Positions 1 to 64,000 of a DNA stretch of 64,000 bases are shown in pieces. The stretch comes from Dehalococcoidia bacterium (GTDB lineage: Bacteria > Chloroflexota > Dehalococcoidia > Lucifugimonadales > UBA3495), in NCBI GenBank assembly GCA_963667675.1, contig OY763929.1:622358-686357 (forward strand), in the 5' to 3' direction. Both the position numbers and the translations under genes were made by a program. The notes below the pieces were generated by a model. That model saw only the letters and a program-made list of their open reading frames with translations. It was not told where the DNA came from and did not search any database. Within the stretch, counting starts at the first letter, position 1. Each line of letters starts with the position of its first letter.

Positions 1-1
1 G

Positions 2-91
2 GCGTCCACGCCTGAAGAGCAGAAGACGGTCGTCCAAGCCGTCGACAGCGCCACCCAGTCCCTTTGGCGGTTCTTGGACGGCGTGTACTAA
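2..91 (+). CDS. 3' end of an unidentified CDS that begins upstream of the window
   Basis: The frame is open from the window edge to TAA at 89-91 (…ASTPEEQKTVVQAVDSATQSLWRFLDGVY*). It is too short to assign a function. Confidence 0.3.
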   Translation, partial: ASTPEEQKTVVQAVDSATQSLWRFLDGVY

Positions 92-118
92 GCGCCGCCG
101 CCGGGCGCCTACAGCAGT

Positions 119-1093
119 TTACGAACGTCCGCCCTCCTCACCGGCGGAGATAGACTCAGTAGCATTCGTCGTCATCGTTTCGATGACTCCCATCAGGTCG
201 GTCAGTTCCTGTTCGGTGACCTTGCTCACGATGCTGGAATAGTGCTCCCCCACGCTCCCCATGAGTTCCAGCGCAAGAGCGCGGCCCTTGTCGGTCACCT
301 CCACCCTCACCAAGCGCCGGTTTCCCTTGACGCGCACCTTTCGGATTAGCCTCCTGTCTTCCAGTTTGGACACCATGCGGCTTATTCGTCCGACGTCCAC
401 TGGGATATGTTCTGCAAGGCCCGAAATCGTGATTCGTTCGTTGGCGAAACAGGTTGCGAAAACCGAATATTCTGCAACCGCAAACCCGTGCGGAGACACG
501 CGCTCTTGAATTCCGGTGAACAGGACGTTTATCAACGACGTCATGTCGCTCTGCAGCTTGCCGATGAGCGACTCAATCGACTGACTTTGAGGCGGCTCTG
601 CCATTCCGGACGCCTTCCCCTCTCCATCCGAAGGAGGCTCGGACGAATCATCCGCCGTAATCATCTTCTCCATGACCGCAATGCAGCCTGCCAGTCGCTC
701 ATGGCCGATGCCCCTTAGGAGAAGGGCATAGTATTCCTGCGATTGCCTCATTAACTCAGGTATTATGGCAGCCCCTTCTTCCGTAACCCTGAGGCGCACC
801 AGGCGTTGGTCGTCCATGAGGCGCATCTTTTGCATTAGTCCCTTGTTCTGGAGTTCGGTCGTTGTCCGGCTCATGTGTCCGGAATCAATTGGGACCAGCT
901 TTTTCAGGTCTCTAATCGCAATCGGTCCCGCGGCCATGCATGCGCCGAGAATCGTATGTTCTACGGCGTCCACATTATAGCGAGAAAGCTGTCTGTTAAG
1001 CCCTTTGACGAGGACTTGCACCAAGGTGCCTAGGTCCCCTTGCAGTTTGGCAATCTTTTGGGTCAAGGGCTGGGTTGGAGGTTGGTTGCGCAC
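119..1093 (-). CDS. Tandem (duplicated) MarR-family transcriptional regulator
   Basis: The 324-aa ORF has two successive winged-helix MarR-like halves. Each contains a similar I..L......D.G..SR....L....L....R...D.R..R(L/V) pattern, and an acidic linker joins them. Confidence 0.8.
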   Translation of the reverse strand: MRNQPPTQPLTQKIAKLQGDLGTLVQVLVKGLNRQLSRYNVDAVEHTILGACMAAGPIAIRDLKKLVPIDSGHMSRTTTELQNKGLMQKMRLMDDQRLVRLRVTEEGAAIIPELMRQSQEYYALLLRGIGHERLAGCIAVMEKMITADDSSEPPSDGEGKASGMAEPPQSQSIESLIGKLQSDMTSLINVLFTGIQERVSPHGFAVAEYSVFATCFANERITISGLAEHIPVDVGRISRMVSKLEDRRLIRKVRVKGNRRLVRVEVTDKGRALALELMGSVGEHYSSIVSKVTEQELTDLMGVIETMTTNATESISAGEEGGRS

Positions 1094-1107
1094 GTCAAAG
1101 TTTGGCT

Positions 1108-1139
1108 CTTGATATTACTTATCACCACTGTATATCAAG
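1108..1139. promoter_or_regulatory. Candidate MarR operator palindrome
   Basis: CTTGATAT (1108-1115) and ATATCAAG (1132-1139) are perfect inverted 8-mers 15-45 bp upstream of the MarR start. Two GTTAAC palindromes lie nearby at 1183-1188 and 1194-1199. Confidence 0.35.
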
Positions 1140-1478
1140 GCCGCGCAGCGCTTCAAGGCATATTGCCTGCCGGCAACAACTTGTTAACATACTGTTAACT
1201 AGTGGAGTAAGCCGGGACTTTCTCAGGGGGTAAGCCCGGCGGTTCACCCAGGGGAGTCCCTTGCATAACCGTTTTTCCGACCAAGCCTGTCTTGGTGGAA
1301 ACTGGGAAGCCGGAATCTAACCGTGGGGGCTGGGCTGAAAAATGCCCCGGCCATCCCTAAGTTCTGCTCTTTGGCGAGTGGCTCAAGGGTCTCCAGGGCC
1401 GCCTTTGCATGGCCTAACGACAAAGGCCGAGCGGGCCCGTCCTCGCCTCCCTGGGGCGTGTGCCTTCCGCCCGGTGTC

Positions 1479-2543
1479 TCACGTCTTTGCCTCGACGAAG
1501 GTGAGTGCATCCCGCGGATTGTCCACCAGAATCCTGTCTATTGCTTCGTTGCTCAACCCCCGAGCCCGCATCCTATGGACTACGTGGCCCAGTATGTAGT
1601 GGTACCCGTGGCCGCCGTACTTCACCAGCCTGTGCTTGGCGCAGATGTCCTGGGCAACCACCACCTTGTCACCGTATCCCTGCGATGAAATCCAGGCGAT
1701 GTCGTCTATGCGCTTGGCGTCGCTGGGCATGTCGATATTTGGATTGGGCGGGTAGTAGGAACTTTCGTTGCCGAATAGGTCCCACTCCAGGTAGCATCCC
1801 GTCTCGGCTATCTGGCTCAGGGTCTCTTTCAGGAACACCGTGCGGTCAAGGTGGCTCATGATCGTCCGGTTCAGGTCTGCCCCGGCCTCGTCTAGCACTC
1901 CGATGATTTCCATAGGCGCAGCTTCATCCCTGCCTGGGTGTATCAGCAAGGGAGCGCCGGTCATCCTCTGCGCCCTGGCCGACGCCCTTAATACCTTGCG
2001 CTCGTTGTCCTCCAACGGCCAAGAACAGCCGACCTCTCCGATTACGCCTGCTTTGATGCCCGTGTCGTCGGCCCCTTCGGTCACGTCCCGGACGATTTGT
2101 TGGACAATGTCCTGTTCCGTAAGCTGGTCCATCTCCGGCGGATGGGCCGCGCCCACGTAATAGGACGCTCCCATGACGACGTTCACCCCCGTGGCATTGG
2201 AGATTCGGAACAGCCCCACCGGGTCGCGGGCAAGGCCGATGCTGGTGGCGTCCACCAGGGAGACTCCGCCGTGCTGCTTGTACAGCATCACCTCGTCTAT
2301 GGCCGTGGCCACGTCGAACAGGCGGGCGTTGTCCTGGTTGGAGGCGGCGTAGTGGCGTATCTGGCCCACGTTTTCCTGGGTGACAGGCTGGAAAAAGAAG
2401 TCCTTGGCCGTTGCGCTTTCCGGTAGCCTGCGTACAACCGAAATGTCTATCAGCAGGTGCTCGTGAGTCAAGGTCACCCCCAAACGCTCCGGGTCGATGG
2501 GGCCAGTCACGGTCTGCACCTTGCCGGCTAAACTTCCGTCCAC
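1479..2543 (-). CDS. Phosphotriesterase-family (PTE/Php-like amidohydrolase) protein
   Basis: The 354-aa ORF has an N-terminal THEHLLID metal-binding HxH motif, GVIGEVG, and later His/Asp ligands (HPGR, SHLD, AQDI), as in the phosphotriesterase family. Confidence 0.85.
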   Translation of the reverse strand: MDGSLAGKVQTVTGPIDPERLGVTLTHEHLLIDISVVRRLPESATAKDFFFQPVTQENVGQIRHYAASNQDNARLFDVATAIDEVMLYKQHGGVSLVDATSIGLARDPVGLFRISNATGVNVVMGASYYVGAAHPPEMDQLTEQDIVQQIVRDVTEGADDTGIKAGVIGEVGCSWPLEDNERKVLRASARAQRMTGAPLLIHPGRDEAAPMEIIGVLDEAGADLNRTIMSHLDRTVFLKETLSQIAETGCYLEWDLFGNESSYYPPNPNIDMPSDAKRIDDIAWISSQGYGDKVVVAQDICAKHRLVKYGGHGYHYILGHVVHRMRARGLSNEAIDRILVDNPRDALTFVEAKT

Positions 2544-2662
2544 TGTATTCGCCTCCTATTGCATACCTGCCATTCCCGAGTAGGCTAGACTATATCCTCC
2601 CAGCCTGCAATCCCGGTTGCCGTCATGCTCTCAACCCAATGCCCAGCCAATATAATGTCTGC

Positions 2663-3214
2663 ATGGTTGAGCGCCCCGCCTCTGGACAATCCGAATCGAC
2701 AGGACCGACCGGTAGGGAAAACACGTCGGTGCGCGACGCCCGCGTCGGCGAGTTAGGCCAAATCGCCCAAATGATGCTGGATGCCTACCAAGAATACCAG
2801 GCCTATTTCCCGCCTGACACGTGGGAGCGGTATGCCGCAAACATCATGGACGTCCGCAGCCGGTTGGATGTCTCCGAATTGATCGTTGCCGAGCGCAACG
2901 GACGCGTGGTGGGTTCGGTTACCCTCTATCCCAATCTGGAGAACGCCGAACAGGACTGGCCTCCTGGATGGGCCGGCGTCCGGCTGCTGGCCGTTCACCC
3001 CGACGCCAGGGGGCAGGGTATCGGGCGTGTCTTGATGGATGAATGCCTGCGCCGGTCCCGCGGGCGACGCTCTGTAGCCGTGGGCCTGCACACGTCAGAC
3101 ATCATGAAGGTGGCCAGGGGTCTCTATGAGAGGATGGGATTCGTGCGGGTCCCGGAGTTCGACTTCCGTACCGGCTCCAACTGGAATGTGATGGCTTACC
3201 GGCTGGACTTGTAA
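2663..3214 (+). CDS. GNAT-family N-acetyltransferase
   Basis: The acetyl-CoA binding motif RGQGIGRVLMDE follows a LLAVHPDARG strand. The start was moved to the ATG at 2663 because the longer ORF would overlap the upstream gene and promoter region. Confidence 0.8.
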   Translation: MVERPASGQSESTGPTGRENTSVRDARVGELGQIAQMMLDAYQEYQAYFPPDTWERYAANIMDVRSRLDVSELIVAERNGRVVGSVTLYPNLENAEQDWPPGWAGVRLLAVHPDARGQGIGRVLMDECLRRSRGRRSVAVGLHTSDIMKVARGLYERMGFVRVPEFDFRTGSNWNVMAYRLDL

Positions 3215-3280
3215 TTGCATTGGTGGACAAGCAATAGGTATGGTGGATGGGCAAACGTCTCGGCCCAGACTTTGACGCGG

Positions 3281-3493
3281 TCAACCGGTGAAAAAGTCGA
3301 AGATATTGCCCAGCGCGCTGCTGTCGGCCTGGTAAATCTCCGTATACCTGCACCGTTTGCAGGTGACGGTGGTGAACTTCCGGCTCTGAACGTCGAACAG
3401 CTTTGACAGAAATCCCCCGGTAGCCCGAAACTCGCTGGTCTCGTACTCCCCGTTAGAACACTTGGCGCATTGGAACATCCCCGTAACTGCCAT
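3281..3493 (-). CDS. Small zinc-ribbon protein
   Basis: The 70-aa ORF has two CxxC pairs (CAKC … CKRC), which is typical of Zn-ribbon nucleic-acid-binding proteins. Confidence 0.6.
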   Translation of the reverse strand: MAVTGMFQCAKCSNGEYETSEFRATGGFLSKLFDVQSRKFTTVTCKRCRYTEIYQADSSALGNIFDFFTG

Positions 3494-3784
3494 CTTTCAT
3501 CTCCAATCAACGCCTGGTCTGAACTTCATCGCAGACGTCCCGTGTAGGGAGAGTGGACCAACGCCGTCGCAGCGGCCTTCCCACCATTTATACCACAGTC
3601 CAGGTTAAGGCTGGATAGTTTTGGCCCTGTGTCATGCCACAACTTCGCTGCGCCGCTATGCTACGCAGTGGCAGTCCAAAGCGGGGAGTTCCATCCGGGG
3701 GAACGACTGGAACGGCGAGACCGGTTGACGAATCAGATGCCCGGGGCCGAAACTGTACTGACCGCTGCACATGGAGGCAGGTCA

Positions 3785-4498
3785 GTGAAGCTGGGAAACC
3801 CGGTTCGGGTCACCGGCGGCGTCTATCAAGTACGGGCCATCGGCGCCAGGGTCACCGTGCTTACTGCAGGCGACGAAGCAATGCTGGTGGACGCCGGCAT
3901 GAGGGGCAGCTCTCCCTTCATAGCCGGCGGCTTGCAGGCTTTGGGCCTTTCCCTCGACGCGGTCAAGGTCGTGGTCGTCAGCCACCGTCACCCGGACCAC
4001 GCGTCCGGTGTCGGGGAACTTGTAGCCGGCAGACGAATCGCAGTCATGGCCCACCCCCTCGAAGCCAGCATCCTGGGCAGCGCTGAACGTCACCCCAGTC
4101 CGTTCCAGAATAGACTGGCGGCACAGGTTGCCCAGCCGGTCCTCGACGCAGTCAGTGGCAGCCCCATTGCCGTGGACGCCGAATTGGAAGACGGCCAGGC
4201 CATCCCCTTCTCGTATCTTGTCCGCGTAGTGCACCTGCCGGGTCACACCGCCGGCAGCATAGCCTTGTTCTTACCGGAGCAGAAACTGGTCATCGTAGGA
4301 GACGCCCTGCAGTACAAGCTTGGCCGCAGGCTCACTCCCCCCGCCGCCGGCGTCACCGAAGACCCGGCGCTGGCCCTGCAGTCGCTGCGAAAGCTGCTGG
4401 CCCTTGACTTCGACGCGCTCTGCTTCAGTCATTTCCCCCCAATGCGCAGTGGCGCATACGAGGCATTCAGCGCAATGCTCCGCCGGCGGGTCCCTTGA
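3785..4498 (+). CDS. MBL-fold metallo-hydrolase
   Basis: The HxHxDH motif SHRHPDHASG is present, with a later HLPGHTAG. The preferred start is GTG 3785, which lies 7 nt after GGAGG (3773-3777). In-frame alternatives are ATG 3737 and ATG 3629. Confidence 0.8.
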   Translation: MKLGNPVRVTGGVYQVRAIGARVTVLTAGDEAMLVDAGMRGSSPFIAGGLQALGLSLDAVKVVVVSHRHPDHASGVGELVAGRRIAVMAHPLEASILGSAERHPSPFQNRLAAQVAQPVLDAVSGSPIAVDAELEDGQAIPFSYLVRVVHLPGHTAGSIALFLPEQKLVIVGDALQYKLGRRLTPPAAGVTEDPALALQSLRKLLALDFDALCFSHFPPMRSGAYEAFSAMLRRRVP

Positions 4499-4574
4499 TT
4501 CCGGCCAAGCTGCGAAATGGCGGAACGTAGTCCCACGGACTAGCCCGGCAGCCTCCATTCAGGAGATTGAAGTA

Positions 4575-7082
4575 ATGCCAACCGGTAAAGACGGGGCCGC
4601 GACTGCGACTACTGTCATCGAGTTCATCAAGAAATGCGTCGACGCCCACGGCCCTCGCGATGCGCTGCTGTTCAAGCCGGGTTTCCGCTACCAGCGTTGG
4701 TCCTATGACCGCCTCTGGAAAGAATCGGGACAGGTGGCCTCCCTTCTCCAAAGCCGGGGATTGTCCAAGGGAGACCAAGCCGTCCTCTGGGGGCCCAATT
4801 CTCCCCAGTGGGTGCTCATCTTCTTGGGCTGCCTGCGGGCAGGCGTCATTGTTGTGCCGCTGGACCTACGCAGCGCGCCGGATTACGTCCAGCGGGTCGT
4901 CTCGCTGGTGTCGCCCAAGGTCGCCTTCACCTCGCGCTACACGCCCAAGGGAGACGTAACTCTTGACGCGCCGGAGATTACCTTCGAGGAACTGGAGGAC
5001 CGTATTCTGGGTCTTGGCGCCCCCGACCCCGTCGAAACGATCCCGGACGACCTGGTGGAGATCATGTTTACCTCGGGCACCACGGGCGACCCCAAGGGCG
5101 TGATGCTGACCCATCGCAACATCACCGCCAATATCGAAGGCATCTCCCAATACATCACCTGCCAGCCGTCCAGCAGGCTCCTCTCCATCCTGCCCCTCAG
5201 CCACATGTACGAGCAGACTGGCGGCCTGCTCACCGCGTTGCACTTCGGGGCCAGCGTCACCTATCCCACCAGCAGGCAGCCGACGGTCCTCGCCCGCACC
5301 ATGCGAGAACGCAAAGTCACCACCATGCTCCTTGTCCCCCAGGCGCTGGAACTGCTCATGAACGGCATCGAACGGGAGGTCAGGCGCCAGGGAAAAGAAG
5401 GGCTTTGGCTGAAACTGCTGAAGATAGCCGGTAAGACTCCCTTCCCATTGCGCCGGCGTCTCTTCGGCCGCGTACACCGGCAGTTTGGCGGAAAGCTCGA
5501 CTTCATCGTCTCCGGCGGCGCGGCCCTCGACCCGGAATTGGGCCGCAAGTGGGAGTTGCTCGGCGTCAAAATCGTACAAGGCTACGGGGCCACCGAGGCA
5601 TCCCCCGTCATTAGCAACCACACCCTGAGCGAGCGAAGGCACGACTCGGTGGGCCGTCCCCTGCCCAACGTCCAGGTCCAAATCACCGAGGAAGGCGAAA
5701 TCCTCGCCAGGGGAGAAAGCATATCGCCAGGCTACTGGAACGCCCCGGAGCAGACGGCTGCCGCCTTCAAAGAGGGCTGGTACTACACCGGCGATATTGG
5801 CTATTTCGACGAGGAGGGATTCCTCCACATCAAGGGCCGCGTCAAGGACATGATTGTCCTGTCCAGTGGGCAGAACGTGTACCCCGACGACATCCAGGCA
5901 GTGCTCAACCGGCACCCCAATGTCACCGACTCTGCGGTGGTGGGCCTGCCCAGGGGGAGCTCCATCGAGGTGCACGCCGCCCTGATTATCAACGATGATG
6001 CAGACCCCGGATCAATCATCTCGTGGGCCAACGAACAGCTGGCCGAGCATCAGATGGTGAGGGGCCACACCGTCTGGCCGGGCGAAGACTTCCCCCGCAC
6101 CCACACCATGAAGGTGAAGAAGCAACTGCTCATCGACGCGCTCCAGGGCAACGCCCCTCCTGTCCCCGCGGCCGGCGCCGGCCCGGCGGCGTCGGGCAGC
6201 CGTCCGGGAGACCGGGGCCTCGAGGACGTCATCGCCGAGGTCGCCAATGTTGACCCCTCTGAAATCACGCCGGGCATGACCTTGGGCGATGACCTCGGCC
6301 TGGACTCCCTTGGCCGGGTCGAGCTGCTGTCGGCCGTCGAGGCGGACCTTGGTACCTACTTGGACGAGAGCCAGGTCGGGCCAGAGACCACCGTCCGGGA
6401 GCTTGAGCAAGTATTGGAAGAGGGCGCCAACAACCCGCCGCTCACCCGGTTCCCTGACTGGGGCATGGACTGGTGGTGCCGTATGACCCGGGGCATGATT
6501 CAACGGTTGCTGGTGTTCCCCCTCCTCAAACTCCCCTACGGCTTGAAGGTCTCCGGACAGGAAAACCTCCGCGCCATCGACGGCCCGGTTCTGTTCGCCT
6601 CCAACCACAGCCTTGGCCTCGACAATCCCCTGATTATCAAGGCAGTCCCTCCGGCATGGCGTCGGCGGTTGGCCATCGCCGGGGCCGCCGCCTTGTGGAA
6701 AAATCCCGTGTTTTGGGTCATGAACCCCCTGTTGGGCAACGGGTTCCCCCTCGCTCATGAAGGCGCCGTCCGCCCCAGCTTGGAGAACATGGGCAAGATT
6801 CTCGACAGCGGCTGGTCCGTGCTGATTTACCCTGAGGGGGAGCTGACCGTCGGCGGACCCATCAAGCCGTTCATGAACGGTACCGGCCTGGTCGCCGTAG
6901 AAGGCCGTCTGCCCGTAGTCCCCGTCAAGCTGCACATCTACCGCCTCGGCGCGCCTGTGCGATTTCCCGTCCTCAAGCGGGGCCACGTTGAGGTCCGCTT
7001 CGGCGAGCCCTTGACGTTCTCTCCAAGCGCGTCCTACCAGGAAGCCACCCAGGCGATTGAACAGGCGGTACGGGTGTTGTGA
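4575..7082 (+). CDS. Fusion protein of acyl-AMP/CoA ligase, acyl-carrier (PP-binding) domain and PlsC-type acyltransferase
   Basis: AMP-binding motifs are present (MFTSGTTGDPKGV, GYGATE, YYTGDIGYFDEEGFLHIKGRVKD). A carrier-domain motif LGLDSLGRVEL follows, and then the acyltransferase NHSLGLD(H..D-like)/YPEGE motifs. AGGAG precedes the start at ATG 4575. The 4320 start in the track is an upstream extension. Confidence 0.85.
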   Translation: MPTGKDGAATATTVIEFIKKCVDAHGPRDALLFKPGFRYQRWSYDRLWKESGQVASLLQSRGLSKGDQAVLWGPNSPQWVLIFLGCLRAGVIVVPLDLRSAPDYVQRVVSLVSPKVAFTSRYTPKGDVTLDAPEITFEELEDRILGLGAPDPVETIPDDLVEIMFTSGTTGDPKGVMLTHRNITANIEGISQYITCQPSSRLLSILPLSHMYEQTGGLLTALHFGASVTYPTSRQPTVLARTMRERKVTTMLLVPQALELLMNGIEREVRRQGKEGLWLKLLKIAGKTPFPLRRRLFGRVHRQFGGKLDFIVSGGAALDPELGRKWELLGVKIVQGYGATEASPVISNHTLSERRHDSVGRPLPNVQVQITEEGEILARGESISPGYWNAPEQTAAAFKEGWYYTGDIGYFDEEGFLHIKGRVKDMIVLSSGQNVYPDDIQAVLNRHPNVTDSAVVGLPRGSSIEVHAALIINDDADPGSIISWANEQLAEHQMVRGHTVWPGEDFPRTHTMKVKKQLLIDALQGNAPPVPAAGAGPAASGSRPGDRGLEDVIAEVANVDPSEITPGMTLGDDLGLDSLGRVELLSAVEADLGTYLDESQVGPETTVRELEQVLEEGANNPPLTRFPDWGMDWWCRMTRGMIQRLLVFPLLKLPYGLKVSGQENLRAIDGPVLFASNHSLGLDNPLIIKAVPPAWRRRLAIAGAAALWKNPVFWVMNPLLGNGFPLAHEGAVRPSLENMGKILDSGWSVLIYPEGELTVGGPIKPFMNGTGLVAVEGRLPVVPVKLHIYRLGAPVRFPVLKRGHVEVRFGEPLTFSPSASYQEATQAIEQAVRVL

Positions 7083-7292
7083 CGCCTCCCGGTAACATTA
7101 GTTAGTTGCGAGGCAACGATACCCATTTCGGTAACATCTATTGTGAGTCAACTCGGTCGCTGGCAATCAGCCTCATTGGACCGGCTGACGAACATTCGAC
7201 AGGGGTAAATGGGTCGGGGTCCAAGGGGGCGTCAGAGATGCTGACTGTTGCCGAAAGAGATGGGTCATCCACCTGACTTGGAGGGACGCCGT

Positions 7293-7868
7293 ATGAGCAA
7301 ACAAGAGAGTGAGATTCAGCCCGCTGCGCCGGTCAGGCGTCGTCGCGTCCGTCATGGACTGGTCATCGTCAATACAGGCGAGGGCAAGGGCAAGACAACC
7401 GCGGCGCTGGGGGTTATTTTTCGGGCTTGGGGCCGGGACTTCCGCATACGCATGTTCCAGTTCATCAAGCACACGGGAGCTCGATTCGGAGAGCATCGGA
7501 CGGCCCAACGGCTGGAAATACCCATAGAGGCCCTGGGCGATGGCTTCACTTGGCTTTCCAAGGACATGGACAGGACCGCGGCCCTCGCCGTCGAACAGTG
7601 GGACCGCTGCAAAGAAGCCATCCTGAACGGAGACGAGGACATCATCATCCTCGATGAGTTCACCTACGCCATGCACTACGGCTGGGTCCCCGTTGCCGAC
7701 GTCGTTGACGCCCTGCAGCGGCGGAGAGACACCATGCACGTAATCATCACCGGCCGGTATGCCCCGCAAGAGCTTGTAGACTGCGCCGACCTGGTCACCG
7801 AAATGAAGATGATTAAGCATCCTTACCAGGAAAAGGGCATCAAGGCCCAACAGGGCATAGAGTTCTAG
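7293..7868 (+). CDS. cobO: Cob(I)yrinic acid a,c-diamide adenosyltransferase (CobO/BtuR type)
   Basis: The P-loop-like motif NTGEGKGKTTAALG and the length are typical of the CobA/CobO/BtuR family. ATG 7293 follows GGAGGGA. Confidence 0.85.
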   Translation: MSKQESEIQPAAPVRRRRVRHGLVIVNTGEGKGKTTAALGVIFRAWGRDFRIRMFQFIKHTGARFGEHRTAQRLEIPIEALGDGFTWLSKDMDRTAALAVEQWDRCKEAILNGDEDIIILDEFTYAMHYGWVPVADVVDALQRRRDTMHVIITGRYAPQELVDCADLVTEMKMIKHPYQEKGIKAQQGIEF

Positions 7869-7901
7869 CGATGACCATTGCAGTAGTACAATGATCTGGA
7901 A

Positions 7902-8084
7902 ATGACAGCCAACAGAGTCAAGATCGTCGCCCAGGCCCTGTTGTTCGTGCTGGCGGTTGTTGTGTTCTACGTGGGTCTTGGCGTAGGACTGCAAATCAGC
8001 CCTACCCTCGGCTCCATCCTGTGGTTCGTCGCTGCGGCCATCGTGGCCTTGGACCTGATTTGGATTGCCCGGTCTCGTCGCTGA
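7902..8084 (+). CDS. Small two-TM membrane protein (hypothetical)
   Basis: The 60-aa ORF has two hydrophobic helices. No family was recognised. Confidence 0.4.
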   Translation: MTANRVKIVAQALLFVLAVVVFYVGLGVGLQISPTLGSILWFVAAAIVALDLIWIARSRR

Positions 8085-8272
8085 CGCAACTGCCCAAGAT
8101 ACCGTAGACCACAGGCCAACTATCTTGCAGGCTTACGTTGCGTTGACAAGAGCTACGGGCCAAGCCTACACTTCACCGGCTGTCTGCGCCTGCATTCGCC
8201 TCCGTTAGCCTTAGATGTCCCCAGTTGGAATGCAGGCAAACTCTAGCCCACCCTCGGTTTGGAGTCGGCATA

Positions 8273-8929
8273 ATGCAGAATGTAATCAGGTCCGGCGAAT
8301 TTGTGGTTCAGGCCAAGCCGTGGTCGGTGATAGGCCCGTTCAACAACTCCCTTATGGACTCCCTCTTCCCGTCCATCAATACCCTCCAGAGATTGGCCAT
8401 ATCGTTGCTGTTCGTGGGATTGCTGGTAGCCTTCGGGCGGGCGACGTTCTACCTGCCGGATAACCCCGTACCCATCACCTTTCAGACCACCGGCGTACTC
8501 CTCATTGGAGGAGTCTTGGGGCTGCGGTGGGGCCTCTTTGCCATCCTCGTCTACTACTTCCTGGGCATGGCCGGGGTTCCAGTATTCAAAGACGGCGGCA
8601 ATGGCTGGGACTACGTGACCGGCTCAGTCACTGGAGGTTATCTTATCGGGTTTGTCGCCGCCGCCGTGTTGGTGGGCTACCTGTCCCAGCGCGGTTGGAA
8701 TCGCGGCCGTTCCCTGTGGCCCATGCTCCTGGGAAGCCTCTTCATCTACGTCCCTGGTCTCCTGTGGCTGCACTATTTTGACTTCGGTTGGCCCGCCGAG
8801 GGAGAACTCTTCAGCGGCGGAATGTACCCGTTTATCCCCGGAGACCTGGTGAAGCTGATGATCGCGTCGCTGGTGGTAGGCTTCGGCTGGAAACTTGCAG
8901 ACCGGCGCCAGCAGTCCGACGGGCCCTAA
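8273..8929 (+). CDS. bioY: Biotin transporter BioY (ECF S-component)
   Basis: The polytopic membrane protein has the BioY-like segments GGYLIGF and PFIPGDLVK. The start is uncertain (ATG 8273, versus 8225 in the track). Confidence 0.8.
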   Translation: MQNVIRSGEFVVQAKPWSVIGPFNNSLMDSLFPSINTLQRLAISLLFVGLLVAFGRATFYLPDNPVPITFQTTGVLLIGGVLGLRWGLFAILVYYFLGMAGVPVFKDGGNGWDYVTGSVTGGYLIGFVAAAVLVGYLSQRGWNRGRSLWPMLLGSLFIYVPGLLWLHYFDFGWPAEGELFSGGMYPFIPGDLVKLMIASLVVGFGWKLADRRQQSDGP

Positions 8930-9089
8930 CCCGGAAATCATACTCCGTTGGACTTTCCTACGCCGTTGACCCCGGAAGTCCGCGTGAGACTCCCCGAATA
9001 CACTAGCGGATGAGCTAGGAGTCGATTTGGGCCGCCGCTGGGCATGCGCGGCCGATGGAGCTCTTTTATGGTTTATCGAGGGAAATGTT

Positions 9090-9175
9090 TGGTGCCGGGG
9101 GAGGGAATCGAACCCACACACCGGTCAAGGTAGCGGATTTTAAGTCCGCCGCGTCTACCGTTCCGCCACCCCGGC
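9090..9175 (-). tRNA. tRNA-Leu (anticodon UAA)
   Basis: The reverse complement folds as a cloverleaf. It has acceptor GCCGGGG/CCCCGGC, anticodon loop CUUAAAA, a long variable arm, T-loop GGTTCGATTCC, and an encoded CCA. Confidence 0.9.
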
Positions 9176-9311
9176 CACCTGGCCGCCTCCGTTGGCCGAC
9201 ACTGACATAGCGCCAGCTACGAAGGCATGTCTATTCTAGCATAAGGCCCCCTGTCACTCTGCCCTTGACACGCCCGAAACCCCATACCTAAACTGAGACC
9301 TACCGCCCCGC

Positions 9312-9340
9312 CATTCCCGCCCCCGAGCGGGAATCTAAAG
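9312..9340. repeat. REP-like hairpin element (type A variant)
   Basis: The sequence is cATTCCCGCccccgaGCGGGAATctaaag. It has the same architecture as the copies at 23686, 26857, 26930, 31428, 31604 and 34165. Confidence 0.6.
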
Positions 9341-9411
9341 TCCGGCGGCCCCGCCAAATAACCACCCGTCGACCTAGCCGATTCCGCACCGCCAGGAGAA
9401 GAAACATAGCC

Positions 9412-10842
9412 ATGGCCACAAAGACATATTCGGTCTCAGGAAAAGACGCATCCATCGACCTCATCCGCCACGCTGGAAGCCTGTCTTATGAAGAACTGCC
9501 CGACGAACTGGTGAATCTGACCAAGCAGTGCATCCTGGACACTTTGGGCGTCACCACCGGCGCCAGCGGCCTCGCCCCCGAGGGACGCATGGCCTTCGAG
9601 TACGTGCGGGACATGGGAGGCGCTCCCGAAAGCACCATCCTCGGCTTTGGCGGAAAGGCGCCGGCGCAGTGGGCGGCTTTCGTCAACGGTTCATTGGGCC
9701 ACATGCTGGACTACGACGACGTGGAGCCCGGCGGCGGACACCACAGCATCGCCACCGTTCCCGTGGCCTTTGCGGCAGCCGAGAAGGAGGGCGCAATCGG
9801 CGGACGGGAGATGATTGCAGTCGTGGCCGCCGGTCAGGACCTCATGGCGCGCATCGCCCTCTCCATAACCATTCCCGAGTGGACCATGAACGAGGGCTGG
9901 TTCCCCACCAATCTCCTGGGCTATCTCGGCGGCGCTGTCGTAGCCGGACGCCTCTACGGGCTGAACGAGGGACAGTTGGAAAACGCTCTGGGCATTGCCT
10001 TCAACCAGCTCAGCGGCAGCCGCCAAATGGCCGTGGCCGAAGCCACCCACATGCGCAGCATGCAGGCGGGATTCACCGGCCAGGGCGCCGTCATGGCGGC
10101 AGACTTGGCCCGCAGGGGAGTCACCGGCCCCAAACAAATCCTCGAAGGCCGGTACGGCTTCTACAAGACCTACGTCCGCTGCGAGCCCGACTGGGGCCAG
10201 CTCACCGGCGGCCTGGGCGACTATTTCCCATTGCTCCAGTGCCACGCCTTCAAGGTCTGGCCGGCCTGCGCCGCAACTAGACCTAGCAATGCCGCCATCC
10301 TCAACCTGCGGCGTGAACATGACCTGAACCCTGGCGACATCGACGAGGTAGTCGTCCTCGGCGGCAACATGCACACCGAGTTGCTGTCCGAGCCCATCGA
10401 ACTGAAGCGCCGGCCCGAGACCAGCATCGACGCCAAGTACAGCATTCCCTTCACATCCGCTGTCGCCATGGCCAAGGGCAACGTGACCCTGAGCGCCTAC
10501 ACCGACCAGGGACTGCACGACCCCGAGGTCCTGGCGATGGCCGATAGAGTCCGCTATCAGCCCTTGCCGCCTGAAGAGAACCACTTCGTGCCCGGCATCG
10601 AGATTCACACCCGCGACGGCCGGCGGCTGTTCCAGCGCGTTGAGGCCCTTCCTGGAGCGCCGGGCAATCCCGCCAGCCAGGACCTGCTGGAATCGAAATT
10701 CCGCGACTGCGTCTCCTTCTCCGCTTCTCCCGTCGCACCGGCCAACGCCGACCGCGTCATAGAAATGGTCAACAACCTGGAGACGGTGAGCGACGTGGGC
10801 GAGATCGTGCGCTTGCTTGCGCCGGCATACGGAACCCCATGA
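9412..10842 (+). CDS. MmgE/PrpD-family protein (2-methylcitrate dehydratase-like)
   Basis: The 476-aa ORF has family-typical length and layout, including an N-terminal ..CILDTLGV.. segment. Confidence 0.85.
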   Translation: MATKTYSVSGKDASIDLIRHAGSLSYEELPDELVNLTKQCILDTLGVTTGASGLAPEGRMAFEYVRDMGGAPESTILGFGGKAPAQWAAFVNGSLGHMLDYDDVEPGGGHHSIATVPVAFAAAEKEGAIGGREMIAVVAAGQDLMARIALSITIPEWTMNEGWFPTNLLGYLGGAVVAGRLYGLNEGQLENALGIAFNQLSGSRQMAVAEATHMRSMQAGFTGQGAVMAADLARRGVTGPKQILEGRYGFYKTYVRCEPDWGQLTGGLGDYFPLLQCHAFKVWPACAATRPSNAAILNLRREHDLNPGDIDEVVVLGGNMHTELLSEPIELKRRPETSIDAKYSIPFTSAVAMAKGNVTLSAYTDQGLHDPEVLAMADRVRYQPLPPEENHFVPGIEIHTRDGRRLFQRVEALPGAPGNPASQDLLESKFRDCVSFSASPVAPANADRVIEMVNNLETVSDVGEIVRLLAPAYGTP

Positions 10843-10920
10843 CAGAAGGGGCTTTATTGTCATAACCCTCGCTGGTATGGTAGTCGTGCTTGCAAAGATG
10901 GTTGAAAGGGGAGTGAAGCG

Positions 10921-11799
10921 ATGGTGGAAGTAGCGCCTCAGGCCAATTCGACGGGAACAGGCCGTAGAATTGCTGTTCACCGAAGGGGTGGTCGAGACCG
11001 AAAGATTGCCTTCGGGTGGTACGGGGGCAAATTCAGCCACCTTGATTTCATTCTACCCAACATCCCGTCGGACGGACGGCACTTTTGCGACGTCTTTGGC
11101 GGCTCCGCTGCGGTACTCATCAATCGCGAACCTGCCCCTGTTGAGACGTACAACGACATAGACTCGGAGCTCGTCAATTTCTTTGAAGTGCTTAGAGATG
11201 ATGGAGATGAACTTGTACGTGCAATCAGTCTGACTCCGTTTTCTAGGCAAGAACTTGCGCGAGCGTGTGTGTTTGAGACTGGACTGTCGAAACGGGAGCG
11301 AGCCAGGCGCTTCTTCGTGAGAGCGCGCCAGACTAGGACTGGACTAGCCCAACGGAGCAGCCAGGGCCGATGGGCGCACTGCGTTCTAACGTCACGCTCT
11401 GGCATGGCTGGTGCAGTGTCCCGCTGGCTCGGTTCGGTCGATGGACTTGCAGAGATTACACTTCGGCTGCAAAGGGTACAAATCGAGAATGCACCCGCTC
11501 TAGATGTCATAAGGCGCTATGACACCCCAGAAACGATTTTCTATCTGGACCCACCCTACGTTCACTCGTCTAGAGGCGATACCGCAGCGTACGAAAACGA
11601 AATGACTGACGATGAACACGCTGAACTGGCTGATGCGCTTTCGTTGATTCGTGGGCGCGCCGTTCTGTCTGGATATAGGACTCCCCTGTATGACCAGTTA
11701 TTCCGAGATTGGAGGCGGATAGACGCTCCCGTGCGAACTGCCAACTCCGTCCGTCAACCCCGTCAAGAGTCCCTCTGGCTCAATTTCGACCATGACTGA
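10921..11799 (+). CDS. D12-class (Dam-like) N6-adenine DNA methyltransferase
   Basis: It contains WYGGK, FCDVFGGSAAV (the FxGxG SAM motif), ETYNDID and the catalytic motif YLDPPY. Confidence 0.85.
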   Translation: MVEVAPQANSTGTGRRIAVHRRGGRDRKIAFGWYGGKFSHLDFILPNIPSDGRHFCDVFGGSAAVLINREPAPVETYNDIDSELVNFFEVLRDDGDELVRAISLTPFSRQELARACVFETGLSKRERARRFFVRARQTRTGLAQRSSQGRWAHCVLTSRSGMAGAVSRWLGSVDGLAEITLRLQRVQIENAPALDVIRRYDTPETIFYLDPPYVHSSRGDTAAYENEMTDDEHAELADALSLIRGRAVLSGYRTPLYDQLFRDWRRIDAPVRTANSVRQPRQESLWLNFDHD

Positions 11800-11959
11800 A
11801 GAAGAATTAACATCGATTACCTCCCTCGCCAGAAGTTCGTTTATGCTGCTCGGCGAAGAATGGCGAGTTGAGTTCCTCCAGGCGATTGGCGCCGAATTGG
11901 ATGCCCGTACTTCTCAACCCTCGGACCGCACTGCATTCGCCGCTTTGTTGACTGGATAG
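11792..11959 (+). CDS. Small acidic ORF (55 aa) inside the methyltransferase operon
   Basis: This ORF was found manually because it is below the track cutoff. Its ATG overlaps the stop of the upstream methyltransferase (ccATGActga). It translates to MTEEELTSITSLARSSFMLLGEEWRVEFLQAIGAELDARTSQPSDRTAFAALLTG. No family was recognised. Confidence 0.25.
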   Translation: MTEEELTSITSLARSSFMLLGEEWRVEFLQAIGAELDARTSQPSDRTAFAALLTG

Positions 11960-11967
11960 CCCTGGCC

Positions 11968-12852
11968 GTGAGTTATGCCCGTGGCAGCCAAGACATCCTC
12001 TGGGGTATGAATTTGCCTGAACCGGATTCTGTGATATTGGCCTGTGAAGACAACCTCGCCTTCATGGCAAGGATGCCCGACGAAACAATAAAGCTTATAG
12101 TCACGTCGCCACCCTACAACCTTGGTAAAGACTACGAGGCCAAGACTTCACTTGACGACTACCTCAAGGCCCAGAGGCGTGTAATCAGCGAATGCGTCCG
12201 GGTTCTCCATCCCCGGGGATCTATCTGCTGGCAGGTCGGGAACTACGTCAATAACGGAGAAATCGTTCCTTTGGACGCGGTGCTTTACCCGCTGTTCCGG
12301 GATCAGGGACTCAAGCTCCGCAACCGGATAGTCTGGCACTTCGGTCACGGCTTGCATTCGTCGAGGAGACTTTCCGGGCGGTACGAGACCATCAACTGGT
12401 GGACGAAGACCGACGACTACACCTGGAACCTGGACCCCATCAGGGTCCCGTCCAAGTATCCGGGCAAGCGCCACTTCAAGGGACCCAACATCGGCAAGTT
12501 GTCGGGTAATCCCAAGGGCAAGAACCCCAGCGACGTATGGGAATTCCCCAATGTCAAAAGCAACCACCCGGAGAAGACAATCCATCCTTGCCAATTTCCC
12601 GTTGAACTGGTGGAACGCCTAGTTCTCTCTATGACCAATGAAGGCGACGTGGTATTTGACCCCTATATGGGAGTTGGATCAGCCGTTGTCGCCGCTCTCA
12701 TGCACGACCGCGTCGCCTACGGGTGTGACATAGTGCAGGACTATGTGGATGTTGCCAGGGGGCGAGTGCACGGGTATTACGCCGGACAACTCCGTACACG
12801 CCCCATGGGAAAGCCCATATACGATCCGTCCAAGCCCAATGGAACCTCATGA
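11968..12852 (+). CDS. Beta-class DNA methyltransferase (N4-cytosine/N6-adenine; SPPY motif)
   Basis: Catalytic motif IV, TSPPYNLGKDY, is N-terminal. The SAM motif FDPYMGVGSAVVAA is C-terminal, which is the beta permutation. Confidence 0.85.
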   Translation: MSYARGSQDILWGMNLPEPDSVILACEDNLAFMARMPDETIKLIVTSPPYNLGKDYEAKTSLDDYLKAQRRVISECVRVLHPRGSICWQVGNYVNNGEIVPLDAVLYPLFRDQGLKLRNRIVWHFGHGLHSSRRLSGRYETINWWTKTDDYTWNLDPIRVPSKYPGKRHFKGPNIGKLSGNPKGKNPSDVWEFPNVKSNHPEKTIHPCQFPVELVERLVLSMTNEGDVVFDPYMGVGSAVVAALMHDRVAYGCDIVQDYVDVARGRVHGYYAGQLRTRPMGKPIYDPSKPNGTS

Positions 12853-14096
12853 TCGCTCCCAACTTCGCAGACAAGACTATCTGGACCGGCGACAACCTGG
12901 ATATCCTCCGGGGTATGAACTCGGAGTGCGTGGATCTGATTTATTTGGACCCGCCATTCAACTCCAACCGCGACTATGCTGCCCCGGTGGGCAGCAAGGC
13001 CGCCGGGGCAGCTTTCAAGGACACGTGGACTCTATCGGATCTGGACGTGGCTTGGATGGGGTTGATTGCCGACGAACAGCCAGGCGTCTATTCGGTGCTT
13101 CAAGCAGCTGGACGGACACATGGCAAGGGGATGCAGTCTTACCTCTGCATGATGGCGGTGAGGCTCATGGAGATGCGACGAGTGTTGAAAAACACTGGAA
13201 GCATCTACCTCCACTGCGACCCGACGGCCGGCCATTACCTGAAGCTGCTGATGGACGCTATCTTCGGAGACCAGAATTTTTGCAACGAGATAATTTGGCA
13301 TTACCGAAAATGGCCAACTGGTAAATTCACGTTTCAAAGGAATCATGACATCATCCTGTTCTATTCCCGCTCGCAAACGCGGGATAGAGTGTTCAACCAA
13401 CTTTATATGGACCGGGCCCCATCCACCATTAAGAGATTCGGCATGGCCCAAATTGTCTCTGGACACGATGAATCTGGACAACGGATCCCCTCACAAGTTG
13501 AATCCAATGAATCTAGAGGGGTCCGGCAAGATGATGTTTGGGAAATCGGCAGGGTTGCTCCCATCAAGCAACTGTTCCCCACTCAAAAACCCTTAGCCCT
13601 TGTAGAGCGCATCATCAAGGCCAGCAGCAACCCTAGAGATGTAGTTTTGGACCCGTTCTGCGGTTGTGCCACAGCGTGTGTGGCTGCGGAAGTTCTGGGC
13701 AGGCAGTGGGTAGGGATAGACCTTTCTCCAATGGCCTATACGTTGGTTAGGCAAAGACTATTCAAAGAGGTCGCAGTAGGGGCGGAAGAACAAGTTCACT
13801 TCATGGGGCGGCAGGTAACCCATCGTACCGACATACCTAAGCGGACGGATATTGAGGCCCCCATCCCTTATCGACAGAACAAGCACATCCTCTTTGGTCA
13901 ACAAGAAGGCCTGTGCAACGGCTGCAAGGGGGACTTTCCGTTCAAGTTATTTGAAGTTGATCACATTGTCCCACAGAAGCGGGGCGGCACCGACCACCTT
14001 GAGAACTTGCAGTTGCTTTGCACCAACTGCAACCGCGTTAAGGGCGACCGTCCCCAAGAGTACCTCATGGCCCGTTTGAAAGAGATGGAGGGATAA
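12849..14096 (+). CDS. Beta-class DNA methyltransferase (DPPF motif) fused to a C-terminal HNH nuclease domain
   Basis: It contains LDPPFNSNRDY and later LDPFCGCATACVAA. The C-terminus is CNGC…VDHIVPQKRGGTDHLENLQLLCTNCNRVKGD, which is an HNH domain with two CxxC pairs. The start overlaps the upstream stop (ATGA). Confidence 0.85.
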   Translation: MIAPNFADKTIWTGDNLDILRGMNSECVDLIYLDPPFNSNRDYAAPVGSKAAGAAFKDTWTLSDLDVAWMGLIADEQPGVYSVLQAAGRTHGKGMQSYLCMMAVRLMEMRRVLKNTGSIYLHCDPTAGHYLKLLMDAIFGDQNFCNEIIWHYRKWPTGKFTFQRNHDIILFYSRSQTRDRVFNQLYMDRAPSTIKRFGMAQIVSGHDESGQRIPSQVESNESRGVRQDDVWEIGRVAPIKQLFPTQKPLALVERIIKASSNPRDVVLDPFCGCATACVAAEVLGRQWVGIDLSPMAYTLVRQRLFKEVAVGAEEQVHFMGRQVTHRTDIPKRTDIEAPIPYRQNKHILFGQQEGLCNGCKGDFPFKLFEVDHIVPQKRGGTDHLENLQLLCTNCNRVKGDRPQEYLMARLKEMEG

Positions 14097-14108
14097 AGGA
14101 GTCTTGGT

Positions 14109-14411
14109 ATGCTGATGGACGATGCCACTTTGGGCAGAAAGATGAGGTCCCGAAGTGAAACTGCTAAGCAGATTGAAGCCTTGGAGAGCCGCATTAAGAC
14201 CAAAGTGGCCTCCTTCTTCAACCTAATTACGGGTCTGCAAAAAGATCCTGCCTCGATTCATATCTTGGAAGACGGAGGACTGATTGCTGAGCGGGGTAAA
14301 CCAGTCTCTCCAGATACTATACGAGCACTGGCTAGTGAATTATCGGAACTCAAAAAGCTACGTACTAAACTTGATTCGTTGACTCAACAATTGGCCCATG
14401 AGGGTTTCTAA
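14109..14411 (+). CDS. Hypothetical coiled-coil protein (100 aa)
   Basis: AAGGAG lies 7 nt upstream of the ATG. The ORF is tightly packed in the operon and looks helical/coiled-coil. No family was recognised. Confidence 0.5.
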   Translation: MLMDDATLGRKMRSRSETAKQIEALESRIKTKVASFFNLITGLQKDPASIHILEDGGLIAERGKPVSPDTIRALASELSELKKLRTKLDSLTQQLAHEGF

Positions 14412-15492
14412 CCCTATGGCTGCTTATTCCGTTTCCGAGTACAACAGAAGAATCCATGAATTACTAAACCTCGCCAGAAAAGGAGAACACCGCAATTGCC
14501 TATTTACCAATCAATGCACCGAGAAAGTGATTGATGCTCACTCAGTTCCGCGAGCGGTCCTTCGTACGATTCAAGACGACGGACACGTCATACAACCAGA
14601 GGTGAAAGACGATAAGGATGCGGAAGGGCGCTCTCGACCGGCTATTACGTTCAACTTGGAGGGGATAGGGGTAGCCTCAACAGGCACCTTCGCTTGCCAG
14701 AGACATGACAACGTCTTTAAGGAGATAGACACCGTTTTCATGGATCTGGAGGACCCAAATATTCGCAACCTGCTCCTATATCGAGCAGTCATACGGGAGA
14801 TATGGCGGTTGTTCGCACTACGGCCTAGCACGAAATCTACAGACCAAGCATTACCAAGTTTACACCGCTCATCTATACATCCAGAAACTCGACTAAAGAC
14901 TTTATTTTATCTGCGAGACGCTGTGATGCGTTCATTGGCTAATCGGGGTTGCACCGAGGATATGCCCCGAGTGGTGCACATGGTCCGACGAGTGAGAAGC
15001 CCTTATCCAATACTTGCGGCGTCCTGTGCATCAGGCGGCTCAATGCTACTTCAGGATGCCCAGACTGGGGAATTGCTCCCTGATAGCTATGCACGCTCAC
15101 ACCTGAGTATGGAGCCATACACATGCTGGGGACTAACAATAATTCCTCAGGAGGATGCACACATGGCTTTGTTCTCTTGGCTAGAAGGAAGCGCCGCCGA
15201 GACGTATTTTACGCATGTCAACGAGGTGCAAGGCTCGGAGTTGGAAGCTGCTATATCAGCAGAGCTAATTCTATTCTGCGAGAATTGGTTCCTGAGGCCC
15301 AAGGTTTGGGAGGGTTATGGCGCAACAAAGCGGGACGCTATTTGGGAAGCTTACAACAACGTAAATGAAATGCTGTCAGGTCAGTATATGCGGTGGGATA
15401 GAAACCCGAAGAAACCGTGGTACGAATATCTGAAGCTCGGTAATAGACACCAAATAAACTTATTTCGTTACGATCAGTCCGTCCTTGGATAG
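14398..15492 (+). CDS. Uncharacterised Cys/His-motif protein (364 aa)
   Basis: This is the last ORF of the methyltransferase operon and overlaps the previous ORF. Its motifs CLFTNQCTEKVIDAHSVPRAVL and FACQRHDNVF suggest a metal-binding or nuclease-like core, but I cannot name a family. An alternative start is ATG 14416. Confidence 0.6.
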   Translation: MRVSNPMAAYSVSEYNRRIHELLNLARKGEHRNCLFTNQCTEKVIDAHSVPRAVLRTIQDDGHVIQPEVKDDKDAEGRSRPAITFNLEGIGVASTGTFACQRHDNVFKEIDTVFMDLEDPNIRNLLLYRAVIREIWRLFALRPSTKSTDQALPSLHRSSIHPETRLKTLFYLRDAVMRSLANRGCTEDMPRVVHMVRRVRSPYPILAASCASGGSMLLQDAQTGELLPDSYARSHLSMEPYTCWGLTIIPQEDAHMALFSWLEGSAAETYFTHVNEVQGSELEAAISAELILFCENWFLRPKVWEGYGATKRDAIWEAYNNVNEMLSGQYMRWDRNPKKPWYEYLKLGNRHQINLFRYDQSVLG

Positions 15493-15623
15493 CAGCGCAC
15501 TAAACGACAGCGCGAATCTGAGGCGGCACGGTGACTGCCATACTCCCTAGTCTGGCAATCCTGGCGCACTGGGCGAAGCTTTGAGGGACTCGTGGAAGTT
15601 GTACAGCAAGTGCGGGCAGGTAA

Positions 15624-15700
15624 TGGAGGCGACGGGCGGATTCGAACCGCCGAATAGAGGTTTTGCAGACCTCCGCCTTAGTCCACTTGGCTACGTCGCC
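15624..15700 (-). tRNA. tRNA-Cys (anticodon GCA)
   Basis: The reverse complement reads GGCGACG…CUGCAAA anticodon loop…GGTTCGAATCC…CGTCGCC-U-CCA and folds as a 77-nt cloverleaf. Confidence 0.9.
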
Positions 15701-15712
15701 CCTGGTTAGGCC

Positions 15713-15799
15713 TGGTGCCGAGGGCGGGATTTGAACCCACACAGGCGCACGCCCACGGCCCCCTCAAGACCGCGTGTCTACCAATTCCACCACCTCGGC
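15713..15799 (-). tRNA. tRNA-Leu (anticodon GAG)
   Basis: The reverse complement reads GCCGAGG…anticodon stem CGGTC/GGCCG with loop UUGAGGG…long variable arm…GGTTCAAATCC…CCTCGGC-A-CCA. Confidence 0.9.
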
Positions 15800-15958
15800 C
15801 CGCCGAAGAGGCGCCTATTATATCACGTACCCCGCCCGGAAACAGCCGCGATCCAGCCTCCACGCGCCCCCACGGCGTTGTAGTTATGGCGTAGAATAAC
15901 GGTTGTAAATTCTTAGCCAATAGGCCCTGACTTAAGGAAGCGCCCGCGCAGTCATCTG

Positions 15959-16321
15959 ATGCCCTTCTCACGACGCAATCGAGAAAAGCAAGTCCGCCTG
16001 ACCGTATTCGACAACGAGCCAATCGCCAGGCTGGCCGAGCAGAGGCTCCGACAAGCGGGCATACCCTGCTTCATCCGCTCCCTGCGCGGCGGCCCCGGCC
16101 TGTGGGGATCGGCCTACAACCTGCCCCACGACCTCTACGTCTATGCCTCCGACGAGGCCCCGGCCCGACAGCTTCTGGAGTTGACCCCCAGCGGGACGGA
16201 AGACGAGCGCGTAGAGCGACAGGCGGGGATGGACCAGAGAATATGGCCTGTAATAGGCGGGGCGCTGCTGGCAATCCTGGCCTTGGTCCTAGTCGTCTCG
16301 CTGTTCAGCCCCGGCGGCTGA
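15959..16321 (+). CDS. Hypothetical protein, DUF2007-like N-terminus with a C-terminal TM helix
   Basis: The 120-aa ORF starts like the small 'putative signal transducing' fold proteins (VFDNEPIARLAEQRLRQAGIPCFIRS). The assignment is weak. Confidence 0.5.
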   Translation: MPFSRRNREKQVRLTVFDNEPIARLAEQRLRQAGIPCFIRSLRGGPGLWGSAYNLPHDLYVYASDEAPARQLLELTPSGTEDERVERQAGMDQRIWPVIGGALLAILALVLVVSLFSPGG

Positions 16322-16401
16322 GGCGGCCTTTACAGAGGAACTGCTGGTCTCCAAGTTAGCAGACCGTACCAACGTGGTCTCACAGATAGTGAACGCGTCG
16401 G

Positions 16402-17283
16402 CTAACGTTGTCCGAGGGCTTCCTGTACCGTTGAACCTATGTCAGCGGGTGTGGGAATTATCCTCGCGCCCGCATCCTGCAATGCCTGCACCTTGGTATC
16501 CGCCTGGCCTGCTTCTCCGGTGATGATGGCTCCGGCATGCCCCATGCGCTTGCCTGGGGGCGCCGCCTTCCCCACCACCAAGGCGCAAATAGGCTTGCTG
16601 AATTCCTCTTTGATGTAGGCCGCCGCCTCCTGCTCCTTGGTGCCGCCGATCTCGCCGATGAGCACCACCAATTCAGTCTCCGGGTCCTTGTCGAAAAGTC
16701 GCAGGACGTCCACGAAGTTCGTCCCCCCTATGGGGTCGCCGCCGATACCCACGCAACTGGACTGGCCTATGCCCGCCGCGGTCAACTGGCCCACCGCTTC
16801 GTAGGTCAACGTGCCGCTGCGTGACACCACGCCCACTTTCCCGGGCAGATGGATGGCTCCCGGCATGATTCCCACTTTGCAGCGGGCGCCGGGGCTGATC
16901 AGGCCGGGACAGTTCGGGCCCAGCAACCGCACCGGCTTGGTCTCCAAATAGCGCCCGACCCGCACCATGTCCAACACCGGCACACCCTCGGTGATGCACA
17001 CAATCAGCGGAACGCCGGCGTCCGCCGCCTCCACGATGGCGTCGGGAGCGAACGGAGGGGGCACAAAGATTAGCGATAGGTTGGCCCCCGTCTGGCCCAC
17101 CGCTTCTTCCATGGAGTCGAAGACCGGCACCGCATCGTCGAATATCTGGCCGCCCTTTCCTGGCGTAACGCCCGCTACCACGTTGGTGCCGTAGGCTATG
17201 CAGGCCCTGGCATGGAAGCTTCCCTCGCGGCCGGTGATCCCCTGGACCACTACCCGCGTGTTCTCATCTACCAGAACTGACAT
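16402..17283 (-). CDS. sucD: Succinate--CoA ligase subunit alpha
   Basis: The match runs the full length, with [14 protein letters not shown], the catalytic-His region MGHAGAII and SRSGTLTYE. Confidence 0.95.
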
Positions 17284-17352
17284 ACTGCGGCTACTCTACT
17301 ACGGATCCATCATACGAAATCAAGAGGAGGAAATACGGCGCCGTCGGCCCAA

Positions 17353-18507
17353 TCACTTGTAGCTAATGGCCTGGGCTGCCTCTGCCAAGGTGTCGGCAAA
17401 AGTGACGGGCAGGCCGGAATCACTCAGAATCGATTTGCCTTCGTCGACGTTGGTGCCCAGCATGCGCACCACCAGGGGCAGATTGCTGCCCTTGTTCCGG
17501 TAAGCCTGCACAATCCCCTCGGCGGCTATGTCGCAGCGGAGAATCCCGCCGAACACGTTGACCAGTACCCTGTTGACCTTGGCGTCGGACAGGATGATTT
17601 CCACTGCGCTGGCCACCTTCTCAACGCTGGCTCCTCCGCCGACGTCCAGGAAGTTAGCCGGGGAAGCCCCGGCGTTAGTGGCAGCGTCCAGGGTAGCCAT
17701 GGCCAGCCCGGCCCCGTTGACCAGGCAGCCCACGTCCCCTTCCAGGTTGACGTAAGAAATGCCGAGATCCACCGCCCGGGCCTCCAATGCGTTCTCTTGG
17801 GACCGGTCCCTGAGTTCCGCCAGTTCGGGTTGCCGGAACAACGAATCGTCTTCCAGGTCGATTTTGGCGTCCAGAGCGATCAGTTTACCGTCGGTCGACG
17901 TCACCAGAGGGTTGATTTCCACCAGCGTGCAATCGTTGTCCTGAAATATGCGGTAGAGAGCATCGATGGTCTGCGACAATTCCCGGGCCTGCTTGGCGTC
18001 CAGCCCCAGCCGGGCTGCCAGCCGCTTGGACTGAAACGGCATGAACCCCAACACCGGGTCTATCGGTTCGGTGTGTATCTCCTCCGGGCTCGACGCCGCC
18101 ACCTGCTCTATGTCCATGCCCCCTTTGCCGCTCACCAGCGCCACCGGGCACCGCTGCACCGAGTCCACGGTGATGGCCAGGTAGAGCTCCCGGCCTATTT
18201 CATCCAGCAGTTCCTCCACCAGCAACTGGTTCACCGGGGAGCCCTCAGCGCCCGTCTGGGCCGTCACCAGCGGCGTTCCCAGCATCGCGCGGGCCGTTTC
18301 CTCCGCCGCGTCAGGAGATCGGACCACCTTGACCCCGCCGGCTAGGCCTCGCCCGCCCGCGTGCACCTGCGCCTTCAGCACCGCCTGTCCTCCCAGGTCA
18401 TGAGTTGCCGCACGCGCTCCCTCTGGCGAACTCACGACCACGGAATTGGGCGTCTTCACCCCATAGCGGGCAAAAATCTCTTTGGCTTGGTACTCGTGAA
18501 TCCTCAT
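17353..18507 (-). CDS. sucC: Succinate--CoA ligase subunit beta
   Basis: The ORF begins MRIHEYQAKEIFARYGV and has an ATP-grasp layout. It lies directly upstream of sucD. Confidence 0.95.
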   Translation of the reverse strand: MRIHEYQAKEIFARYGVKTPNSVVVSSPEGARAATHDLGGQAVLKAQVHAGGRGLAGGVKVVRSPDAAEETARAMLGTPLVTAQTGAEGSPVNQLLVEELLDEIGRELYLAITVDSVQRCPVALVSGKGGMDIEQVAASSPEEIHTEPIDPVLGFMPFQSKRLAARLGLDAKQARELSQTIDALYRIFQDNDCTLVEINPLVTSTDGKLIALDAKIDLEDDSLFRQPELAELRDRSQENALEARAVDLGISYVNLEGDVGCLVNGAGLAMATLDAATNAGASPANFLDVGGGASVEKVASAVEIILSDAKVNRVLVNVFGGILRCDIAAEGIVQAYRNKGSNLPLVVRMLGTNVDEGKSILSDSGLPVTFADTLAEAAQAISYK

Positions 18508-18618
18508 CGCTGCGTCAAGACGCTACCTGCCGGGCCAGCATCGCCCTGATGCCCGGCAGAAAGCATGCGGCATAGTCAAAGAGCAATATGGGACTGGGGC
18601 CGGCCGTTACCTCTCGGG

Positions 18619-19737
18619 TTACTGGCCTTCCCCTTCGTCAGCCGTGGCCTCGCCCTCCGACGCTTCTTCCATCCCTTCAGAATCGTCGGTCGTAGCCCCG
18701 TCATCCGGCGCTTCCCCAGTCCCTTCAGACTCTCCGGTCGTCCCTTGATCATCTGGAGGCGCCGCCGCCCCATCCCCTTGCCCGGAAAGCTCACCCCCGG
18801 ACGTGTCCAGGAACTGGAAGAGAGGAGAATCCGCCGAGAGGATAACGGTAGTTCCTGGGTCGAAGATACTCTGGTAGGCCTCCAGGCTGCGCCTGAAGGA
18901 GAAGAATTCAGGGTCTTGTTCCAAGGCCTCCGCCAATATGGCAATTGCGCTGGCTTCCCCTTCGCCCCTCAACTGGTTGCTCCGTTTGTCGGCATCCGCC
19001 CGGATCACTTCCGCCTGTCGATTGGCATCGGCCCTGATGTTGCGCGATTGCTCTTCTCCTTCAGCGCGGAGGCGCCGAGCTATCTTTTCCCTTTCCGACG
19101 TCATACGAGCGAACACCCGGTCTGAAACTTCAACCGGGAAGTCGGCCCGCTTGATGCGCACGTCAACCACCTGCACGCCGTAGGGCTCCGGCTCGTCTGC
19201 CAAATCTTGTATGACAGCCTCCAGCACCCTGTCTAGCATCTCACTACGGGACTCCGAGGCTACAACAACACTGTTGCCATCCTCGTCCGTAACGGCGAAT
19301 CCTTCGTCATCTACTTGCACATCGGCGCCAATGATCTCGGACCGCCTCAGTTGCGCCACTTCCGCCCTCAGCGCATCGTTCACTATCTGTCCCAATACTT
19401 CGCGGGCGCTGTTCTCCGAATTCAAAGTCTTACGGAACTGGATAGCATCGGTGATGCGGTAACGGGCATAGACGTCGATATCTAGTAGCAGCAAGTTCCT
19501 ATCTGGCATCGCCTGGGGAGGGGCGTCGACTCTCAACAGCCGTTTCTCATAGGTGGTTACCTGGTCGATGTTGAAAGGCGCCTTGAAATACAGGCCAGGC
19601 ACAGTCTTGACATCCCCTTGGACTTCACCGAATCGGGTTACGATGGCCTGCTCAGTCTCATCGACGGTGTAAACCGAGCAACTGAACATGATGATGCCGA
19701 AAATCACGAAGCCGCCTATGAGCAGCAAGTTTCGCAT
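18619..19737 (-). CDS. hflC: Protease modulator HflC (SPFH/band-7) with an acidic C-terminal tail
   Basis: It has an N-terminal TM helix and an SPFH domain, and it is the second gene of an hflK-hflC pair near ftsH. Confidence 0.85.
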   Translation of the reverse strand: MRNLLLIGGFVIFGIIMFSCSVYTVDETEQAIVTRFGEVQGDVKTVPGLYFKAPFNIDQVTTYEKRLLRVDAPPQAMPDRNLLLLDIDVYARYRITDAIQFRKTLNSENSAREVLGQIVNDALRAEVAQLRRSEIIGADVQVDDEGFAVTDEDGNSVVVASESRSEMLDRVLEAVIQDLADEPEPYGVQVVDVRIKRADFPVEVSDRVFARMTSEREKIARRLRAEGEEQSRNIRADANRQAEVIRADADKRSNQLRGEGEASAIAILAEALEQDPEFFSFRRSLEAYQSIFDPGTTVILSADSPLFQFLDTSGGELSGQGDGAAAPPDDQGTTGESEGTGEAPDDGATTDDSEGMEEASEGEATADEGEGQ

Positions 19738-19778
19738 AAATACCTCTTTACCTCACAGTGCTGGAGAAGCCGTTCACC

Positions 19779-20900
19779 CTAGGGGTTGGGACCTATGGGA
19801 ATGGGAGCTACGGCGCCATCCTGGCCTCCCAGGACCAATACCGACTCGGTATCTTCGGACACGATGATCTTGGTTATGCCAGGCAGGATAGCCTCCATCG
19901 CTTCCAGGTAGAGCCGCTGGCGGGTAACTTCCTCTGATTCCTTGAATTCCGTGAGGATGGCGGTAAATTGATCGGCCTCACCTTCCGCCCTGGCTATTCG
20001 GGCTTCCTTGAACGCCTCCGCCGCCTGAACAATCTGTGCCGCCTGACCCCGAGCTTCGGGGACTACTTGGTTTTCGAATGCCTGGGCCTGGTTAATCGCC
20101 GTCTGCTTATCCTGCCTGGCCCGCACCACGTCGGCAAATGCGTCTCGGACCTGCTCTGGGGCTTGCACTTCCTGAAGTTCGACGCCTGTGATGTTGATGC
20201 CAGTCTGGTAGTTGTCCAGAATCTCTTGCAGCCTAGCCCTGGTCGCTTGCGCTACTTCAGTACGCTCTTCTGCCAACACCGCCCCGATTGACCTCTGTCC
20301 CACAACCAACCTGAGCGCGGCTTCGGCTGCGTCCTTTAGAGTCCGGCCGTCGGGTCTCCCCATAGAGATGTTGCGCTCAGGACCAGCCGTCTCCCCCGGG
20401 TCGTCAACCCGGAAAAGATAGTCCACCAAGTTCTTTATGTTGTACTGGACCACCATCCGCACGTCCACGATGTTCAGGTCGCCGCTGATCATCAGGGCCT
20501 CGTCCAGCACCGGGGCGGTTGCTCCCTCCTCGGCCCTGAACCCAAGCTCCATGCGGCGCACTTCGTTCACCAGCAGCACCTGCCTCTTGCCGATGGGGCT
20601 GGGCCACCACCAGTGCAGCCCCGTGTTGGTCACCAGCCCGCCGTCTTCGTCGCAAGGGCCGACTACGCTGTCGCAGACGCTCCCAAACCTTTGGAGAGCG
20701 GCCTGCTCCCCAGGGCCGATGGTATAGATGCCGGTGGCCAGCCAGATGACCAAAATCAACCCGACCAGCAGGACGGCCACCAGGCCGATGCCGCCGCCGC
20801 CCAGCCGCCGGCTGATCCGGTCCCACCCTTCTCGGGCCCGGCCCATCACCTGCTCGAAGTCGAATTCGGGTTGCCGTCCTCCCTGTGGGTACATAGTCAA
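19779..20900 (-). CDS. hflK: Protease modulator HflK (SPFH/band-7)
   Basis: It has a TM helix, an SPFH domain and a coiled-coil region, and it lies upstream of hflC. Confidence 0.85.
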   Translation of the reverse strand: MTMYPQGGRQPEFDFEQVMGRAREGWDRISRRLGGGGIGLVAVLLVGLILVIWLATGIYTIGPGEQAALQRFGSVCDSVVGPCDEDGGLVTNTGLHWWWPSPIGKRQVLLVNEVRRMELGFRAEEGATAPVLDEALMISGDLNIVDVRMVVQYNIKNLVDYLFRVDDPGETAGPERNISMGRPDGRTLKDAAEAALRLVVGQRSIGAVLAEERTEVAQATRARLQEILDNYQTGINITGVELQEVQAPEQVRDAFADVVRARQDKQTAINQAQAFENQVVPEARGQAAQIVQAAEAFKEARIARAEGEADQFTAILTEFKESEEVTRQRLYLEAMEAILPGITKIIVSEDTESVLVLGGQDGAVAPIPIGPNP

Positions 20901-21141
20901 GCGTCCTTATTCGCGATTGGTCAGTTAGACCGGCAACGGTATTCGCCGGTTGGGTTAACGGATGTCGTCAACCCGGTAGATTCTACCATTAACACCGGAG
21001 ATGTACCATATCTGCGTCAATGACTGCTGCCTGTTCCCGGCAACCCGTATACAATCCGATTGGCTCAGGGATTTACTATCGGCCAGAAACCTGGCTAAAT
21101 ATTCCCTGGGAATACTGCCATATATTGGAGGATTAGTCCTG

Positions 21142-21429
21142 ATGGCTGACTACGGCATGAACGTAACAACCGGCAACGACATGACCCGGATACAAGTCTC
21201 GTGCGAACACCAAAGCGGCCTAATTTACATCGTGCCTGCTGAGAGAAGCTGGGTCTGCTCCAGTGAACGGTTGTCTGCTCACGCCATGGCCGGGTTTTTC
21301 AGGGAATTGGCCGCATTGCAGGAGCCAGCGGTGCGGCAGCTAATGCAGGACTGGGGGGTCTATTACCGGGCCCTTCCCATCGCAACGGCAGAGGGCGACG
21401 CTCCAGACCAGGATTCGTCAACCCAGTAA
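21142..21429 (+). CDS. Hypothetical protein (95 aa)
   Basis: GGAGG lies 9 nt upstream of ATG 21142. No family was recognised. The longer 21001 start in the track is less likely. Confidence 0.35.
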   Translation: MADYGMNVTTGNDMTRIQVSCEHQSGLIYIVPAERSWVCSSERLSAHAMAGFFRELAALQEPAVRQLMQDWGVYYRALPIATAEGDAPDQDSSTQ

Positions 21430-21534
21430 ACGGGCAGTCCAAGGCGAACTGACAGCCCAGCACAAAGGGGGGCCTACGGCCTGAAGCGAAGGCAGAACGC
21501 CCTGGATGAGATAGAGGACTAACCCGGATCGGGT

Positions 21535-23502
21535 CTAGCCGCCCGAAGGCGGCGATTGCCCCCTCTGGCTGGAGAAGGTGGGCGCCGGGTGGGGAATGGG
21601 CCCTGGCGCAGGGTCAGGCGCCGGAGCCGGTGAGTGAGGAGGAGGCTCAGGCGGGATCGCCGGGGTTGCCGGCTCGTCGCCCCAGTCCTCATCGCCTAGC
21701 AGCTTGTTCAGGCTGTCGCCGGTGATGCTCTCGTACTCAATCAAGTACTCGGCAAGCTGCACCAGCTTGGGTTTGTTTTCGACCAGTATCTCCTCGGACC
21801 GGCGGTACGCCGCCCCGAATATCTCCTTGACCTCGTCGTCTATTTCCTCGGCCACCTTGTCGCCGTAGTCCCGCTCTTCACTGATTTCCCGGCCCAGGAA
21901 GACCAATTCTTCCCGCTTGCCGAAAGTCCTCGGCCCCAGGCCCTCGCTCATGCCGTACCGCTTGATCATGCTCAATGCGATTTTCGTGGCCCGCTCCAGG
22001 TCGTTGCTCGCGCCCGTGGTTATCTCGTCGAAGATCAACTGCTCCGCCACCCGCCCGCTCATGGTTACCACCAGCATGTCCAGGAACTGGTTCTTGGTCC
22101 ACAGGTAACGGTCTTCGTCGGGCAAAAGCGAGGTATGGCCGCCCATGGCTCCCCGGGCCACGATGGAAATCTTGTGTACCCGGTCTGCGTGGGGGAGGAT
22201 CCAGGCCGCCAGAGCGTGCCCGGCCTCGTGATAGGCCGTCATCTCCTTTTCCCTGGCGCTGATTACCCGGCTCTTTCGTTCGGGGCCAGCGATAATCCGC
22301 TCGACGGCCTCTTCGAATTCGTCCATGAAGATGGCCTTCTTGTTGGCCCTGGCCGCCAGCAGGGCAGCCTCGTTAATCAGGTTGGAAAGGTCGGCCCCGC
22401 TGAATCCAGGAGTCTCCTTGGCCAGGGTGTCCAGCACCACCTCCGGCGCTAGCGGTTTGCCCGCGGAGTGGACCTTCAAAATCGCCGTGCGTCCCACCAC
22501 GTCGGGCAGGTCCAGCGTCACCCGCCGGTCAAACCGCCCCGGCCGCAGCAGCGCCGGGTCCAGGATGTCCGGCCTGTTAGTCGCAGCCACCACGATGATA
22601 TTGGTATTGGTCTCGAAACCGTCCATCTCCACCAGGATTTGGTTCAGCGTCTGTTCCCGTTCGTCGTGCCCTCCGCCCAGCCCTGCGCCTCGGTGCCGGC
22701 CCACGGCGTCGATTTCGTCCACGAACACTATGCAGGGAGCATTGCGCTTGGCCTGCTCGAACAGGTCCCGCACCCGCGCCGCGCCCACTCCCACGAACAT
22801 CTCCACGAACTCGCTGCCGCTGATGTGGAAGAAGGGCACTCCCGCCTCCCCGGCCACCGCCCGCGCCAGCAGGGTCTTACCGGTGCCTGGCTGTCCCACC
22901 AGCAGAATTCCCTTGGGGATTCGGGCGCCCAGTGACAGGAACCTCTCGGGGTACTTCAGGAACTCCACCACTTCCTGCAGTTCGTTCTTGGCCTCTTCGA
23001 CCCCCGCCACGTCGGCAAACGTAACTCCAGGCCGGTTGATGGGCATCATCCGCGCCCGGCTGCGCCCGAAGCTCAGGGTCTGGTTGTTGCTGCCCTGGGC
23101 CTGACGCATCATGAACAGGATCAGGCCGCCGAAGAATATCAGGGGCAGGAAGTTGAGCAGCAGCCCGAAGAAACTTCTCAGTCCGCTGGAGCCCTTGAAC
23201 GAGACCTCTATCCCGCCGGGAGTCCCCAGCTCAACTCCGCTGTTTTGCAGCAGGGTCACGACGTCGGTCTCGCCGCTGATTCTGCTGGTGTACTGCTCCC
23301 CGCTGTTGGGATAGACGGTAAGCTTATTGCCGTCGACCTGGATTTCCCGGATTTCGCCGCTCTTGGCCATCGCGATGACCGTGGACAACGACCTTTCGCT
23401 GCTTCCGCCAAAGCTGGGCAGCAGGGTATAGAAGATTACGATGACCCCGATGATCACCAGCAAATAGACGAACCCGTTCCGCAGCCAGCGGTTGCTGCCC
23501 AT
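21535..23502 (-). CDS. ftsH: ATP-dependent zinc metalloprotease FtsH
   Basis: It has Walker A GQPGTGKT, Walker B VFVDEIDA, the SRH motif, and the HEAGHAL zinc site. A Pro-rich C-terminal tail follows. Confidence 0.95.
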
Positions 23503-23620
23503 TAGTACCTCTGCCCAAGCTATAGCCGGGCTGTGTCTGAAGCTACGCTTTTATCTTACCGGAGCGCCTCGTAAATTGCAAAAAGGCGGATAGCGAAAAT
23601 ACGGGCAATTCGCTGCCCCC

Positions 23621-23715
23621 CGTTCGCCCTGAGTCAGTCGAAGGGCCTGCCCTGAGGCTCTCGAAGGGGCCCCGCCCCCAACGCGTCATTCCGAGCGAAG
23701 CCGAGGAATCTAGGG
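23621..23715. repeat. REP-like palindromic element cluster (type B plus type A)
   Basis: The type B copy is cgttcgccctgag…gtcgaaggg…ctcgaagggg at 23621-23669. The type A hairpin is gtcATTCCGAGcgaagcCGAGGAATctaggg at 23686-23715. Confidence 0.7.
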
Positions 23716-23805
23716 CGCGTGGCAACCTCAACGTGTGGCCTTGCCATAACCCCGCTGCCGTTGCGCCTACGCCCAAGCCACCCGCCGCGCTCGCCGCGCC
23801 GAGTC

Positions 23806-24654
23806 CTACTTCTCGATAGGCGCGCCGACGATGCTCCCCCACTCGGTCCACGACCCGTCGTAGTTGCGCACGTTTTCGTGCCCCAGCAGCTGGGTCAGCA
23901 CAAACCACGTATGGGAAGAACGCTCCCCGATGCGGCAGTATGCGATGGTCTCCCGGCTGCCGTCGATTCCTTTGCCGCCATACAGGGCCAGCAACTCATC
24001 GGCGGACTTGAACGTGCCGTCCTCGTTGGCCGCCTGACCCCAGGGAATATTGGCCGCGCCGGGGATATGTCCGCCTCGCTGCGACCCTTCCTGCGGCAAG
24101 GCCGGAGGCGCCAGCAACGCCCCGGAATACTCATCGGGAGAACGGACGTCCACCAGCGAAATGTTGCCAGCGTTCACCGACGCCAGCACCTGGTCCCGGT
24201 AGGCCCGCACCGACTGGTCGGGCTCGCCGGCGCTGTACGTTTGGGGAGTGTGATTGGCCGGCTCGGTGGTCAGCGCCCGTCCGTCCGCCTCCCACTTGGC
24301 CCGCCCTCCATTCATTATCTTCGCGTCTTTGTGCCCGTAGTACTTCAACTGCCAGAACGCCCAGCAGGCGAACCAGTTGTTGTTGTCGCCGTAAAGGACG
24401 ATGGTAGTGTCGTTGCCGATGCCGGAATTGCCCAGCAGTTGCTCCATCTCCTCCTTGCTGATTACGTCCCGCTGCACCGACTGCTGCAATTGACTCTGCC
24501 AGTTCCAGCCCACGGCTCCGGCTATATGTCCCGTGTCGTAGGCGGCAGTGTCCACGTCCACTTCCACCAACCGGACGTTGGAGTCGCCGCTGTGTGCCGC
24601 CACCCACTCCACGCTCACCAAGGACTCTGGGTGCGTATACTCTGCCATGACCAA
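23806..24654 (-). CDS. Thiosulfate/3-mercaptopyruvate sulfurtransferase (tandem rhodanese)
   Basis: It has two rhodanese domains and the active-site loop YCRIGERSS. Confidence 0.85.
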   Translation of the reverse strand: MVMAEYTHPESLVSVEWVAAHSGDSNVRLVEVDVDTAAYDTGHIAGAVGWNWQSQLQQSVQRDVISKEEMEQLLGNSGIGNDTTIVLYGDNNNWFACWAFWQLKYYGHKDAKIMNGGRAKWEADGRALTTEPANHTPQTYSAGEPDQSVRAYRDQVLASVNAGNISLVDVRSPDEYSGALLAPPALPQEGSQRGGHIPGAANIPWGQAANEDGTFKSADELLALYGGKGIDGSRETIAYCRIGERSSHTWFVLTQLLGHENVRNYDGSWTEWGSIVGAPIEK

Positions 24655-24800
24655 TCCCTCCGTTCAGTCTTTCGCTACAAGGCTTGATGGACCGGGTCGC
24701 AACGTTGATTCCCTCAGTCAGAATCTCGCCGACGCGCCCGGTCAACGAAGATCACTGCCGGCCAACCCGCCAGGCGATGGTTGTCAGAGTGGACAGAGGC

Positions 24801-26717
24801 CTAGGCCGTCGCCGGAATCTCCTGGGCCCCCTCGCCCAAGGTTGCCGCCGCCTTGTCAGGGAAAAAGGCCCGCAGCACCCGTTGGGCGATTCCGTCGGCG
24901 TCCAACTCCAACCGGTGGCGCTGGTCGGCCGCGGTGCCATGTTCTATGAATTCGTCCGGCATGCCTATACGGTGGACGGATACGTCGTCCATCCCCGCGT
25001 CGGACAGGGCTTCCAGCACCGCCGAGCCGAATCCGCCGGCCAGCACGTTTTCCTCCACGGTCACGATTCGGCGGGTCCTGCTGGCCGCATCCAGGAGCAG
25101 GTCAACGTCCAGCGGCTTTACGAACACCGGGTCTACGACGCCGCAGGAAACGCCGCATCTCTCCAGTTCTTCCGCCGCAGCCAGGGCGGCCGAGGTCGAC
25201 TTGCCCAAGGCGAAGATCACCGCGTCCTGGCCCTCCCTGATAACCGTTCCTTTGCCAAGTGGCAACTCCTTGAGTTCCCCGTCCAGCGCCGCGCCGACGG
25301 CGGCCCCTCGGGCAATACGGATAGCGAAGGGGCCTTGGTGCTTGTAGGCGGTGTAGACCAGGTGCTGCAGTTGGTTTTCGTCCCTCGGCGCCGCAACCAC
25401 CGCGTTGGGCAGGCACCTCAGGTAAGAGATGTCGAAAGCGCCGTGGTGTGTCTTGCCGTCCTCACCCACTATCCCCGCCCGGTCGGCTATCAGCCCCACC
25501 GGCAGGTTCTGTAGGCACACGTCGTGCACTATCTGGTCAAAGGCCCGTTGTAGAAACGTCGAGTATATCGACACGAACGGCTTCAGCCCGTGGGACGCCA
25601 TTCCGGCCGCCATGCTCACGGCGTTCTGCTCGGCTATGCCCACGTCGAAGACCCGGTCCGGGAATTCGCCCCGCACTTCGGCCAGGCCGGTACCCTCCAG
25701 CATCGCCGCGCTTATGCCTACCACGCCGTCGTCCTCCCGCATGATGCGGGATATGGTCTGCGCGAAGACCTTAGAGTACGTGGGAGCTCCCGAACTATCG
25801 CCCAGCGGCGAACTGGGCTGGTGGAACTTCACGGGATCGTCCTCCGCCGGTTCGTACCCGTGGCCTTTGTGGGTCACCACGTGTATCAGCGGTACCGAGC
25901 CCGTGGACTTCATGGCTTGCCGCAGCGTCTGTTCCAGTTGCTTGAAGTTATGGCCGTCCACCGGGCCCAAGTACTGAAAGCCCATCTCGGTCCAGAACAT
26001 CGTCGGAACAATCGCTCCGGCCAGCCCGGTGTTCAACCGCTTGACCAGCCGGTACATCAGTTCCCCTGTGGGCACCTTCTTGGAGATGCGTCTCACCCGC
26101 CCCACCATGGCCTGGTATTCAGGGTGGGTGATTAAGCGCTTTCGCCAGTTGGTTAGAAAGCCGATGTTCTCCGAGATGGACATCCCGTTGTCGTTCAGGA
26201 TGACTATCAACCCCTTAGGGTTCAGGTGCACGATGTTGTTCACCGCCTCGAAGCTGGACCCCGAGGTCATTGCCCCGTCCCCGACGACGGCGATGGTCCA
26301 GGAACCGTCCTCCCGCTTGGCTGCGCCTTCGGCTATGCCCAGGGCTATGGAGAGACCGGTTCCTGCGTGGCCCGCGCACAGGGTGTCGTGAGGGCTCTCG
26401 TTGGGCTCTCCGAACCCCGATAGGCCCCCTTCCAGGCGAATGGCTTGAAAGCCCTCCCTCCGCCCCGTCACCAGCTTGTGGGTATAGGTCTGGTTGGTCG
26501 TGTCCCAGACGATACTGTCCTTGGGGCTGTCGAAGACCCGGTGCAACGCCAGCGTAAGCTCGACCACCCCCAGGTTGGAAGCCAGGTGGCCGCCCCGCTC
26601 GGTTATGACCGAGATAATGGCCTGGCGGGCCTCCTTCGCAACTTGGGCTAACTGCCGGTAGTTGAGCCCTTTCAGGTCTTCGGGGCTGTCGATTCGGTCC
26701 AAGAGTTGGTCGGCCAT
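24801..26717 (-). CDS. dxs: 1-deoxy-D-xylulose-5-phosphate synthase
   Basis: The ORF begins MADQLLDRIDSPEDLKGL and has TPP-binding GHAGTGLS and GDGAMTSG motifs. AAGGAG precedes the ATG at 26717. Confidence 0.95.
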   Translation of the reverse strand: MADQLLDRIDSPEDLKGLNYRQLAQVAKEARQAIISVITERGGHLASNLGVVELTLALHRVFDSPKDSIVWDTTNQTYTHKLVTGRREGFQAIRLEGGLSGFGEPNESPHDTLCAGHAGTGLSIALGIAEGAAKREDGSWTIAVVGDGAMTSGSSFEAVNNIVHLNPKGLIVILNDNGMSISENIGFLTNWRKRLITHPEYQAMVGRVRRISKKVPTGELMYRLVKRLNTGLAGAIVPTMFWTEMGFQYLGPVDGHNFKQLEQTLRQAMKSTGSVPLIHVVTHKGHGYEPAEDDPVKFHQPSSPLGDSSGAPTYSKVFAQTISRIMREDDGVVGISAAMLEGTGLAEVRGEFPDRVFDVGIAEQNAVSMAAGMASHGLKPFVSIYSTFLQRAFDQIVHDVCLQNLPVGLIADRAGIVGEDGKTHHGAFDISYLRCLPNAVVAAPRDENQLQHLVYTAYKHQGPFAIRIARGAAVGAALDGELKELPLGKGTVIREGQDAVIFALGKSTSAALAAAEELERCGVSCGVVDPVFVKPLDVDLLLDAASRTRRIVTVEENVLAGGFGSAVLEALSDAGMDDVSVHRIGMPDEFIEHGTAADQRHRLELDADGIAQRVLRAFFPDKAAATLGEGAQEIPATA

Positions 26718-26856
26718 GTCGGAACTCCTTGGCAAGTGTCAACGGACGCAGAAACCCACTACAGCTTTGCGCCAGATAATTCTAGGCGCATGAGGCCCAC
26801 ATTACAAGTTGGCGTGACTACAGCACAGTTAACATTGTTGAGAAGCGCCCCCACTC

Positions 26857-27078
26857 GTCATTCCGGCCCCCGAGCCGGAATCCAGAAATACCGGCCCCAA
26901 TCCTGCCCATAGTAACCCCACCCCGCCCTGTCATTTCGAGCGAAGCCGAGAAATCTCAAACCCCGCCCTCCAACCTCGAAATTGCGCCCTCACTGATACT
27001 TGCCCCCTTCCGTTCACCCTGAGGTTCTCGAAGGGCCTGCCCTGGTCCCGTCGAAGGGGGAAATCGAAGGGTCCGCCG
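26857..27078. repeat. REP-like palindromic element cluster (two type A plus one type B)
   Basis: It holds gtcATTCCGGCccccgaGCCGGAATccag at 26857-26887 and gtcATTTCGAGcgaagcCGAGAAATctc at 26930-26960. A type B copy, cgttcaccctgag…tcgaaggg…tcgaaggggg…atcgaaggg, lies at 27011-27078. Confidence 0.7.
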
Positions 27079-27089
27079 CCATCCCGCCC

Positions 27090-27210
27090 AAAAAAGTAGA
27101 GGACAGGCCGTAGCCTGCCCCCTCATTTGTTGCCATAAGGCTTGTTAACGGAACCTCCCCGATCTCCCATCGGATATAATACCGTTTCAGCCTCTCGGCA
27201 AAGCCTCTAA
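27090..27210 (-). ncRNA. Predicted tracrRNA (divergent from cas9)
   Basis: The minus strand at 27180-27144 reads AUUAUAUCCGAUGGGAGAUCGGGGAGGUUCCGUUAAC. This is complementary to the minus-strand crRNA repeat GUUGCGGUUCCUCCCCGAUCUCCCAUCGGCUAUAAU, with a 17-nt perfect core plus a bulge and mismatches. It is followed by AAGCC… and a GC hairpin, GGGCAGGC-UACG-GCCUGUCC, then a U6 tract (the A-run at 27090-27095). The 5' end is not determined. A candidate TGGTATACT extended -10 lies on the minus strand at 27218-27226. Confidence 0.7.
27175..27180 (+). promoter_or_regulatory. Candidate -10 box (TATAAT) for cas9, derived from the repeat-like sequence
   Basis: The plus strand of the anti-repeat region is a degenerate copy of the CRISPR repeat. 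It ends in TATAAT about 70-80 nt upstream of the cas9 start. No clear -35 is present. Confidence 0.35.
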
Positions 27211-27258
27211 CTTGGTGAGTATACCACCGCTTAAATCTAACTGCAAACGGTGACGGCA

Positions 27259-30200
27259 ATGACAAACGTCAAAGACAAAAAGTACCGCCTCGGCCTCGAC
27301 TTGGGCACCAATTCCATCGGCTGGGCCGCGGTTAGCCTGGACGACAATGACGAACCCTGTGGCGTGCTGGGCATGGGCGTCCGCATCTTCCCCGACGGGC
27401 GCGATGCTCAAAGCAAGACCTCCAACGCCGTCGACCGCCGCATGGCCCGTGGCCAACGCCGCCGCCGCGACCGCTACCTCGAGCGGCGCCGCGACTTGAT
27501 GGATGCCTTGGTCGAGTTTGGCCTCATGCCCCAGGATGCGGAGCAACGTAAAGACTTGCAGACCCTCGATCCTTACGCGCTCCGGGCTAAGGCCCTTGAT
27601 GAACCCTTGGAACCCTCCGAATTGGCCCGCGCCCTGTTCCACTTGAACCAGCGGCGCGGCTTCAAGTCCAACCGAAAAGCAGACACTGACGAGGTCGAAG
27701 GAAGATCGCTCAGTGAGCGAATCGGCGAACTGCGCCGCCAAATGCAGGAAACCAGCGCTCGCACCTTGGGCGAGTTCCTGTATCGCCGCCGCGTAAATAG
27801 CGAGACGGTCCGCGCCCGTCCCGACCTCAGACTCTATCCCGACCGCGCCATGTATCTGGAAGAGTTCTGCAAAATCCGGGCTGCCCAAAAACCGCATCAG
27901 CCCCTGACGCCCGATCAGTGGGACAAGCTGAAAGAAATCATTTTCCACCAGCGTCCCCTCGAACCTGTGGACCCCGGCTGGTGCCAGTTCGAGTACGAAA
28001 ACGACGAAAAGCGGGCCGCGAAGGCTCTGCCGGTCTTCCAGGAGTTTCGCATCCTCCAGGAAGTCAATAACATCAGGGTGCGGGTTGGCTCCCAGCCGGA
28101 ACGTCGTCTCGATGAACGAGAACGAGGGGCGGTTCTGGCGAGGCTCCGTTCCGGCAAGGACATAGACTTCGGCAAGCTTACCGGAGACTTGAGGAAGCTG
28201 CTGGCGGAAGCTGACTTCAACCTGGCTCTGGGCGGACGAGAGAAGATAAAGGGAGATGAGACAACCGCCAGGCTCGCCTCATCCCCACAGCCGGCCAAGG
28301 GAGACAAGCCAGCTAAGCCCGGGTTGTTCGGCGATAAGTGGCTCAACCTCCCCATTGACCGGCGCAACGAAATCGTAAAGTTCCTCCTGAATACCGAGGA
28401 CCCGGACAAGGTCCGGGAAAAAGCAATTCAAGAATGGGGACTTAACACCGCCCAAGCCGACGCTGTTGCCCGCGTGTCTTTGGTGGCCGGCTACGGTAGC
28501 CTTAGTGAAAAGGCCATAAACAAGCTCCTGCCTCACCTGGAAGGCGGGATGCGGTATGACGAGGCCGTCAAAAAGGAGTACAAACACCATTCCGACTTCC
28601 GCAACGAAGAAGCCCACGACAGCCTGCCCTACTACGGCAAAGTCCTGCCCCGAGACGCCGTGGGCGCCAACTCCAAGAAAGCCCCGGAGATAGACGGCGA
28701 AGTAGCCCGCTATGGACGCTTCCCCAATCCCACAGTCCACATCGGCCTCAACCAACTCCGCCGCGTCGTCAACCGGCTTATTGAAGCCCACGGCAAGCCC
28801 CAGGACGTTGTTGTCGAGTTGACCCGCGACTTGAAGCTGAACCCGCAGCAGAAGCGAGACCTCCTCAAACAGCAACGAGAAGGCGGCCAGAGCAACATTC
28901 GTTTTACCGAAATGTTGCAGTCAATGGGACAGGACGTCACCCCCAACGTACTCCGCAAGCTTCGCCTTTGGGAGGAGCAGGGCCCGCCCCAGGCCAGAGT
29001 CTGCCCTTATACTGGCAGGCGACTTTCATGCGAGATGGTCGTGTCCGAGCAGACCGAAGTTGACCACATCCTGCCCTACTCTAGAACCCTGGACAATTCA
29101 CCGTCCAACATGGTGGTCTGCATCGCCGCCGCCAACCGCTTTAAGGGCGATCGCTCGCCCGATGAAGCCTTTAGCAGCAACCCGCAGAACTACAGCTACC
29201 AGGAAATCCTGGACCGCGTAGCCAAGTTCCCAGACAACAAGAAATGGCGCTTCCAGCCCGACGCCATGAAGCGGTTTGAAGAAGATGACCGGTTCCTGGA
29301 CCGCCAGCTAAACGAGACTAGCTACCTATCCCGCACCGCAAAGAACTACCTGGCCTACCTCTACGACGAGAAAGGCGAGGGCCGCACCCGCGTCCGCGCC
29401 GCGCCTGGCCGCATGACCGCCCTGCTCCGCCGCGGGTGGTGCTTGGAAGGGATGCTGCGGACGTCGCCCGAGGGAGAGATAACTCGCAAGCAGCGCGACG
29501 ACCACCGCCACCATGCCGTCGATGCCTTTGTCGTCGCTTGCACGACCCAGGGATTGCTCCAGAAGTTCGCCCGCGCCGCCGGAGCGTCACACAATTCCGA
29601 GGAAAGGCTGGCTGCTTTGGCCGGTGAAACCCCTCCCTGGGAAGGCTTTGACCGAAACAAGCTGAAGCCCTTCCTCGGTAAGATAGTCGTCTCCTACAAG
29701 CCCGACCACGGCACGCGCGGCGCAAAGACCAAGTCCACTACCGGCCAACTCCACAAAGAGACCGCCTACGGGTTGGTCGAATTCTCAGAGAACGGCCCGT
29801 CCAAGGTGGTTACTCGCAAGAAGCTGGACGCCGTCAAGAAGCGAAAGGACCTGGAGTCCGTGCGCGACTCTGTAATGCGGGATGCCCTGCTCAAGCTGTG
29901 GGATGACGTGGCAAGAGAAGGCGGGGAAGTGGGGAGTTTCTCAGACCGGGCCGCCAAAGAAGGTGTGCTGCTCGAAAAAGGCCGCCGTCAGACGGTGCGT
30001 CGGGTGCGTGTGCTCGATAAACAGACCGTCATACCCATCAAGCGCGGCAAGGGGCACCCTGAGGTCGGAAAACCCTACAAGGGCTACCTGCTAGGGGGCA
30101 ACGCCTGGGCCGACATGTGGCAGATGCCCGACAAGCAAAAAACCTGGAAGATGGTCGTAGTGCCAACTTTTCATGCCAATCAGCCGGGTTTTAAGCTGGA

Positions 30201-30495
30201 ACAGTTCCGCCCCCACGCCGATGCCAAGAAGCTCTTCAGAATTCAAATCGACGACATGGGAGCCCTGGGCGATGGAGCTGAGCGCCGTATTGTGCGCGTC
30301 AGGAAAATCACCAACGCAACATCTGGCGCATTCGTAGTATTGGATGAACACAATCAAGCTAATGTGGCAGACCGTGTAGGAAAAGACATGAAAGAAAATA
30401 GGTACTCTGCCCGGCAACTCAAGCAGTTGGGGTTCCGCAAAGTCGGCGTAGACGAAATCGGCCGCGTGCTGGACCCCGGCCCCCGCAACCCATGA
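27259..30495 (+). CDS. cas9: Cas9 endonuclease, type II-C-like (about 1078 aa)
   Basis: It has RuvC-I YRLGLDLGTNSIGWA, an Arg-rich bridge helix RMARGQRRRRDRYLERRR, RuvC-II VVVELTRD, HNH EVDHILPYSRTLDNSPSNMVVCIAAANRFKGDRSP, and RuvC-III DDHRHHAVDAFVVA. An alternative start is GTG 27250. Confidence 0.95.
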   Translation: MTNVKDKKYRLGLDLGTNSIGWAAVSLDDNDEPCGVLGMGVRIFPDGRDAQSKTSNAVDRRMARGQRRRRDRYLERRRDLMDALVEFGLMPQDAEQRKDLQTLDPYALRAKALDEPLEPSELARALFHLNQRRGFKSNRKADTDEVEGRSLSERIGELRRQMQETSARTLGEFLYRRRVNSETVRARPDLRLYPDRAMYLEEFCKIRAAQKPHQPLTPDQWDKLKEIIFHQRPLEPVDPGWCQFEYENDEKRAAKALPVFQEFRILQEVNNIRVRVGSQPERRLDERERGAVLARLRSGKDIDFGKLTGDLRKLLAEADFNLALGGREKIKGDETTARLASSPQPAKGDKPAKPGLFGDKWLNLPIDRRNEIVKFLLNTEDPDKVREKAIQEWGLNTAQADAVARVSLVAGYGSLSEKAINKLLPHLEGGMRYDEAVKKEYKHHSDFRNEEAHDSLPYYGKVLPRDAVGANSKKAPEIDGEVARYGRFPNPTVHIGLNQLRRVVNRLIEAHGKPQDVVVELTRDLKLNPQQKRDLLKQQREGGQSNIRFTEMLQSMGQDVTPNVLRKLRLWEEQGPPQARVCPYTGRRLSCEMVVSEQTEVDHILPYSRTLDNSPSNMVVCIAAANRFKGDRSPDEAFSSNPQNYSYQEILDRVAKFPDNKKWRFQPDAMKRFEEDDRFLDRQLNETSYLSRTAKNYLAYLYDEKGEGRTRVRAAPGRMTALLRRGWCLEGMLRTSPEGEITRKQRDDHRHHAVDAFVVACTTQGLLQKFARAAGASHNSEERLAALAGETPPWEGFDRNKLKPFLGKIVVSYKPDHGTRGAKTKSTTGQLHKETAYGLVEFSENGPSKVVTRKKLDAVKKRKDLESVRDSVMRDALLKLWDDVAREGGEVGSFSDRAAKEGVLLEKGRRQTVRRVRVLDKQTVIPIKRGKGHPEVGKPYKGYLLGGNAWADMWQMPDKQKTWKMVVVPTFHANQPGFKLEQFRPHADAKKLFRIQIDDMGALGDGAERRIVRVRKITNATSGAFVVLDEHNQANVADRVGKDMKENRYSARQLKQLGFRKVGVDEIGRVLDPGPRNP

Positions 30496-31403
30496 TTGGC
30501 CGCGTCATCGAAATAGCCGGCGAGGGCCGCCACCTCGCCCGCAGCCGTGGCCTGATGACCGTCTCCCAGGACGGCGCTGAGGTCGGGCGCGTGCCCTTGG
30601 ACGACATCGGCGTCCTCCTCTGCAACGCCCGCGGCCTCACCTACTCCAACGACCTGATGACCGAGCTTGCCCACCGCGGCGCCTCGGTGGTGATGTGCGG
30701 CGACAGGTTCCTCCCCGTGGCCTGGGTCTGGCCCTTGGAAGGCCACCACGTCCAGGCCCTGCGGATGCGCCGCCAGTTGGAGGCTGGTCTCCCCCTTCGC
30801 AAGCGCCTCTGGCAGGCCCTCGTAAAGGGAAAAATCACCCAGCAGTCCAACGTGTTGAAGCTGCTGGAAGTTTCCGGCGGCAGCCTTGATGCCCTGGCGC
30901 AGCGGGTCAAGTCCGGCGACCCCGGCAACGTGGAAGCCCAGGCCGCCAGGCTGTACTGGCCCATGCTCTTCGGCAGGAACTTCAGGCGGGAACGTTTCGG
31001 CCCCATGCCCAACCCCCTCCTCAACTACGGCTACACCGTCCTGCGCGCCTCCGCCGCCCGCGCCTTGGTCGCCTCCGGTCTCCACCCCTCCCTGGGCATC
31101 CACCACAGCAACCGTACCAACAGCTTATGCCTGGTGGACGACCTCATGGAGCCATTCCGCCCCTTTGTGGACTACGTCGTCTCCGTGCTGGTATCCAACC
31201 AGCGCGAGGAAATGACCATCGAGGTCAGGCGCGACCTCGCCTCGGTCCTGGTAATGGACCTCGCTACTGACCGTGGGACCACTCCCCTTCAGACCTGCCT
31301 GGAACGCGCCGCCCAGTCCCTGGCCCAGTCCTTCGAGACCGGCAAGCCGGAACTGGTTCTACCCGACCGGCTCATCTCCCGCGGCCTGCCTGCCATTGCC
31401 TAG
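30492..31403 (+). CDS. cas1: CRISPR-associated endonuclease Cas1 (type II)
   Basis: The 303-aa ORF has an ATGA overlap with the cas9 stop. It shows a Cas1 alpha-helical domain pattern (NPLLNYGYTVLR…GLHPSLGIHH…LVDDLMEPFRPFVD). Confidence 0.95.
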   Translation: MIGRVIEIAGEGRHLARSRGLMTVSQDGAEVGRVPLDDIGVLLCNARGLTYSNDLMTELAHRGASVVMCGDRFLPVAWVWPLEGHHVQALRMRRQLEAGLPLRKRLWQALVKGKITQQSNVLKLLEVSGGSLDALAQRVKSGDPGNVEAQAARLYWPMLFGRNFRRERFGPMPNPLLNYGYTVLRASAARALVASGLHPSLGIHHSNRTNSLCLVDDLMEPFRPFVDYVVSVLVSNQREEMTIEVRRDLASVLVMDLATDRGTTPLQTCLERAAQSLAQSFETGKPELVLPDRLISRGLPAIA

Positions 31404-31427
31404 CCGTCATCCCGGCCCTACTCTTTC

Positions 31428-31502
31428 GTCATTCCGGCCCCCGAGCCGGAATCCAGGGAATCCCCATGCCCAACCGTCTTTCCGGCGGAAGCCGGAATCC
31501 AG
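31428..31502. repeat. 75-bp double-hairpin repeat element, copy A (between cas1 and cas2)
   Basis: The sequence is gtcattCCGGCccccgaGCCGGaatccagggaatccccatgcccaaccgtctttCCGGCggaaGCCGGaatccag. It differs from copy B at 3 positions. Confidence 0.85.
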
Positions 31503-31603
31503 AAGCGTAATAAACCATCACCTCAATGAGCGCAAGGAAGTGTGTATATCCCCCCTTCGCAAAGCGCAAGGGGGCTAGGGGGATGCCCCGCCCCCACTTT
31601 CCA

Positions 31604-31678
31604 GTCATTCCGGCCCCCGAGCCGGAATCCAGGGAATCCCCATGCGTAACCGTCTTTCCGGCGGAAGCCGGAATCTAG
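31604..31678. repeat. 75-bp double-hairpin repeat element, copy B (between cas1 and cas2)
   Basis: This is a direct repeat of 31428-31502, offset by 176 bp, with the same two GC hairpins. Confidence 0.85.
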
Positions 31679-31786
31679 GAACTGGACCCCAGGTTGAAAG
31701 ACGCCCATGCACCCTCCCAAATTCATGCCCTTGAGAAATTGCCTAAATGTCTCCGTTCTGCCGGGCAGCGGCTGAGGCATTAGGCC

Positions 31787-32113
31787 GTGCTTTCCGGCTA
31801 CCGTCTCATGTGGATGATGGTCCTGTTCGACCTGCCGGTCCTCACCGATAAGGAGCGGCGGGCCGCCAATAAGTTCCGCAACTTCCTGATGGACCAGGGT
31901 TTCGACCGCTGCCAGTTGTCCGTCTACCTGCGCTTCTGCGCCGGCAAAGAGCAGGCCCAGGTCTATACCAAGCGGGTCCAGGGGGCATTGCCCGAATCAG
32001 GCGACGTCCAGATTATCTACTTCACCGACAAGCAGTACGAAAACATCGTCAGTTTCAGCGGGCCAAGGCGGCGACCGGCCAACAATAATCCGGAGCAATT
32101 CACCCTGTTTTGA
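31787..32113 (+). CDS. cas2: CRISPR-associated endoribonuclease Cas2
   Basis: The 108-aa ORF has a GTG start and an N-terminal beta-strand MWMMVLFDLPV with the conserved Asp. Its position just before the array supports the call. Confidence 0.9.
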   Translation: MLSGYRLMWMMVLFDLPVLTDKERRAANKFRNFLMDQGFDRCQLSVYLRFCAGKEQAQVYTKRVQGALPESGDVQIIYFTDKQYENIVSFSGPRRRPANNNPEQFTLF

Positions 32114-32140
32114 CGCCGCTGGGGACGGTTTTTCAAAGGG

Positions 32141-32181
32141 AAAAAGCTACCCGGCCAAACCTGTCGCCAAGCTGGGCCGGG
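32141..32181 (-). terminator. Candidate terminator for minus-strand CRISPR transcripts
   Basis: On the minus strand, CCCGGCC-(18 nt loop)-GGCCGGG is followed by UAGCUUUUU. It lies between the last transcribed repeat and cas2. There is no T-run on the plus strand. Confidence 0.4.
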
Positions 32182-32189
32182 CACCCTCT

Positions 32190-33603
32190 ATTATAGCCGA
32201 TGGGAGATCGGGGAGGAACCGCAACGATGTCCGACGGCATCCGGTAGTTGGGCTGATTATAGCCGATGGGAGATCGGGGAGGAACCGCAACGGACCGGGC
32301 TGCGCTGCCTAGCATTGCGGAATTATAGCCGATGGGAGATCGGGGAGGAACCGCAACAGCAGTTTCGGGGGTTAGCGTGGGCCGCAAATTATAGCCGATG
32401 GGAGATCGGGGAGGAACCGCAACCTCAGATAGTTTTGCTTGTTCGGGCCGTTCATTATAGCCGATGGGAGATCGGGGAGGAACCGCAACTCAGCTTTCTC
32501 ATGGTCGTGCCATCGGTTCATTATAGCCGATGGGAGATCGGGGAGGAACCGCAACGCGCCAAGTATTAGGGGAAATACGGGCATATTATAGCCGATGGGA
32601 GATCGGGGAGGAACCGCAACAGGTTACGGGATACGCTAGGCTTTTACTTTATTATAGCCGATGGGAGATCGGGGAGGAACCGCAACTAGGCTTACTCCGT
32701 CTCGATAGTTCTGATTATAGCCGATGGGAGATCGGGGAGGAACCGCAACCCATCGTGTGAGGCATGGTCCGCCAAGGCCATTATAGCCGATGGGAGATCG
32801 GGGAGGAACCGCAACCAAATCATCAGGCGCTTGTCCTTGGCCGCATTATAGCCGATGGGAGATCGGGGAGGAACCGCAACGGTCCTCATGTGGCACCCCG
32901 CGCCGGCCGGATTATAGCCGATGGGAGATCGGGGAGGAACCGCAACTTCACCGCGGTGGTAGCCGCACTGGGCGATATTATAGCCGATGGGAGATCGGGG
33001 AGGAACCGCAACCTCCTGTGTGACTTTAAGGATTGGCCAGCGATTATAGCCGATGGGAGATCGGGGAGGAACCGCAACTGGATTATGAGCCGGGGTTCAA
33101 GCTGGTCCATTATAGCCGATGGGAGATCGGGGAGGAACCGCAACGCTACAATCAGCGTCCCCACGGTTAGCGACATTATAGCCGATGGGAGATCGGGGAG
33201 GAACCGCAACTAAAGGTCGTGATGCCTGTGCTCCGGTCCATTATAGCCGATGGGAGATCGGGGAGGAACCGCAACTAGCTGGCCGGTCAAGGTCTCGACG
33301 GCCTGATTATAGCCGATGGGAGATCGGGGAGGAACCGCAACTAGCTGGCCGGTCAAGGTCTCGACGGCCTGATTATAGCCGATGGGAGATCGGGGAGGAA
33401 CCGCAACTAGCTGGCCGGTCAAGGTCTCGACGGCCTGATTATAGCCGATGGGAGATCGGGGAGGAACCGCAACACCGGAATGGTGATGAGCCTTACCCTG
33501 GCCATTATAGCCGATGGGAGATCGGGGAGGAACCGCAACGCATCGCGATGACTATGGTCCCTGCCTTATTATAGCCGATGGGAGATCGGGGAGGAACCGC
33601 AAC
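32190..33603 (-). CRISPR. CRISPR array with 22 identical 36-bp repeats and 21 spacers
   Basis: The repeat on the plus strand is ATTATAGCCGATGGGAGATCGGGGAGGAACCGCAAC. Its reverse complement is GTTGCGGTTCCTCCCCGATCTCCCATCGGCTATAAT. Sixteen spacers are 30 nt, three are 29 nt, one is 28 nt and one is 27 nt. The minus-strand call rests on the GTTG…TATAAT repeat form, the tracrRNA complementarity and the terminator at 32141-32181. Confidence 0.97.
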
Positions 33604-33696
33604 ACGGCCTGATGAAGACGCCAGCAGCAAGTAGAGAAGAAGCCCTGGGCGCTGAACGGAGGAGATTGCGTAAACCCCGCCGCAGGCCGGAGAAAT

Positions 33697-34035
33697 TCAA
33701 GACCCGTCGTGGGTCTGGTCGATGCGGACTATGTCGGCCTGAATCACCGCCATGGCCTGCATCATCCGTTGCAGCGTCTCATCCCGGCGCGCGCTGGAAT
33801 CTTGTAGTTGACGGACAGCCTCATCCGTTCCACGGACTGCTTCATCCGTTCGCTGGACCGCTTCATCCATTCGCCGGACCGCTTCATTCATTCGTCGTAC
33901 AGCCTCAATCATTCGCTCCACCGCTGCTCTCGTTCGCTTCTGGTCCTCATCTATCAGCGCAATCATGTCGGTGGCGTACCGGGTGAATTCTTCCAGGTTG
34001 CCGATCCGGTCTTCCATGCCAGCCTTGCCCTCCAC
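33697..34035 (-). CDS. Hypothetical coiled-coil protein with heptad (21-bp) tandem repeats
   Basis: The 112-aa ORF contains EAVRRM(N/D)-type heptads. They are encoded by five 21-bp tandem units at 33813-33917. No family was recognised. Confidence 0.45.
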   Translation of the reverse strand: MEGKAGMEDRIGNLEEFTRYATDMIALIDEDQKRTRAAVERMIEAVRRMNEAVRRMDEAVQRTDEAVRGTDEAVRQLQDSSARRDETLQRMMQAMAVIQADIVRIDQTHDGS

Positions 34036-34164
34036 TTCCGCGGTTCCCTTGGCGGTCGCGCCCTGCGGGTGTCAGAACAGCATTATAGCCCATGACCCGG
34101 CTGGGAAAAACACAACCATGTCACCCCGAACCATACCCCACTGCTCCCCCGACCTACCCCCACT

Positions 34165-34273
34165 GTCACCCCGAGCGCAGCCGAGGGGTCTAAAGCCCTT
34201 GCCCGCCGCGCATCTTTCCTCTCCGTCCGCCGCGTGCCTTCTCCACCCGTTCGCCCTGAGCGTGTCGAAGGGC
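34165..34273. repeat. REP-like palindromic element cluster (type A variant plus type B)
   Basis: It holds gtcACCCCGAGcgcagcCGAGGGGTctaaag at 34165-34195 and cgttcgccctgagcgtgtcgaagggc at 34248-34273. Confidence 0.65.
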
Positions 34274-34578
34274 AAACCCACACCCCGGAAAATGCCCCCA
34301 ATCCTGTCTATCCCATCAATCCCATGAATCCCAGTTCAGACCGCCACTGACATTTCCTCGTTGACGCACCCCAGGCCCAGGCCATAAGCTAGTATCATGT
34401 CGTTTGCACCTCAACCACCAACCCGCAAGGGCGTGCCTGCCGGCCCGCTGCCGGAATCATCCCTGTCCCTTCTATCGAGGGCCGAATACCCCGCGGCGAC
34501 ACCGGATTCGCCGGAAAGGCGAAATGGGACCCAGTGGGACGGAAGTAAAAATTTTAGCCATTAACGAGTCCAACCTGT

Positions 34579-34608
34579 AATGTCGCAAAATGTCCCAGAA
34601 TGTCCCAG
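34579..34608. repeat. Three tandem 10-bp units upstream of glnA
   Basis: The units are AATGTCGCAA, AATGTCCCAG and AATGTCCCAG. They lie about 170 bp upstream of the glnA ATG with helical-turn phasing. Confidence 0.3.
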
Positions 34609-34773
34609 CCGCAAGAAAACCCCTTGAACCGAGACACATTGCCGGCTCCCCAGGCCCCAAATGAGAGCGAATGAGGGGAACCATGCCGCCGCCGGCGTAG
34701 CCCTGAGGTTTCCTCTAAATTCGCTGGCGGGTACAATAGTGGCATCCTGGGCTTCCCCCAAGGAGGGTTCGCA

Positions 34774-36111
34774 ATGGCAGAAAACGGCGCCGCCGAGAGG
34801 GACTTCGTCCTGAGGAGCGCGCGGGAAAACGACGTCAAGTTCGTCCGCCTCTGGTTCACCGACATATTGGGTAACCTCAAGGGCTTCACCATCGACGTAG
34901 ACGACCTGGAAGACGCCATTGAGCAGGGCGTGGGCTTCGACGGCAACGCCATTGAAGGCTTCGCCCGTATCGGTGAGAGCGACATGCGGGCCTTTCCCGA
35001 CCCCTCCACCTTCGCCGTGCTGCCGTGGAGGCCCCGCCAGAACGCCGTGGCCCGGATGTTCTGCGACATCCGCTCCCCCAGCGGCGACCCCTTCATCGGC
35101 GACCCCAGATACGCCCTCAAGCGCAACCTGGAAAGGCTGGCCCAAGCCGGGTTCACCTACTACGTCGGTCCCGAGTTGGAGTATTTCTACTTCCGCGACT
35201 CCGATTCCGCCCAGCCCCTGGACTCCAGCGGGTACTTCGACCAGCTCTCCAGCCAACCCGCCAACGACCTGCGCCGGGACACCGTGCTCAACCTGGCCGA
35301 CATGGGCATTCCCGTCAAATACTCCCACCACGAAGGGGCGCCCAGCCAGCACGAGATAGACCTCCAGTACACCGACGCCCTGACCATGGCCGACAACGTC
35401 ATGACCGCCAAGCTGGTCATCAAAGAACTGGCCCAGCAGCGGGGCGCCCATGCGTCGTTCATGCCCAAGCCCATTGCCGGCAAAAACGGCTCAGGCATGC
35501 ACACCCACCAGTCCCTGTTCCGAGGCAACAAGAACGCCTTTTTCGACCACGACGACGACCACCGCCTGTCGCTCGTCGGCAAACGCTTCATCGCCGGGTT
35601 GCTCCGCCACGCCCCCGAAATCACCTTGGTGACCAACCAGTGGGTGAACTCCTACAAGCGCCTGGTCCCCGGCTACGAAGCCCCCGTATACGTGTCCTGG
35701 GCCCACGTGGACCGCTCGGACCTGGTCCGGGTGCCCTCATACAAGCCGGGCTACGAGAATTCCATGCGCGTCGAATACCGCGCCCCAGACCCCGCCTGCA
35801 ATCCCTACCTGGCCTTCAGCGCCATGCTGGGCGCGGGAATGCGCGGCGTCGAGGAAGAGTACCCGCTGCCGCCCCAGGTGGAGGGCGACGTCAACGCCAT
35901 GACTCACGACGAGCGCCTGGCCCGGGGCATCAAGACCCTGCCGGGGAGCCTCAGCGAAGCCATAGCCGAGGCCGAAGACGGAGAACTTCTCAGGAACACC
36001 CTGGGAGAACACATCCTGAACAGCGTCATACGCAACAAGCGAATGGAGTGGGAAGAATACCGGGCCACCGTCACCGACTACGAAGTCGCCCGCTACCTCC
36101 CGACACTCTAG
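34774..36111 (+). CDS. glnA: Glutamine synthetase, type I
   Basis: The 445-aa ORF has VKFVRLWFTDILGNLKGF, HHEGAPSQHEI and NGSGMHTHQSLF motifs. Confidence 0.95.
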   Translation: MAENGAAERDFVLRSARENDVKFVRLWFTDILGNLKGFTIDVDDLEDAIEQGVGFDGNAIEGFARIGESDMRAFPDPSTFAVLPWRPRQNAVARMFCDIRSPSGDPFIGDPRYALKRNLERLAQAGFTYYVGPELEYFYFRDSDSAQPLDSSGYFDQLSSQPANDLRRDTVLNLADMGIPVKYSHHEGAPSQHEIDLQYTDALTMADNVMTAKLVIKELAQQRGAHASFMPKPIAGKNGSGMHTHQSLFRGNKNAFFDHDDDHRLSLVGKRFIAGLLRHAPEITLVTNQWVNSYKRLVPGYEAPVYVSWAHVDRSDLVRVPSYKPGYENSMRVEYRAPDPACNPYLAFSAMLGAGMRGVEEEYPLPPQVEGDVNAMTHDERLARGIKTLPGSLSEAIAEAEDGELLRNTLGEHILNSVIRNKRMEWEEYRATVTDYEVARYLPTL

Positions 36112-36191
36112 CCCCGCCGCCGCTCCCTGGATTCGGTTCCGAGCCGGAGTGATGGGGTTAGCTGGGTGCCGTCCTCGCCGCCAACTAGATA

Positions 36192-36581
36192 TTAGCTTAC
36201 TTGATATACAAAAGTAAGCTCGGATGAGCAGTCATAGATATTAATAGTGCCCAATGCGTAGTATTCCGCATCGTATCCACGTATATCTCTTGCTGTGAAG
36301 TCTACTCTAATTATCCTGTCACCTGAAGAGCCACCTCTGTCTGCAATATTAGTTTTAATATTACGCATACTGTGAGGCACTATTTCTCCATATATGCGTA
36401 TGAGGCCTATAAAGCTCTCATGGTCTCCACTAAAACTTAGGCAGTGCTCTCCTTCTACTGATTCATCTACTGCACTATTTTCATTGTCATTGCTGTTATC
36501 AGCAGTTATAAATCCTATGATAAACAGCAGTACCATGCCCCCAATAATTACAAGGCATCCAGTCTTTAGTGGTGACTGCAA
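36192..36581 (-). CDS. AT-rich ORFan, membrane-anchored hypothetical protein (129 aa)
   Basis: It has an N-terminal TM helix (CLVIIGGMVLLFIIGFI). Its composition is strikingly A/T-rich relative to the flanks. No family was recognised. Confidence 0.5.
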   Translation of the reverse strand: MQSPLKTGCLVIIGGMVLLFIIGFITADNSNDNENSAVDESVEGEHCLSFSGDHESFIGLIRIYGEIVPHSMRNIKTNIADRGGSSGDRIIRVDFTARDIRGYDAEYYALGTINIYDCSSELTFVYQVS

Positions 36582-36612
36582 ACAAGGCCCCCTCGCAACA
36601 AAGAGTTGTGGA

Positions 36613-36713
36613 GACTTAGCCGGTCACCAAAACCCAGCGCAGATTACGAGGGGACATGAAGCACAACCCCTTGTAAATCTGCGCAAATTGGCTACTGTAT
36701 GACCGGCTAAGTC
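36613..36713. other. Nested extended inverted repeat (about 101 nt hairpin)
   Basis: The outer arms are a perfect 14-bp pair, GACTTAGCCGGTCA (36613-36626) and TGACCGGCTAAGTC (36700-36713). The inner arms are GCGCAGATTACGAGGGG (36637-36653) and CCCCTTGTAAATCTGCGC (36667-36684), with one wobble and one bulge. Confidence 0.6.
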
Positions 36714-36844
36714 GAGGGGAGTATAGCTATAAGTTACCTCTAGTGTCAATCAAATTGAGGCACTACCGTGCTTTGATCCCTCCTTGATTCGCTGGTTGGC
36801 CGGCTCTTACACTGTGAAGGGGAAGCGTACCTAGGTTGGTAAGG

Positions 36845-39800
36845 CTACAGACCGAATTTCGCAATGATTCCTTTGAGTTCTGTCTTCGTTTCCTCGTCCA
36901 AGGGCGTTTGGAGCAATTGGTCAATGATAGGTTTCGCTCCGTGCCACATAAACTTTTCGGCGTCCGCCTCGCCAAGTCGGATTAGTAGCTTCGCGAGTGA
37001 ACACGGATACCTAGAGGGTATGTCAGAGTCGGTAAGCCCGAAGAGCAGGTGATCCGGCGGCATCGGCACCACAAGCATATTGAGCGCTAACCCGACTGCC
37101 TCCGGGTAGACCGCCGTTAGGCTGTTGGTCCACTCGAGCATCATCTCTATTTCCTTATGGTCCAGTGGCGCTGGAATACCGTCAAGACGATTTTCCCAGT
37201 ATCCTCTGAGCCAGGTGTTCCACCATTCTAGTTGTGCGGGCTCGTCCAGAGACCGTAGGTGGAATACGATTTCACGTGTAAATTGTTGCCTGACGTCCTG
37301 GTCGGTGCCTGCTATTAGTTTGGTAATCCATTGGTCGGAAGGGCCGGACACAAACCAAGTGAGCAACGAGGTGTATCTCGTGATAAATCTTTGTTTCGTT
37401 GCTGGCGTCATCCTGTCGTCGATGTATTTGACTGTTTCTAAGAACGGGTCTCTTAGCAGTTCGGCGACCGTTGGGTTGAATTGCGACGCGTACGATATGC
37501 CTTCCCATGCGCTTTCGAATTCTTGGTGGTTACGTTCCAGTAGTGGTATCAAGTTTCGCTTAGACCACTCTTCGTCCACCGCCGTTAGAAACGAAATTTG
37601 TGAAGTGAATATTACCCTGGCAAGCTTTCCAGGCAATTCGTGGTCCGCCATTATCGTCGCCAGTACATCCTGGTATTCGATACTGAGCGCTGCCGGCAAC
37701 GCCCTTTGGTGTTTCCTCCATAGGGCGATGCTATGCAGCCAGAATTGAGCGAGCCTTCCTGAAAGGTGGTTCATGGCTTTGGTAAGCCAATCTACTTCTT
37801 CTTGAACTCCTCCGACGTATCGAGTTATTTCGGGTGCGTCAACCGTGCCTGCATAACTATGCAATTTCATGGCGATAGCGTTGGCCTGGGAAAGAAATTC
37901 TGAGATCTTCGAGCCAGTGAATTTTGGGGCTATGCTGCATATTGCATCGGCCATCTCCCTAGTGTGATTTAGGCATAGCTCGTCGTTATCGAGACAGTCC
38001 AGAACTTGGCGAATGTCATCCTCATCTAACTCCGCGTTCGCCCAAGCACTCATAAGACAAGGCCAGAGGTCAGCATCCCACCGGCCCATACTGGCCATTT
38101 CACGCGCCAAATTGAAACCCCAATCAAAGTTTTCCTGCGCAGCTTCCTTAACAGTAGTCAACAAACCTACTCTGCTGCCACTGTCGAGAAATACCGTTGG
38201 TTGATATTCAAGTAACTCCGTCAACAATTCTTTCGCAGGTTTCGCTAGTAGTTCCTCAACTGACAGAGGGCTACTAGCTCGTGTCCATGTTCCTGTCGTC
38301 CAATGCATCAGGAGGTCCGGATGCTCGCGTTGGAGAAATTCCGGGTAGCGAATAAGGATGGCTTCCACAGCTTGTTTAGCCTGAGAGCAATCCGGATCAG
38401 CGTCCAATAGCCAGTGCAGCCATGTGAAACGGCTATAATCCTCCTCGCCCTCTTTGTGCTCATCCTCTTGGTTTGGTCGCCTAAACGACTGGATAGCCTG
38501 GATAAGAGTCTCTCTCACTGCAAAGCCCGCTTTTGGATATGCTTTGCCAATCGCTTGGAAGATTTCATGATGGGTAACTATGTCATGCAAGTTACAATGC
38601 TCCAGCAGCCAGGATATTTTCTCGTCTGCTGGCATATCAATCCACGACAGTGCGTGAATCGCCAGTCGGCGTAGCAGCGGTGCTTCTGAGTCGTTGTAGC
38701 GTTCAGACCACGACTTCACCATATCCGGTTGGTTGACAGCAAGCCATTCGAGGCAGTCCCTTGCAATGTCTATAAGTGCATCAACGCCTCGAGGATATTT
38801 GTCCTGTTCGTGGGGTTCGATAGCGGAGCGCGATAACGTGTCGGAATCCAGTAGGCGCTTACCTTCCCATGCGTTTATTAACGAGTGACGCTCTTCCAAT
38901 CTAAAGGCGGTTTTCTCGAGCAGCGATTCAGCTATTTTCGGCAAGTTGGGTTTCAGGCACTTCTCCCATAAGGGTTGGATGTGGTGGTCAAAGAGGTCTG
39001 AGTTGCGTCTGAAAGACCGCGGGTTGGTTATGCCGCGGCTTTCTGTCATCGAGTCGTAGATTTGCAACAAATTGACCAGCAACCCTTGGCTGGCGCAGTT
39101 TTCGGCCATCTTCTCCAACAGGATATACTTGGAAAAATCCGAGGGAGCTGCGCTTAACAAGAAATGGGCCCATCGGGAAAGGGTCCGTTCATCCGCCTGG
39201 CGTTCAGCGCCTACGCCCATCTGCCACGTAATCTTATTCCACAACGCCGGATTGAGCCTTGGACCGTGGCGTTCTATAAGAGAAAACAGTGCCTTGGGTT
39301 CCTTAGCGGCAAAGCTGCCCAACCACGCGGCCAGCAAACTCTTTTCTTCTGTAAGGTCGCCGTAGGAAAACAGGGCATCGAGATAATTGCGATTGTCCAG
39401 CCAATCGACCCATTCCAGCGATTTCGCTTTCTCAATGAAAAAGCGGGTATATACCGGATCGGCGAGGGCATGTTCTATTACGCCAACGGATTCTTCATCA
39501 AGGGGTGGCGGCCCGGAGGCAATACTGGTGATTTTTTGTTGCCAGTCTAGTATGCCGCGTCGTAAGTAATTTGCGAGGCCTGATACCGCCTCGAACAGTC
39601 CGCTGTAGTCGTCCTCGTCCTCTTGTGGGAATACAATGGGATATATGCCCAAATTGCGCCAACGCTCCGGCTCATCGCTCCGACTGCCAACAAGGGCATA
39701 GCGCCGGTCGCTGTCATCCCTTGGCAGAGATGGAGTCAAGTACGTCATTATCGTGTCATTGTGGCTGTAGCCCACGAACAGTACGATGTGCCTTGCAAAA

Positions 39801-40354
39801 AGGTCTACCAGGAAGCGTCGCGCCCAACCGTCGGATTCGGTCAGGTAAGCCCGGCCAAAGTCTTGACTGGTGAGCACCATTTCTTCAGGTTCGGTCACCG
39901 ACCCGTGGACATGCACAATGCCCCGAAATCGCCGGCCGTAGGGCAGTGCCGGGGCTAGGAACACTCTTGATGAGGTGCCTAGCTCTTTGGCGGACTGCTC
40001 AAACAGCAAATCGAAATTGGTGGTGACGATTCGCACATCTTCGGGTCTCCTGACCAATTTCAGCAGGTCGCGGTGAAGTTCCGTCGGCTCAGGATTGTGC
40101 TTCTGCAACAGTTCCGCAGCGCGTTTGTGGACATCGGCGCCAGTGGTTTTCAATCGATTCAAGAACCGGTCTTCCGGCTCTTGCTCGTCGATAGCATGTC
40201 CGCTTCCTTCGGATATTTGGTGGGTGAGCTTGGGGAAGTCCGGCAAGTTGGCTGGGGCTCCCATGGAGACGCCGGCGCCGGCAAAAATAACCAGATCACT
40301 GTCACGTAGGGCGTTCAGCAACTGGTCCGGGAAATTGACACCTTTGATGTTCAT
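36845..40354 (-). CDS. SIR2-domain protein with a large C-terminal helical domain (defence-associated sirtuin, DSR-like)
   Basis: The N-terminal ~250 aa match the SIR2_2 pattern: LVIFAGAGVS, VTTNFDLLFE, IVHVHGS, VLTSQDFGRAY and LFVGYSHND. About 900 aa of helical, repeat-like sequence follows with no recognisable family. The gene sits in a lower-GC islet. Confidence 0.8.
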   Translation of the reverse strand: MNIKGVNFPDQLLNALRDSDLVIFAGAGVSMGAPANLPDFPKLTHQISEGSGHAIDEQEPEDRFLNRLKTTGADVHKRAAELLQKHNPEPTELHRDLLKLVRRPEDVRIVTTNFDLLFEQSAKELGTSSRVFLAPALPYGRRFRGIVHVHGSVTEPEEMVLTSQDFGRAYLTESDGWARRFLVDLFARHIVLFVGYSHNDTIMTYLTPSLPRDDSDRRYALVGSRSDEPERWRNLGIYPIVFPQEDEDDYSGLFEAVSGLANYLRRGILDWQQKITSIASGPPPLDEESVGVIEHALADPVYTRFFIEKAKSLEWVDWLDNRNYLDALFSYGDLTEEKSLLAAWLGSFAAKEPKALFSLIERHGPRLNPALWNKITWQMGVGAERQADERTLSRWAHFLLSAAPSDFSKYILLEKMAENCASQGLLVNLLQIYDSMTESRGITNPRSFRRNSDLFDHHIQPLWEKCLKPNLPKIAESLLEKTAFRLEERHSLINAWEGKRLLDSDTLSRSAIEPHEQDKYPRGVDALIDIARDCLEWLAVNQPDMVKSWSERYNDSEAPLLRRLAIHALSWIDMPADEKISWLLEHCNLHDIVTHHEIFQAIGKAYPKAGFAVRETLIQAIQSFRRPNQEDEHKEGEEDYSRFTWLHWLLDADPDCSQAKQAVEAILIRYPEFLQREHPDLLMHWTTGTWTRASSPLSVEELLAKPAKELLTELLEYQPTVFLDSGSRVGLLTTVKEAAQENFDWGFNLAREMASMGRWDADLWPCLMSAWANAELDEDDIRQVLDCLDNDELCLNHTREMADAICSIAPKFTGSKISEFLSQANAIAMKLHSYAGTVDAPEITRYVGGVQEEVDWLTKAMNHLSGRLAQFWLHSIALWRKHQRALPAALSIEYQDVLATIMADHELPGKLARVIFTSQISFLTAVDEEWSKRNLIPLLERNHQEFESAWEGISYASQFNPTVAELLRDPFLETVKYIDDRMTPATKQRFITRYTSLLTWFVSGPSDQWITKLIAGTDQDVRQQFTREIVFHLRSLDEPAQLEWWNTWLRGYWENRLDGIPAPLDHKEIEMMLEWTNSLTAVYPEAVGLALNMLVVPMPPDHLLFGLTDSDIPSRYPCSLAKLLIRLGEADAEKFMWHGAKPIIDQLLQTPLDEETKTELKGIIAKFGL

Positions 40355-40482
40355 CTACCTCGACCGCTCCTTTGCAATCACCCCTTCCTCCCACCCTGTA
40401 CGTGATTCGGAAATCTTGTCCAAACGCCCGCCGCTTGGCTCTTCAAGCACCTTGTAGCTTTACAAGACTTCCGCGAGAATAT

Positions 40483-41517
40483 CTACCCCACTTCCACGGA
40501 AACCCCGCGCTCCATCGACTCGTAAGCCTTCAGCACCACCGACAGCGCCGCAATCCCCGCCTCGCCAGAGGTCAGCGGTTCCCTCCCTTCCAGGATGCTG
40601 CTCCGAAACTCCCGTACCATTGGGACCAACCCGTAATGGGCGGGTTCCAGCGCCACCGTGCGCTGTTCCCGGCCGTCATCCCACGTCAGCGTAAGTTGTT
40701 CCTCGCCGTCACCCGACGCCAGCCGGAACGCGCCCATTTCAAAGTACAGACGCCCCCGCATCCCCGATACGGATACCCACTGCGGCCCCGGACTCTTGGC
40801 CGCGGTCCAGGAATGGTTGACTACCCCCACCACACCGTCGGCTGTCTTGGTCACGATCACCGCGCCGTTCTCGACCTCTCCGGCTGCTGGGCCGGCCGGC
40901 AGAGAGGCGGCGAACACCTGCCGTGGCATGCCCGACAGGTAGACCAGGATGTCCACCTTGTGAATCCCGCCGTCTATCAGCACCCCGCCTCCGCTCGAAC
41001 TGCGTTGGCCCCTCCATTCTTCGGAGACCATTGCCGCTTCTTCCTGGAGCTGGACCAGCCGCAGGTCGCCCAGGGCGCCTGATTCAATAATCTCCCTGGC
41101 CTTGCGCACCCCGGTCATGAAACGGTAGTTCTCAGCGACCATGAGTGTCACGCCCGCCCGCCGCGCCTCCGCCACCATGTCGCGGGCCTCTTCAATAGAC
41201 AGGGCTATGGGCTTTTCCACCAAGACGTGCTTGCCGGCCCGCGCCGCCATGACGGCCTGTTCCCGGTGCAAGTGGTGGGGCGTACAAACGTACATGGCCT
41301 GCACCCTCGGGTCCGCCGCGGCCTCCTCGTATGAGCCGAAGGCCCCGCTGCCGCCGTAGGCCTCCGCAAAGGCTTGGGCGCGGCCCAAGTCCCTGCTGGC
41401 AAAGAACAACTCCACCTCGCCCCTCATATACCCCATTGCCCGAGCAAAGGTCTTGGCGAAACTGCCGCATCCCACTACGCACAACGACAGCTTTATGCTT
41501 TGGCTCCCGCGCGGCAA
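40483..41517 (-). CDS. Gfo/Idh/MocA-family oxidoreductase
   Basis: It has an N-terminal Rossmann motif VVGCGSFA and the EKP motif (VLVEKPIA). Confidence 0.85.
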   Translation of the reverse strand: MPRGSQSIKLSLCVVGCGSFAKTFARAMGYMRGEVELFFASRDLGRAQAFAEAYGGSGAFGSYEEAAADPRVQAMYVCTPHHLHREQAVMAARAGKHVLVEKPIALSIEEARDMVAEARRAGVTLMVAENYRFMTGVRKAREIIESGALGDLRLVQLQEEAAMVSEEWRGQRSSSGGGVLIDGGIHKVDILVYLSGMPRQVFAASLPAGPAAGEVENGAVIVTKTADGVVGVVNHSWTAAKSPGPQWVSVSGMRGRLYFEMGAFRLASGDGEEQLTLTWDDGREQRTVALEPAHYGLVPMVREFRSSILEGREPLTSGEAGIAALSVVLKAYESMERGVSVEVG

Positions 41518-41518
41518 C

Positions 41519-43534
41519 TTAGTTCACCCGCCTCACTGCCAGTGTATATTCCGCTTCCTGACGCGTCTTCGGCGCCACGGCGGCTACCGCCACCACCAGC
41601 TTCTCCGACTCCGCAGGCGCGGCAATGACCACCGAACCCGAATTGCTCTCGTCCAACCGCATCTGAGTCACTCTATTGACCTGCCCTGCCTCGATCACTT
41701 GCACGATATAGTCCTGCTCCACGCTGTTGTCGGTAAGCGCGAACCCTTCAGCGGTCCATCCATCCAAGTCCATCGAAACGCCCAACTCTGGGATGGAAAC
41801 ACCTCTCACGCAAATCCCGGAACCGTGTATCGCATCGTCGGTAACATAGTGGAACCGCAGCAGGACTTCCTGCCCCGCGTAGCGGGTGAGATCGACGCTT
41901 TCGTCGATCCAGCCGCGGCTGTCGCCAGTATAGCCCATCCCAAAGTTGTTCCCGATTGGATTATCAGCCGAGGTATGAGGCGTCTCCAAGATATCCCACC
42001 TCTTTCCGCCATCCACTGATACTTCCAGATACCCGTAGTCCCAGTCTTCTTCTACCTCGAACCATATCTGGTATTCCAGAGTAGCCCGGCCCAACGCTGT
42101 TAGGTCCACCGGCCTAGTCAGCGTGGAACTAATGGAATCCCCCAGGTTGCTCCACCAGCAGCCTCTGGAGTCTACTTCCACTGGCAGCAGCCGGTTCTGC
42201 GCTGGCGCATTGAACTGTATCTCCAACGGCTCGTCGAAAGAGTCCAACGTCGCATATTCCACGGCGTATTGCGGGATGCGCGATCTCAACGCCGAGAAAT
42301 TGGTGATGGACCTGGTGCGTCCAATTCCCACCTCCAGCGCGGAGTAGCCGTAGACGCCATGGTCTTCATCCAGCACGTTGGCTGCCGCCCAGTCCCCGAA
42401 TAAGTCCGAGAAAGTAGCTCCGTGACCGGAGCTTTGCAAGTAGGCGTCGACCCCCGCAATGCCGTCCGCCGGCTCTTCCAGCAGCGGCCTCACGTTGCTG
42501 AAGTCCCCATAGTGATCGACAAGGTAATGCATGAACAGGGAAGCAGCCCCGTAGTTCGCTCTCGAGCCCACTGGCGACAGCGGCCAGTGCACCACTGAAG
42601 TCGGTGGAGACCGCAAAAAGCGGTAGATGCTGGACTGGCCGAACCCGGCAACGGTTACCGCCACCTCCGCAAGCCCCTCGTTGACCCACGTTTCTTCGGA
42701 AGGGTCGGCATTCCAGTGCACCGCGTGCTGCAGTTCATGGGTCAGTACTTCTAGATACGCCGGAGAGTCCACGGGAATCGCTTCGGCGTTGATGTATATC
42801 ATTTCTCGTTCATTGCTGAACGGCCTGATGCTGGTGGGATACTCGTCGGTGGAACTGAAATAGCCTCCTACCCCCCTCAACCGGGCGTTGACTATGTTCA
42901 AGTGAGGATCGTTGTCCACCCCCGGCGTCCACTCGCGGCCGAAGGCGCTGGCGATCTTGGGGTAAATCTCATCCTCGAAACGCTCGGCAGTCCGTTCCAG
43001 GGCGGCCTGGCGAACAGGCAGCCCCTCCTCGAAATACCAGTAGGCGTGGGGCGTCACCAACCGCAACTCGAACCTGCTGGAATACACCTCCAAGTCCAAT
43101 ATGTCCACCAGCCAGAATGTGTCCTGTCTACCCGCGGCATAGCTCACCGGCGCAGGATTCACCACCCTGTCTCCATCTCCCACGTCGACCCCTTTGAGTT
43201 CGGCCGTCAGCCGGTACAGGTCCCGCTCCGGAGGTTCTGGGAACCTAGTACCCGGGAACCGCTCCGGGATTGCGGACGCCGGAGTTGGGGCGGCGGCGGC
43301 CAACGACTGCGACGGCGTTACCGGTATTGAGGTAGCTAAGGGCGCGGGAGAGGTCGGGAGGACTGTAGAAACTACAGTATCCGCCGCCGTCTCGGTTGAC
43401 GGGGTATCGGTCTGGGTAGGAGCAGCTAACGGGGTCGCGGCGGGCCCACTGGCGTCATTGCACCCGGCCAGCAGGACGGCCAGGAGAATGACGGGTATGT
43501 AGTGGTAAGGGCGCATTCCCCGTCGATTCATCAA
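41519..43534 (-). CDS. Putative secreted lipoprotein zinc metallopeptidase (MA-clan gluzincin-like)
   Basis: It has a lipobox LLAGC and a Thr/Pro-rich linker. The motif HELQHAVHW…WVNEGLAE matches the HExxH…NEGxAE gluzincin pattern, as in M1-like peptidases. Confidence 0.65.
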   Translation of the reverse strand: MMNRRGMRPYHYIPVILLAVLLAGCNDASGPAATPLAAPTQTDTPSTETAADTVVSTVLPTSPAPLATSIPVTPSQSLAAAAPTPASAIPERFPGTRFPEPPERDLYRLTAELKGVDVGDGDRVVNPAPVSYAAGRQDTFWLVDILDLEVYSSRFELRLVTPHAYWYFEEGLPVRQAALERTAERFEDEIYPKIASAFGREWTPGVDNDPHLNIVNARLRGVGGYFSSTDEYPTSIRPFSNEREMIYINAEAIPVDSPAYLEVLTHELQHAVHWNADPSEETWVNEGLAEVAVTVAGFGQSSIYRFLRSPPTSVVHWPLSPVGSRANYGAASLFMHYLVDHYGDFSNVRPLLEEPADGIAGVDAYLQSSGHGATFSDLFGDWAAANVLDEDHGVYGYSALEVGIGRTRSITNFSALRSRIPQYAVEYATLDSFDEPLEIQFNAPAQNRLLPVEVDSRGCWWSNLGDSISSTLTRPVDLTALGRATLEYQIWFEVEEDWDYGYLEVSVDGGKRWDILETPHTSADNPIGNNFGMGYTGDSRGWIDESVDLTRYAGQEVLLRFHYVTDDAIHGSGICVRGVSIPELGVSMDLDGWTAEGFALTDNSVEQDYIVQVIEAGQVNRVTQMRLDESNSGSVVIAAPAESEKLVVAVAAVAPKTRQEAEYTLAVRRVN

Positions 43535-43583
43535 GCCGCCGGATTCCCCAGTGACTTGTGCCGGTTTCCAGCAGCGGCCAGCC

Positions 43584-44153
43584 CTACGCCTCCAGCCGGT
43601 TGAACCGGTTCATGGCGGCGTCTATGCCCTCTGCCAGCCAACACTCCATCGCCGTCACCGCAACCTGTACGGCAGGGTCGACAACCTCGGATTCCTCGCT
43701 GGAGAACCGTCCAAGTACGAAATCAACCGGGTCTTCTTCCAAGGCTGGTTGGCCAATCCCCAGGCGCATCCTGGGAAACTCAACAGTGCCTAGGGCGGAT
43801 ATTATGGACTGCACCCCCCGGTGCCCGCCGTCGCTGCCGGACCGGCGAATGCGCAGGCGGCCCAGGGGCAACTCCATGTCGTCGTAGACCACCATGATTT
43901 CCTCCAGGTCGGCGCCGAAACGGGTCTGCAAATAGGCGACGCATTCACCGCTGTTGTTCATGAAGTTACGCGGCTTGGCCAGCGCTACGTCCTGACCGGC
44001 GTGGACGCCCTGCCCCAGGACCGCCTTGGCCCGCCGCTCCTTGATGGGAATCGACCACTTTTCGGCCATCAGGTCCACGCAGCGGAACCCCAGATTGTGC
44101 CTGGTGCCCCGGTACTTCAGCCCCGGGTTGCCCAGGCCGATGATCAGGCGCAT
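43584..44153 (-). CDS. pth: Peptidyl-tRNA hydrolase
   Basis: From ATG 44153 the ORF begins MRLIIGLGNPGLKYRGTRHNLGF. The longer ORF in the track would overlap ligA. Confidence 0.9.
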   Translation of the reverse strand: MRLIIGLGNPGLKYRGTRHNLGFRCVDLMAEKWSIPIKERRAKAVLGQGVHAGQDVALAKPRNFMNNSGECVAYLQTRFGADLEEIMVVYDDMELPLGRLRIRRSGSDGGHRGVQSIISALGTVEFPRMRLGIGQPALEEDPVDFVLGRFSSEESEVVDPAVQVAVTAMECWLAEGIDAAMNRFNRLEA

Positions 44154-44220
44154 GCCCAGCCCAGTAACCGGCGCGCCGGGGCCGCCATCGGCGCCGTCCG
44201 GGATGCACTCCGCGTTAAGG

Positions 44221-46296
<2,076 letters not shown>

Positions 46297-46358
46297 TCAC
46301 CACGGAATATGATACTACGCCGCTGAAATCGCTCTCGGCTCGCCGGATGAAGAGCGGC

Positions 46359-47474
46359 TTACGAAGGACTAGCCTGCCGCCGCCCCGACTCTGCCGAGGG
46401 CTTCCCGGACAGTAGTTTTTTGGCTTCATCGATGGAGGGATTGGGCGATGGATCTATGCCTCGGAGCAAAGCCAGGTAATAGCTTACATAGTCGCCCAGA
46501 ATCAGCATGTTCATAAGCTGGCTAAGCGGCGGCCCTTCATCTGCTTGCAGCCTATGGCATAAGATATTGTTGCGCTCAAGGAGCTCTGCGACAACCGCGT
46601 AGCGCTGCTGTTGGCCGCGGTCGAGACCGTGGGGTTCCAGCAGCAGGGCCACAGCCCGTTCCTTAATGGAAAATGTGGTGGGGAACGCTTCCACCGAGTT
46701 GTGCAGCATTTCAGGAATGGTCTCATAGTAGGCCCAGGCTTTGGCGTTCTCGTTGAACTGCGATTTCCAGCGGCGGGCTACGCCCTCGAACAGGCCGCCG
46801 CCGTACACCAGAATCAGCCTGTCTCTCAGCCCCATCGCCAGCTGCTTCGCCGGGTTTTCCGCCGTCGGGACGTCCTCCTTCAGGACGGCGATCTTCCGGC
46901 AAAGGGACTCCAAGGTCAGGTCGACCTCGACGTCGGTCAAGGGCAACAGCCCCAGCCGTTCCAGAACGCCAAGCAGGAGCATCAGGTTGTAGCCCACCGC
47001 GGAGCGGGGCTCCATCGGCGCCTCAATGCTAAGCATAGCCGCCGAGTCCCGCCGGGCTTTTGCCGCCAAGGCGCCGCCGCCGGTTATGGCTGCCGCTCTG
47101 GCCGGACTTTTGCGCACCTGGTCCCAAAGGGAAAGGGTCTCTTTGGTGTTGCCGGAATAGCTGCAGGCAATAAACAACGTCCGTTCAGACATATAGTGCG
47201 GCAGGGCCAAGTCCCTCACAACCAGTACCGGAACGCTGCCCCTAGCCGCCGCCAGACCCGCGGCCAGGTCTCCGGCGATGGCCGACCCGCCTACGCCGCC
47301 GATAATCACCTTGTCGCTATCAGCCCAGTCACTTGGCAAAGGAGCGGTCCTCGCCTGCCGCCAGGCCGCCAGGCAATGGCTCGGAAGGTCCCTGAGCCGT
47401 TTCCGGAGACCCGAGGGGTCCAGTTCAGGATATATTTCCGGGTCGTCGAGATTATGTTGCATTTGTCGAGGCAT
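46359..47474 (-). CDS. Bifunctional phosphoglucose/phosphomannose isomerase (SIS domain)
   Basis: It has SIS motifs (IGGVGGSAIAGD, ACSYSGNTKET). The start was set at ATG 47474. The upstream extension in the track is Arg/Pro-rich and implausible. Confidence 0.8.
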   Translation of the reverse strand: MPRQMQHNLDDPEIYPELDPSGLRKRLRDLPSHCLAAWRQARTAPLPSDWADSDKVIIGGVGGSAIAGDLAAGLAAARGSVPVLVVRDLALPHYMSERTLFIACSYSGNTKETLSLWDQVRKSPARAAAITGGGALAAKARRDSAAMLSIEAPMEPRSAVGYNLMLLLGVLERLGLLPLTDVEVDLTLESLCRKIAVLKEDVPTAENPAKQLAMGLRDRLILVYGGGLFEGVARRWKSQFNENAKAWAYYETIPEMLHNSVEAFPTTFSIKERAVALLLEPHGLDRGQQQRYAVVAELLERNNILCHRLQADEGPPLSQLMNMLILGDYVSYYLALLRGIDPSPNPSIDEAKKLLSGKPSAESGRRQASPS

Positions 47475-47881
47475 AGTATCGCTGGTTAGAACCTTGCTCC
47501 AACGCCATCGGCAGCGCCGGTGCCTAACGTCCCACGGAGATTCGTCACCGTGCGGCCGGCCGCCGGGGTGTAATGCAGGCCCGCGCATCTGTGGGCATCT
47601 TCCAGCGGCCATTATATCCCGTCCTCTGGCCCGCTCCAACTTTGGAGACGAGGAGAGGCGAGGCATTGAAGAAGCGGCCCCTCCAGGCCGGCGGTTGTCT
47701 TGACTTTGCATAGGCCACTATCTAGAATCTCCCAAGATTCAGGTGGGCGGCACTGCGCCGTGAAGTAGACGGAATTGCCAACGTTACTCCTCTTCCGCTG
47801 TGATGCCGTCAGCTTCCCGTTAACTCCCCTCATGCAGACCAAGACAGACTTTCATGCCGGTTTACCGGGGTGCGTTGGTCG

Positions 47882-49261
47882 ATGACAATAAGGAAACTCG
47901 GCGACGCGTTGCTCAGGCGCCCGGCAGCCAGATCCCTGCTCCTGCTGCTCATGCCGGGCCTCTCACTGAAGCGCTGGCTATGCCTTGGGATAATCGGCCT
48001 TGCGGCCGTCACCAGCGGCGTAATATTTGCCCTCGAACTGTCGCTGGGCCCGGACTTTAACTCCTTCATCGATACGCTGAGCCTTCGCGACGCGGCCCCC
48101 GCGGTTCGGGGAGTGGTGTTCGTTGTTGTTGGCGTTGCCGCCATCGGCATTGCAGTTTCCGGCCTGGCGGCCTCCCCCGCGGCAGCCCGCTTGCGAGAAC
48201 GCCGGGGCAACTTCCTGGACTCTTTGTACGTCGAGCGGGTGCTGAGCGGCGGACCAAAGGTCGTCGCAATTGGCGGCGGCAGCGGCCTGCCCAACCTGCT
48301 CCGAGGACTGAAGCACTACACCACCAACCTCACCGCCTTGGTCACCGTGGCAGACGACGGCGGCAGCTCGGGCAGGCTGCGTTCCGAACTGGGGATGCTT
48401 CCCCCCGGCGATATCCGCAACTGCCTGGTCGCCCTGGCGGATTCAGAAGCCGTGATGCAAGAGCTGATGGACTACCGTTTCTCCACCAACGGGCAGTTGG
48501 ACGGGCACAGCTTCGGCAACATACTGATCGCGGCGTTGGCCAGCATCGGTGGCGATTTCTACAAGGGCGTCGAGGCTGCCGGAAGGCTGCTGGCCGTCCG
48601 CGGCAGGGTGATTCCCTCCACGTTCACTGACGTTACCCTGGTGGGCAGCACCGTATCCGGAAGGCAACTGATCGGGGAGTCCAGCATCGGCACGTCCGCA
48701 GAGCGGCTGCGGTCCTTGGCGCTGGCTCCATCCGATGCTCCGGGGCATCCCGACGCCGTCAAGGCCATCGAAGAAGCGGACCTGATTATCTTGGGCCCAG
48801 GCAGCCTCTTTACCAGCATCGCACCCAACCTCCTGGTTCAGGACATTTCAAGCGCCATCTCGCGGTCCAGAGCGTTGAAGATGTACATCTGCAATGTCGC
48901 CGGCGAGCCCGGCGCCACCGTGGGATACTCGGTCGCAGACCACCTGAACGTCGTCCGCCACTATATCGGCGAAGCAGTACACGTCGTTATCGCCAACAGC
49001 AACGTTGCCCAGTCCGGCGACTCCGACGCCCTTGAACTGGTGCCCCACCAGGCTGGCTGGGACGACGATGCCATTTACCTTTCGGCGGATGTCATCGACG
49101 AGGAACAGCCCACGCGGCATGATCCAGACCGGCTCGCGTCCGCCATCAGTGAGGCCTATCAGAAGCACAGGGGCAAACGTCGCAGCGTGCCCCGCCTACG
49201 CCGCTACCTGCAGCAGCCCCAGTTTCAAGCCGATGGTTCCCGCCGTCTAAAGGTCGGATAA
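47882..49261 (+). CDS. YvcK/CofD-superfamily protein (gluconeogenesis factor family) with an N-terminal membrane extension
   Basis: It contains VAIGGGSGLPNLLRGLK…ALVTVADDGGSSGRLR, preceded by about 100 aa with hydrophobic helices. An alternative start is GTG 47870. Confidence 0.8.
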   Translation: MTIRKLGDALLRRPAARSLLLLLMPGLSLKRWLCLGIIGLAAVTSGVIFALELSLGPDFNSFIDTLSLRDAAPAVRGVVFVVVGVAAIGIAVSGLAASPAAARLRERRGNFLDSLYVERVLSGGPKVVAIGGGSGLPNLLRGLKHYTTNLTALVTVADDGGSSGRLRSELGMLPPGDIRNCLVALADSEAVMQELMDYRFSTNGQLDGHSFGNILIAALASIGGDFYKGVEAAGRLLAVRGRVIPSTFTDVTLVGSTVSGRQLIGESSIGTSAERLRSLALAPSDAPGHPDAVKAIEEADLIILGPGSLFTSIAPNLLVQDISSAISRSRALKMYICNVAGEPGATVGYSVADHLNVVRHYIGEAVHVVIANSNVAQSGDSDALELVPHQAGWDDDAIYLSADVIDEEQPTRHDPDRLASAISEAYQKHRGKRRSVPRLRRYLQQPQFQADGSRRLKVG

Positions 49262-49341
49262 TCGTCAATCGACTACACTCTATGGGGTTGGGCGCTCCGT
49301 CCAACCGGGCCAGTCCCCTGGTCAATGCAGGGTGAAACAGA

Positions 49342-50118
49342 TTGTCTGCTCGGGTAACACGGGCGCCCCCGGAGAGACCAGGACCACCGCATCTTTCCCT
49401 GGTCATCCCCACCTACAACGAGGCGGAAAACCTGCCCCGGTTAGTTGAGCGGGTATACAACGCGTTGGAAGGTTACAGCTTCGAGCTTATCGTCGTGGAC
49501 GACGACAGCCCCGACGGCACCGCAGCGGTTGCCAACGAGCTTAGCCGTGACTTTCCCCTGAAGCTGGTGGTCAGAACCGGCCAGCGGGCCCTGGCAACGG
49601 CGGTGCTTGCCGGATTCCACCGCGCAACCGGCCGGGTCCTGGGCGTGATGGACGCCGACCTTCAACACCCCCCGGAATACCTCACTCAAATACTGGCGGC
49701 CATCGACCAGGGATTTGACCTGGTAATCGCCAGCCGCTACAGCCAAGGCGGAGCCGACCAAGGCAGCATTGTCCGTAGATGCATGTCCAAGTCGGCGGCC
49801 CTGCTGACCAGGACAGTCGTCAGTCCCGCCAGAAAGACTCCCGACCCCCTCTCCGGGTTCTTCCTGCTGCGCAGAGAGGTCGTGGACGGCGTGGAGTTGA
49901 AGCTGGTGGGCTACAAGATACTCTTGGAGGTGCTTGTCCGGGGTAAAGCCCGCCAGGTTACTTCCCTGCCCTATGCATTTGAGCGGCGGCTGGCAGGCAA
50001 TAGCAAGTTCAATTTGAATGAGCAGGTGAGGTCTTTGGTGCACATACTGCGGCTGGCGTTTGCCGGACTCCGGCGCGGGGACCTGTTCAGCCGGGTTGAG
50101 AGAAAGGGGGACGGCTAA
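49342..50118 (+). CDS. GT2 glycosyltransferase (polyprenol-phosphate mannose/glucose synthase-like)
   Basis: It has LSLVIPTYNEAENL, VVDDDSPDGT and DADLQHPP motifs. The start is TTG as given in the track. Confidence 0.8.
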   Translation: MSARVTRAPPERPGPPHLSLVIPTYNEAENLPRLVERVYNALEGYSFELIVVDDDSPDGTAAVANELSRDFPLKLVVRTGQRALATAVLAGFHRATGRVLGVMDADLQHPPEYLTQILAAIDQGFDLVIASRYSQGGADQGSIVRRCMSKSAALLTRTVVSPARKTPDPLSGFFLLRREVVDGVELKLVGYKILLEVLVRGKARQVTSLPYAFERRLAGNSKFNLNEQVRSLVHILRLAFAGLRRGDLFSRVERKGDG

Positions 50119-50141
50119 CCTGCAGCCCCGGAGGCAACCCC

Positions 50142-50612
50142 CTAGGCGCCGCCGTCAACGGCCCGGCGTTCCATCATCGAGACCTTGTCCAGACGCCGGA
50201 GATGGCGCTCTTCCCCGCTGAACCGGGCCTCCAGGAAAGCCGTCGCCAGCTCCTTGGCCACCTCGATCCCCACTACCCTGCCTCCCAGGCACAGCACGTT
50301 CATCTTGTCGTGTTCGACACCCTGGTGGGCTGAATAGACGTCGTGACAGACCGAAGCCCGTATCCCCGGCACCTTGTTCGCCGCTACCGAAGCTCCAACT
50401 CCGCTCCCGCAGATTAGTATCCCCCGCTCCGCCTGGCCCGACGCCACCGCCTGCGCTGCCGCATCCACGAAGTCTGGGTAGTCATCGTCCGGGTCCAGGC
50501 CGTGGGCGCCCAAGTCCATGACTTGATATCCCCGGGACTGCAGCCACGGGGCCAACTCGGCCTTCAACGGAAACCCGCCGTGGTCCGCCGCCAACGCTAC
50601 GACCCGACTCAT
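50142..50612 (-). CDS. rpiB: Ribose-5-phosphate isomerase B
   Basis: It has the RpiB/LacAB pattern ADHGGFPLK…ICGSGVG…. Confidence 0.9.
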   Translation of the reverse strand: MSRVVALAADHGGFPLKAELAPWLQSRGYQVMDLGAHGLDPDDDYPDFVDAAAQAVASGQAERGILICGSGVGASVAANKVPGIRASVCHDVYSAHQGVEHDKMNVLCLGGRVVGIEVAKELATAFLEARFSGEERHLRRLDKVSMMERRAVDGGA

Positions 50613-50693
50613 TTCTCAACTCCCGGTCTTAAGGTCCCGGATGCACCAGGTTGCTTCACTCCATTATACCCTTGCAGCGTACGCCCCCCTATG

Positions 50694-51194
50694 TCAAAAT
50701 CGTTCCCAGTGAACAATATCCTCCATGGGGACCCGCGGAGTTCCCTGGCGTTTCACCCCCTCGTCTCGATAGCCGAAGGGCAGCACCGTTATCAACTCCA
50801 TCGATTCCGGGATGTTCAATAGCTCTTTGACCGTCCGCTGTTGCTCCGGGTCGCGAACACCCACGAAGCACATGCCGATGCCCTGGGCCCACGCCATTAG
50901 CTCCATTTGTTGCAGCGCCCTGCCCGCGTCCAACTGGGGTCTGGGCGCGTCGTCCATGACCACCGCGATGGCCAGGGGCGCTTGGCCGATGAACGTGCCC
51001 TGGGTGGCGATCTCTCCCAGGGTCGCCAGGGTTTCCCTGTCTTGGACTACGACGAAGTGCCACTTCTGCGTGTTGCTGGAGCTTGGCGCCCAACGGGCTG
51101 CCTGGAGAATCTTGTACAGGGCCTCCTCGGGAATCGCGTCGGGCTTGTAGTCACGCACCGTGCGCCGTGTGCGGATGCATTCGTAAACGTCCAT
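50694..51194 (-). CDS. Nitroreductase-family protein
   Basis: It begins RRTVRDYK…A.RWAPSSSNTQ.W, which is the characteristic nitroreductase N-terminal motif. Confidence 0.8.
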   Translation of the reverse strand: MDVYECIRTRRTVRDYKPDAIPEEALYKILQAARWAPSSSNTQKWHFVVVQDRETLATLGEIATQGTFIGQAPLAIAVVMDDAPRPQLDAGRALQQMELMAWAQGIGMCFVGVRDPEQQRTVKELLNIPESMELITVLPFGYRDEGVKRQGTPRVPMEDIVHWERF

Positions 51195-51235
51195 TGCTCC
51201 TAACCTCGTCGATGCTTCTCAGTATCCCGTGGGGC

Positions 51236-51793
51236 CTAGATGGGCAACTCCTTCTCCGTCCTCTCCTCCGGCAGTCCAACCCCGAATGCATTCACGTTGA
51301 AAGCCAGCATGGCGTAGCAACCCATCAGGTTGGTGAGCTCGATCAGGCCCAGGACCCCGAACTGGTCCAGCGCAGCATCGAATGCCGCCTGGCTCACCCG
51401 GCGGGTGCGAAAGAACTCCCTGCCGTAGTCAACTACCGCGGCCTCGTCGAGGGCCAGCCCGGAAAGCTCCCTGTTGTCCCTGAGGGCGTCTACTATGTCG
51501 TCCCGCAGACCCGCGGCCCTGGCCGGCGGAGCGTGGGCGTTCCAGATGTACTGGCAATTATTTTCCCGAGCCGTCAAGATCATCGCCAGTTCCCTGATGC
51601 GCGGCGAGAGGGACGTTTTCGACCGCATGAACAAGGCCAGGCCTCCCACTCGCAGCGCCACCTCCGGCGCGTTCAGCAGCACCGAGCCGGGCCCGCCCGC
51701 GGGTATCCCGCCTCGCCGCTCCACCACCTGATCGAACGCGGACCTCTGACTTGCAGGGACGCTGTCTCTCGTTACCGCGGGTACTCTGGCCAT
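51236..51793 (-). CDS. Carboxymuconolactone decarboxylase (AhpD-like) family protein
   Basis: The size and helical pattern are typical of the CMD family. The call rests on moderate similarity only. Confidence 0.7.
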   Translation of the reverse strand: MARVPAVTRDSVPASQRSAFDQVVERRGGIPAGGPGSVLLNAPEVALRVGGLALFMRSKTSLSPRIRELAMILTARENNCQYIWNAHAPPARAAGLRDDIVDALRDNRELSGLALDEAAVVDYGREFFRTRRVSQAAFDAALDQFGVLGLIELTNLMGCYAMLAFNVNAFGVGLPEERTEKELPI

Positions 51794-51880
51794 TTCGTCC
51801 TCCCCCTATAGTCCAAGACTGGATGCGATAGCCCGCGGCGCAAGTAGCAAGGCCCGTCCGGTGACTTGTTTCCTGCTCCG

Positions 51881-52846
51881 CTAGGCCAGGGACTGGGCTA
51901 CTTGGCCCAACAGCCTCAGCGTGCGGTCCAGGGCGGGCGGCTTGTCATCCCCCGCCAGCACCGGGGTCACCATGATTTCGGCCGCCCCCATGTCGAGCAA
52001 CTCCCGCAGGCGATCGCCGATACGCGCTTCGTCCCCGTGCACCAGCAGCCCGTCGATCATTGCGTCGCTCCAGGTCCCATCGGACGCCTCTGGATAACCC
52101 GCAGCTTCCATCATGCGTTGGTAATAGGGCAGGGTCAGGGTGCCGGCGTGGTCTGCTCGGAATGCGGCCCGGGCCTCTTTCGCGTTGTCGTGCAGGCACA
52201 CCGGGGTGTGTACGATTAGCGGAGGCACAAGCCGTCCTGCTTCTTCTGCGCCCTGGGCCATGGCGGGCAGGCCGACGTCTCGCAGGTAATCGTGGGGGCA
52301 TATCCAGGTGATGGCCCCGTCCGCCTCGGCGCCGGACAGCGCAAACGACCCCTTCTGCAGGGCCGACACCATGACCGGAACATCCACCGGCTCCGGGATA
52401 GTCTCGTGGGCCTGGTAGTATTCTCCGTCCAGGTCCACCTTGCCTTCCTGCAGCAGCGCCTTCAGTATCCTCACGTACTCCCGGAGGTGGCCCATGGGAC
52501 TCCGTAGATCGATCCCCATTTGCTCCATCAGAGGCCGGTGGCTGGGCCCGATTCCCAACCTGAACCGCCCCGGCGCCAGTTGCGCCGCCACCTGTACTTG
52601 CTGCGCCATTACCAGTGGGTGCCGGGGATAAGTCGGCACAATGGCGGTGCCCAACATGATGTCCCGCGTGCGGGCCGCGACCGCCGCCAAAGTGGTGATG
52701 CCGTCGATACGCGCCCCGTCGGTGGGCACCCAAGCCGCTTGAATGCCCAAGTGCTCAGCCCACTCGATATCCGTCTGGATTTCAGCAGCCTTCTTGCCCG
52801 ATAAGAAGAGTCCTATTCTCTTTTGGTCTGTTCCTGAGTTTTGCAT
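51881..52846 (-). CDS. LLM-class (luciferase-like) F420/flavin-dependent oxidoreductase
   Basis: It has a TIM-barrel LLM pattern (GTAIVPTYPRHP…RFRLGIGPSH). Confidence 0.85.
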   Translation of the reverse strand: MQNSGTDQKRIGLFLSGKKAAEIQTDIEWAEHLGIQAAWVPTDGARIDGITTLAAVAARTRDIMLGTAIVPTYPRHPLVMAQQVQVAAQLAPGRFRLGIGPSHRPLMEQMGIDLRSPMGHLREYVRILKALLQEGKVDLDGEYYQAHETIPEPVDVPVMVSALQKGSFALSGAEADGAITWICPHDYLRDVGLPAMAQGAEEAGRLVPPLIVHTPVCLHDNAKEARAAFRADHAGTLTLPYYQRMMEAAGYPEASDGTWSDAMIDGLLVHGDEARIGDRLRELLDMGAAEIMVTPVLAGDDKPPALDRTLRLLGQVAQSLA

Positions 52847-53068
52847 CTATCTCAAATCCGCAATCAGCAGTTGGGGATGTATGAGTCCAATCCGTTCAAC
52901 ACCCGCCAGGGCACAGCAAATCACGAAGCCGCGGCACCTGTCAAGAAGATGTGCACAGCCAGCCTACGGCACGTGAGCAGTTTGCCGCCTGCGTTGAGCG
53001 TCAGCCTGGTGGCAACTACAATGGACGCGTTAACTTCGGACAAACCTTTCTTGCGTGGAGGCCGGGAA

Positions 53069-53884
53069 ATGTCGGCAGTCCAGCGGTGGAACTCCATGGT
53101 CGAGGCCGAGCACGCCCAGTCGGAGCGGATGCGCCGTCACGAGCCGCCGCCCGCCGACCACTGGCAGGCCCACGCCCACCGGTTCAAGCCCGATGCCCGG
53201 GATGCCAACGACCCATTGCTGGAACGGCTGAAACGGGAGTTGCGACCCGACCGCACCCTCACGGACGTCGGCGCCGGCGCCGGCAGGCTGTGCCTCCCCC
53301 TGTCATCTCACTGCCGCCAAGTAGTCGCCGTGGAGCCGTCCCCAAGCATGGTCCAAGTCCTCGGCCAACAGGTGGCCGACCTGTCCATCCGTAACGTGTC
53401 GGTAATGCAGGCAACGTGGGAAGATTCCTCGGTAGACCCTGCCGACATAGTTCTTTGCTGCCACGTCGTGTACGTGGTGAAAGAGATCGAGGGGTTCGTT
53501 AGGAAGCTGGAGGCCCACGCTCGCGACAAGGTCTTGGTGGCGCTGTTTGATTCATCTCCCCAGGCGTCCGTATACCCAATTTGGAAGCGGGTCCATGGGG
53601 AGGACAGGCTTCCCCTGCCAGCCCTGCCCGAGTTTCTGGAGGTCTTGGCCGAGTTGGGCATCGACCCTGAGGTGGAAATGCTGCCGCCCCAGCAGGCCCG
53701 CGGCTTCGACAACCGCGGCCACGCCCTGGAAGAACTGTCCCGCCGCCTTTACTTGGCCCCAGGTAGCGGGGAGATGGCTGACCTGGAACGAATATTGCCT
53801 GACCTGCTGGAAGAAGTAGACGGCGCCCTGACGATTAAGGGTTCCCAACCCCACCAGCCTGCCCTCGTGTCCTGGCGTCCCTGA
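53069..53884 (+). CDS. Class I SAM-dependent methyltransferase
   Basis: It has motif I, LTDVGAGAGRL. GGAG precedes ATG 53069 by 8 nt. The longer ORF in the track overlaps the divergent gene. Confidence 0.7.
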   Translation: MSAVQRWNSMVEAEHAQSERMRRHEPPPADHWQAHAHRFKPDARDANDPLLERLKRELRPDRTLTDVGAGAGRLCLPLSSHCRQVVAVEPSPSMVQVLGQQVADLSIRNVSVMQATWEDSSVDPADIVLCCHVVYVVKEIEGFVRKLEAHARDKVLVALFDSSPQASVYPIWKRVHGEDRLPLPALPEFLEVLAELGIDPEVEMLPPQQARGFDNRGHALEELSRRLYLAPGSGEMADLERILPDLLEEVDGALTIKGSQPHQPALVSWRP

Positions 53885-53941
53885 TATCGACCCAGTCCGC
53901 GTTGTCTAACCACTGGAAACATCGGATTAAGGAGGAACAGC

Positions 53942-54436
53942 ATGCCGGCACAACCATCACCTGACTTGGAGTCCAGGCTCAGAGATCTGGAAGAGCGGCT
54001 ACAAGTAGTAGAGGACGTTCAAGCCATCCGGAACTTGAAAGCGGCCTACGCCGCCTATTGCGACGACGGCTACGACGCGGACAAAATCGCCGAGCTGTTT
54101 GTCGAGGGCGCAGTTTGGCAGAACGACGCGAGGGGCAGGATTGAGGGACGCGAGGCTATCCGGGCTCTATTCCAGACCGCCTCGCAAAGCTATAGCTTCG
54201 CCATCCACTACAGCTTGAATCCCCAGATAGAAGTCACCGGGGACACCGCCCGCGCCAAGTGGTACCTGTTCATGCCGTGCACCGCAGCCGACGGAAACCA
54301 GGCATTGTGGAGGGCCAGCATCGACAACGAGGAGTATGTACGCGTCGACGGCAAATGGAGGTTCAAGAGCAAGGTTGCGACGGCGGTCCTCAGCAGCCCT
54401 TTCGAGCAGAGCTGGGCCCAGGCCCGGAACGCCTAA
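53942..54436 (+). CDS. SnoaL-like / NTF2-family protein
   Basis: The 164-aa ORF has an N-terminal coiled LE.RL…D..AI.NL motif followed by an NTF2-like fold pattern. Confidence 0.65.
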   Translation: MPAQPSPDLESRLRDLEERLQVVEDVQAIRNLKAAYAAYCDDGYDADKIAELFVEGAVWQNDARGRIEGREAIRALFQTASQSYSFAIHYSLNPQIEVTGDTARAKWYLFMPCTAADGNQALWRASIDNEEYVRVDGKWRFKSKVATAVLSSPFEQSWAQARNA

Positions 54437-55281
54437 AGCCCCTTGAACGACGGCGCCCTCTTCTCCAGGAACGCGTCCCGCGCCTCCCTGGCGTCCTCAG
54501 AAGTGCCCAGGATGCCGCCGGCGTTGGAGGTCAACACCATTGTCCCTTCGAGGGTGCTGTCCACGGCCGCCCGCATGATTCGCTTGCCCACCCACTGCAC
54601 CAGCGGAGGCGTCCGAATGATGCGGGTGCACAACTCCCTGGTCTTCTCCTCCAATTCCTCAGAAGACACCAGGTAGTTCAGCAACCCCCAATCGTAGGCC
54701 CGCTGGGCGTCCAGGTGCCCGGTGTAAGCGAACTCCAACGCCCTGCCCAGGCCGGCCATCTTAGGCAGGTAGTAGCTGCCGCCGTTTTCTATGATTTGCC
54801 CTAGCTGCTGGTAGCCGATGAACCGGGTGTTCTCGCACCCCAGGCGGATGTCGCAGTGCAGCGCCATGTCCATACCCGACCCTACGGCGGGACCGTTGAT
54901 CATGGCAATCGTCGGCTTTCTTATGTGGGATATGTCCTTGTGCAGCTTGGTGAACCCGTGGTAGAAGAACTGACGCGTCCTGTCCGGCCCTTCTCCAGCG
55001 CCCCGGTTTCCGGGAAATAGCTCCCCCTTGACCTCTGCCGGCACGTCTCCCTTCATGTCCGCGCCCGAGCAAAAGCCCCGGCCCACTCCCGTCAGCACGA
55101 TGACTCGGACGTCCGGGTCGTCGTCGCCGGCCCGCATGTACTCGCCAACCTTGGCCACGGTGCCGTTCTCTTCGGAATTGCCGATCAACGCGTTCATCCG
55201 TTCCGGCCGGTTGAACTTGATCCACAGGATGCCAGATTCTTCTTTTTCATACAGGAGATGGTCCACCAGCTTAGGTCCCAT
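54433..55281 (-). CDS. Enoyl-CoA hydratase/isomerase (crotonase) family protein
   Basis: It contains ILWIKFNRPERMNAL…GRGFCSGADM…INGPAVGSG. The start was set at ATG 55281. Confidence 0.85.
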   Translation of the reverse strand: MGPKLVDHLLYEKEESGILWIKFNRPERMNALIGNSEENGTVAKVGEYMRAGDDDPDVRVIVLTGVGRGFCSGADMKGDVPAEVKGELFPGNRGAGEGPDRTRQFFYHGFTKLHKDISHIRKPTIAMINGPAVGSGMDMALHCDIRLGCENTRFIGYQQLGQIIENGGSYYLPKMAGLGRALEFAYTGHLDAQRAYDWGLLNYLVSSEELEEKTRELCTRIIRTPPLVQWVGKRIMRAAVDSTLEGTMVLTSNAGGILGTSEDAREARDAFLEKRAPSFKGL

Positions 55282-55412
55282 TTTGTTCCTCTCTATTGAT
55301 TTCGCATAGGTCGCCCAGGTTAAACGTGGGGTATTGCCTGCGGCTCCGCGTCGGAGTCGTTCCCGGATTCCCGCAATGGGTTTCTCTGTACCGGAAGCCC
55401 AGGCGCGGTGTG

Positions 55413-55904
55413 TTAGGCGCCGGCGGCCGCCTGTTGGGCCAGTTCCGCGTCCCAAGGACCCGGCATCCGGCCCTTCTCGGTGGTCCTTTGGCCCTGCACC
55501 CGCCCCCACTTCTCCGGAGGCAGTTCATACGAGACCTCGACGCCGTTGCCATCCGGGTCGCGGATGTAGATGCCAATGGAAAGGCCGTGGTCGGACACCC
55601 GCTCGATGGGGATGTTCTTCTCTTTGATTCGGTAGTAAAGCTCTTTCAGGTCGTCCAGGCTCTCCATGTACCAGGCCATGTGGTTCAAGCCCACCTGTCC
55701 CCTCTGCTGCAAGGGAGCGTCGTCGCCAACTTCCATCAGCGCAATCTCGTGGGAGATATCCAGGTCGGCCGACATGAAGGCCGCCGAGCCGGGCTCGAAA
55801 ATGTACGTGTGCAGCCCCAGCAGGTCCTCATACCAGCCTTTAGAACGCTCCACGTTGCGGACGTACACGTTGATGTGGCCCAGGGTCTTTGGCTTGTAAG
55901 TCAT
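55413..55904 (-). CDS. VOC (glyoxalase/dioxygenase) family protein
   Basis: It contains LGHINVYVRNVERSKGWYEDLLGL and later HMAW…, which is a VOC fold. Confidence 0.8.
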   Translation of the reverse strand: MTYKPKTLGHINVYVRNVERSKGWYEDLLGLHTYIFEPGSAAFMSADLDISHEIALMEVGDDAPLQQRGQVGLNHMAWYMESLDDLKELYYRIKEKNIPIERVSDHGLSIGIYIRDPDGNGVEVSYELPPEKWGRVQGQRTTEKGRMPGPWDAELAQQAAAGA

Positions 55905-56006
55905 GATTTCCCTCCCTTGGCGGGCTTTGCCTCACGTCGGCCAAGCTATCACAATCACCAACCCCGCGCAAGCAAAAGTGGAACCCTGCCTGGGTGGACC
56001 TGCCGG

Positions 56007-57029
56007 CTACGTCCCCCGTCCCTGCTTGACCCTCTCCCGAGACGCCAGGCCTTTTGCCCCGTTTTGTGGATGCCGCCAGCTGTCCAGAAGCGACGCCCGG
56101 TGTACGCATTGCAGGGTGCAGTAGGGGGCGCAGGGCTTCTCGGAGAAGTGTTCTCTGCGCATGTCCTCACGGGTGTAGCCTTCCAAGGGAACTCCGGGAT
56201 AACCCTTTTGCTGGGAACACCAGTGCACCAGCCCGAACTCGTCCACGTACAGGAACCGTGAGCCGGCGCGGCACTTCCAGTTGTTGGGCTTGCCCCGGGC
56301 CAGGTTCTCTTGGAACGAGTCCACCAGGCCGAAGCCCATACCCGCCCGCTTCTTGATTTTCCGGTAGACCACTCGTTCCCGTTCGTCCAGGGGCTTCATG
56401 CGCCCCTGCCCGTCGTGCAGTATTCCCAGGGAAGCGTTGAAGCCCAACTCTTTGGCCCGGTCGGCCACCGCCAGCGCCGCTTCCGGCTCGGAAATCCCGG
56501 CGCCTATAACCGCATTGGCGTTCACCCCGAACTGTGCGTGCTCGGAAAGCAAAGCCAGCTTTTGGTCCAGCACCTTCAGGCTCTTCATCGAGAACTCGTC
56601 GGGGTTTATGTTGTCGATGGATATCTGCAGATAGTCCAGGCCCGCCGCATTGAGCCCTGCAATCCGTTTTTTCGTCAAAAGGTACCCGTTGGTGATCACC
56701 GTCGCTACTATGCCGCGCTTGCGGATGCGGGCAATGACCTCATCCAGGTCGGGATGCAGCAACGGCTCGCCGCCAGTGAGAGTTACTATCGACGTGCCCA
56801 TGGAAGCAAGGCGATCGACGCGCCCCAATAGAGCCTCTACAGGGACGGGGTCAGACACTTGGTCGTATTCGTTGCAATAGGCGCAGGAAAGATTGCACCG
56901 CCGGGTTGCCACCAGGTGGACCAATATCGGATTGCGAGTCCAGACCAACCCCTTGGCCGTCAGCCGCGCTATGCGCAGGCCCCGGTGCGCTTGTGTCGCT
57001 GTCTTTCTAATCGAGTTCAGGCCGGTCAC
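56007..57029 (-). CDS. Radical SAM protein with a Cys-rich C-terminal (SPASM-like) region
   Basis: It has the CxxxCxxC cluster CNLSCAYC and the GGEP motif (LTGGEPLL). C-terminal cysteines are CRAGS…WC…CAPYCTLQC. Confidence 0.85.
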   Translation of the reverse strand: MTGLNSIRKTATQAHRGLRIARLTAKGLVWTRNPILVHLVATRRCNLSCAYCNEYDQVSDPVPVEALLGRVDRLASMGTSIVTLTGGEPLLHPDLDEVIARIRKRGIVATVITNGYLLTKKRIAGLNAAGLDYLQISIDNINPDEFSMKSLKVLDQKLALLSEHAQFGVNANAVIGAGISEPEAALAVADRAKELGFNASLGILHDGQGRMKPLDERERVVYRKIKKRAGMGFGLVDSFQENLARGKPNNWKCRAGSRFLYVDEFGLVHWCSQQKGYPGVPLEGYTREDMRREHFSEKPCAPYCTLQCVHRASLLDSWRHPQNGAKGLASRERVKQGRGT

Positions 57030-57124
57030 CTTCCAAGTTACCGTAGGCTGTCCATTTTAGCAGGCTGGCGCACGACCGGCAGGCAGCAACGTGGTCGCAT
57101 AGCCCCACTGGTCCAGCCCTCACC

Positions 57125-59374
57125 CTAATTCGCTGCGCCCGGCGTCGGGTTGTCTACCGTGCGGAAATCCCCGGTAGCGTCCGGGACCCGGGCATAGCTC
57201 AACCCTTCCCCAGCCTGCCCATCGTTCCAGTCCACGCTATCGACCAAAGCGCCGTCGGCCGTCCACACTCCCAACTCTTCGTCGCTTCCCAGGGCGAATC
57301 CGGGCCAGGCGTCCTTGTCCAATTCGACTTGCAGGTACTCCCCAGGCGCCATCACCAGTCCATCCGGGAAGGCCGCCCGCTTGCTTGGATCCTTCAGGTC
57401 ATCGGCCACGGTGAAGTTAGCCAGGACCAGGTGCGAGTCCGAAGCGTTGTAAAGCTCGAACCAGTCCAGCGGATCCCCTTTAGAGGCCACCTCGTTGATC
57501 ACCAAGCCTGCGTCAGACTCATACGCGATGGAAACAGGCTCCTCAGCATCGTCTCCCCAGCTGCCGAAAACTCCAAAGAAGCTGCCGGAAATCGCCGCGC
57601 CGCTGTCCACGCCCGCCTCGGACAATTCCAGCTTGCCTTCAGTGAACGGCGTGAAGCTGTCCGGCTCGGTGGCCCCGGCTGGAATGGACCATACCCCTCC
57701 CGCTATCTTGTCCTTTCCGATGACCAGTGTTGCGCCGCTTGTCAGGCTTTCTATGGGCATCGCCAGGGTAAAGCCGCCAATCGAGCCGTCATCCTCCAAC
57801 GCAATGCCTGCTAAAGAGGCCAAGTTGTCCAACCCTGGCAAAAGACCCATCTCCTCCGGGCTGGCGTGGCCGGCGATTATCCCTATGCCGTCCAGAGGCT
57901 GTTCCTCCCCGCCAACTGACAGGTAGACGACCTCGCCCTCTCCAAAGGGATTGAAGCTCTTATTGCTTCCCCAATTGGTCTCGAATTTGACCTCCAACGT
58001 GCCAGACTCGCCCGTTGCCGGCGGTGGGTCCGGCCACTCCGGCGGCGGCGTCAGATCCTCCAGTATCTCCGCCCGGCGTTTCTTGATGAACTGCCGCACC
58101 CGCCCCGCATCCGCCGCCGCGCCTGGCCGCGCCTCGGCCAAGGAGTGTTCCTCCACGATGGCAGCCATTGTGTCAACCAAGGCCAGCAGTTCTTCCTCAT
58201 CCCAAGCCGTGTCCAGAATCTCCTTCAACTCGGCGACGTACCGGGCCCGCCACTCTGCGTCGTTATACAGCCGGTTGGCGATGGCCGCCAGCGCCAGCAC
58301 CGAGGGCGGAGGCTCCGTAACGTGATCGAACACGTTGGGGTCTTCCTCCAAGTGGAAGGTGCTGTCCACCCCCCAGGGAATGAACACGAACTTGCCGCCG
58401 GGTTCCCGGTAGAACCAGTAGTTGTTGCGGTTCCCGGCATACCCGTCCCAGTGCCCCACCAGCACCTCCGTGGCCCAGAACGACAGAAATCTGTCCAGGT
58501 CAACCACCGCAGCCAGTGCTTCCAGGCCGGCGTCAGACGGGTCCTGGAGGGCGGCCACCACCGCATTGATGCCCGACCAGTCGTTTTCCTCCTCGTTGTT
58601 CTTCTTTTCTATCGTTCCCCGGTATTCGGGAGTGAAGTCGCTCACCGTTCCTTCGTACAAGTTGCCTTCTGCGCTGTCGAAGTGCCGGGCCAAAAACGGA
58701 ACCTTGATTTCCTCGACGTGAACGTACAGGCCCAGGTCCTTGCCGTTGACTGTCACCGTGGCGAAGTTGCACCGTGGCGCAGGGGAACCGGCGGAGGCGA
58801 AGACGTGGAGAGTCAGGCAGGTGTTGATCATTGACGAGTCCTGAACGCTGTTGTTCAGGGTCATCCGCTCCATGACCCCGCTCAGAGACTGGCCGTCCAC
58901 GTACTTGTCGAACCGCAGCTTCAGCGCCGGTTTGGTGTCGCTCTGCGAGCCCAGGAACCCCTTCTTGCGGACGCCCACTTCAGTGTGGGTCTCACCGTCC
59001 ACAGTCACCGTGGCGGAGAACCAGGTGTAAATGTCCGAGAAGGGCCGGGATAGCTGGTATTCTTCAATTTCCGCCAGCACGTCCTCGAAGGTCCTGGTCT
59101 GGTGTCGCAGCGTGTCCCAGTCTTCGGGCGCAATCTCAATTTCGACCTCCAGCACCCGCTCCATGGCAAAGAATGCATCGCTGGGGTCGATTTCGACAAC
59201 CAGTGTTGGCGTCGCCGGCGGCTGTTCCTGCATTGGAGCAGACGTCGCCGCGGCAGTGGGTGTTGTCACCGCTGTTGGTGCTGCCGCCGTAGCGGGCGTA
59301 GCCGCCGCAGTTGGCGCGTCCTTCTCATCAGTGTCTGACCCGCACCCGGCCGTTGCCAGCAGCATGCCAGCCAC
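57125..59374 (-). CDS. CotH-family kinase-like lipoprotein with a C-terminal lamin-tail domain
   Basis: It has a lipobox LATAGC and the CotH core (NNYWFYREPGGKFVFIPWGVDSTF). The LTD signature is VINEVASKGDPLDWFELYN. Confidence 0.8.
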   Translation of the reverse strand: MAGMLLATAGCGSDTDEKDAPTAAATPATAAAPTAVTTPTAAATSAPMQEQPPATPTLVVEIDPSDAFFAMERVLEVEIEIAPEDWDTLRHQTRTFEDVLAEIEEYQLSRPFSDIYTWFSATVTVDGETHTEVGVRKKGFLGSQSDTKPALKLRFDKYVDGQSLSGVMERMTLNNSVQDSSMINTCLTLHVFASAGSPAPRCNFATVTVNGKDLGLYVHVEEIKVPFLARHFDSAEGNLYEGTVSDFTPEYRGTIEKKNNEEENDWSGINAVVAALQDPSDAGLEALAAVVDLDRFLSFWATEVLVGHWDGYAGNRNNYWFYREPGGKFVFIPWGVDSTFHLEEDPNVFDHVTEPPPSVLALAAIANRLYNDAEWRARYVAELKEILDTAWDEEELLALVDTMAAIVEEHSLAEARPGAAADAGRVRQFIKKRRAEILEDLTPPPEWPDPPPATGESGTLEVKFETNWGSNKSFNPFGEGEVVYLSVGGEEQPLDGIGIIAGHASPEEMGLLPGLDNLASLAGIALEDDGSIGGFTLAMPIESLTSGATLVIGKDKIAGGVWSIPAGATEPDSFTPFTEGKLELSEAGVDSGAAISGSFFGVFGSWGDDAEEPVSIAYESDAGLVINEVASKGDPLDWFELYNASDSHLVLANFTVADDLKDPSKRAAFPDGLVMAPGEYLQVELDKDAWPGFALGSDEELGVWTADGALVDSVDWNDGQAGEGLSYARVPDATGDFRTVDNPTPGAAN

Positions 59375-59462
59375 GGCCCCCGCCGCTAGCAGCGTGAATA
59401 TACCCTTGGGTAGATATTGGAATTTCGTGTGTGCCCCCCTTCTCGGTCCCTCTTCCGCCGGC

Positions 59463-60431
59463 CTAGGGCGTTAACAACACCTTCCCGGTGGTCAGGCGGC
59501 CCTCCAACTGCCGATGTGCCTCATGGGCCTCTGACAGCGGCAGATTGAGGCTGATGTTCAGCTTCAACTGTCCCGTGGCTACCCAGTCCAGGACCTCGTT
59601 AGCCCGCCGCAACAGCTCCTCCCGCGTGGCGGTGAAGTCCGCCAGTGTGGGCCGGGTCAATGACAGGGAGCCGTTCCAGAGTATGGTCGTGTCGACGGGA
59701 GGGATCAGCCCGCTGGCCGACCCGTACAGTGCCATGTACCCCCGCCGCCCCAGGCAGTTCATTCCCTTGGCGAAGGTGCTCAACCCCACCGAGTCGTACA
59801 CGATCTTCACCCCCTGCCCACCGGTGGCCCTCTTCACTTCCTCCTCGAAGTCGTGCTGCGTGTAGTTGATCACTACGTCGGCGCCGAGGCCTCGCGCTAC
59901 CTCAGCCTTGGCATCAGTGGAAACCGTGGTAAACACCTGGGCCCCCACCTGTTTGAGCATCTGGATGAGCATCGATCCCATTCCACCGGCTCCGGCGTGC
60001 ACCAGCGCCGCGTCCCCCGGGTTCAGTCGGACGATGTCGAACACCAGGAAATGGGCGGTCATCGCCTGGATCATTGTGGCCGCCGCTGTGGCAAACTCCA
60101 TGCCTTCAGGAAGCCGTACCACCAACCAGGACGGGACCGCTTGCCGCTCGGCGTAGGTCCCCGTGTACATGGCGTAGGCCACCCGGTCTCCCACAGAAAC
60201 TTCGCTGACACCCTCACCCACCGCGGTGACCACCCCCGCGGCCTCCCGGCCTGGTGTCCAGGGAAGGTCTCCCGGAGGCGTGGCCCCTCGGCGGCTGGCA
60301 ACGTCTGTGAAATTGACCCCGATGGCCTTGATGTCGACCAAAGTCTCTCCGGGCCCCGGGCTGGGATCGGGCGCATCCTCGTACAAGAGCACTTCGGGCC
60401 CGCCCGTCTCATGGATCCTCACGGTTTTCAT
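59463..60431 (-). CDS. NADPH:quinone oxidoreductase (MDR/zeta-crystallin family)
   Basis: It has the MDR fold with VHAGAGGMGS as the nucleotide-binding motif. Confidence 0.85.
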   Translation of the reverse strand: MKTVRIHETGGPEVLLYEDAPDPSPGPGETLVDIKAIGVNFTDVASRRGATPPGDLPWTPGREAAGVVTAVGEGVSEVSVGDRVAYAMYTGTYAERQAVPSWLVVRLPEGMEFATAAATMIQAMTAHFLVFDIVRLNPGDAALVHAGAGGMGSMLIQMLKQVGAQVFTTVSTDAKAEVARGLGADVVINYTQHDFEEEVKRATGGQGVKIVYDSVGLSTFAKGMNCLGRRGYMALYGSASGLIPPVDTTILWNGSLSLTRPTLADFTATREELLRRANEVLDWVATGQLKLNISLNLPLSEAHEAHRQLEGRLTTGKVLLTP

Positions 60432-60599
60432 TGCGCCTCCGCTGAAACAAGGGTGTCCGACTCCCCGAAAGAGTACAGGAAATGGGCGCTTCTGGAAAGC
60501 CGGCCGGCAATGCAGCAGAGTTTACATGCCCCATCCCGTGTGGTGTACTAATGGGCGTCGCTGCCGCATGGATTTACCCGCACGGAGGAGAGCATCGTT

Positions 60600-61370
60600 A
60601 TGAGCGCCCAGGCTGTCATCGTCGACAAGACGGACCGCGTCGCAGTCCTCACCTTGAACCGCCCCAAGGTGTTGAACGCCATGAACCTCCAACTCGTCCG
60701 AGAGTTGGACATCGCGTTGACCGAGTTCGAACACGACGACGGCGTGGGAGCGATAATCATCACCGGGGCGGGAGAGCGGGCTTTCTCCGCCGGCGCGGAC
60801 ATTCACGAGAACCGGGAAATCACCGACGAGGAACGGCCCCGGTACTCCGCCGAAAGAACGCAGCACACCTGGCGACTGGCCACCTATCCCAAGCCCATTA
60901 TCGGTGCCATCAACGGGCTGTGCTACGGCGGAGGCACGGTCCTCGCCACGTCCCTGGACTTTCTTATTGGCTGCGAGCGCACCAGCTTCCGGTTCCTGGC
61001 CGTCAACTACGGCCAGATGAACGCCACCTGGAGCCTCCCCACCATACTCGGCTGGCCCCGGGTCAAAGAACTACTCTACAGCGGCCGCGAGGTGTTCGCC
61101 GAGGAGTCCTACCGCATCGGCCTCATCAACCACCTGGTTTCATCCGGCGAGTTGCTGGACAAGGCGGTGGAGGCCGCCTCCGGTATCGCCAAGAACCGCG
61201 TCGCCTCCGTGGCCAACATCAAGCAGATTCTGTTGGAACACACGGGACTATCCCTGGAGCAACAATACATGGCCGAGGTCGAAGGACGGCAAGACCGCTT
61301 CAAGGGACTCTCGGTGGAAGAAGGCTTCGCCGACTTTCTCAACCGCAAGGGCCGCAAGCCGCGGGCCTAA
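60600..61370 (+). CDS. Enoyl-CoA hydratase/isomerase family protein
   Basis: It contains VAVLTLNRPKVLNAM…GAGERAFSAGADI…INGLCYGGG. Confidence 0.85.
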   Translation: MSAQAVIVDKTDRVAVLTLNRPKVLNAMNLQLVRELDIALTEFEHDDGVGAIIITGAGERAFSAGADIHENREITDEERPRYSAERTQHTWRLATYPKPIIGAINGLCYGGGTVLATSLDFLIGCERTSFRFLAVNYGQMNATWSLPTILGWPRVKELLYSGREVFAEESYRIGLINHLVSSGELLDKAVEAASGIAKNRVASVANIKQILLEHTGLSLEQQYMAEVEGRQDRFKGLSVEEGFADFLNRKGRKPRA

Positions 61371-61382
61371 CCCGATCCAGCC

Positions 61383-61823
61383 ATGTCCCAGGAACCCACT
61401 GTCCCACGGTTGCCCCTGGGCCGCGCCGGGTTGGAGCCAGACGCCGCGGCGCCCGACGGCTCCGAGATTCGCTTCCTCATCGACCACCGTCACGGCGCCC
61501 GCCGCGCCAGCATGGTCCACGTTACCCTGCCCGCCGGACAGGTCTCCCGCCCCGTCTGGCACCGCACTGTGGAAGAGATCTGGTACGTCCTGGAAGGCCG
61601 CGGCCAGGTGTGGCGCTGCCCGCCAGGCGCTCCCGCCGAGTCTGTGGCCCCGGTATCCGTCGCCCCAGGCGATGCCCTGGTCATACCAACCGGCTGGCGT
61701 TTCCAGTTCGCCGCCGGCGCAGACGCACCGCTGAGGTTCCTGTGCTACACGTCCCCTCCATGGCCCGGCCCCGAAGAAGCCCAGGACGCCGGACACGGCG
61801 GCCTGGGCCCATCAACCGTATGA
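61383..61823 (+). CDS. Cupin-domain protein
   Basis: It has the two-motif cupin pattern (H…E.WYVLEG.G… P.G..H.f-like). Confidence 0.65.
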   Translation: MSQEPTVPRLPLGRAGLEPDAAAPDGSEIRFLIDHRHGARRASMVHVTLPAGQVSRPVWHRTVEEIWYVLEGRGQVWRCPPGAPAESVAPVSVAPGDALVIPTGWRFQFAAGADAPLRFLCYTSPPWPGPEEAQDAGHGGLGPSTV

Positions 61824-61913
61824 TCGGGCAGAGCTACCCCCGCTTATTGCAAGCCTATGCAAGCTGTCGTTGCGTTGCCCTAAGACCATTGCAAGGCCCG
61901 CGGGTAGGTTGCC

Positions 61914-61945
61914 CGTTCGCCCTGAGGGAAATCGAAGGGCGAACG
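61914..61945. repeat. REP-like hairpin (type B)
   Basis: The sequence is CGTTCGCCCtgagggaaatcgaaGGGCGAACG, with a perfect 9-bp stem. Confidence 0.65.
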
Positions 61946-62034
61946 GACAACCGTCGTTGCACCTAAGGTCTCCCTATTGCGGCTGCGATAAGACTTACTG
62001 GCGAACTTATGACACCAAAGGCTCTACCCAATAC

Positions 62035-62367
62035 CTAACGCCGCAAGGTCAGTCGTTCCGCCGCCAGCCGATTCATGCTGACACCCGCTTCCGCCGCGTC
62101 CATCGCTAGCGCCCGGTGAGTGTCCGGCGGAATGCGGAGCGTAATTGTCCCGCTGTACCTCCGTGTTGATAGCGGTTCCGGTACTGGCTTGCCTTCCTCC
62201 CGTAACCAGTCGACTGAGAAGGCGACCAAGTCCCTTATGCCTGCCAATGCCTTGTAGGGTGAGTCGTCCAAGTGGCTGAGGCCCTCGAATTCTAGGCAAG
62301 TACCCACGTACTCTTGGTCCTCGTCGGACCAGAATACGCGGTAGGTGTATCGCTCGCAGTCGTTCAT
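62035..62367 (-). CDS. hicB: HicB-family antitoxin (HicB fold plus C-terminal RHH)
   Basis: From ATG 62367 (GGAGG upstream) the ORF reads MNDCERYTYRVFWSDEDQEYVGTCLEFEGLSHLDDSPYKALAGI… It ends in …LRIPPDTHRALAMDAAEAGVSMNRLAAERL. Confidence 0.75.
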   Translation of the reverse strand: MNDCERYTYRVFWSDEDQEYVGTCLEFEGLSHLDDSPYKALAGIRDLVAFSVDWLREEGKPVPEPLSTRRYSGTITLRIPPDTHRALAMDAAEAGVSMNRLAAERLTLRR

Positions 62368-62481
62368 TTCAGCGCCTCCACGAGCTTGTCCACGCAAAAA
62401 TGATAGCAATAATGCCATCACCAATCAAGAGCGGATATGTCTTTCAGGAAGTAATCTGCCCTTGCCATCAAGCCGCCCCAA

Positions 62482-62511
62482 TTGACACCCTAGCCACACC
62501 TGCTCTATACT
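62482..62511 (+). promoter_or_regulatory. Near-consensus sigma70-type promoter for the trpE leader
   Basis: TTGACA (62482-62487) is followed by an 18-nt spacer and TATACT (62506-62511). Confidence 0.5.
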
Positions 62512-62517
62512 CACACT

Positions 62518-62848
62518 CGCGAAATCGAATACTCAAAGGCTGTGAAGGGGAGTAGTAGGCTTCGAGCGAGGCCCAGAGAGCCGGGTTAGGTGGGAGCCGG
62601 CGCCGGACGCAGAAGCACAAATGGACCCCGGAGCCGCAGGCCGATCACCGGAGAGCTATCAAAGGCTATCCGGCGCTAGGCTGGGACGGTTGGGCGCCGT
62701 TAAAGGCCCACGGCACAGGGACCGCCTAGACTTAAGGTCCCTCCCGCCGGGTAAGATGTCGGCCGGTCCCGTCTAGAGCATGGGGACGGGCTGAAAACAA
62801 GGGTGGCAACGCGGCCAGGACCCGTCCCTTTGAGGGACGGGTTTTTTG
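62518..62848 (+). promoter_or_regulatory. T-box riboswitch leader, predicted Trp-specific
   Basis: It has a GA/AGUA K-turn region (62543-62554) and the AGAGAG plus GGUUAGGUGGGA distal Stem I motifs (62575-62595). The specifier is UGG followed by A (62622-62625). The T-box sequence is AACAAGGGTGGCAACGCGG (62796-62814). GGGGACGGG (62782-62790) can pair alternatively with the 5' arm of the terminator. Confidence 0.75.
62820..62848 (+). terminator. Intrinsic terminator of the T-box leader
   Basis: ACCCGTCCC-tttga-GGGACGGGT is followed by TTTTTTGTTT, about 35 nt upstream of the trpE ATG. Confidence 0.75.
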
Positions 62849-62880
62849 TTTGCCGTGCCGCCGCCGGTTTGGAGAAATCC

Positions 62881-64000
62881 ATGTACTACCCAAGTCTGGA
62901 AGAAGTCAAAGCAATGGCCGGAAGGGGCAACCTGGTCCCGGTGTACCGCTCCATTAACGCCGACCTGGAAACCCCCGTTTCCGCCTATCTCAAGGTGGCC
63001 CGCCCTCCCTACTCGTTCTTGCTGGAGAGCGTAGCCGGGGGCGAGCGCATCGGCCGCTACAGCTTCATCGGCACCGACCCTTATAAGGTCATCAAGACCG
63101 GACCGGGCCAGCCTAACGGCCAAATCGACCCGCTGACTCTTGTCCAGGCCGAGATGGACCAGTACAAGCTGGTACCCGTCGATGACCTTCCCAGGTTCCA
63201 CGGCGGCGCCGTGGGTTACCTGGCCTACGACACCATCAGCTACTTCGAACCCCGGGTGCCCCCCATGCCCGCCGACCCCCAGGGTCTGCCTGAGTCGGTG
63301 TTTACCTTCGTAGACACTCTTTTGGTCTTCGACCATCTGCGGCACGACATCAAGGTGGTCAGCCACGTCAGGCTCAACGGCGACATCCCCGCGGCGTACG
63401 CCCAGGCCACCGCCAAAATCGACGACATGGTGCGCCGCCTAGCCCAGCCGTTGGAGTTGTCCCAGGACCTCCGGGGGCCGTCCGAGTCTGCCGGCGATGG
63501 GGAAGTCCGCTCCAACTTCACCCGTGAGGAATACGGAGCGGCGGTGGAGCAGGCTGTAGAGTACATCTACGCTGGAGAAGTGATCCAGGTGGTCAACTCC
63601 CAGCGGTTCTCCCGTCGCACCAACGTCCACCCCTTCCAGGTCTATCGTTCCCTGAGGAGCATCAACCCCTCACCCTACATGTACTACCTGGACCTTGACG
63701 GGTTCAACATCGTGGGCGCCGCCATCGAAACGGTCGTCGCCGTCGAGGACGGTATAGCGGCCACCCACCCCATCGCTGGCACCAGGCCCCGGGGCCGCAC
63801 CCCCGAAGAAGACGACGCCCTGGAGAATGAGCTCAAGACCAGCGAGAAGCAGCGCGCCGAGCACATCATGCTGGTAGACCTGGGTCGTAACGACATAGGC
63901 CGGGTCAGCCTCCCCGGCACCGTGTCGGTCACCCAGTTGATGGACGTCGAACGCTTCTCCCACGTGATGCACCTGGTTTCCCACGTGGAAGGCCGTCTCA
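62881..64000 (+). CDS. trpE: Anthranilate synthase component I (5' part; continues beyond the window)
   Basis: This was translated manually because there is no stop in the window. The ORF reads MYYPSLEEVKAMAGRGNLVPVYRSINADLETPVSAYLK…LLESV…GRYSFIG…, then SPYMYYL…GTRPRG…AEHIMLVDLGRNDIGRV. Confidence 0.9.
   Translation, partial: MYYPSLEEVKAMAGRGNLVPVYRSINADLETPVSAYLKVARPPYSFLLESVAGGERIGRYSFIGTDPYKVIKTGPGQPNGQIDPLTLVQAEMDQYKLVPVDDLPRFHGGAVGYLAYDTISYFEPRVPPMPADPQGLPESVFTFVDTLLVFDHLRHDIKVVSHVRLNGDIPAAYAQATAKIDDMVRRLAQPLELSQDLRGPSESAGDGEVRSNFTREEYGAAVEQAVEYIYAGEVIQVVNSQRFSRRTNVHPFQVYRSLRSINPSPYMYYLDLDGFNIVGAAIETVVAVEDGIAATHPIAGTRPRGRTPEEDDALENELKTSEKQRAEHIMLVDLGRNDIGRVSLPGTVSVTQLMDVERFSHVMHLVSHVEGRL

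What the first reader, a model, noticed from the sequence alone, without database searches (positions are those of the whole stretch)
36845..40354. 1169-aa SIR2-domain protein in a low-GC islet as a candidate defence-associated sirtuin (DSR-like) NADase
The first ~250 residues carry the SIR2_2 signature in order: FAGAGVS, TTNFD with the conserved Asn, HVHGS with the catalytic His, VLTSQDF and FVGYSHND. They are followed by ~900 residues of helical sequence without a recognisable domain. This single-gene architecture, an N-terminal SIR2 plus a large C-terminal sensor, is that of DSR1/DSR2 anti-phage systems. Those systems deplete NAD+ on sensing phage proteins. The gene lies in a compositionally distinct ~4.4-kb insert between glnA and a Gfo/Idh/MocA oxidoreductase, which is consistent with horizontal acquisition. 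The C-terminal domain may recognise a new trigger.
Basis: partly seen in the sequence, partly recalled or inferred. Interest (0 to 1): 0.7.

Follow-up and report, generated by a model that had tools for sequence, protein, structure and literature searches.

The report
Distant Dsr1-type anti-phage sirtuin gene
This is an intact single-gene phage-defence protein of the known Dsr1 type (an NAD+-destroying SIR2 enzyme fused to a large helical phage sensor), acquired horizontally by an uncultured Dehalococcoidia bacterium. It is a divergent but ordinary member of a large, already recognised family.

Summary
N113 and H150 align with the ThsA catalytic residues N112 and H152 and are invariant in 91 homologues.

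The gene lies in a 4371-bp low-GC insert (GC 0.51 against about 0.61-0.62) exactly between glnA and the Gfo/Idh/MocA gene. In the closest relative found, those two genes are about 88 bp apart.

The DSR-like interpretation is supported and can be narrowed to Dsr1-type, not DSR2-type. PADLOC Dsr1 HMMs match at E 1.6e-72. A profile-profile comparison with PGAP-certified Dsr1 gives probability 100%, E 2.8e-57, over 1111 columns end to end.

The C-terminal region is therefore not domain-less. It hits DUF4020 and is homologous to the Dsr1 sensor, which a 2026 preprint reports senses phage major capsid protein.

The protein is not an equivalog of canonical Dsr1: 24% identity, and NCBIfam 255 bits against a 1400-bit cut-off. 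It belongs to a large SIR2_2-DUF4020 clade (more than 3400 hits). All six sampled members sit in different defence or mobile contexts, with no conserved partner gene.

NADase activity, defence and trigger are inferred, not shown.

Verdict: new member of a known kind, of modest interest.

The parts
36845..40354 (-). Dsr1-like gene, 1169 aa plus stop codon
   Evidence: ORF listing. PADLOC Dsr1 E 1.6e-72. NCBIfam Dsr1 is the only hit, at 254.7 bits. hhalign against certified Dsr1: probability 100%, E 2.8e-57, 1111 columns.
39515..40354 (-). N-terminal SIR2 (SIR2_2) NADase effector domain, residues 1-280
   Evidence: Pfam SIR2_2 at residues 108-240, E 2.5e-21. PDB sequence matches to ThsA and other SIR2 NADases. 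Alpha/beta fold in the model. Foldseek TM 0.66 to the DSR2 SIR2 chain 8wyc_D. It is the most conserved part of the protein, at 1.05 bits entropy against 1.65 for the sensor.
40016..40018 (-). Codon of predicted catalytic Asn113 (TTNFD motif)
   Evidence: Aligns with ThsA N112. Invariant in A1 and A3. Coordinates verified.
39905..39907 (-). Codon of predicted catalytic His150 (HVHGS motif)
   Evidence: Aligns with ThsA H152. Invariant in A1 and A3. Coordinates verified.
38846..39514 (-). Helical middle region, residues 281-503. This is the part most diverged from canonical Dsr1, which carries extra residues (insertions) here; canonical Dsr1 is about 100 aa longer overall.
   Evidence: A canonical-Dsr1 HMM does not align residues 337-503. 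hhalign bridges the region only with long insertions on the Dsr1 side. Helical in the model.
36848..38845 (-). C-terminal alpha-solenoid sensor, residues 504-1169, homologous to the Dsr1 sensor
   Evidence: BLASTP 511-1117 against Dsr1 623-1215, E 8e-8. HMM domain 504-1124, iE 1.5e-16, and the reverse search at 2.5e-26. Foldseek finds HEAT/karyopherin-like solenoids and DSR2. 1921 cluster representatives share this sensor.
37088..37333 (-). Pfam DUF4020 match, residues 1008-1089
   Evidence: E 1e-5, 25.8 bits against a gathering score of 22.7. Present in nearly all family members. Not detected in certified Dsr1.
36112..40482 (.). 4371-bp low-GC insert between glnA and the Gfo/Idh/MocA gene
   Evidence: GC 0.512 against 0.608 and 0.623 in the flanks. 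L148 (glnA 82% identical) has GFO and glnA about 88 bp apart; L135 and L139 also have them adjacent. No flanking direct repeats, integrase or tRNA were found.
40355..40482 (-). Upstream intergenic region, presumed to hold the promoter of the Dsr1-like gene
   Evidence: Assigned by position only. The sigma-70 consensus scan found no site here.
36613..36713 (-). 101-nt near-perfect hairpin downstream of the Dsr1-like stop codon. It could be a terminator or the leader of the next ORF.
   Evidence: 14-nt perfect outer arms. The spacer folds with z = -4.2. Unique in the window. No Rfam match.
36192..36581 (-). Orphan 129-aa ORF with an N-terminal membrane helix. It shares the islet but is probably not part of the system.
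   Evidence: No homologue among 5.8 billion proteins. No family hit. GC 0.40 and GC3 0.33. Not found next to any of six homologues. It has its own near-consensus promoter at 36749->36720.

Best explanation
The gene encodes a single-protein anti-phage system of the Dsr1 type. The N-terminal SIR2 domain, with catalytic Asn113 and His150, is an NAD+ hydrolase kept inactive in uninfected cells. The C-terminal ~650-residue alpha-solenoid, together with a helical middle region, is the sensor. When the sensor binds a phage-made protein, the enzyme is released and cellular NAD+ falls, which blocks phage replication. By homology with E. coli Dsr1, the trigger is most likely newly made HK97-fold major capsid protein. 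The gene arrived by horizontal transfer as part of a 4.4-kb low-GC insert in the glnA-GFO intergenic spot of an uncultured Dehalococcoidia genome, beside a type II CRISPR-Cas locus. Shown here: the architecture, the intact catalytic motifs, full-length homology to Dsr1, the insertion, and the defence-island contexts of relatives. Inferred: NADase activity, the defence phenotype, the activation mechanism and the identity of the trigger.
For: Family scans: PADLOC Dsr1 HMMs at 1.6e-72, 6.1e-55 and 1.2e-22, and NCBIfam Dsr1 as the sole hit. Full-length homology: BLASTP to two PGAP-certified Dsr1 proteins gives two collinear segments, 5-395 at 31% identity (E 4e-36) and 511-1117 at 21% (E 8e-8). 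hhalign gives probability 100%, E 2.8e-57, over 1111 columns. The HMM domains for effector and sensor are each independently significant. Catalytic site: N113 and H150 align to ThsA N112 and H152 and are invariant in 91 sequences spanning both clades. Structure: pLDDT 86 model with SIR2 plus helical solenoid. The best Foldseek hits are DSR2, then ThsA, then HEAT solenoids. Horizontal acquisition: GC and GC3 contrast, and relatives have GFO and glnA adjacent without the gene. Defence association: six of six homologues lie beside different defence or mobile genes, including NACHT plus CBASS, type ISP and type I R-M, Shedu, Abi_2 and transposases. The window copy lies about 3 kb from a CRISPR-Cas9 locus. 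Function of the family: DSR1 depletes NAD+ on infection (Garb et al., bioRxiv 10.1101/2021.12.14.472415). The EcDsr1 sensor is shared with Avs7 and is triggered by phage major capsid protein (PMC12803255).
Against: The protein is only about 24% identical to experimentally studied-type Dsr1. It scores 254.7 bits against the 1400-bit NCBIfam equivalog cut-off. Its middle region (337-503) does not align with a canonical-Dsr1 HMM. Canonical Dsr1 lacks the DUF4020 match. At 21% sensor identity, trigger specificity cannot be transferred safely. No member of this clade is known to me to have been tested. No promoter was detected upstream. The closest relatives available are distant (glnA at most 82% identical), so the timing of acquisition is unknown. 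The capsid-protein trigger comes from a preprint.
Confidence: 0.8

Rival explanations
1. It is a Dsr1-type NADase, but its diverged sensor recognises something other than the major capsid protein. That could be a different phage protein or a host perturbation, so the SIR2_2-DUF4020 clade would be a functionally distinct Dsr1 subtype.
For: Sensor identity to canonical Dsr1 is only 21-24%. The middle region does not align. Within the clade the sensor varies more than the effector (1.65 against 1.05 bits), with the peak at residues 751-840. The preprint itself notes that alternative activators exist for related sensors.
Against: Homology is collinear across the whole sensor, with conserved Trp, Arg and PHxQ positions shared by both clades. 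[quoted passage not shown]
Confidence: 0.3
2. It is a DSR2-type system that senses phage tail tube protein.
For: DSR2 structures are the top Foldseek hits (E about 4e-9), and they share the SIR2 plus alpha-solenoid layout.
Against: DSR2 matches the family profile only over residues 11-203, the SIR2 domain, at E 8e-4. Global TM is 0.18-0.23. No PADLOC Dsr2 model appears among the hits, whereas three Dsr1 models do.
Confidence: 0.03
3. It is a housekeeping or regulatory sirtuin (a protein deacylase or ADP-ribosyltransferase) with no role in phage defence.
For: The SIR2 fold is shared with deacetylases. Weak profile matches to human SIRT3 cover the first 30 residues.
Against: It belongs to the SIR2_2 subfamily, whose best matches are defence NADases. 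It is absent from relatives and compositionally foreign. Homologues sit in defence islands.
Confidence: 0.04
4. It works as a two-gene system with the downstream 129-aa membrane ORF, for example as a sensor-NADase plus membrane effector.
For: Both genes are on the same strand in the same low-GC insert, 263 bp apart.
Against: The ORF has no homologue anywhere and is absent beside six homologues. Its composition differs (GC3 0.33 against 0.58), and it has its own promoter. Dsr1 is a single-gene system.
Confidence: 0.04
5. It is an inactive relic of a former defence gene.
For: No promoter was found upstream, and there is no expression data.
Against: The 1169-codon frame is uninterrupted. Every residue that is invariant in the family is retained, since invariant columns are scored with this sequence included. 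The model is confident.
Confidence: 0.05

Closest known systems
Dsr1 (defense-associated sirtuin 1; EcDsr1 WP_029488749.1, NCBIfam NF041818, PADLOC Dsr1)
   Same: Single gene. N-terminal SIR2_2 domain with the same catalytic Asn and His. Collinear homology over the whole length, sensor included. Similar size (1169 against about 1275 aa). Found in variable defence contexts.
   Different: About 24% identity. About 100 aa shorter overall, with a middle segment (337-503) that a canonical-Dsr1 HMM does not align. Scores far below the equivalog cut-off, at 255 against 1400 bits. Carries a DUF4020 match that certified Dsr1 lacks. Canonical Dsr1 is a tight, mostly proteobacterial clade at 80% identity or more. 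This protein belongs to a much more diverse clade with 45-63% identity among its top hits, and its host is a Dehalococcoidia bacterium.
DSR2 (Bacillus subtilis; PDB 8k98, 8wyb and others)
   Same: SIR2 NADase fused to an alpha-solenoid sensor. Best structural match in the PDB.
   Different: Sequence similarity is limited to the SIR2 domain. The sensor is unrelated by sequence. DSR2 senses tail tube protein.
Avs7 (STAND NTPase with the same TPR-like sensor; PMC12803255)
   Same: According to the preprint, the Avs7 and Dsr1 sensors are homologous and both respond to phage major capsid protein.
   Different: This protein has no STAND NTPase domain, since no P-loop family is detected. Its effector is SIR2, not Cap4. 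Homology of this protein to Avs7 itself was not tested because no Avs7 sequence was at hand.
ThsA (type I Thoeris effector; PDB 6lhx)
   Same: Closest solved SIR2 domain by sequence, with the catalytic Asn and His aligned.
   Different: There is no SLOG domain and no ThsB/TIR partner gene nearby. The C-terminal region is unrelated.

Membership tests
Dsr1 | N-terminal SIR2_2 domain with conserved catalytic Asn and His | tested here: met
   Pfam SIR2_2 at E 2.5e-21. N113 and H150 align with ThsA N112 and H152 and are invariant across both clades.
Dsr1 | Large C-terminal helical sensor homologous to that of Dsr1, in a single polypeptide of about 1150-1280 aa | tested here: met
   hhalign probability 100%, E 2.8e-57, over 1111 columns end to end. 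The sensor-only HMM domain gives iE 1.5e-16, and the reverse search 2.5e-26.
Dsr1 | Match to the PADLOC Dsr1 profile HMMs | tested here: met
   PDLC04167 at 1.6e-72, PDLC02183 at 6.1e-55 and PDLC04166 at 1.2e-22. PADLOC's own coverage rules and DefenseFinder could not be run.
Dsr1 | NCBIfam NF041818 equivalog score of at least 1400 bits, meaning the same function as canonical Dsr1 | tested here: not met
   254.7 bits. It is therefore filed as Dsr1-like, in the broader family, and not as an equivalog of EcDsr1.
Dsr1 | Stand-alone gene with no conserved partner, found in variable defence or mobile contexts | tested here: met
   The six homologue contexts are all different, and each contains defence or mobile genes. 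The gene is absent from relatives at this locus.
Dsr1 | NAD+ depletion on phage infection, and phage protection dependent on the SIR2 active site | not testable with these tools
   Requires experiment. Known for DSR1 from Garb et al. and PMC12803255.
Dsr1 | Activation by phage major capsid protein | not testable with these tools
   Reported for EcDsr1 only. No co-folding tool or coordinates were available here.
DSR2 | C-terminal domain homologous to the DSR2 MID/CTD that binds tail tube protein | tested here: not met
   The family profile matches DSR2 chains only over residues 11-203. Global TM is 0.18-0.23.
Thoeris ThsA | SIR2 fused to a SLOG domain, with an adjacent ThsB (TIR) gene | tested here: not met
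   No SLOG match. The neighbours are glnA, an orphan ORF and GFO.
SIR2-HerA | Short SIR2 protein with an adjacent HerA ATPase gene | tested here: not met
   The protein is 1169 aa and has no HerA or ATPase neighbour.
Avs (STAND) with SIR2 effector (Avs5) or Avs7 | Central STAND NTPase domain | tested here: not met
   No P-loop, NACHT or AAA family reaches significance in Pfam. The only such hit, AAA_lid_RFC1, has E 0.31.

The most novel reading that the evidence does not exclude
The SIR2_2-DUF4020 clade to which this protein belongs may be a functionally distinct Dsr1 subtype. It has about 1900 cluster representatives, differs from canonical Dsr1 in its middle region, and shares only 21-24% sensor identity. 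Its sensor may recognise a trigger other than the HK97-fold major capsid protein, or capsid proteins of phage groups that infect Chloroflexota and that canonical Dsr1 does not see.
Probability: 0.3. Interest if true: 0.45.

Novelty: new member of a known kind. Interest (0 to 1): 0.27.

Why it matters
The finding adds a Dsr1-type NAD+-depleting defence gene, next to a complete CRISPR-Cas9 locus, to the little-studied immune repertoire of uncultured Dehalococcoidia. It also shows that the experimentally studied, tightly conserved proteobacterial Dsr1 is one small branch of a much larger and more diverse SIR2-sensor family. About 1900 clusters at 50% identity share this sensor. PGAP's Dsr1 equivalog model does not reach them, and NCBI records for such proteins read 'SIR2 family protein'. 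If the sensor-trigger relationship reported for EcDsr1 holds across this clade, it would extend capsid sensing to many phyla. If it does not, the clade is a source of new specificities. Neither outcome would change current understanding of how defence sirtuins work.

Tried and rejected
(1) The exact-sequence look-up of the window protein's contig found nothing. The cluster look-up gave no accession or name, so I could not check whether the protein is listed in the preprint's supplementary tables.

(2) PDB sequence searches with the full protein, the merged family profile and the sensor regions alone found no solved relative of the sensor. Foldseek against viral predicted structures found nothing at E below 1e-3.

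(3) Rfam found no family in 31000-41600. That covers the 101-nt hairpin and the CRISPR region.

(4) I searched for flanking direct or inverted repeats, tRNA genes or integrases that could explain the insertion. Only short, chance-level repeats turned up, and there is no tRNA within 20 kb.

(5) The 129-aa ORF has no Pfam, PADLOC or NCBIfam hit and no homologue at all. Its single-sequence model is too poor for a fold search (pLDDT 46). It is unrelated to a 128-aa ORF in the same gap in L139.

(6) Ten shorter sensor-bearing proteins were scanned for alternative effectors. All are SIR2- or DUF4020-only proteins or fragments, and none has a different effector.

(7) The genome-collection scan with glnA and the metagenome scan with GFO found no near-strain relative (best 80-82% and 63%), so the age of the insertion could not be estimated.

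(8) The supplements of Garb et al. held no mention of DSR1, so the accession of the DSR1 protein tested in B. subtilis could not be recovered.

(9) A literature search for 'DUF4020' returned no paper.
Full report
**Observation**

The ORF at 36845-40354 on the minus strand is real and encodes 1169 residues.
- FAGAGVS at residues 24-30
- TTNFD at 111-115
- HVHGS at 148-152
- VLTSQDF at 160-166
- FVGYSHND at 193-200

Pfam assigns SIR2_2 to residues 108-240 at E 2.5e-21.

GC falls from about 0.61-0.62 in the flanks to 0.512 over 36112-40482, a stretch of 4371 bp. Third-position GC is 0.58 for this gene and 0.33 for a small ORF beside it, against 0.72-0.87 for eight surrounding host genes. The flanking genes are glutamine synthetase (34774-36111, +) and a Gfo/Idh/MocA oxidoreductase (40483-41517, -).

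The C-terminal ~900 residues are not devoid of recognisable domains. Pfam DUF4020 matches residues 1008-1089 above its gathering score, and a PADLOC Dsr1 model aligns residues 509-968.

**What it is**

All three curated libraries point to the same family:
- PADLOC gives three Dsr1 models as its top hits, at 1.6e-72, 6.1e-55 and 1.2e-22. ThsA and other SIR2 models follow far behind.
- NCBIfam returns only NF041818, 'anti-phage defense-associated sirtuin Dsr1'. The score is 254.7 bits against an equivalog cut-off of 1400.

To see what that gap means, I fetched two plasmid genes that PGAP annotates as Dsr1, from Pantoea (L001) and Nitrosococcus (L002). BLASTP against them gives two collinear segments:
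- residues 5-395 at 31% identity (E 4e-36)
- residues 511-1117 against Dsr1 623-1215 at 21% identity (E 8e-8)

I then built two alignments, one of 74 members of the window protein's own family (A1) and one of 18 canonical Dsr1 proteins (A2). Comparing them profile to profile gave probability 100%, E 2.8e-57, with 1111 aligned columns from one end to the other.

A local HMM of canonical Dsr1 aligns the window protein in two independently significant pieces, 4-336 (iE 2.6e-35) and 504-1124 (iE 1.5e-16). The reverse search gives 5e-52 and 2.5e-26. The homology therefore does not rest on the SIR2 domain alone. Only the middle segment, about 337-503, fails to align, and canonical Dsr1 carries extra residues there.

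The protein is thus a distant, full-length relative of Dsr1 at about 24% identity. It is not an equivalog of the canonical protein.

**The family**

The word-indexed search found more than 3400 relatives. The best 120 are almost all 1150-1180 aa, 45-63% identical, and carry SIR2_2 plus DUF4020.

An exhaustive search with the sensor region alone (residues 290-1169) found 1921 cluster representatives at E of 1e-3 or better, and 758 at 1e-30 or better. In nearly all of the top 150, the sensor starts near residue 290 of a protein of about 1170 aa. The few shorter hits are sensor or SIR2 fragments rather than fusions to other effectors.

Canonical Dsr1, by contrast, is a very tight clade, with 80% identity or more across many proteobacterial genera. 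It does not reach the DUF4020 model. The window protein therefore belongs to the larger, more diverse and, as far as I can tell, experimentally untouched part of the Dsr1 superfamily.

**Active site and structure**

In the HMMER alignment to Bacillus cereus ThsA (6lhx), N113 pairs with ThsA N112 and H150 with ThsA H152. From my own knowledge of the ThsA literature, these are its catalytic residues. PDB entry titles also name the equivalent DSR2 mutant, H171A.

G26-A27-G28, T112-N113 and H150-G151 are invariant in the 74-sequence family alignment. They stay invariant when 17 canonical Dsr1 sequences are added.

The AlphaFold2 model built on that merged alignment is confident, with mean pLDDT 86.1 and pTM 0.70. 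It shows an alpha/beta domain to about residue 280, followed by an all-helical region with a single beta-hairpin at 844-853.

Foldseek against the PDB ranks the hits as follows:
- DSR2 first (E about 4e-9; the isolated DSR2 SIR2 chain gives TM 0.66)
- ThsA next
- then HEAT-type solenoids such as karyopherins, CAND1 and condensin subunits

By sequence, DSR2 matches only across residues 11-203. The resemblance to DSR2 is therefore one of layout, not shared sensor ancestry. No solved structure related to the sensor is detectable by sequence.

Within the family, the effector domain is more conserved than the sensor (mean column entropy 1.05 against 1.65 bits). The most variable stretch is at residues 751-840. 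This is the pattern expected of an immune receptor.

**Horizontal acquisition**

The glnA-anchored scan of representative genomes identifies the host as an uncultured Dehalococcoidia (Chloroflexota) bacterium. The closest glnA there is 80% identical. None of the 80 relatives has a homologue of the SIR2 protein within 10 kb.

In the four closest of these genomes, glnA is followed within about 45 bp by the InhA-like protease and then Pth.

A metagenome scan with the Gfo/Idh/MocA protein recovered L148, which has a glnA 82% identical. There the order is Pth, InhA-like, GFO, and then convergent glnA, with only about 88 bp between GFO and glnA. L135 and L139 also have GFO next to glnA.

I found no flanking repeats, integrase or tRNA that would explain how it arrived. 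Because the nearest relatives are distant, the age of the insertion is unknown.

**Defence association**

Six homologues were examined in their own contigs. All six lie among defence or mobile genes, and every context is different:
- a NACHT STAND protein and a CBASS CD-NTase plus Cap15 pair
- a type ISP restriction enzyme and Abi_2
- Shedu (SduA_C) with several transposases
- a type I R-M operon immediately upstream
- SMC/Metallophos and methyltransferase genes
- DUF6932 and NucS_C proteins

No partner gene recurs, as expected for a single-gene system. In the window, a complete type II CRISPR-Cas locus lies on the other side of glnA.

**How it most likely works**

The mechanism is inferred from the family.

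DSR1 depletes NAD+ in infected cells. In the case studied, it blocked phage phi29 with only transient NAD+ loss and without culture collapse (Garb et al., bioRxiv 10.1101/2021.12.14.472415). DSR1 and DSR2 are described as proteins whose C-terminal domain detects the phage and activates the N-terminal SIR2 domain (bioRxiv 10.1101/2024.02.11.579819).

A 2026 preprint reports that the EcDsr1 sensor is homologous to the TPR-like, bilobed sensor of Avs7. [quoted passage not shown] For Avs7, the sensor clamps a capsid protein monomer through broad shape complementarity.

By homology, the window protein should behave the same way: sensor binding of a phage structural protein, release of the SIR2 NADase, NAD+ depletion, and a failed infection.

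My confidence in each step:
- Dsr1-type assignment: about 0.9
- NADase-based defence: about 0.8
- capsid protein as the trigger: no more than about 0.5, given 21-24% sensor identity and the unaligned middle region

**Rivals considered**

- DSR2-type: rejected, because the sensors are not homologous by sequence.
- A non-defence sirtuin: unlikely, given the subfamily, the insertion and the contexts of relatives.
- A two-gene system with the adjacent 129-aa ORF: unlikely. That ORF has no homologue anywhere, is absent beside six homologues, differs in composition and has its own promoter.
- A decayed relic: unlikely, given the intact frame and the retention of every residue that is invariant in the family.

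The live alternative is a Dsr1-type protein with a different trigger.

**Novelty and verdict**

This is a new member of a known kind. The architecture, the family and the probable mechanism are all already described, and standard defence-annotation HMMs recognise the protein. Three points give it modest interest:
- the host lineage
- its distance from the canonical clade
- the fact that this large clade is annotated only as 'SIR2 family protein'

The protein is Dsr1-type rather than generically DSR1/DSR2-like. Its C-terminal region is a recognisable Dsr1 sensor whose likely trigger is already proposed in the literature.

Noticed in passing
window 27154-33603: A complete type II CRISPR-Cas locus in a Dehalococcoidia genome. 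It has an anti-repeat (tracrRNA candidate) at 27154-27180, matching 26 of 27 bases of the reverse complement of the repeat. It also has cas9 (27250-30495, 1081 aa), cas1 (30492-31403), cas2 (31787-32113) and an array of 22 exact 36-nt repeats (32190-33603). The locus is absent within 10 kb of glnA in the closest relatives.
   Followed up: partly
window 33271-33468 (CRISPR spacers 17-19): Three consecutive spacers are identical (TAGCTGGCCGGTCAAGGTCTCGACGGCCTG), so one repeat-spacer unit is triplicated in tandem inside the array. No spacer matches elsewhere in the window at up to 4 mismatches.
   Followed up: partly
window 36192-36581 (-): An orphan 129-aa ORF sits in the most AT-rich part of the islet (GC 0.40, GC3 0.33). 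It has an N-terminal membrane helix and an RBS-like GAGGGGG. It has no homologue among 5.8 billion proteins and no family hit. The single-sequence structure model is poor, at pLDDT 46.
   Followed up: yes
window 36613-36749: A 101-nt near-perfect hairpin (36613-36713, with 14-nt perfect outer arms) lies between the Dsr1-like stop codon and the orphan ORF. Immediately before it on the minus strand is a near-consensus promoter (TTGACA-18-TATACT, 36749->36720). The spacer folds with z = -4.2. The hairpin is unique in the window and has no Rfam match. Its role is undecided: terminator, leader or remnant of a mobile element.
   Followed up: partly
window 38801-38821 (residues 512-518, IEPHEQD): A PHxQ motif (H515, Q517) in the sensor is invariant in all 91 sequences spanning both the window clade and canonical Dsr1. 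So are R563, W645, W764, W930, W1053 and R1056. It could be a structural hinge or a contact with the SIR2 domain.
   Followed up: no
window 33697-34035 (-), tandem repeat 33810-33915: A 21-bp tandem repeat (5 copies) lies inside a 112-aa ORF between the CRISPR array and glnA. It encodes reiterated EAVRRM(N/D) units. There is no significant family match.
   Followed up: no
L006-L009, L148, L135, L139 compared with window 36112-41518: The region downstream of glnA varies among relatives. Four genomes have glnA followed directly by the InhA-like gene, with no GFO. Three metagenome contigs have GFO-glnA gaps of about 88, 584 and 870 bp, the last containing an unrelated 128-aa ORF. This suggests the spot repeatedly gains and loses genes.
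   Followed up: partly
P0247, P0248, P0289, P0306, P0338, P0339, P0354, P0359 (one search hits): Several database proteins of about 920-1000 aa carry the sensor and DUF4020 but have no SIR2 domain, with the sensor starting at residue 36-116. They may be truncated gene calls or genuine effector-less sensors. The two possibilities were not distinguished.
   Followed up: partly
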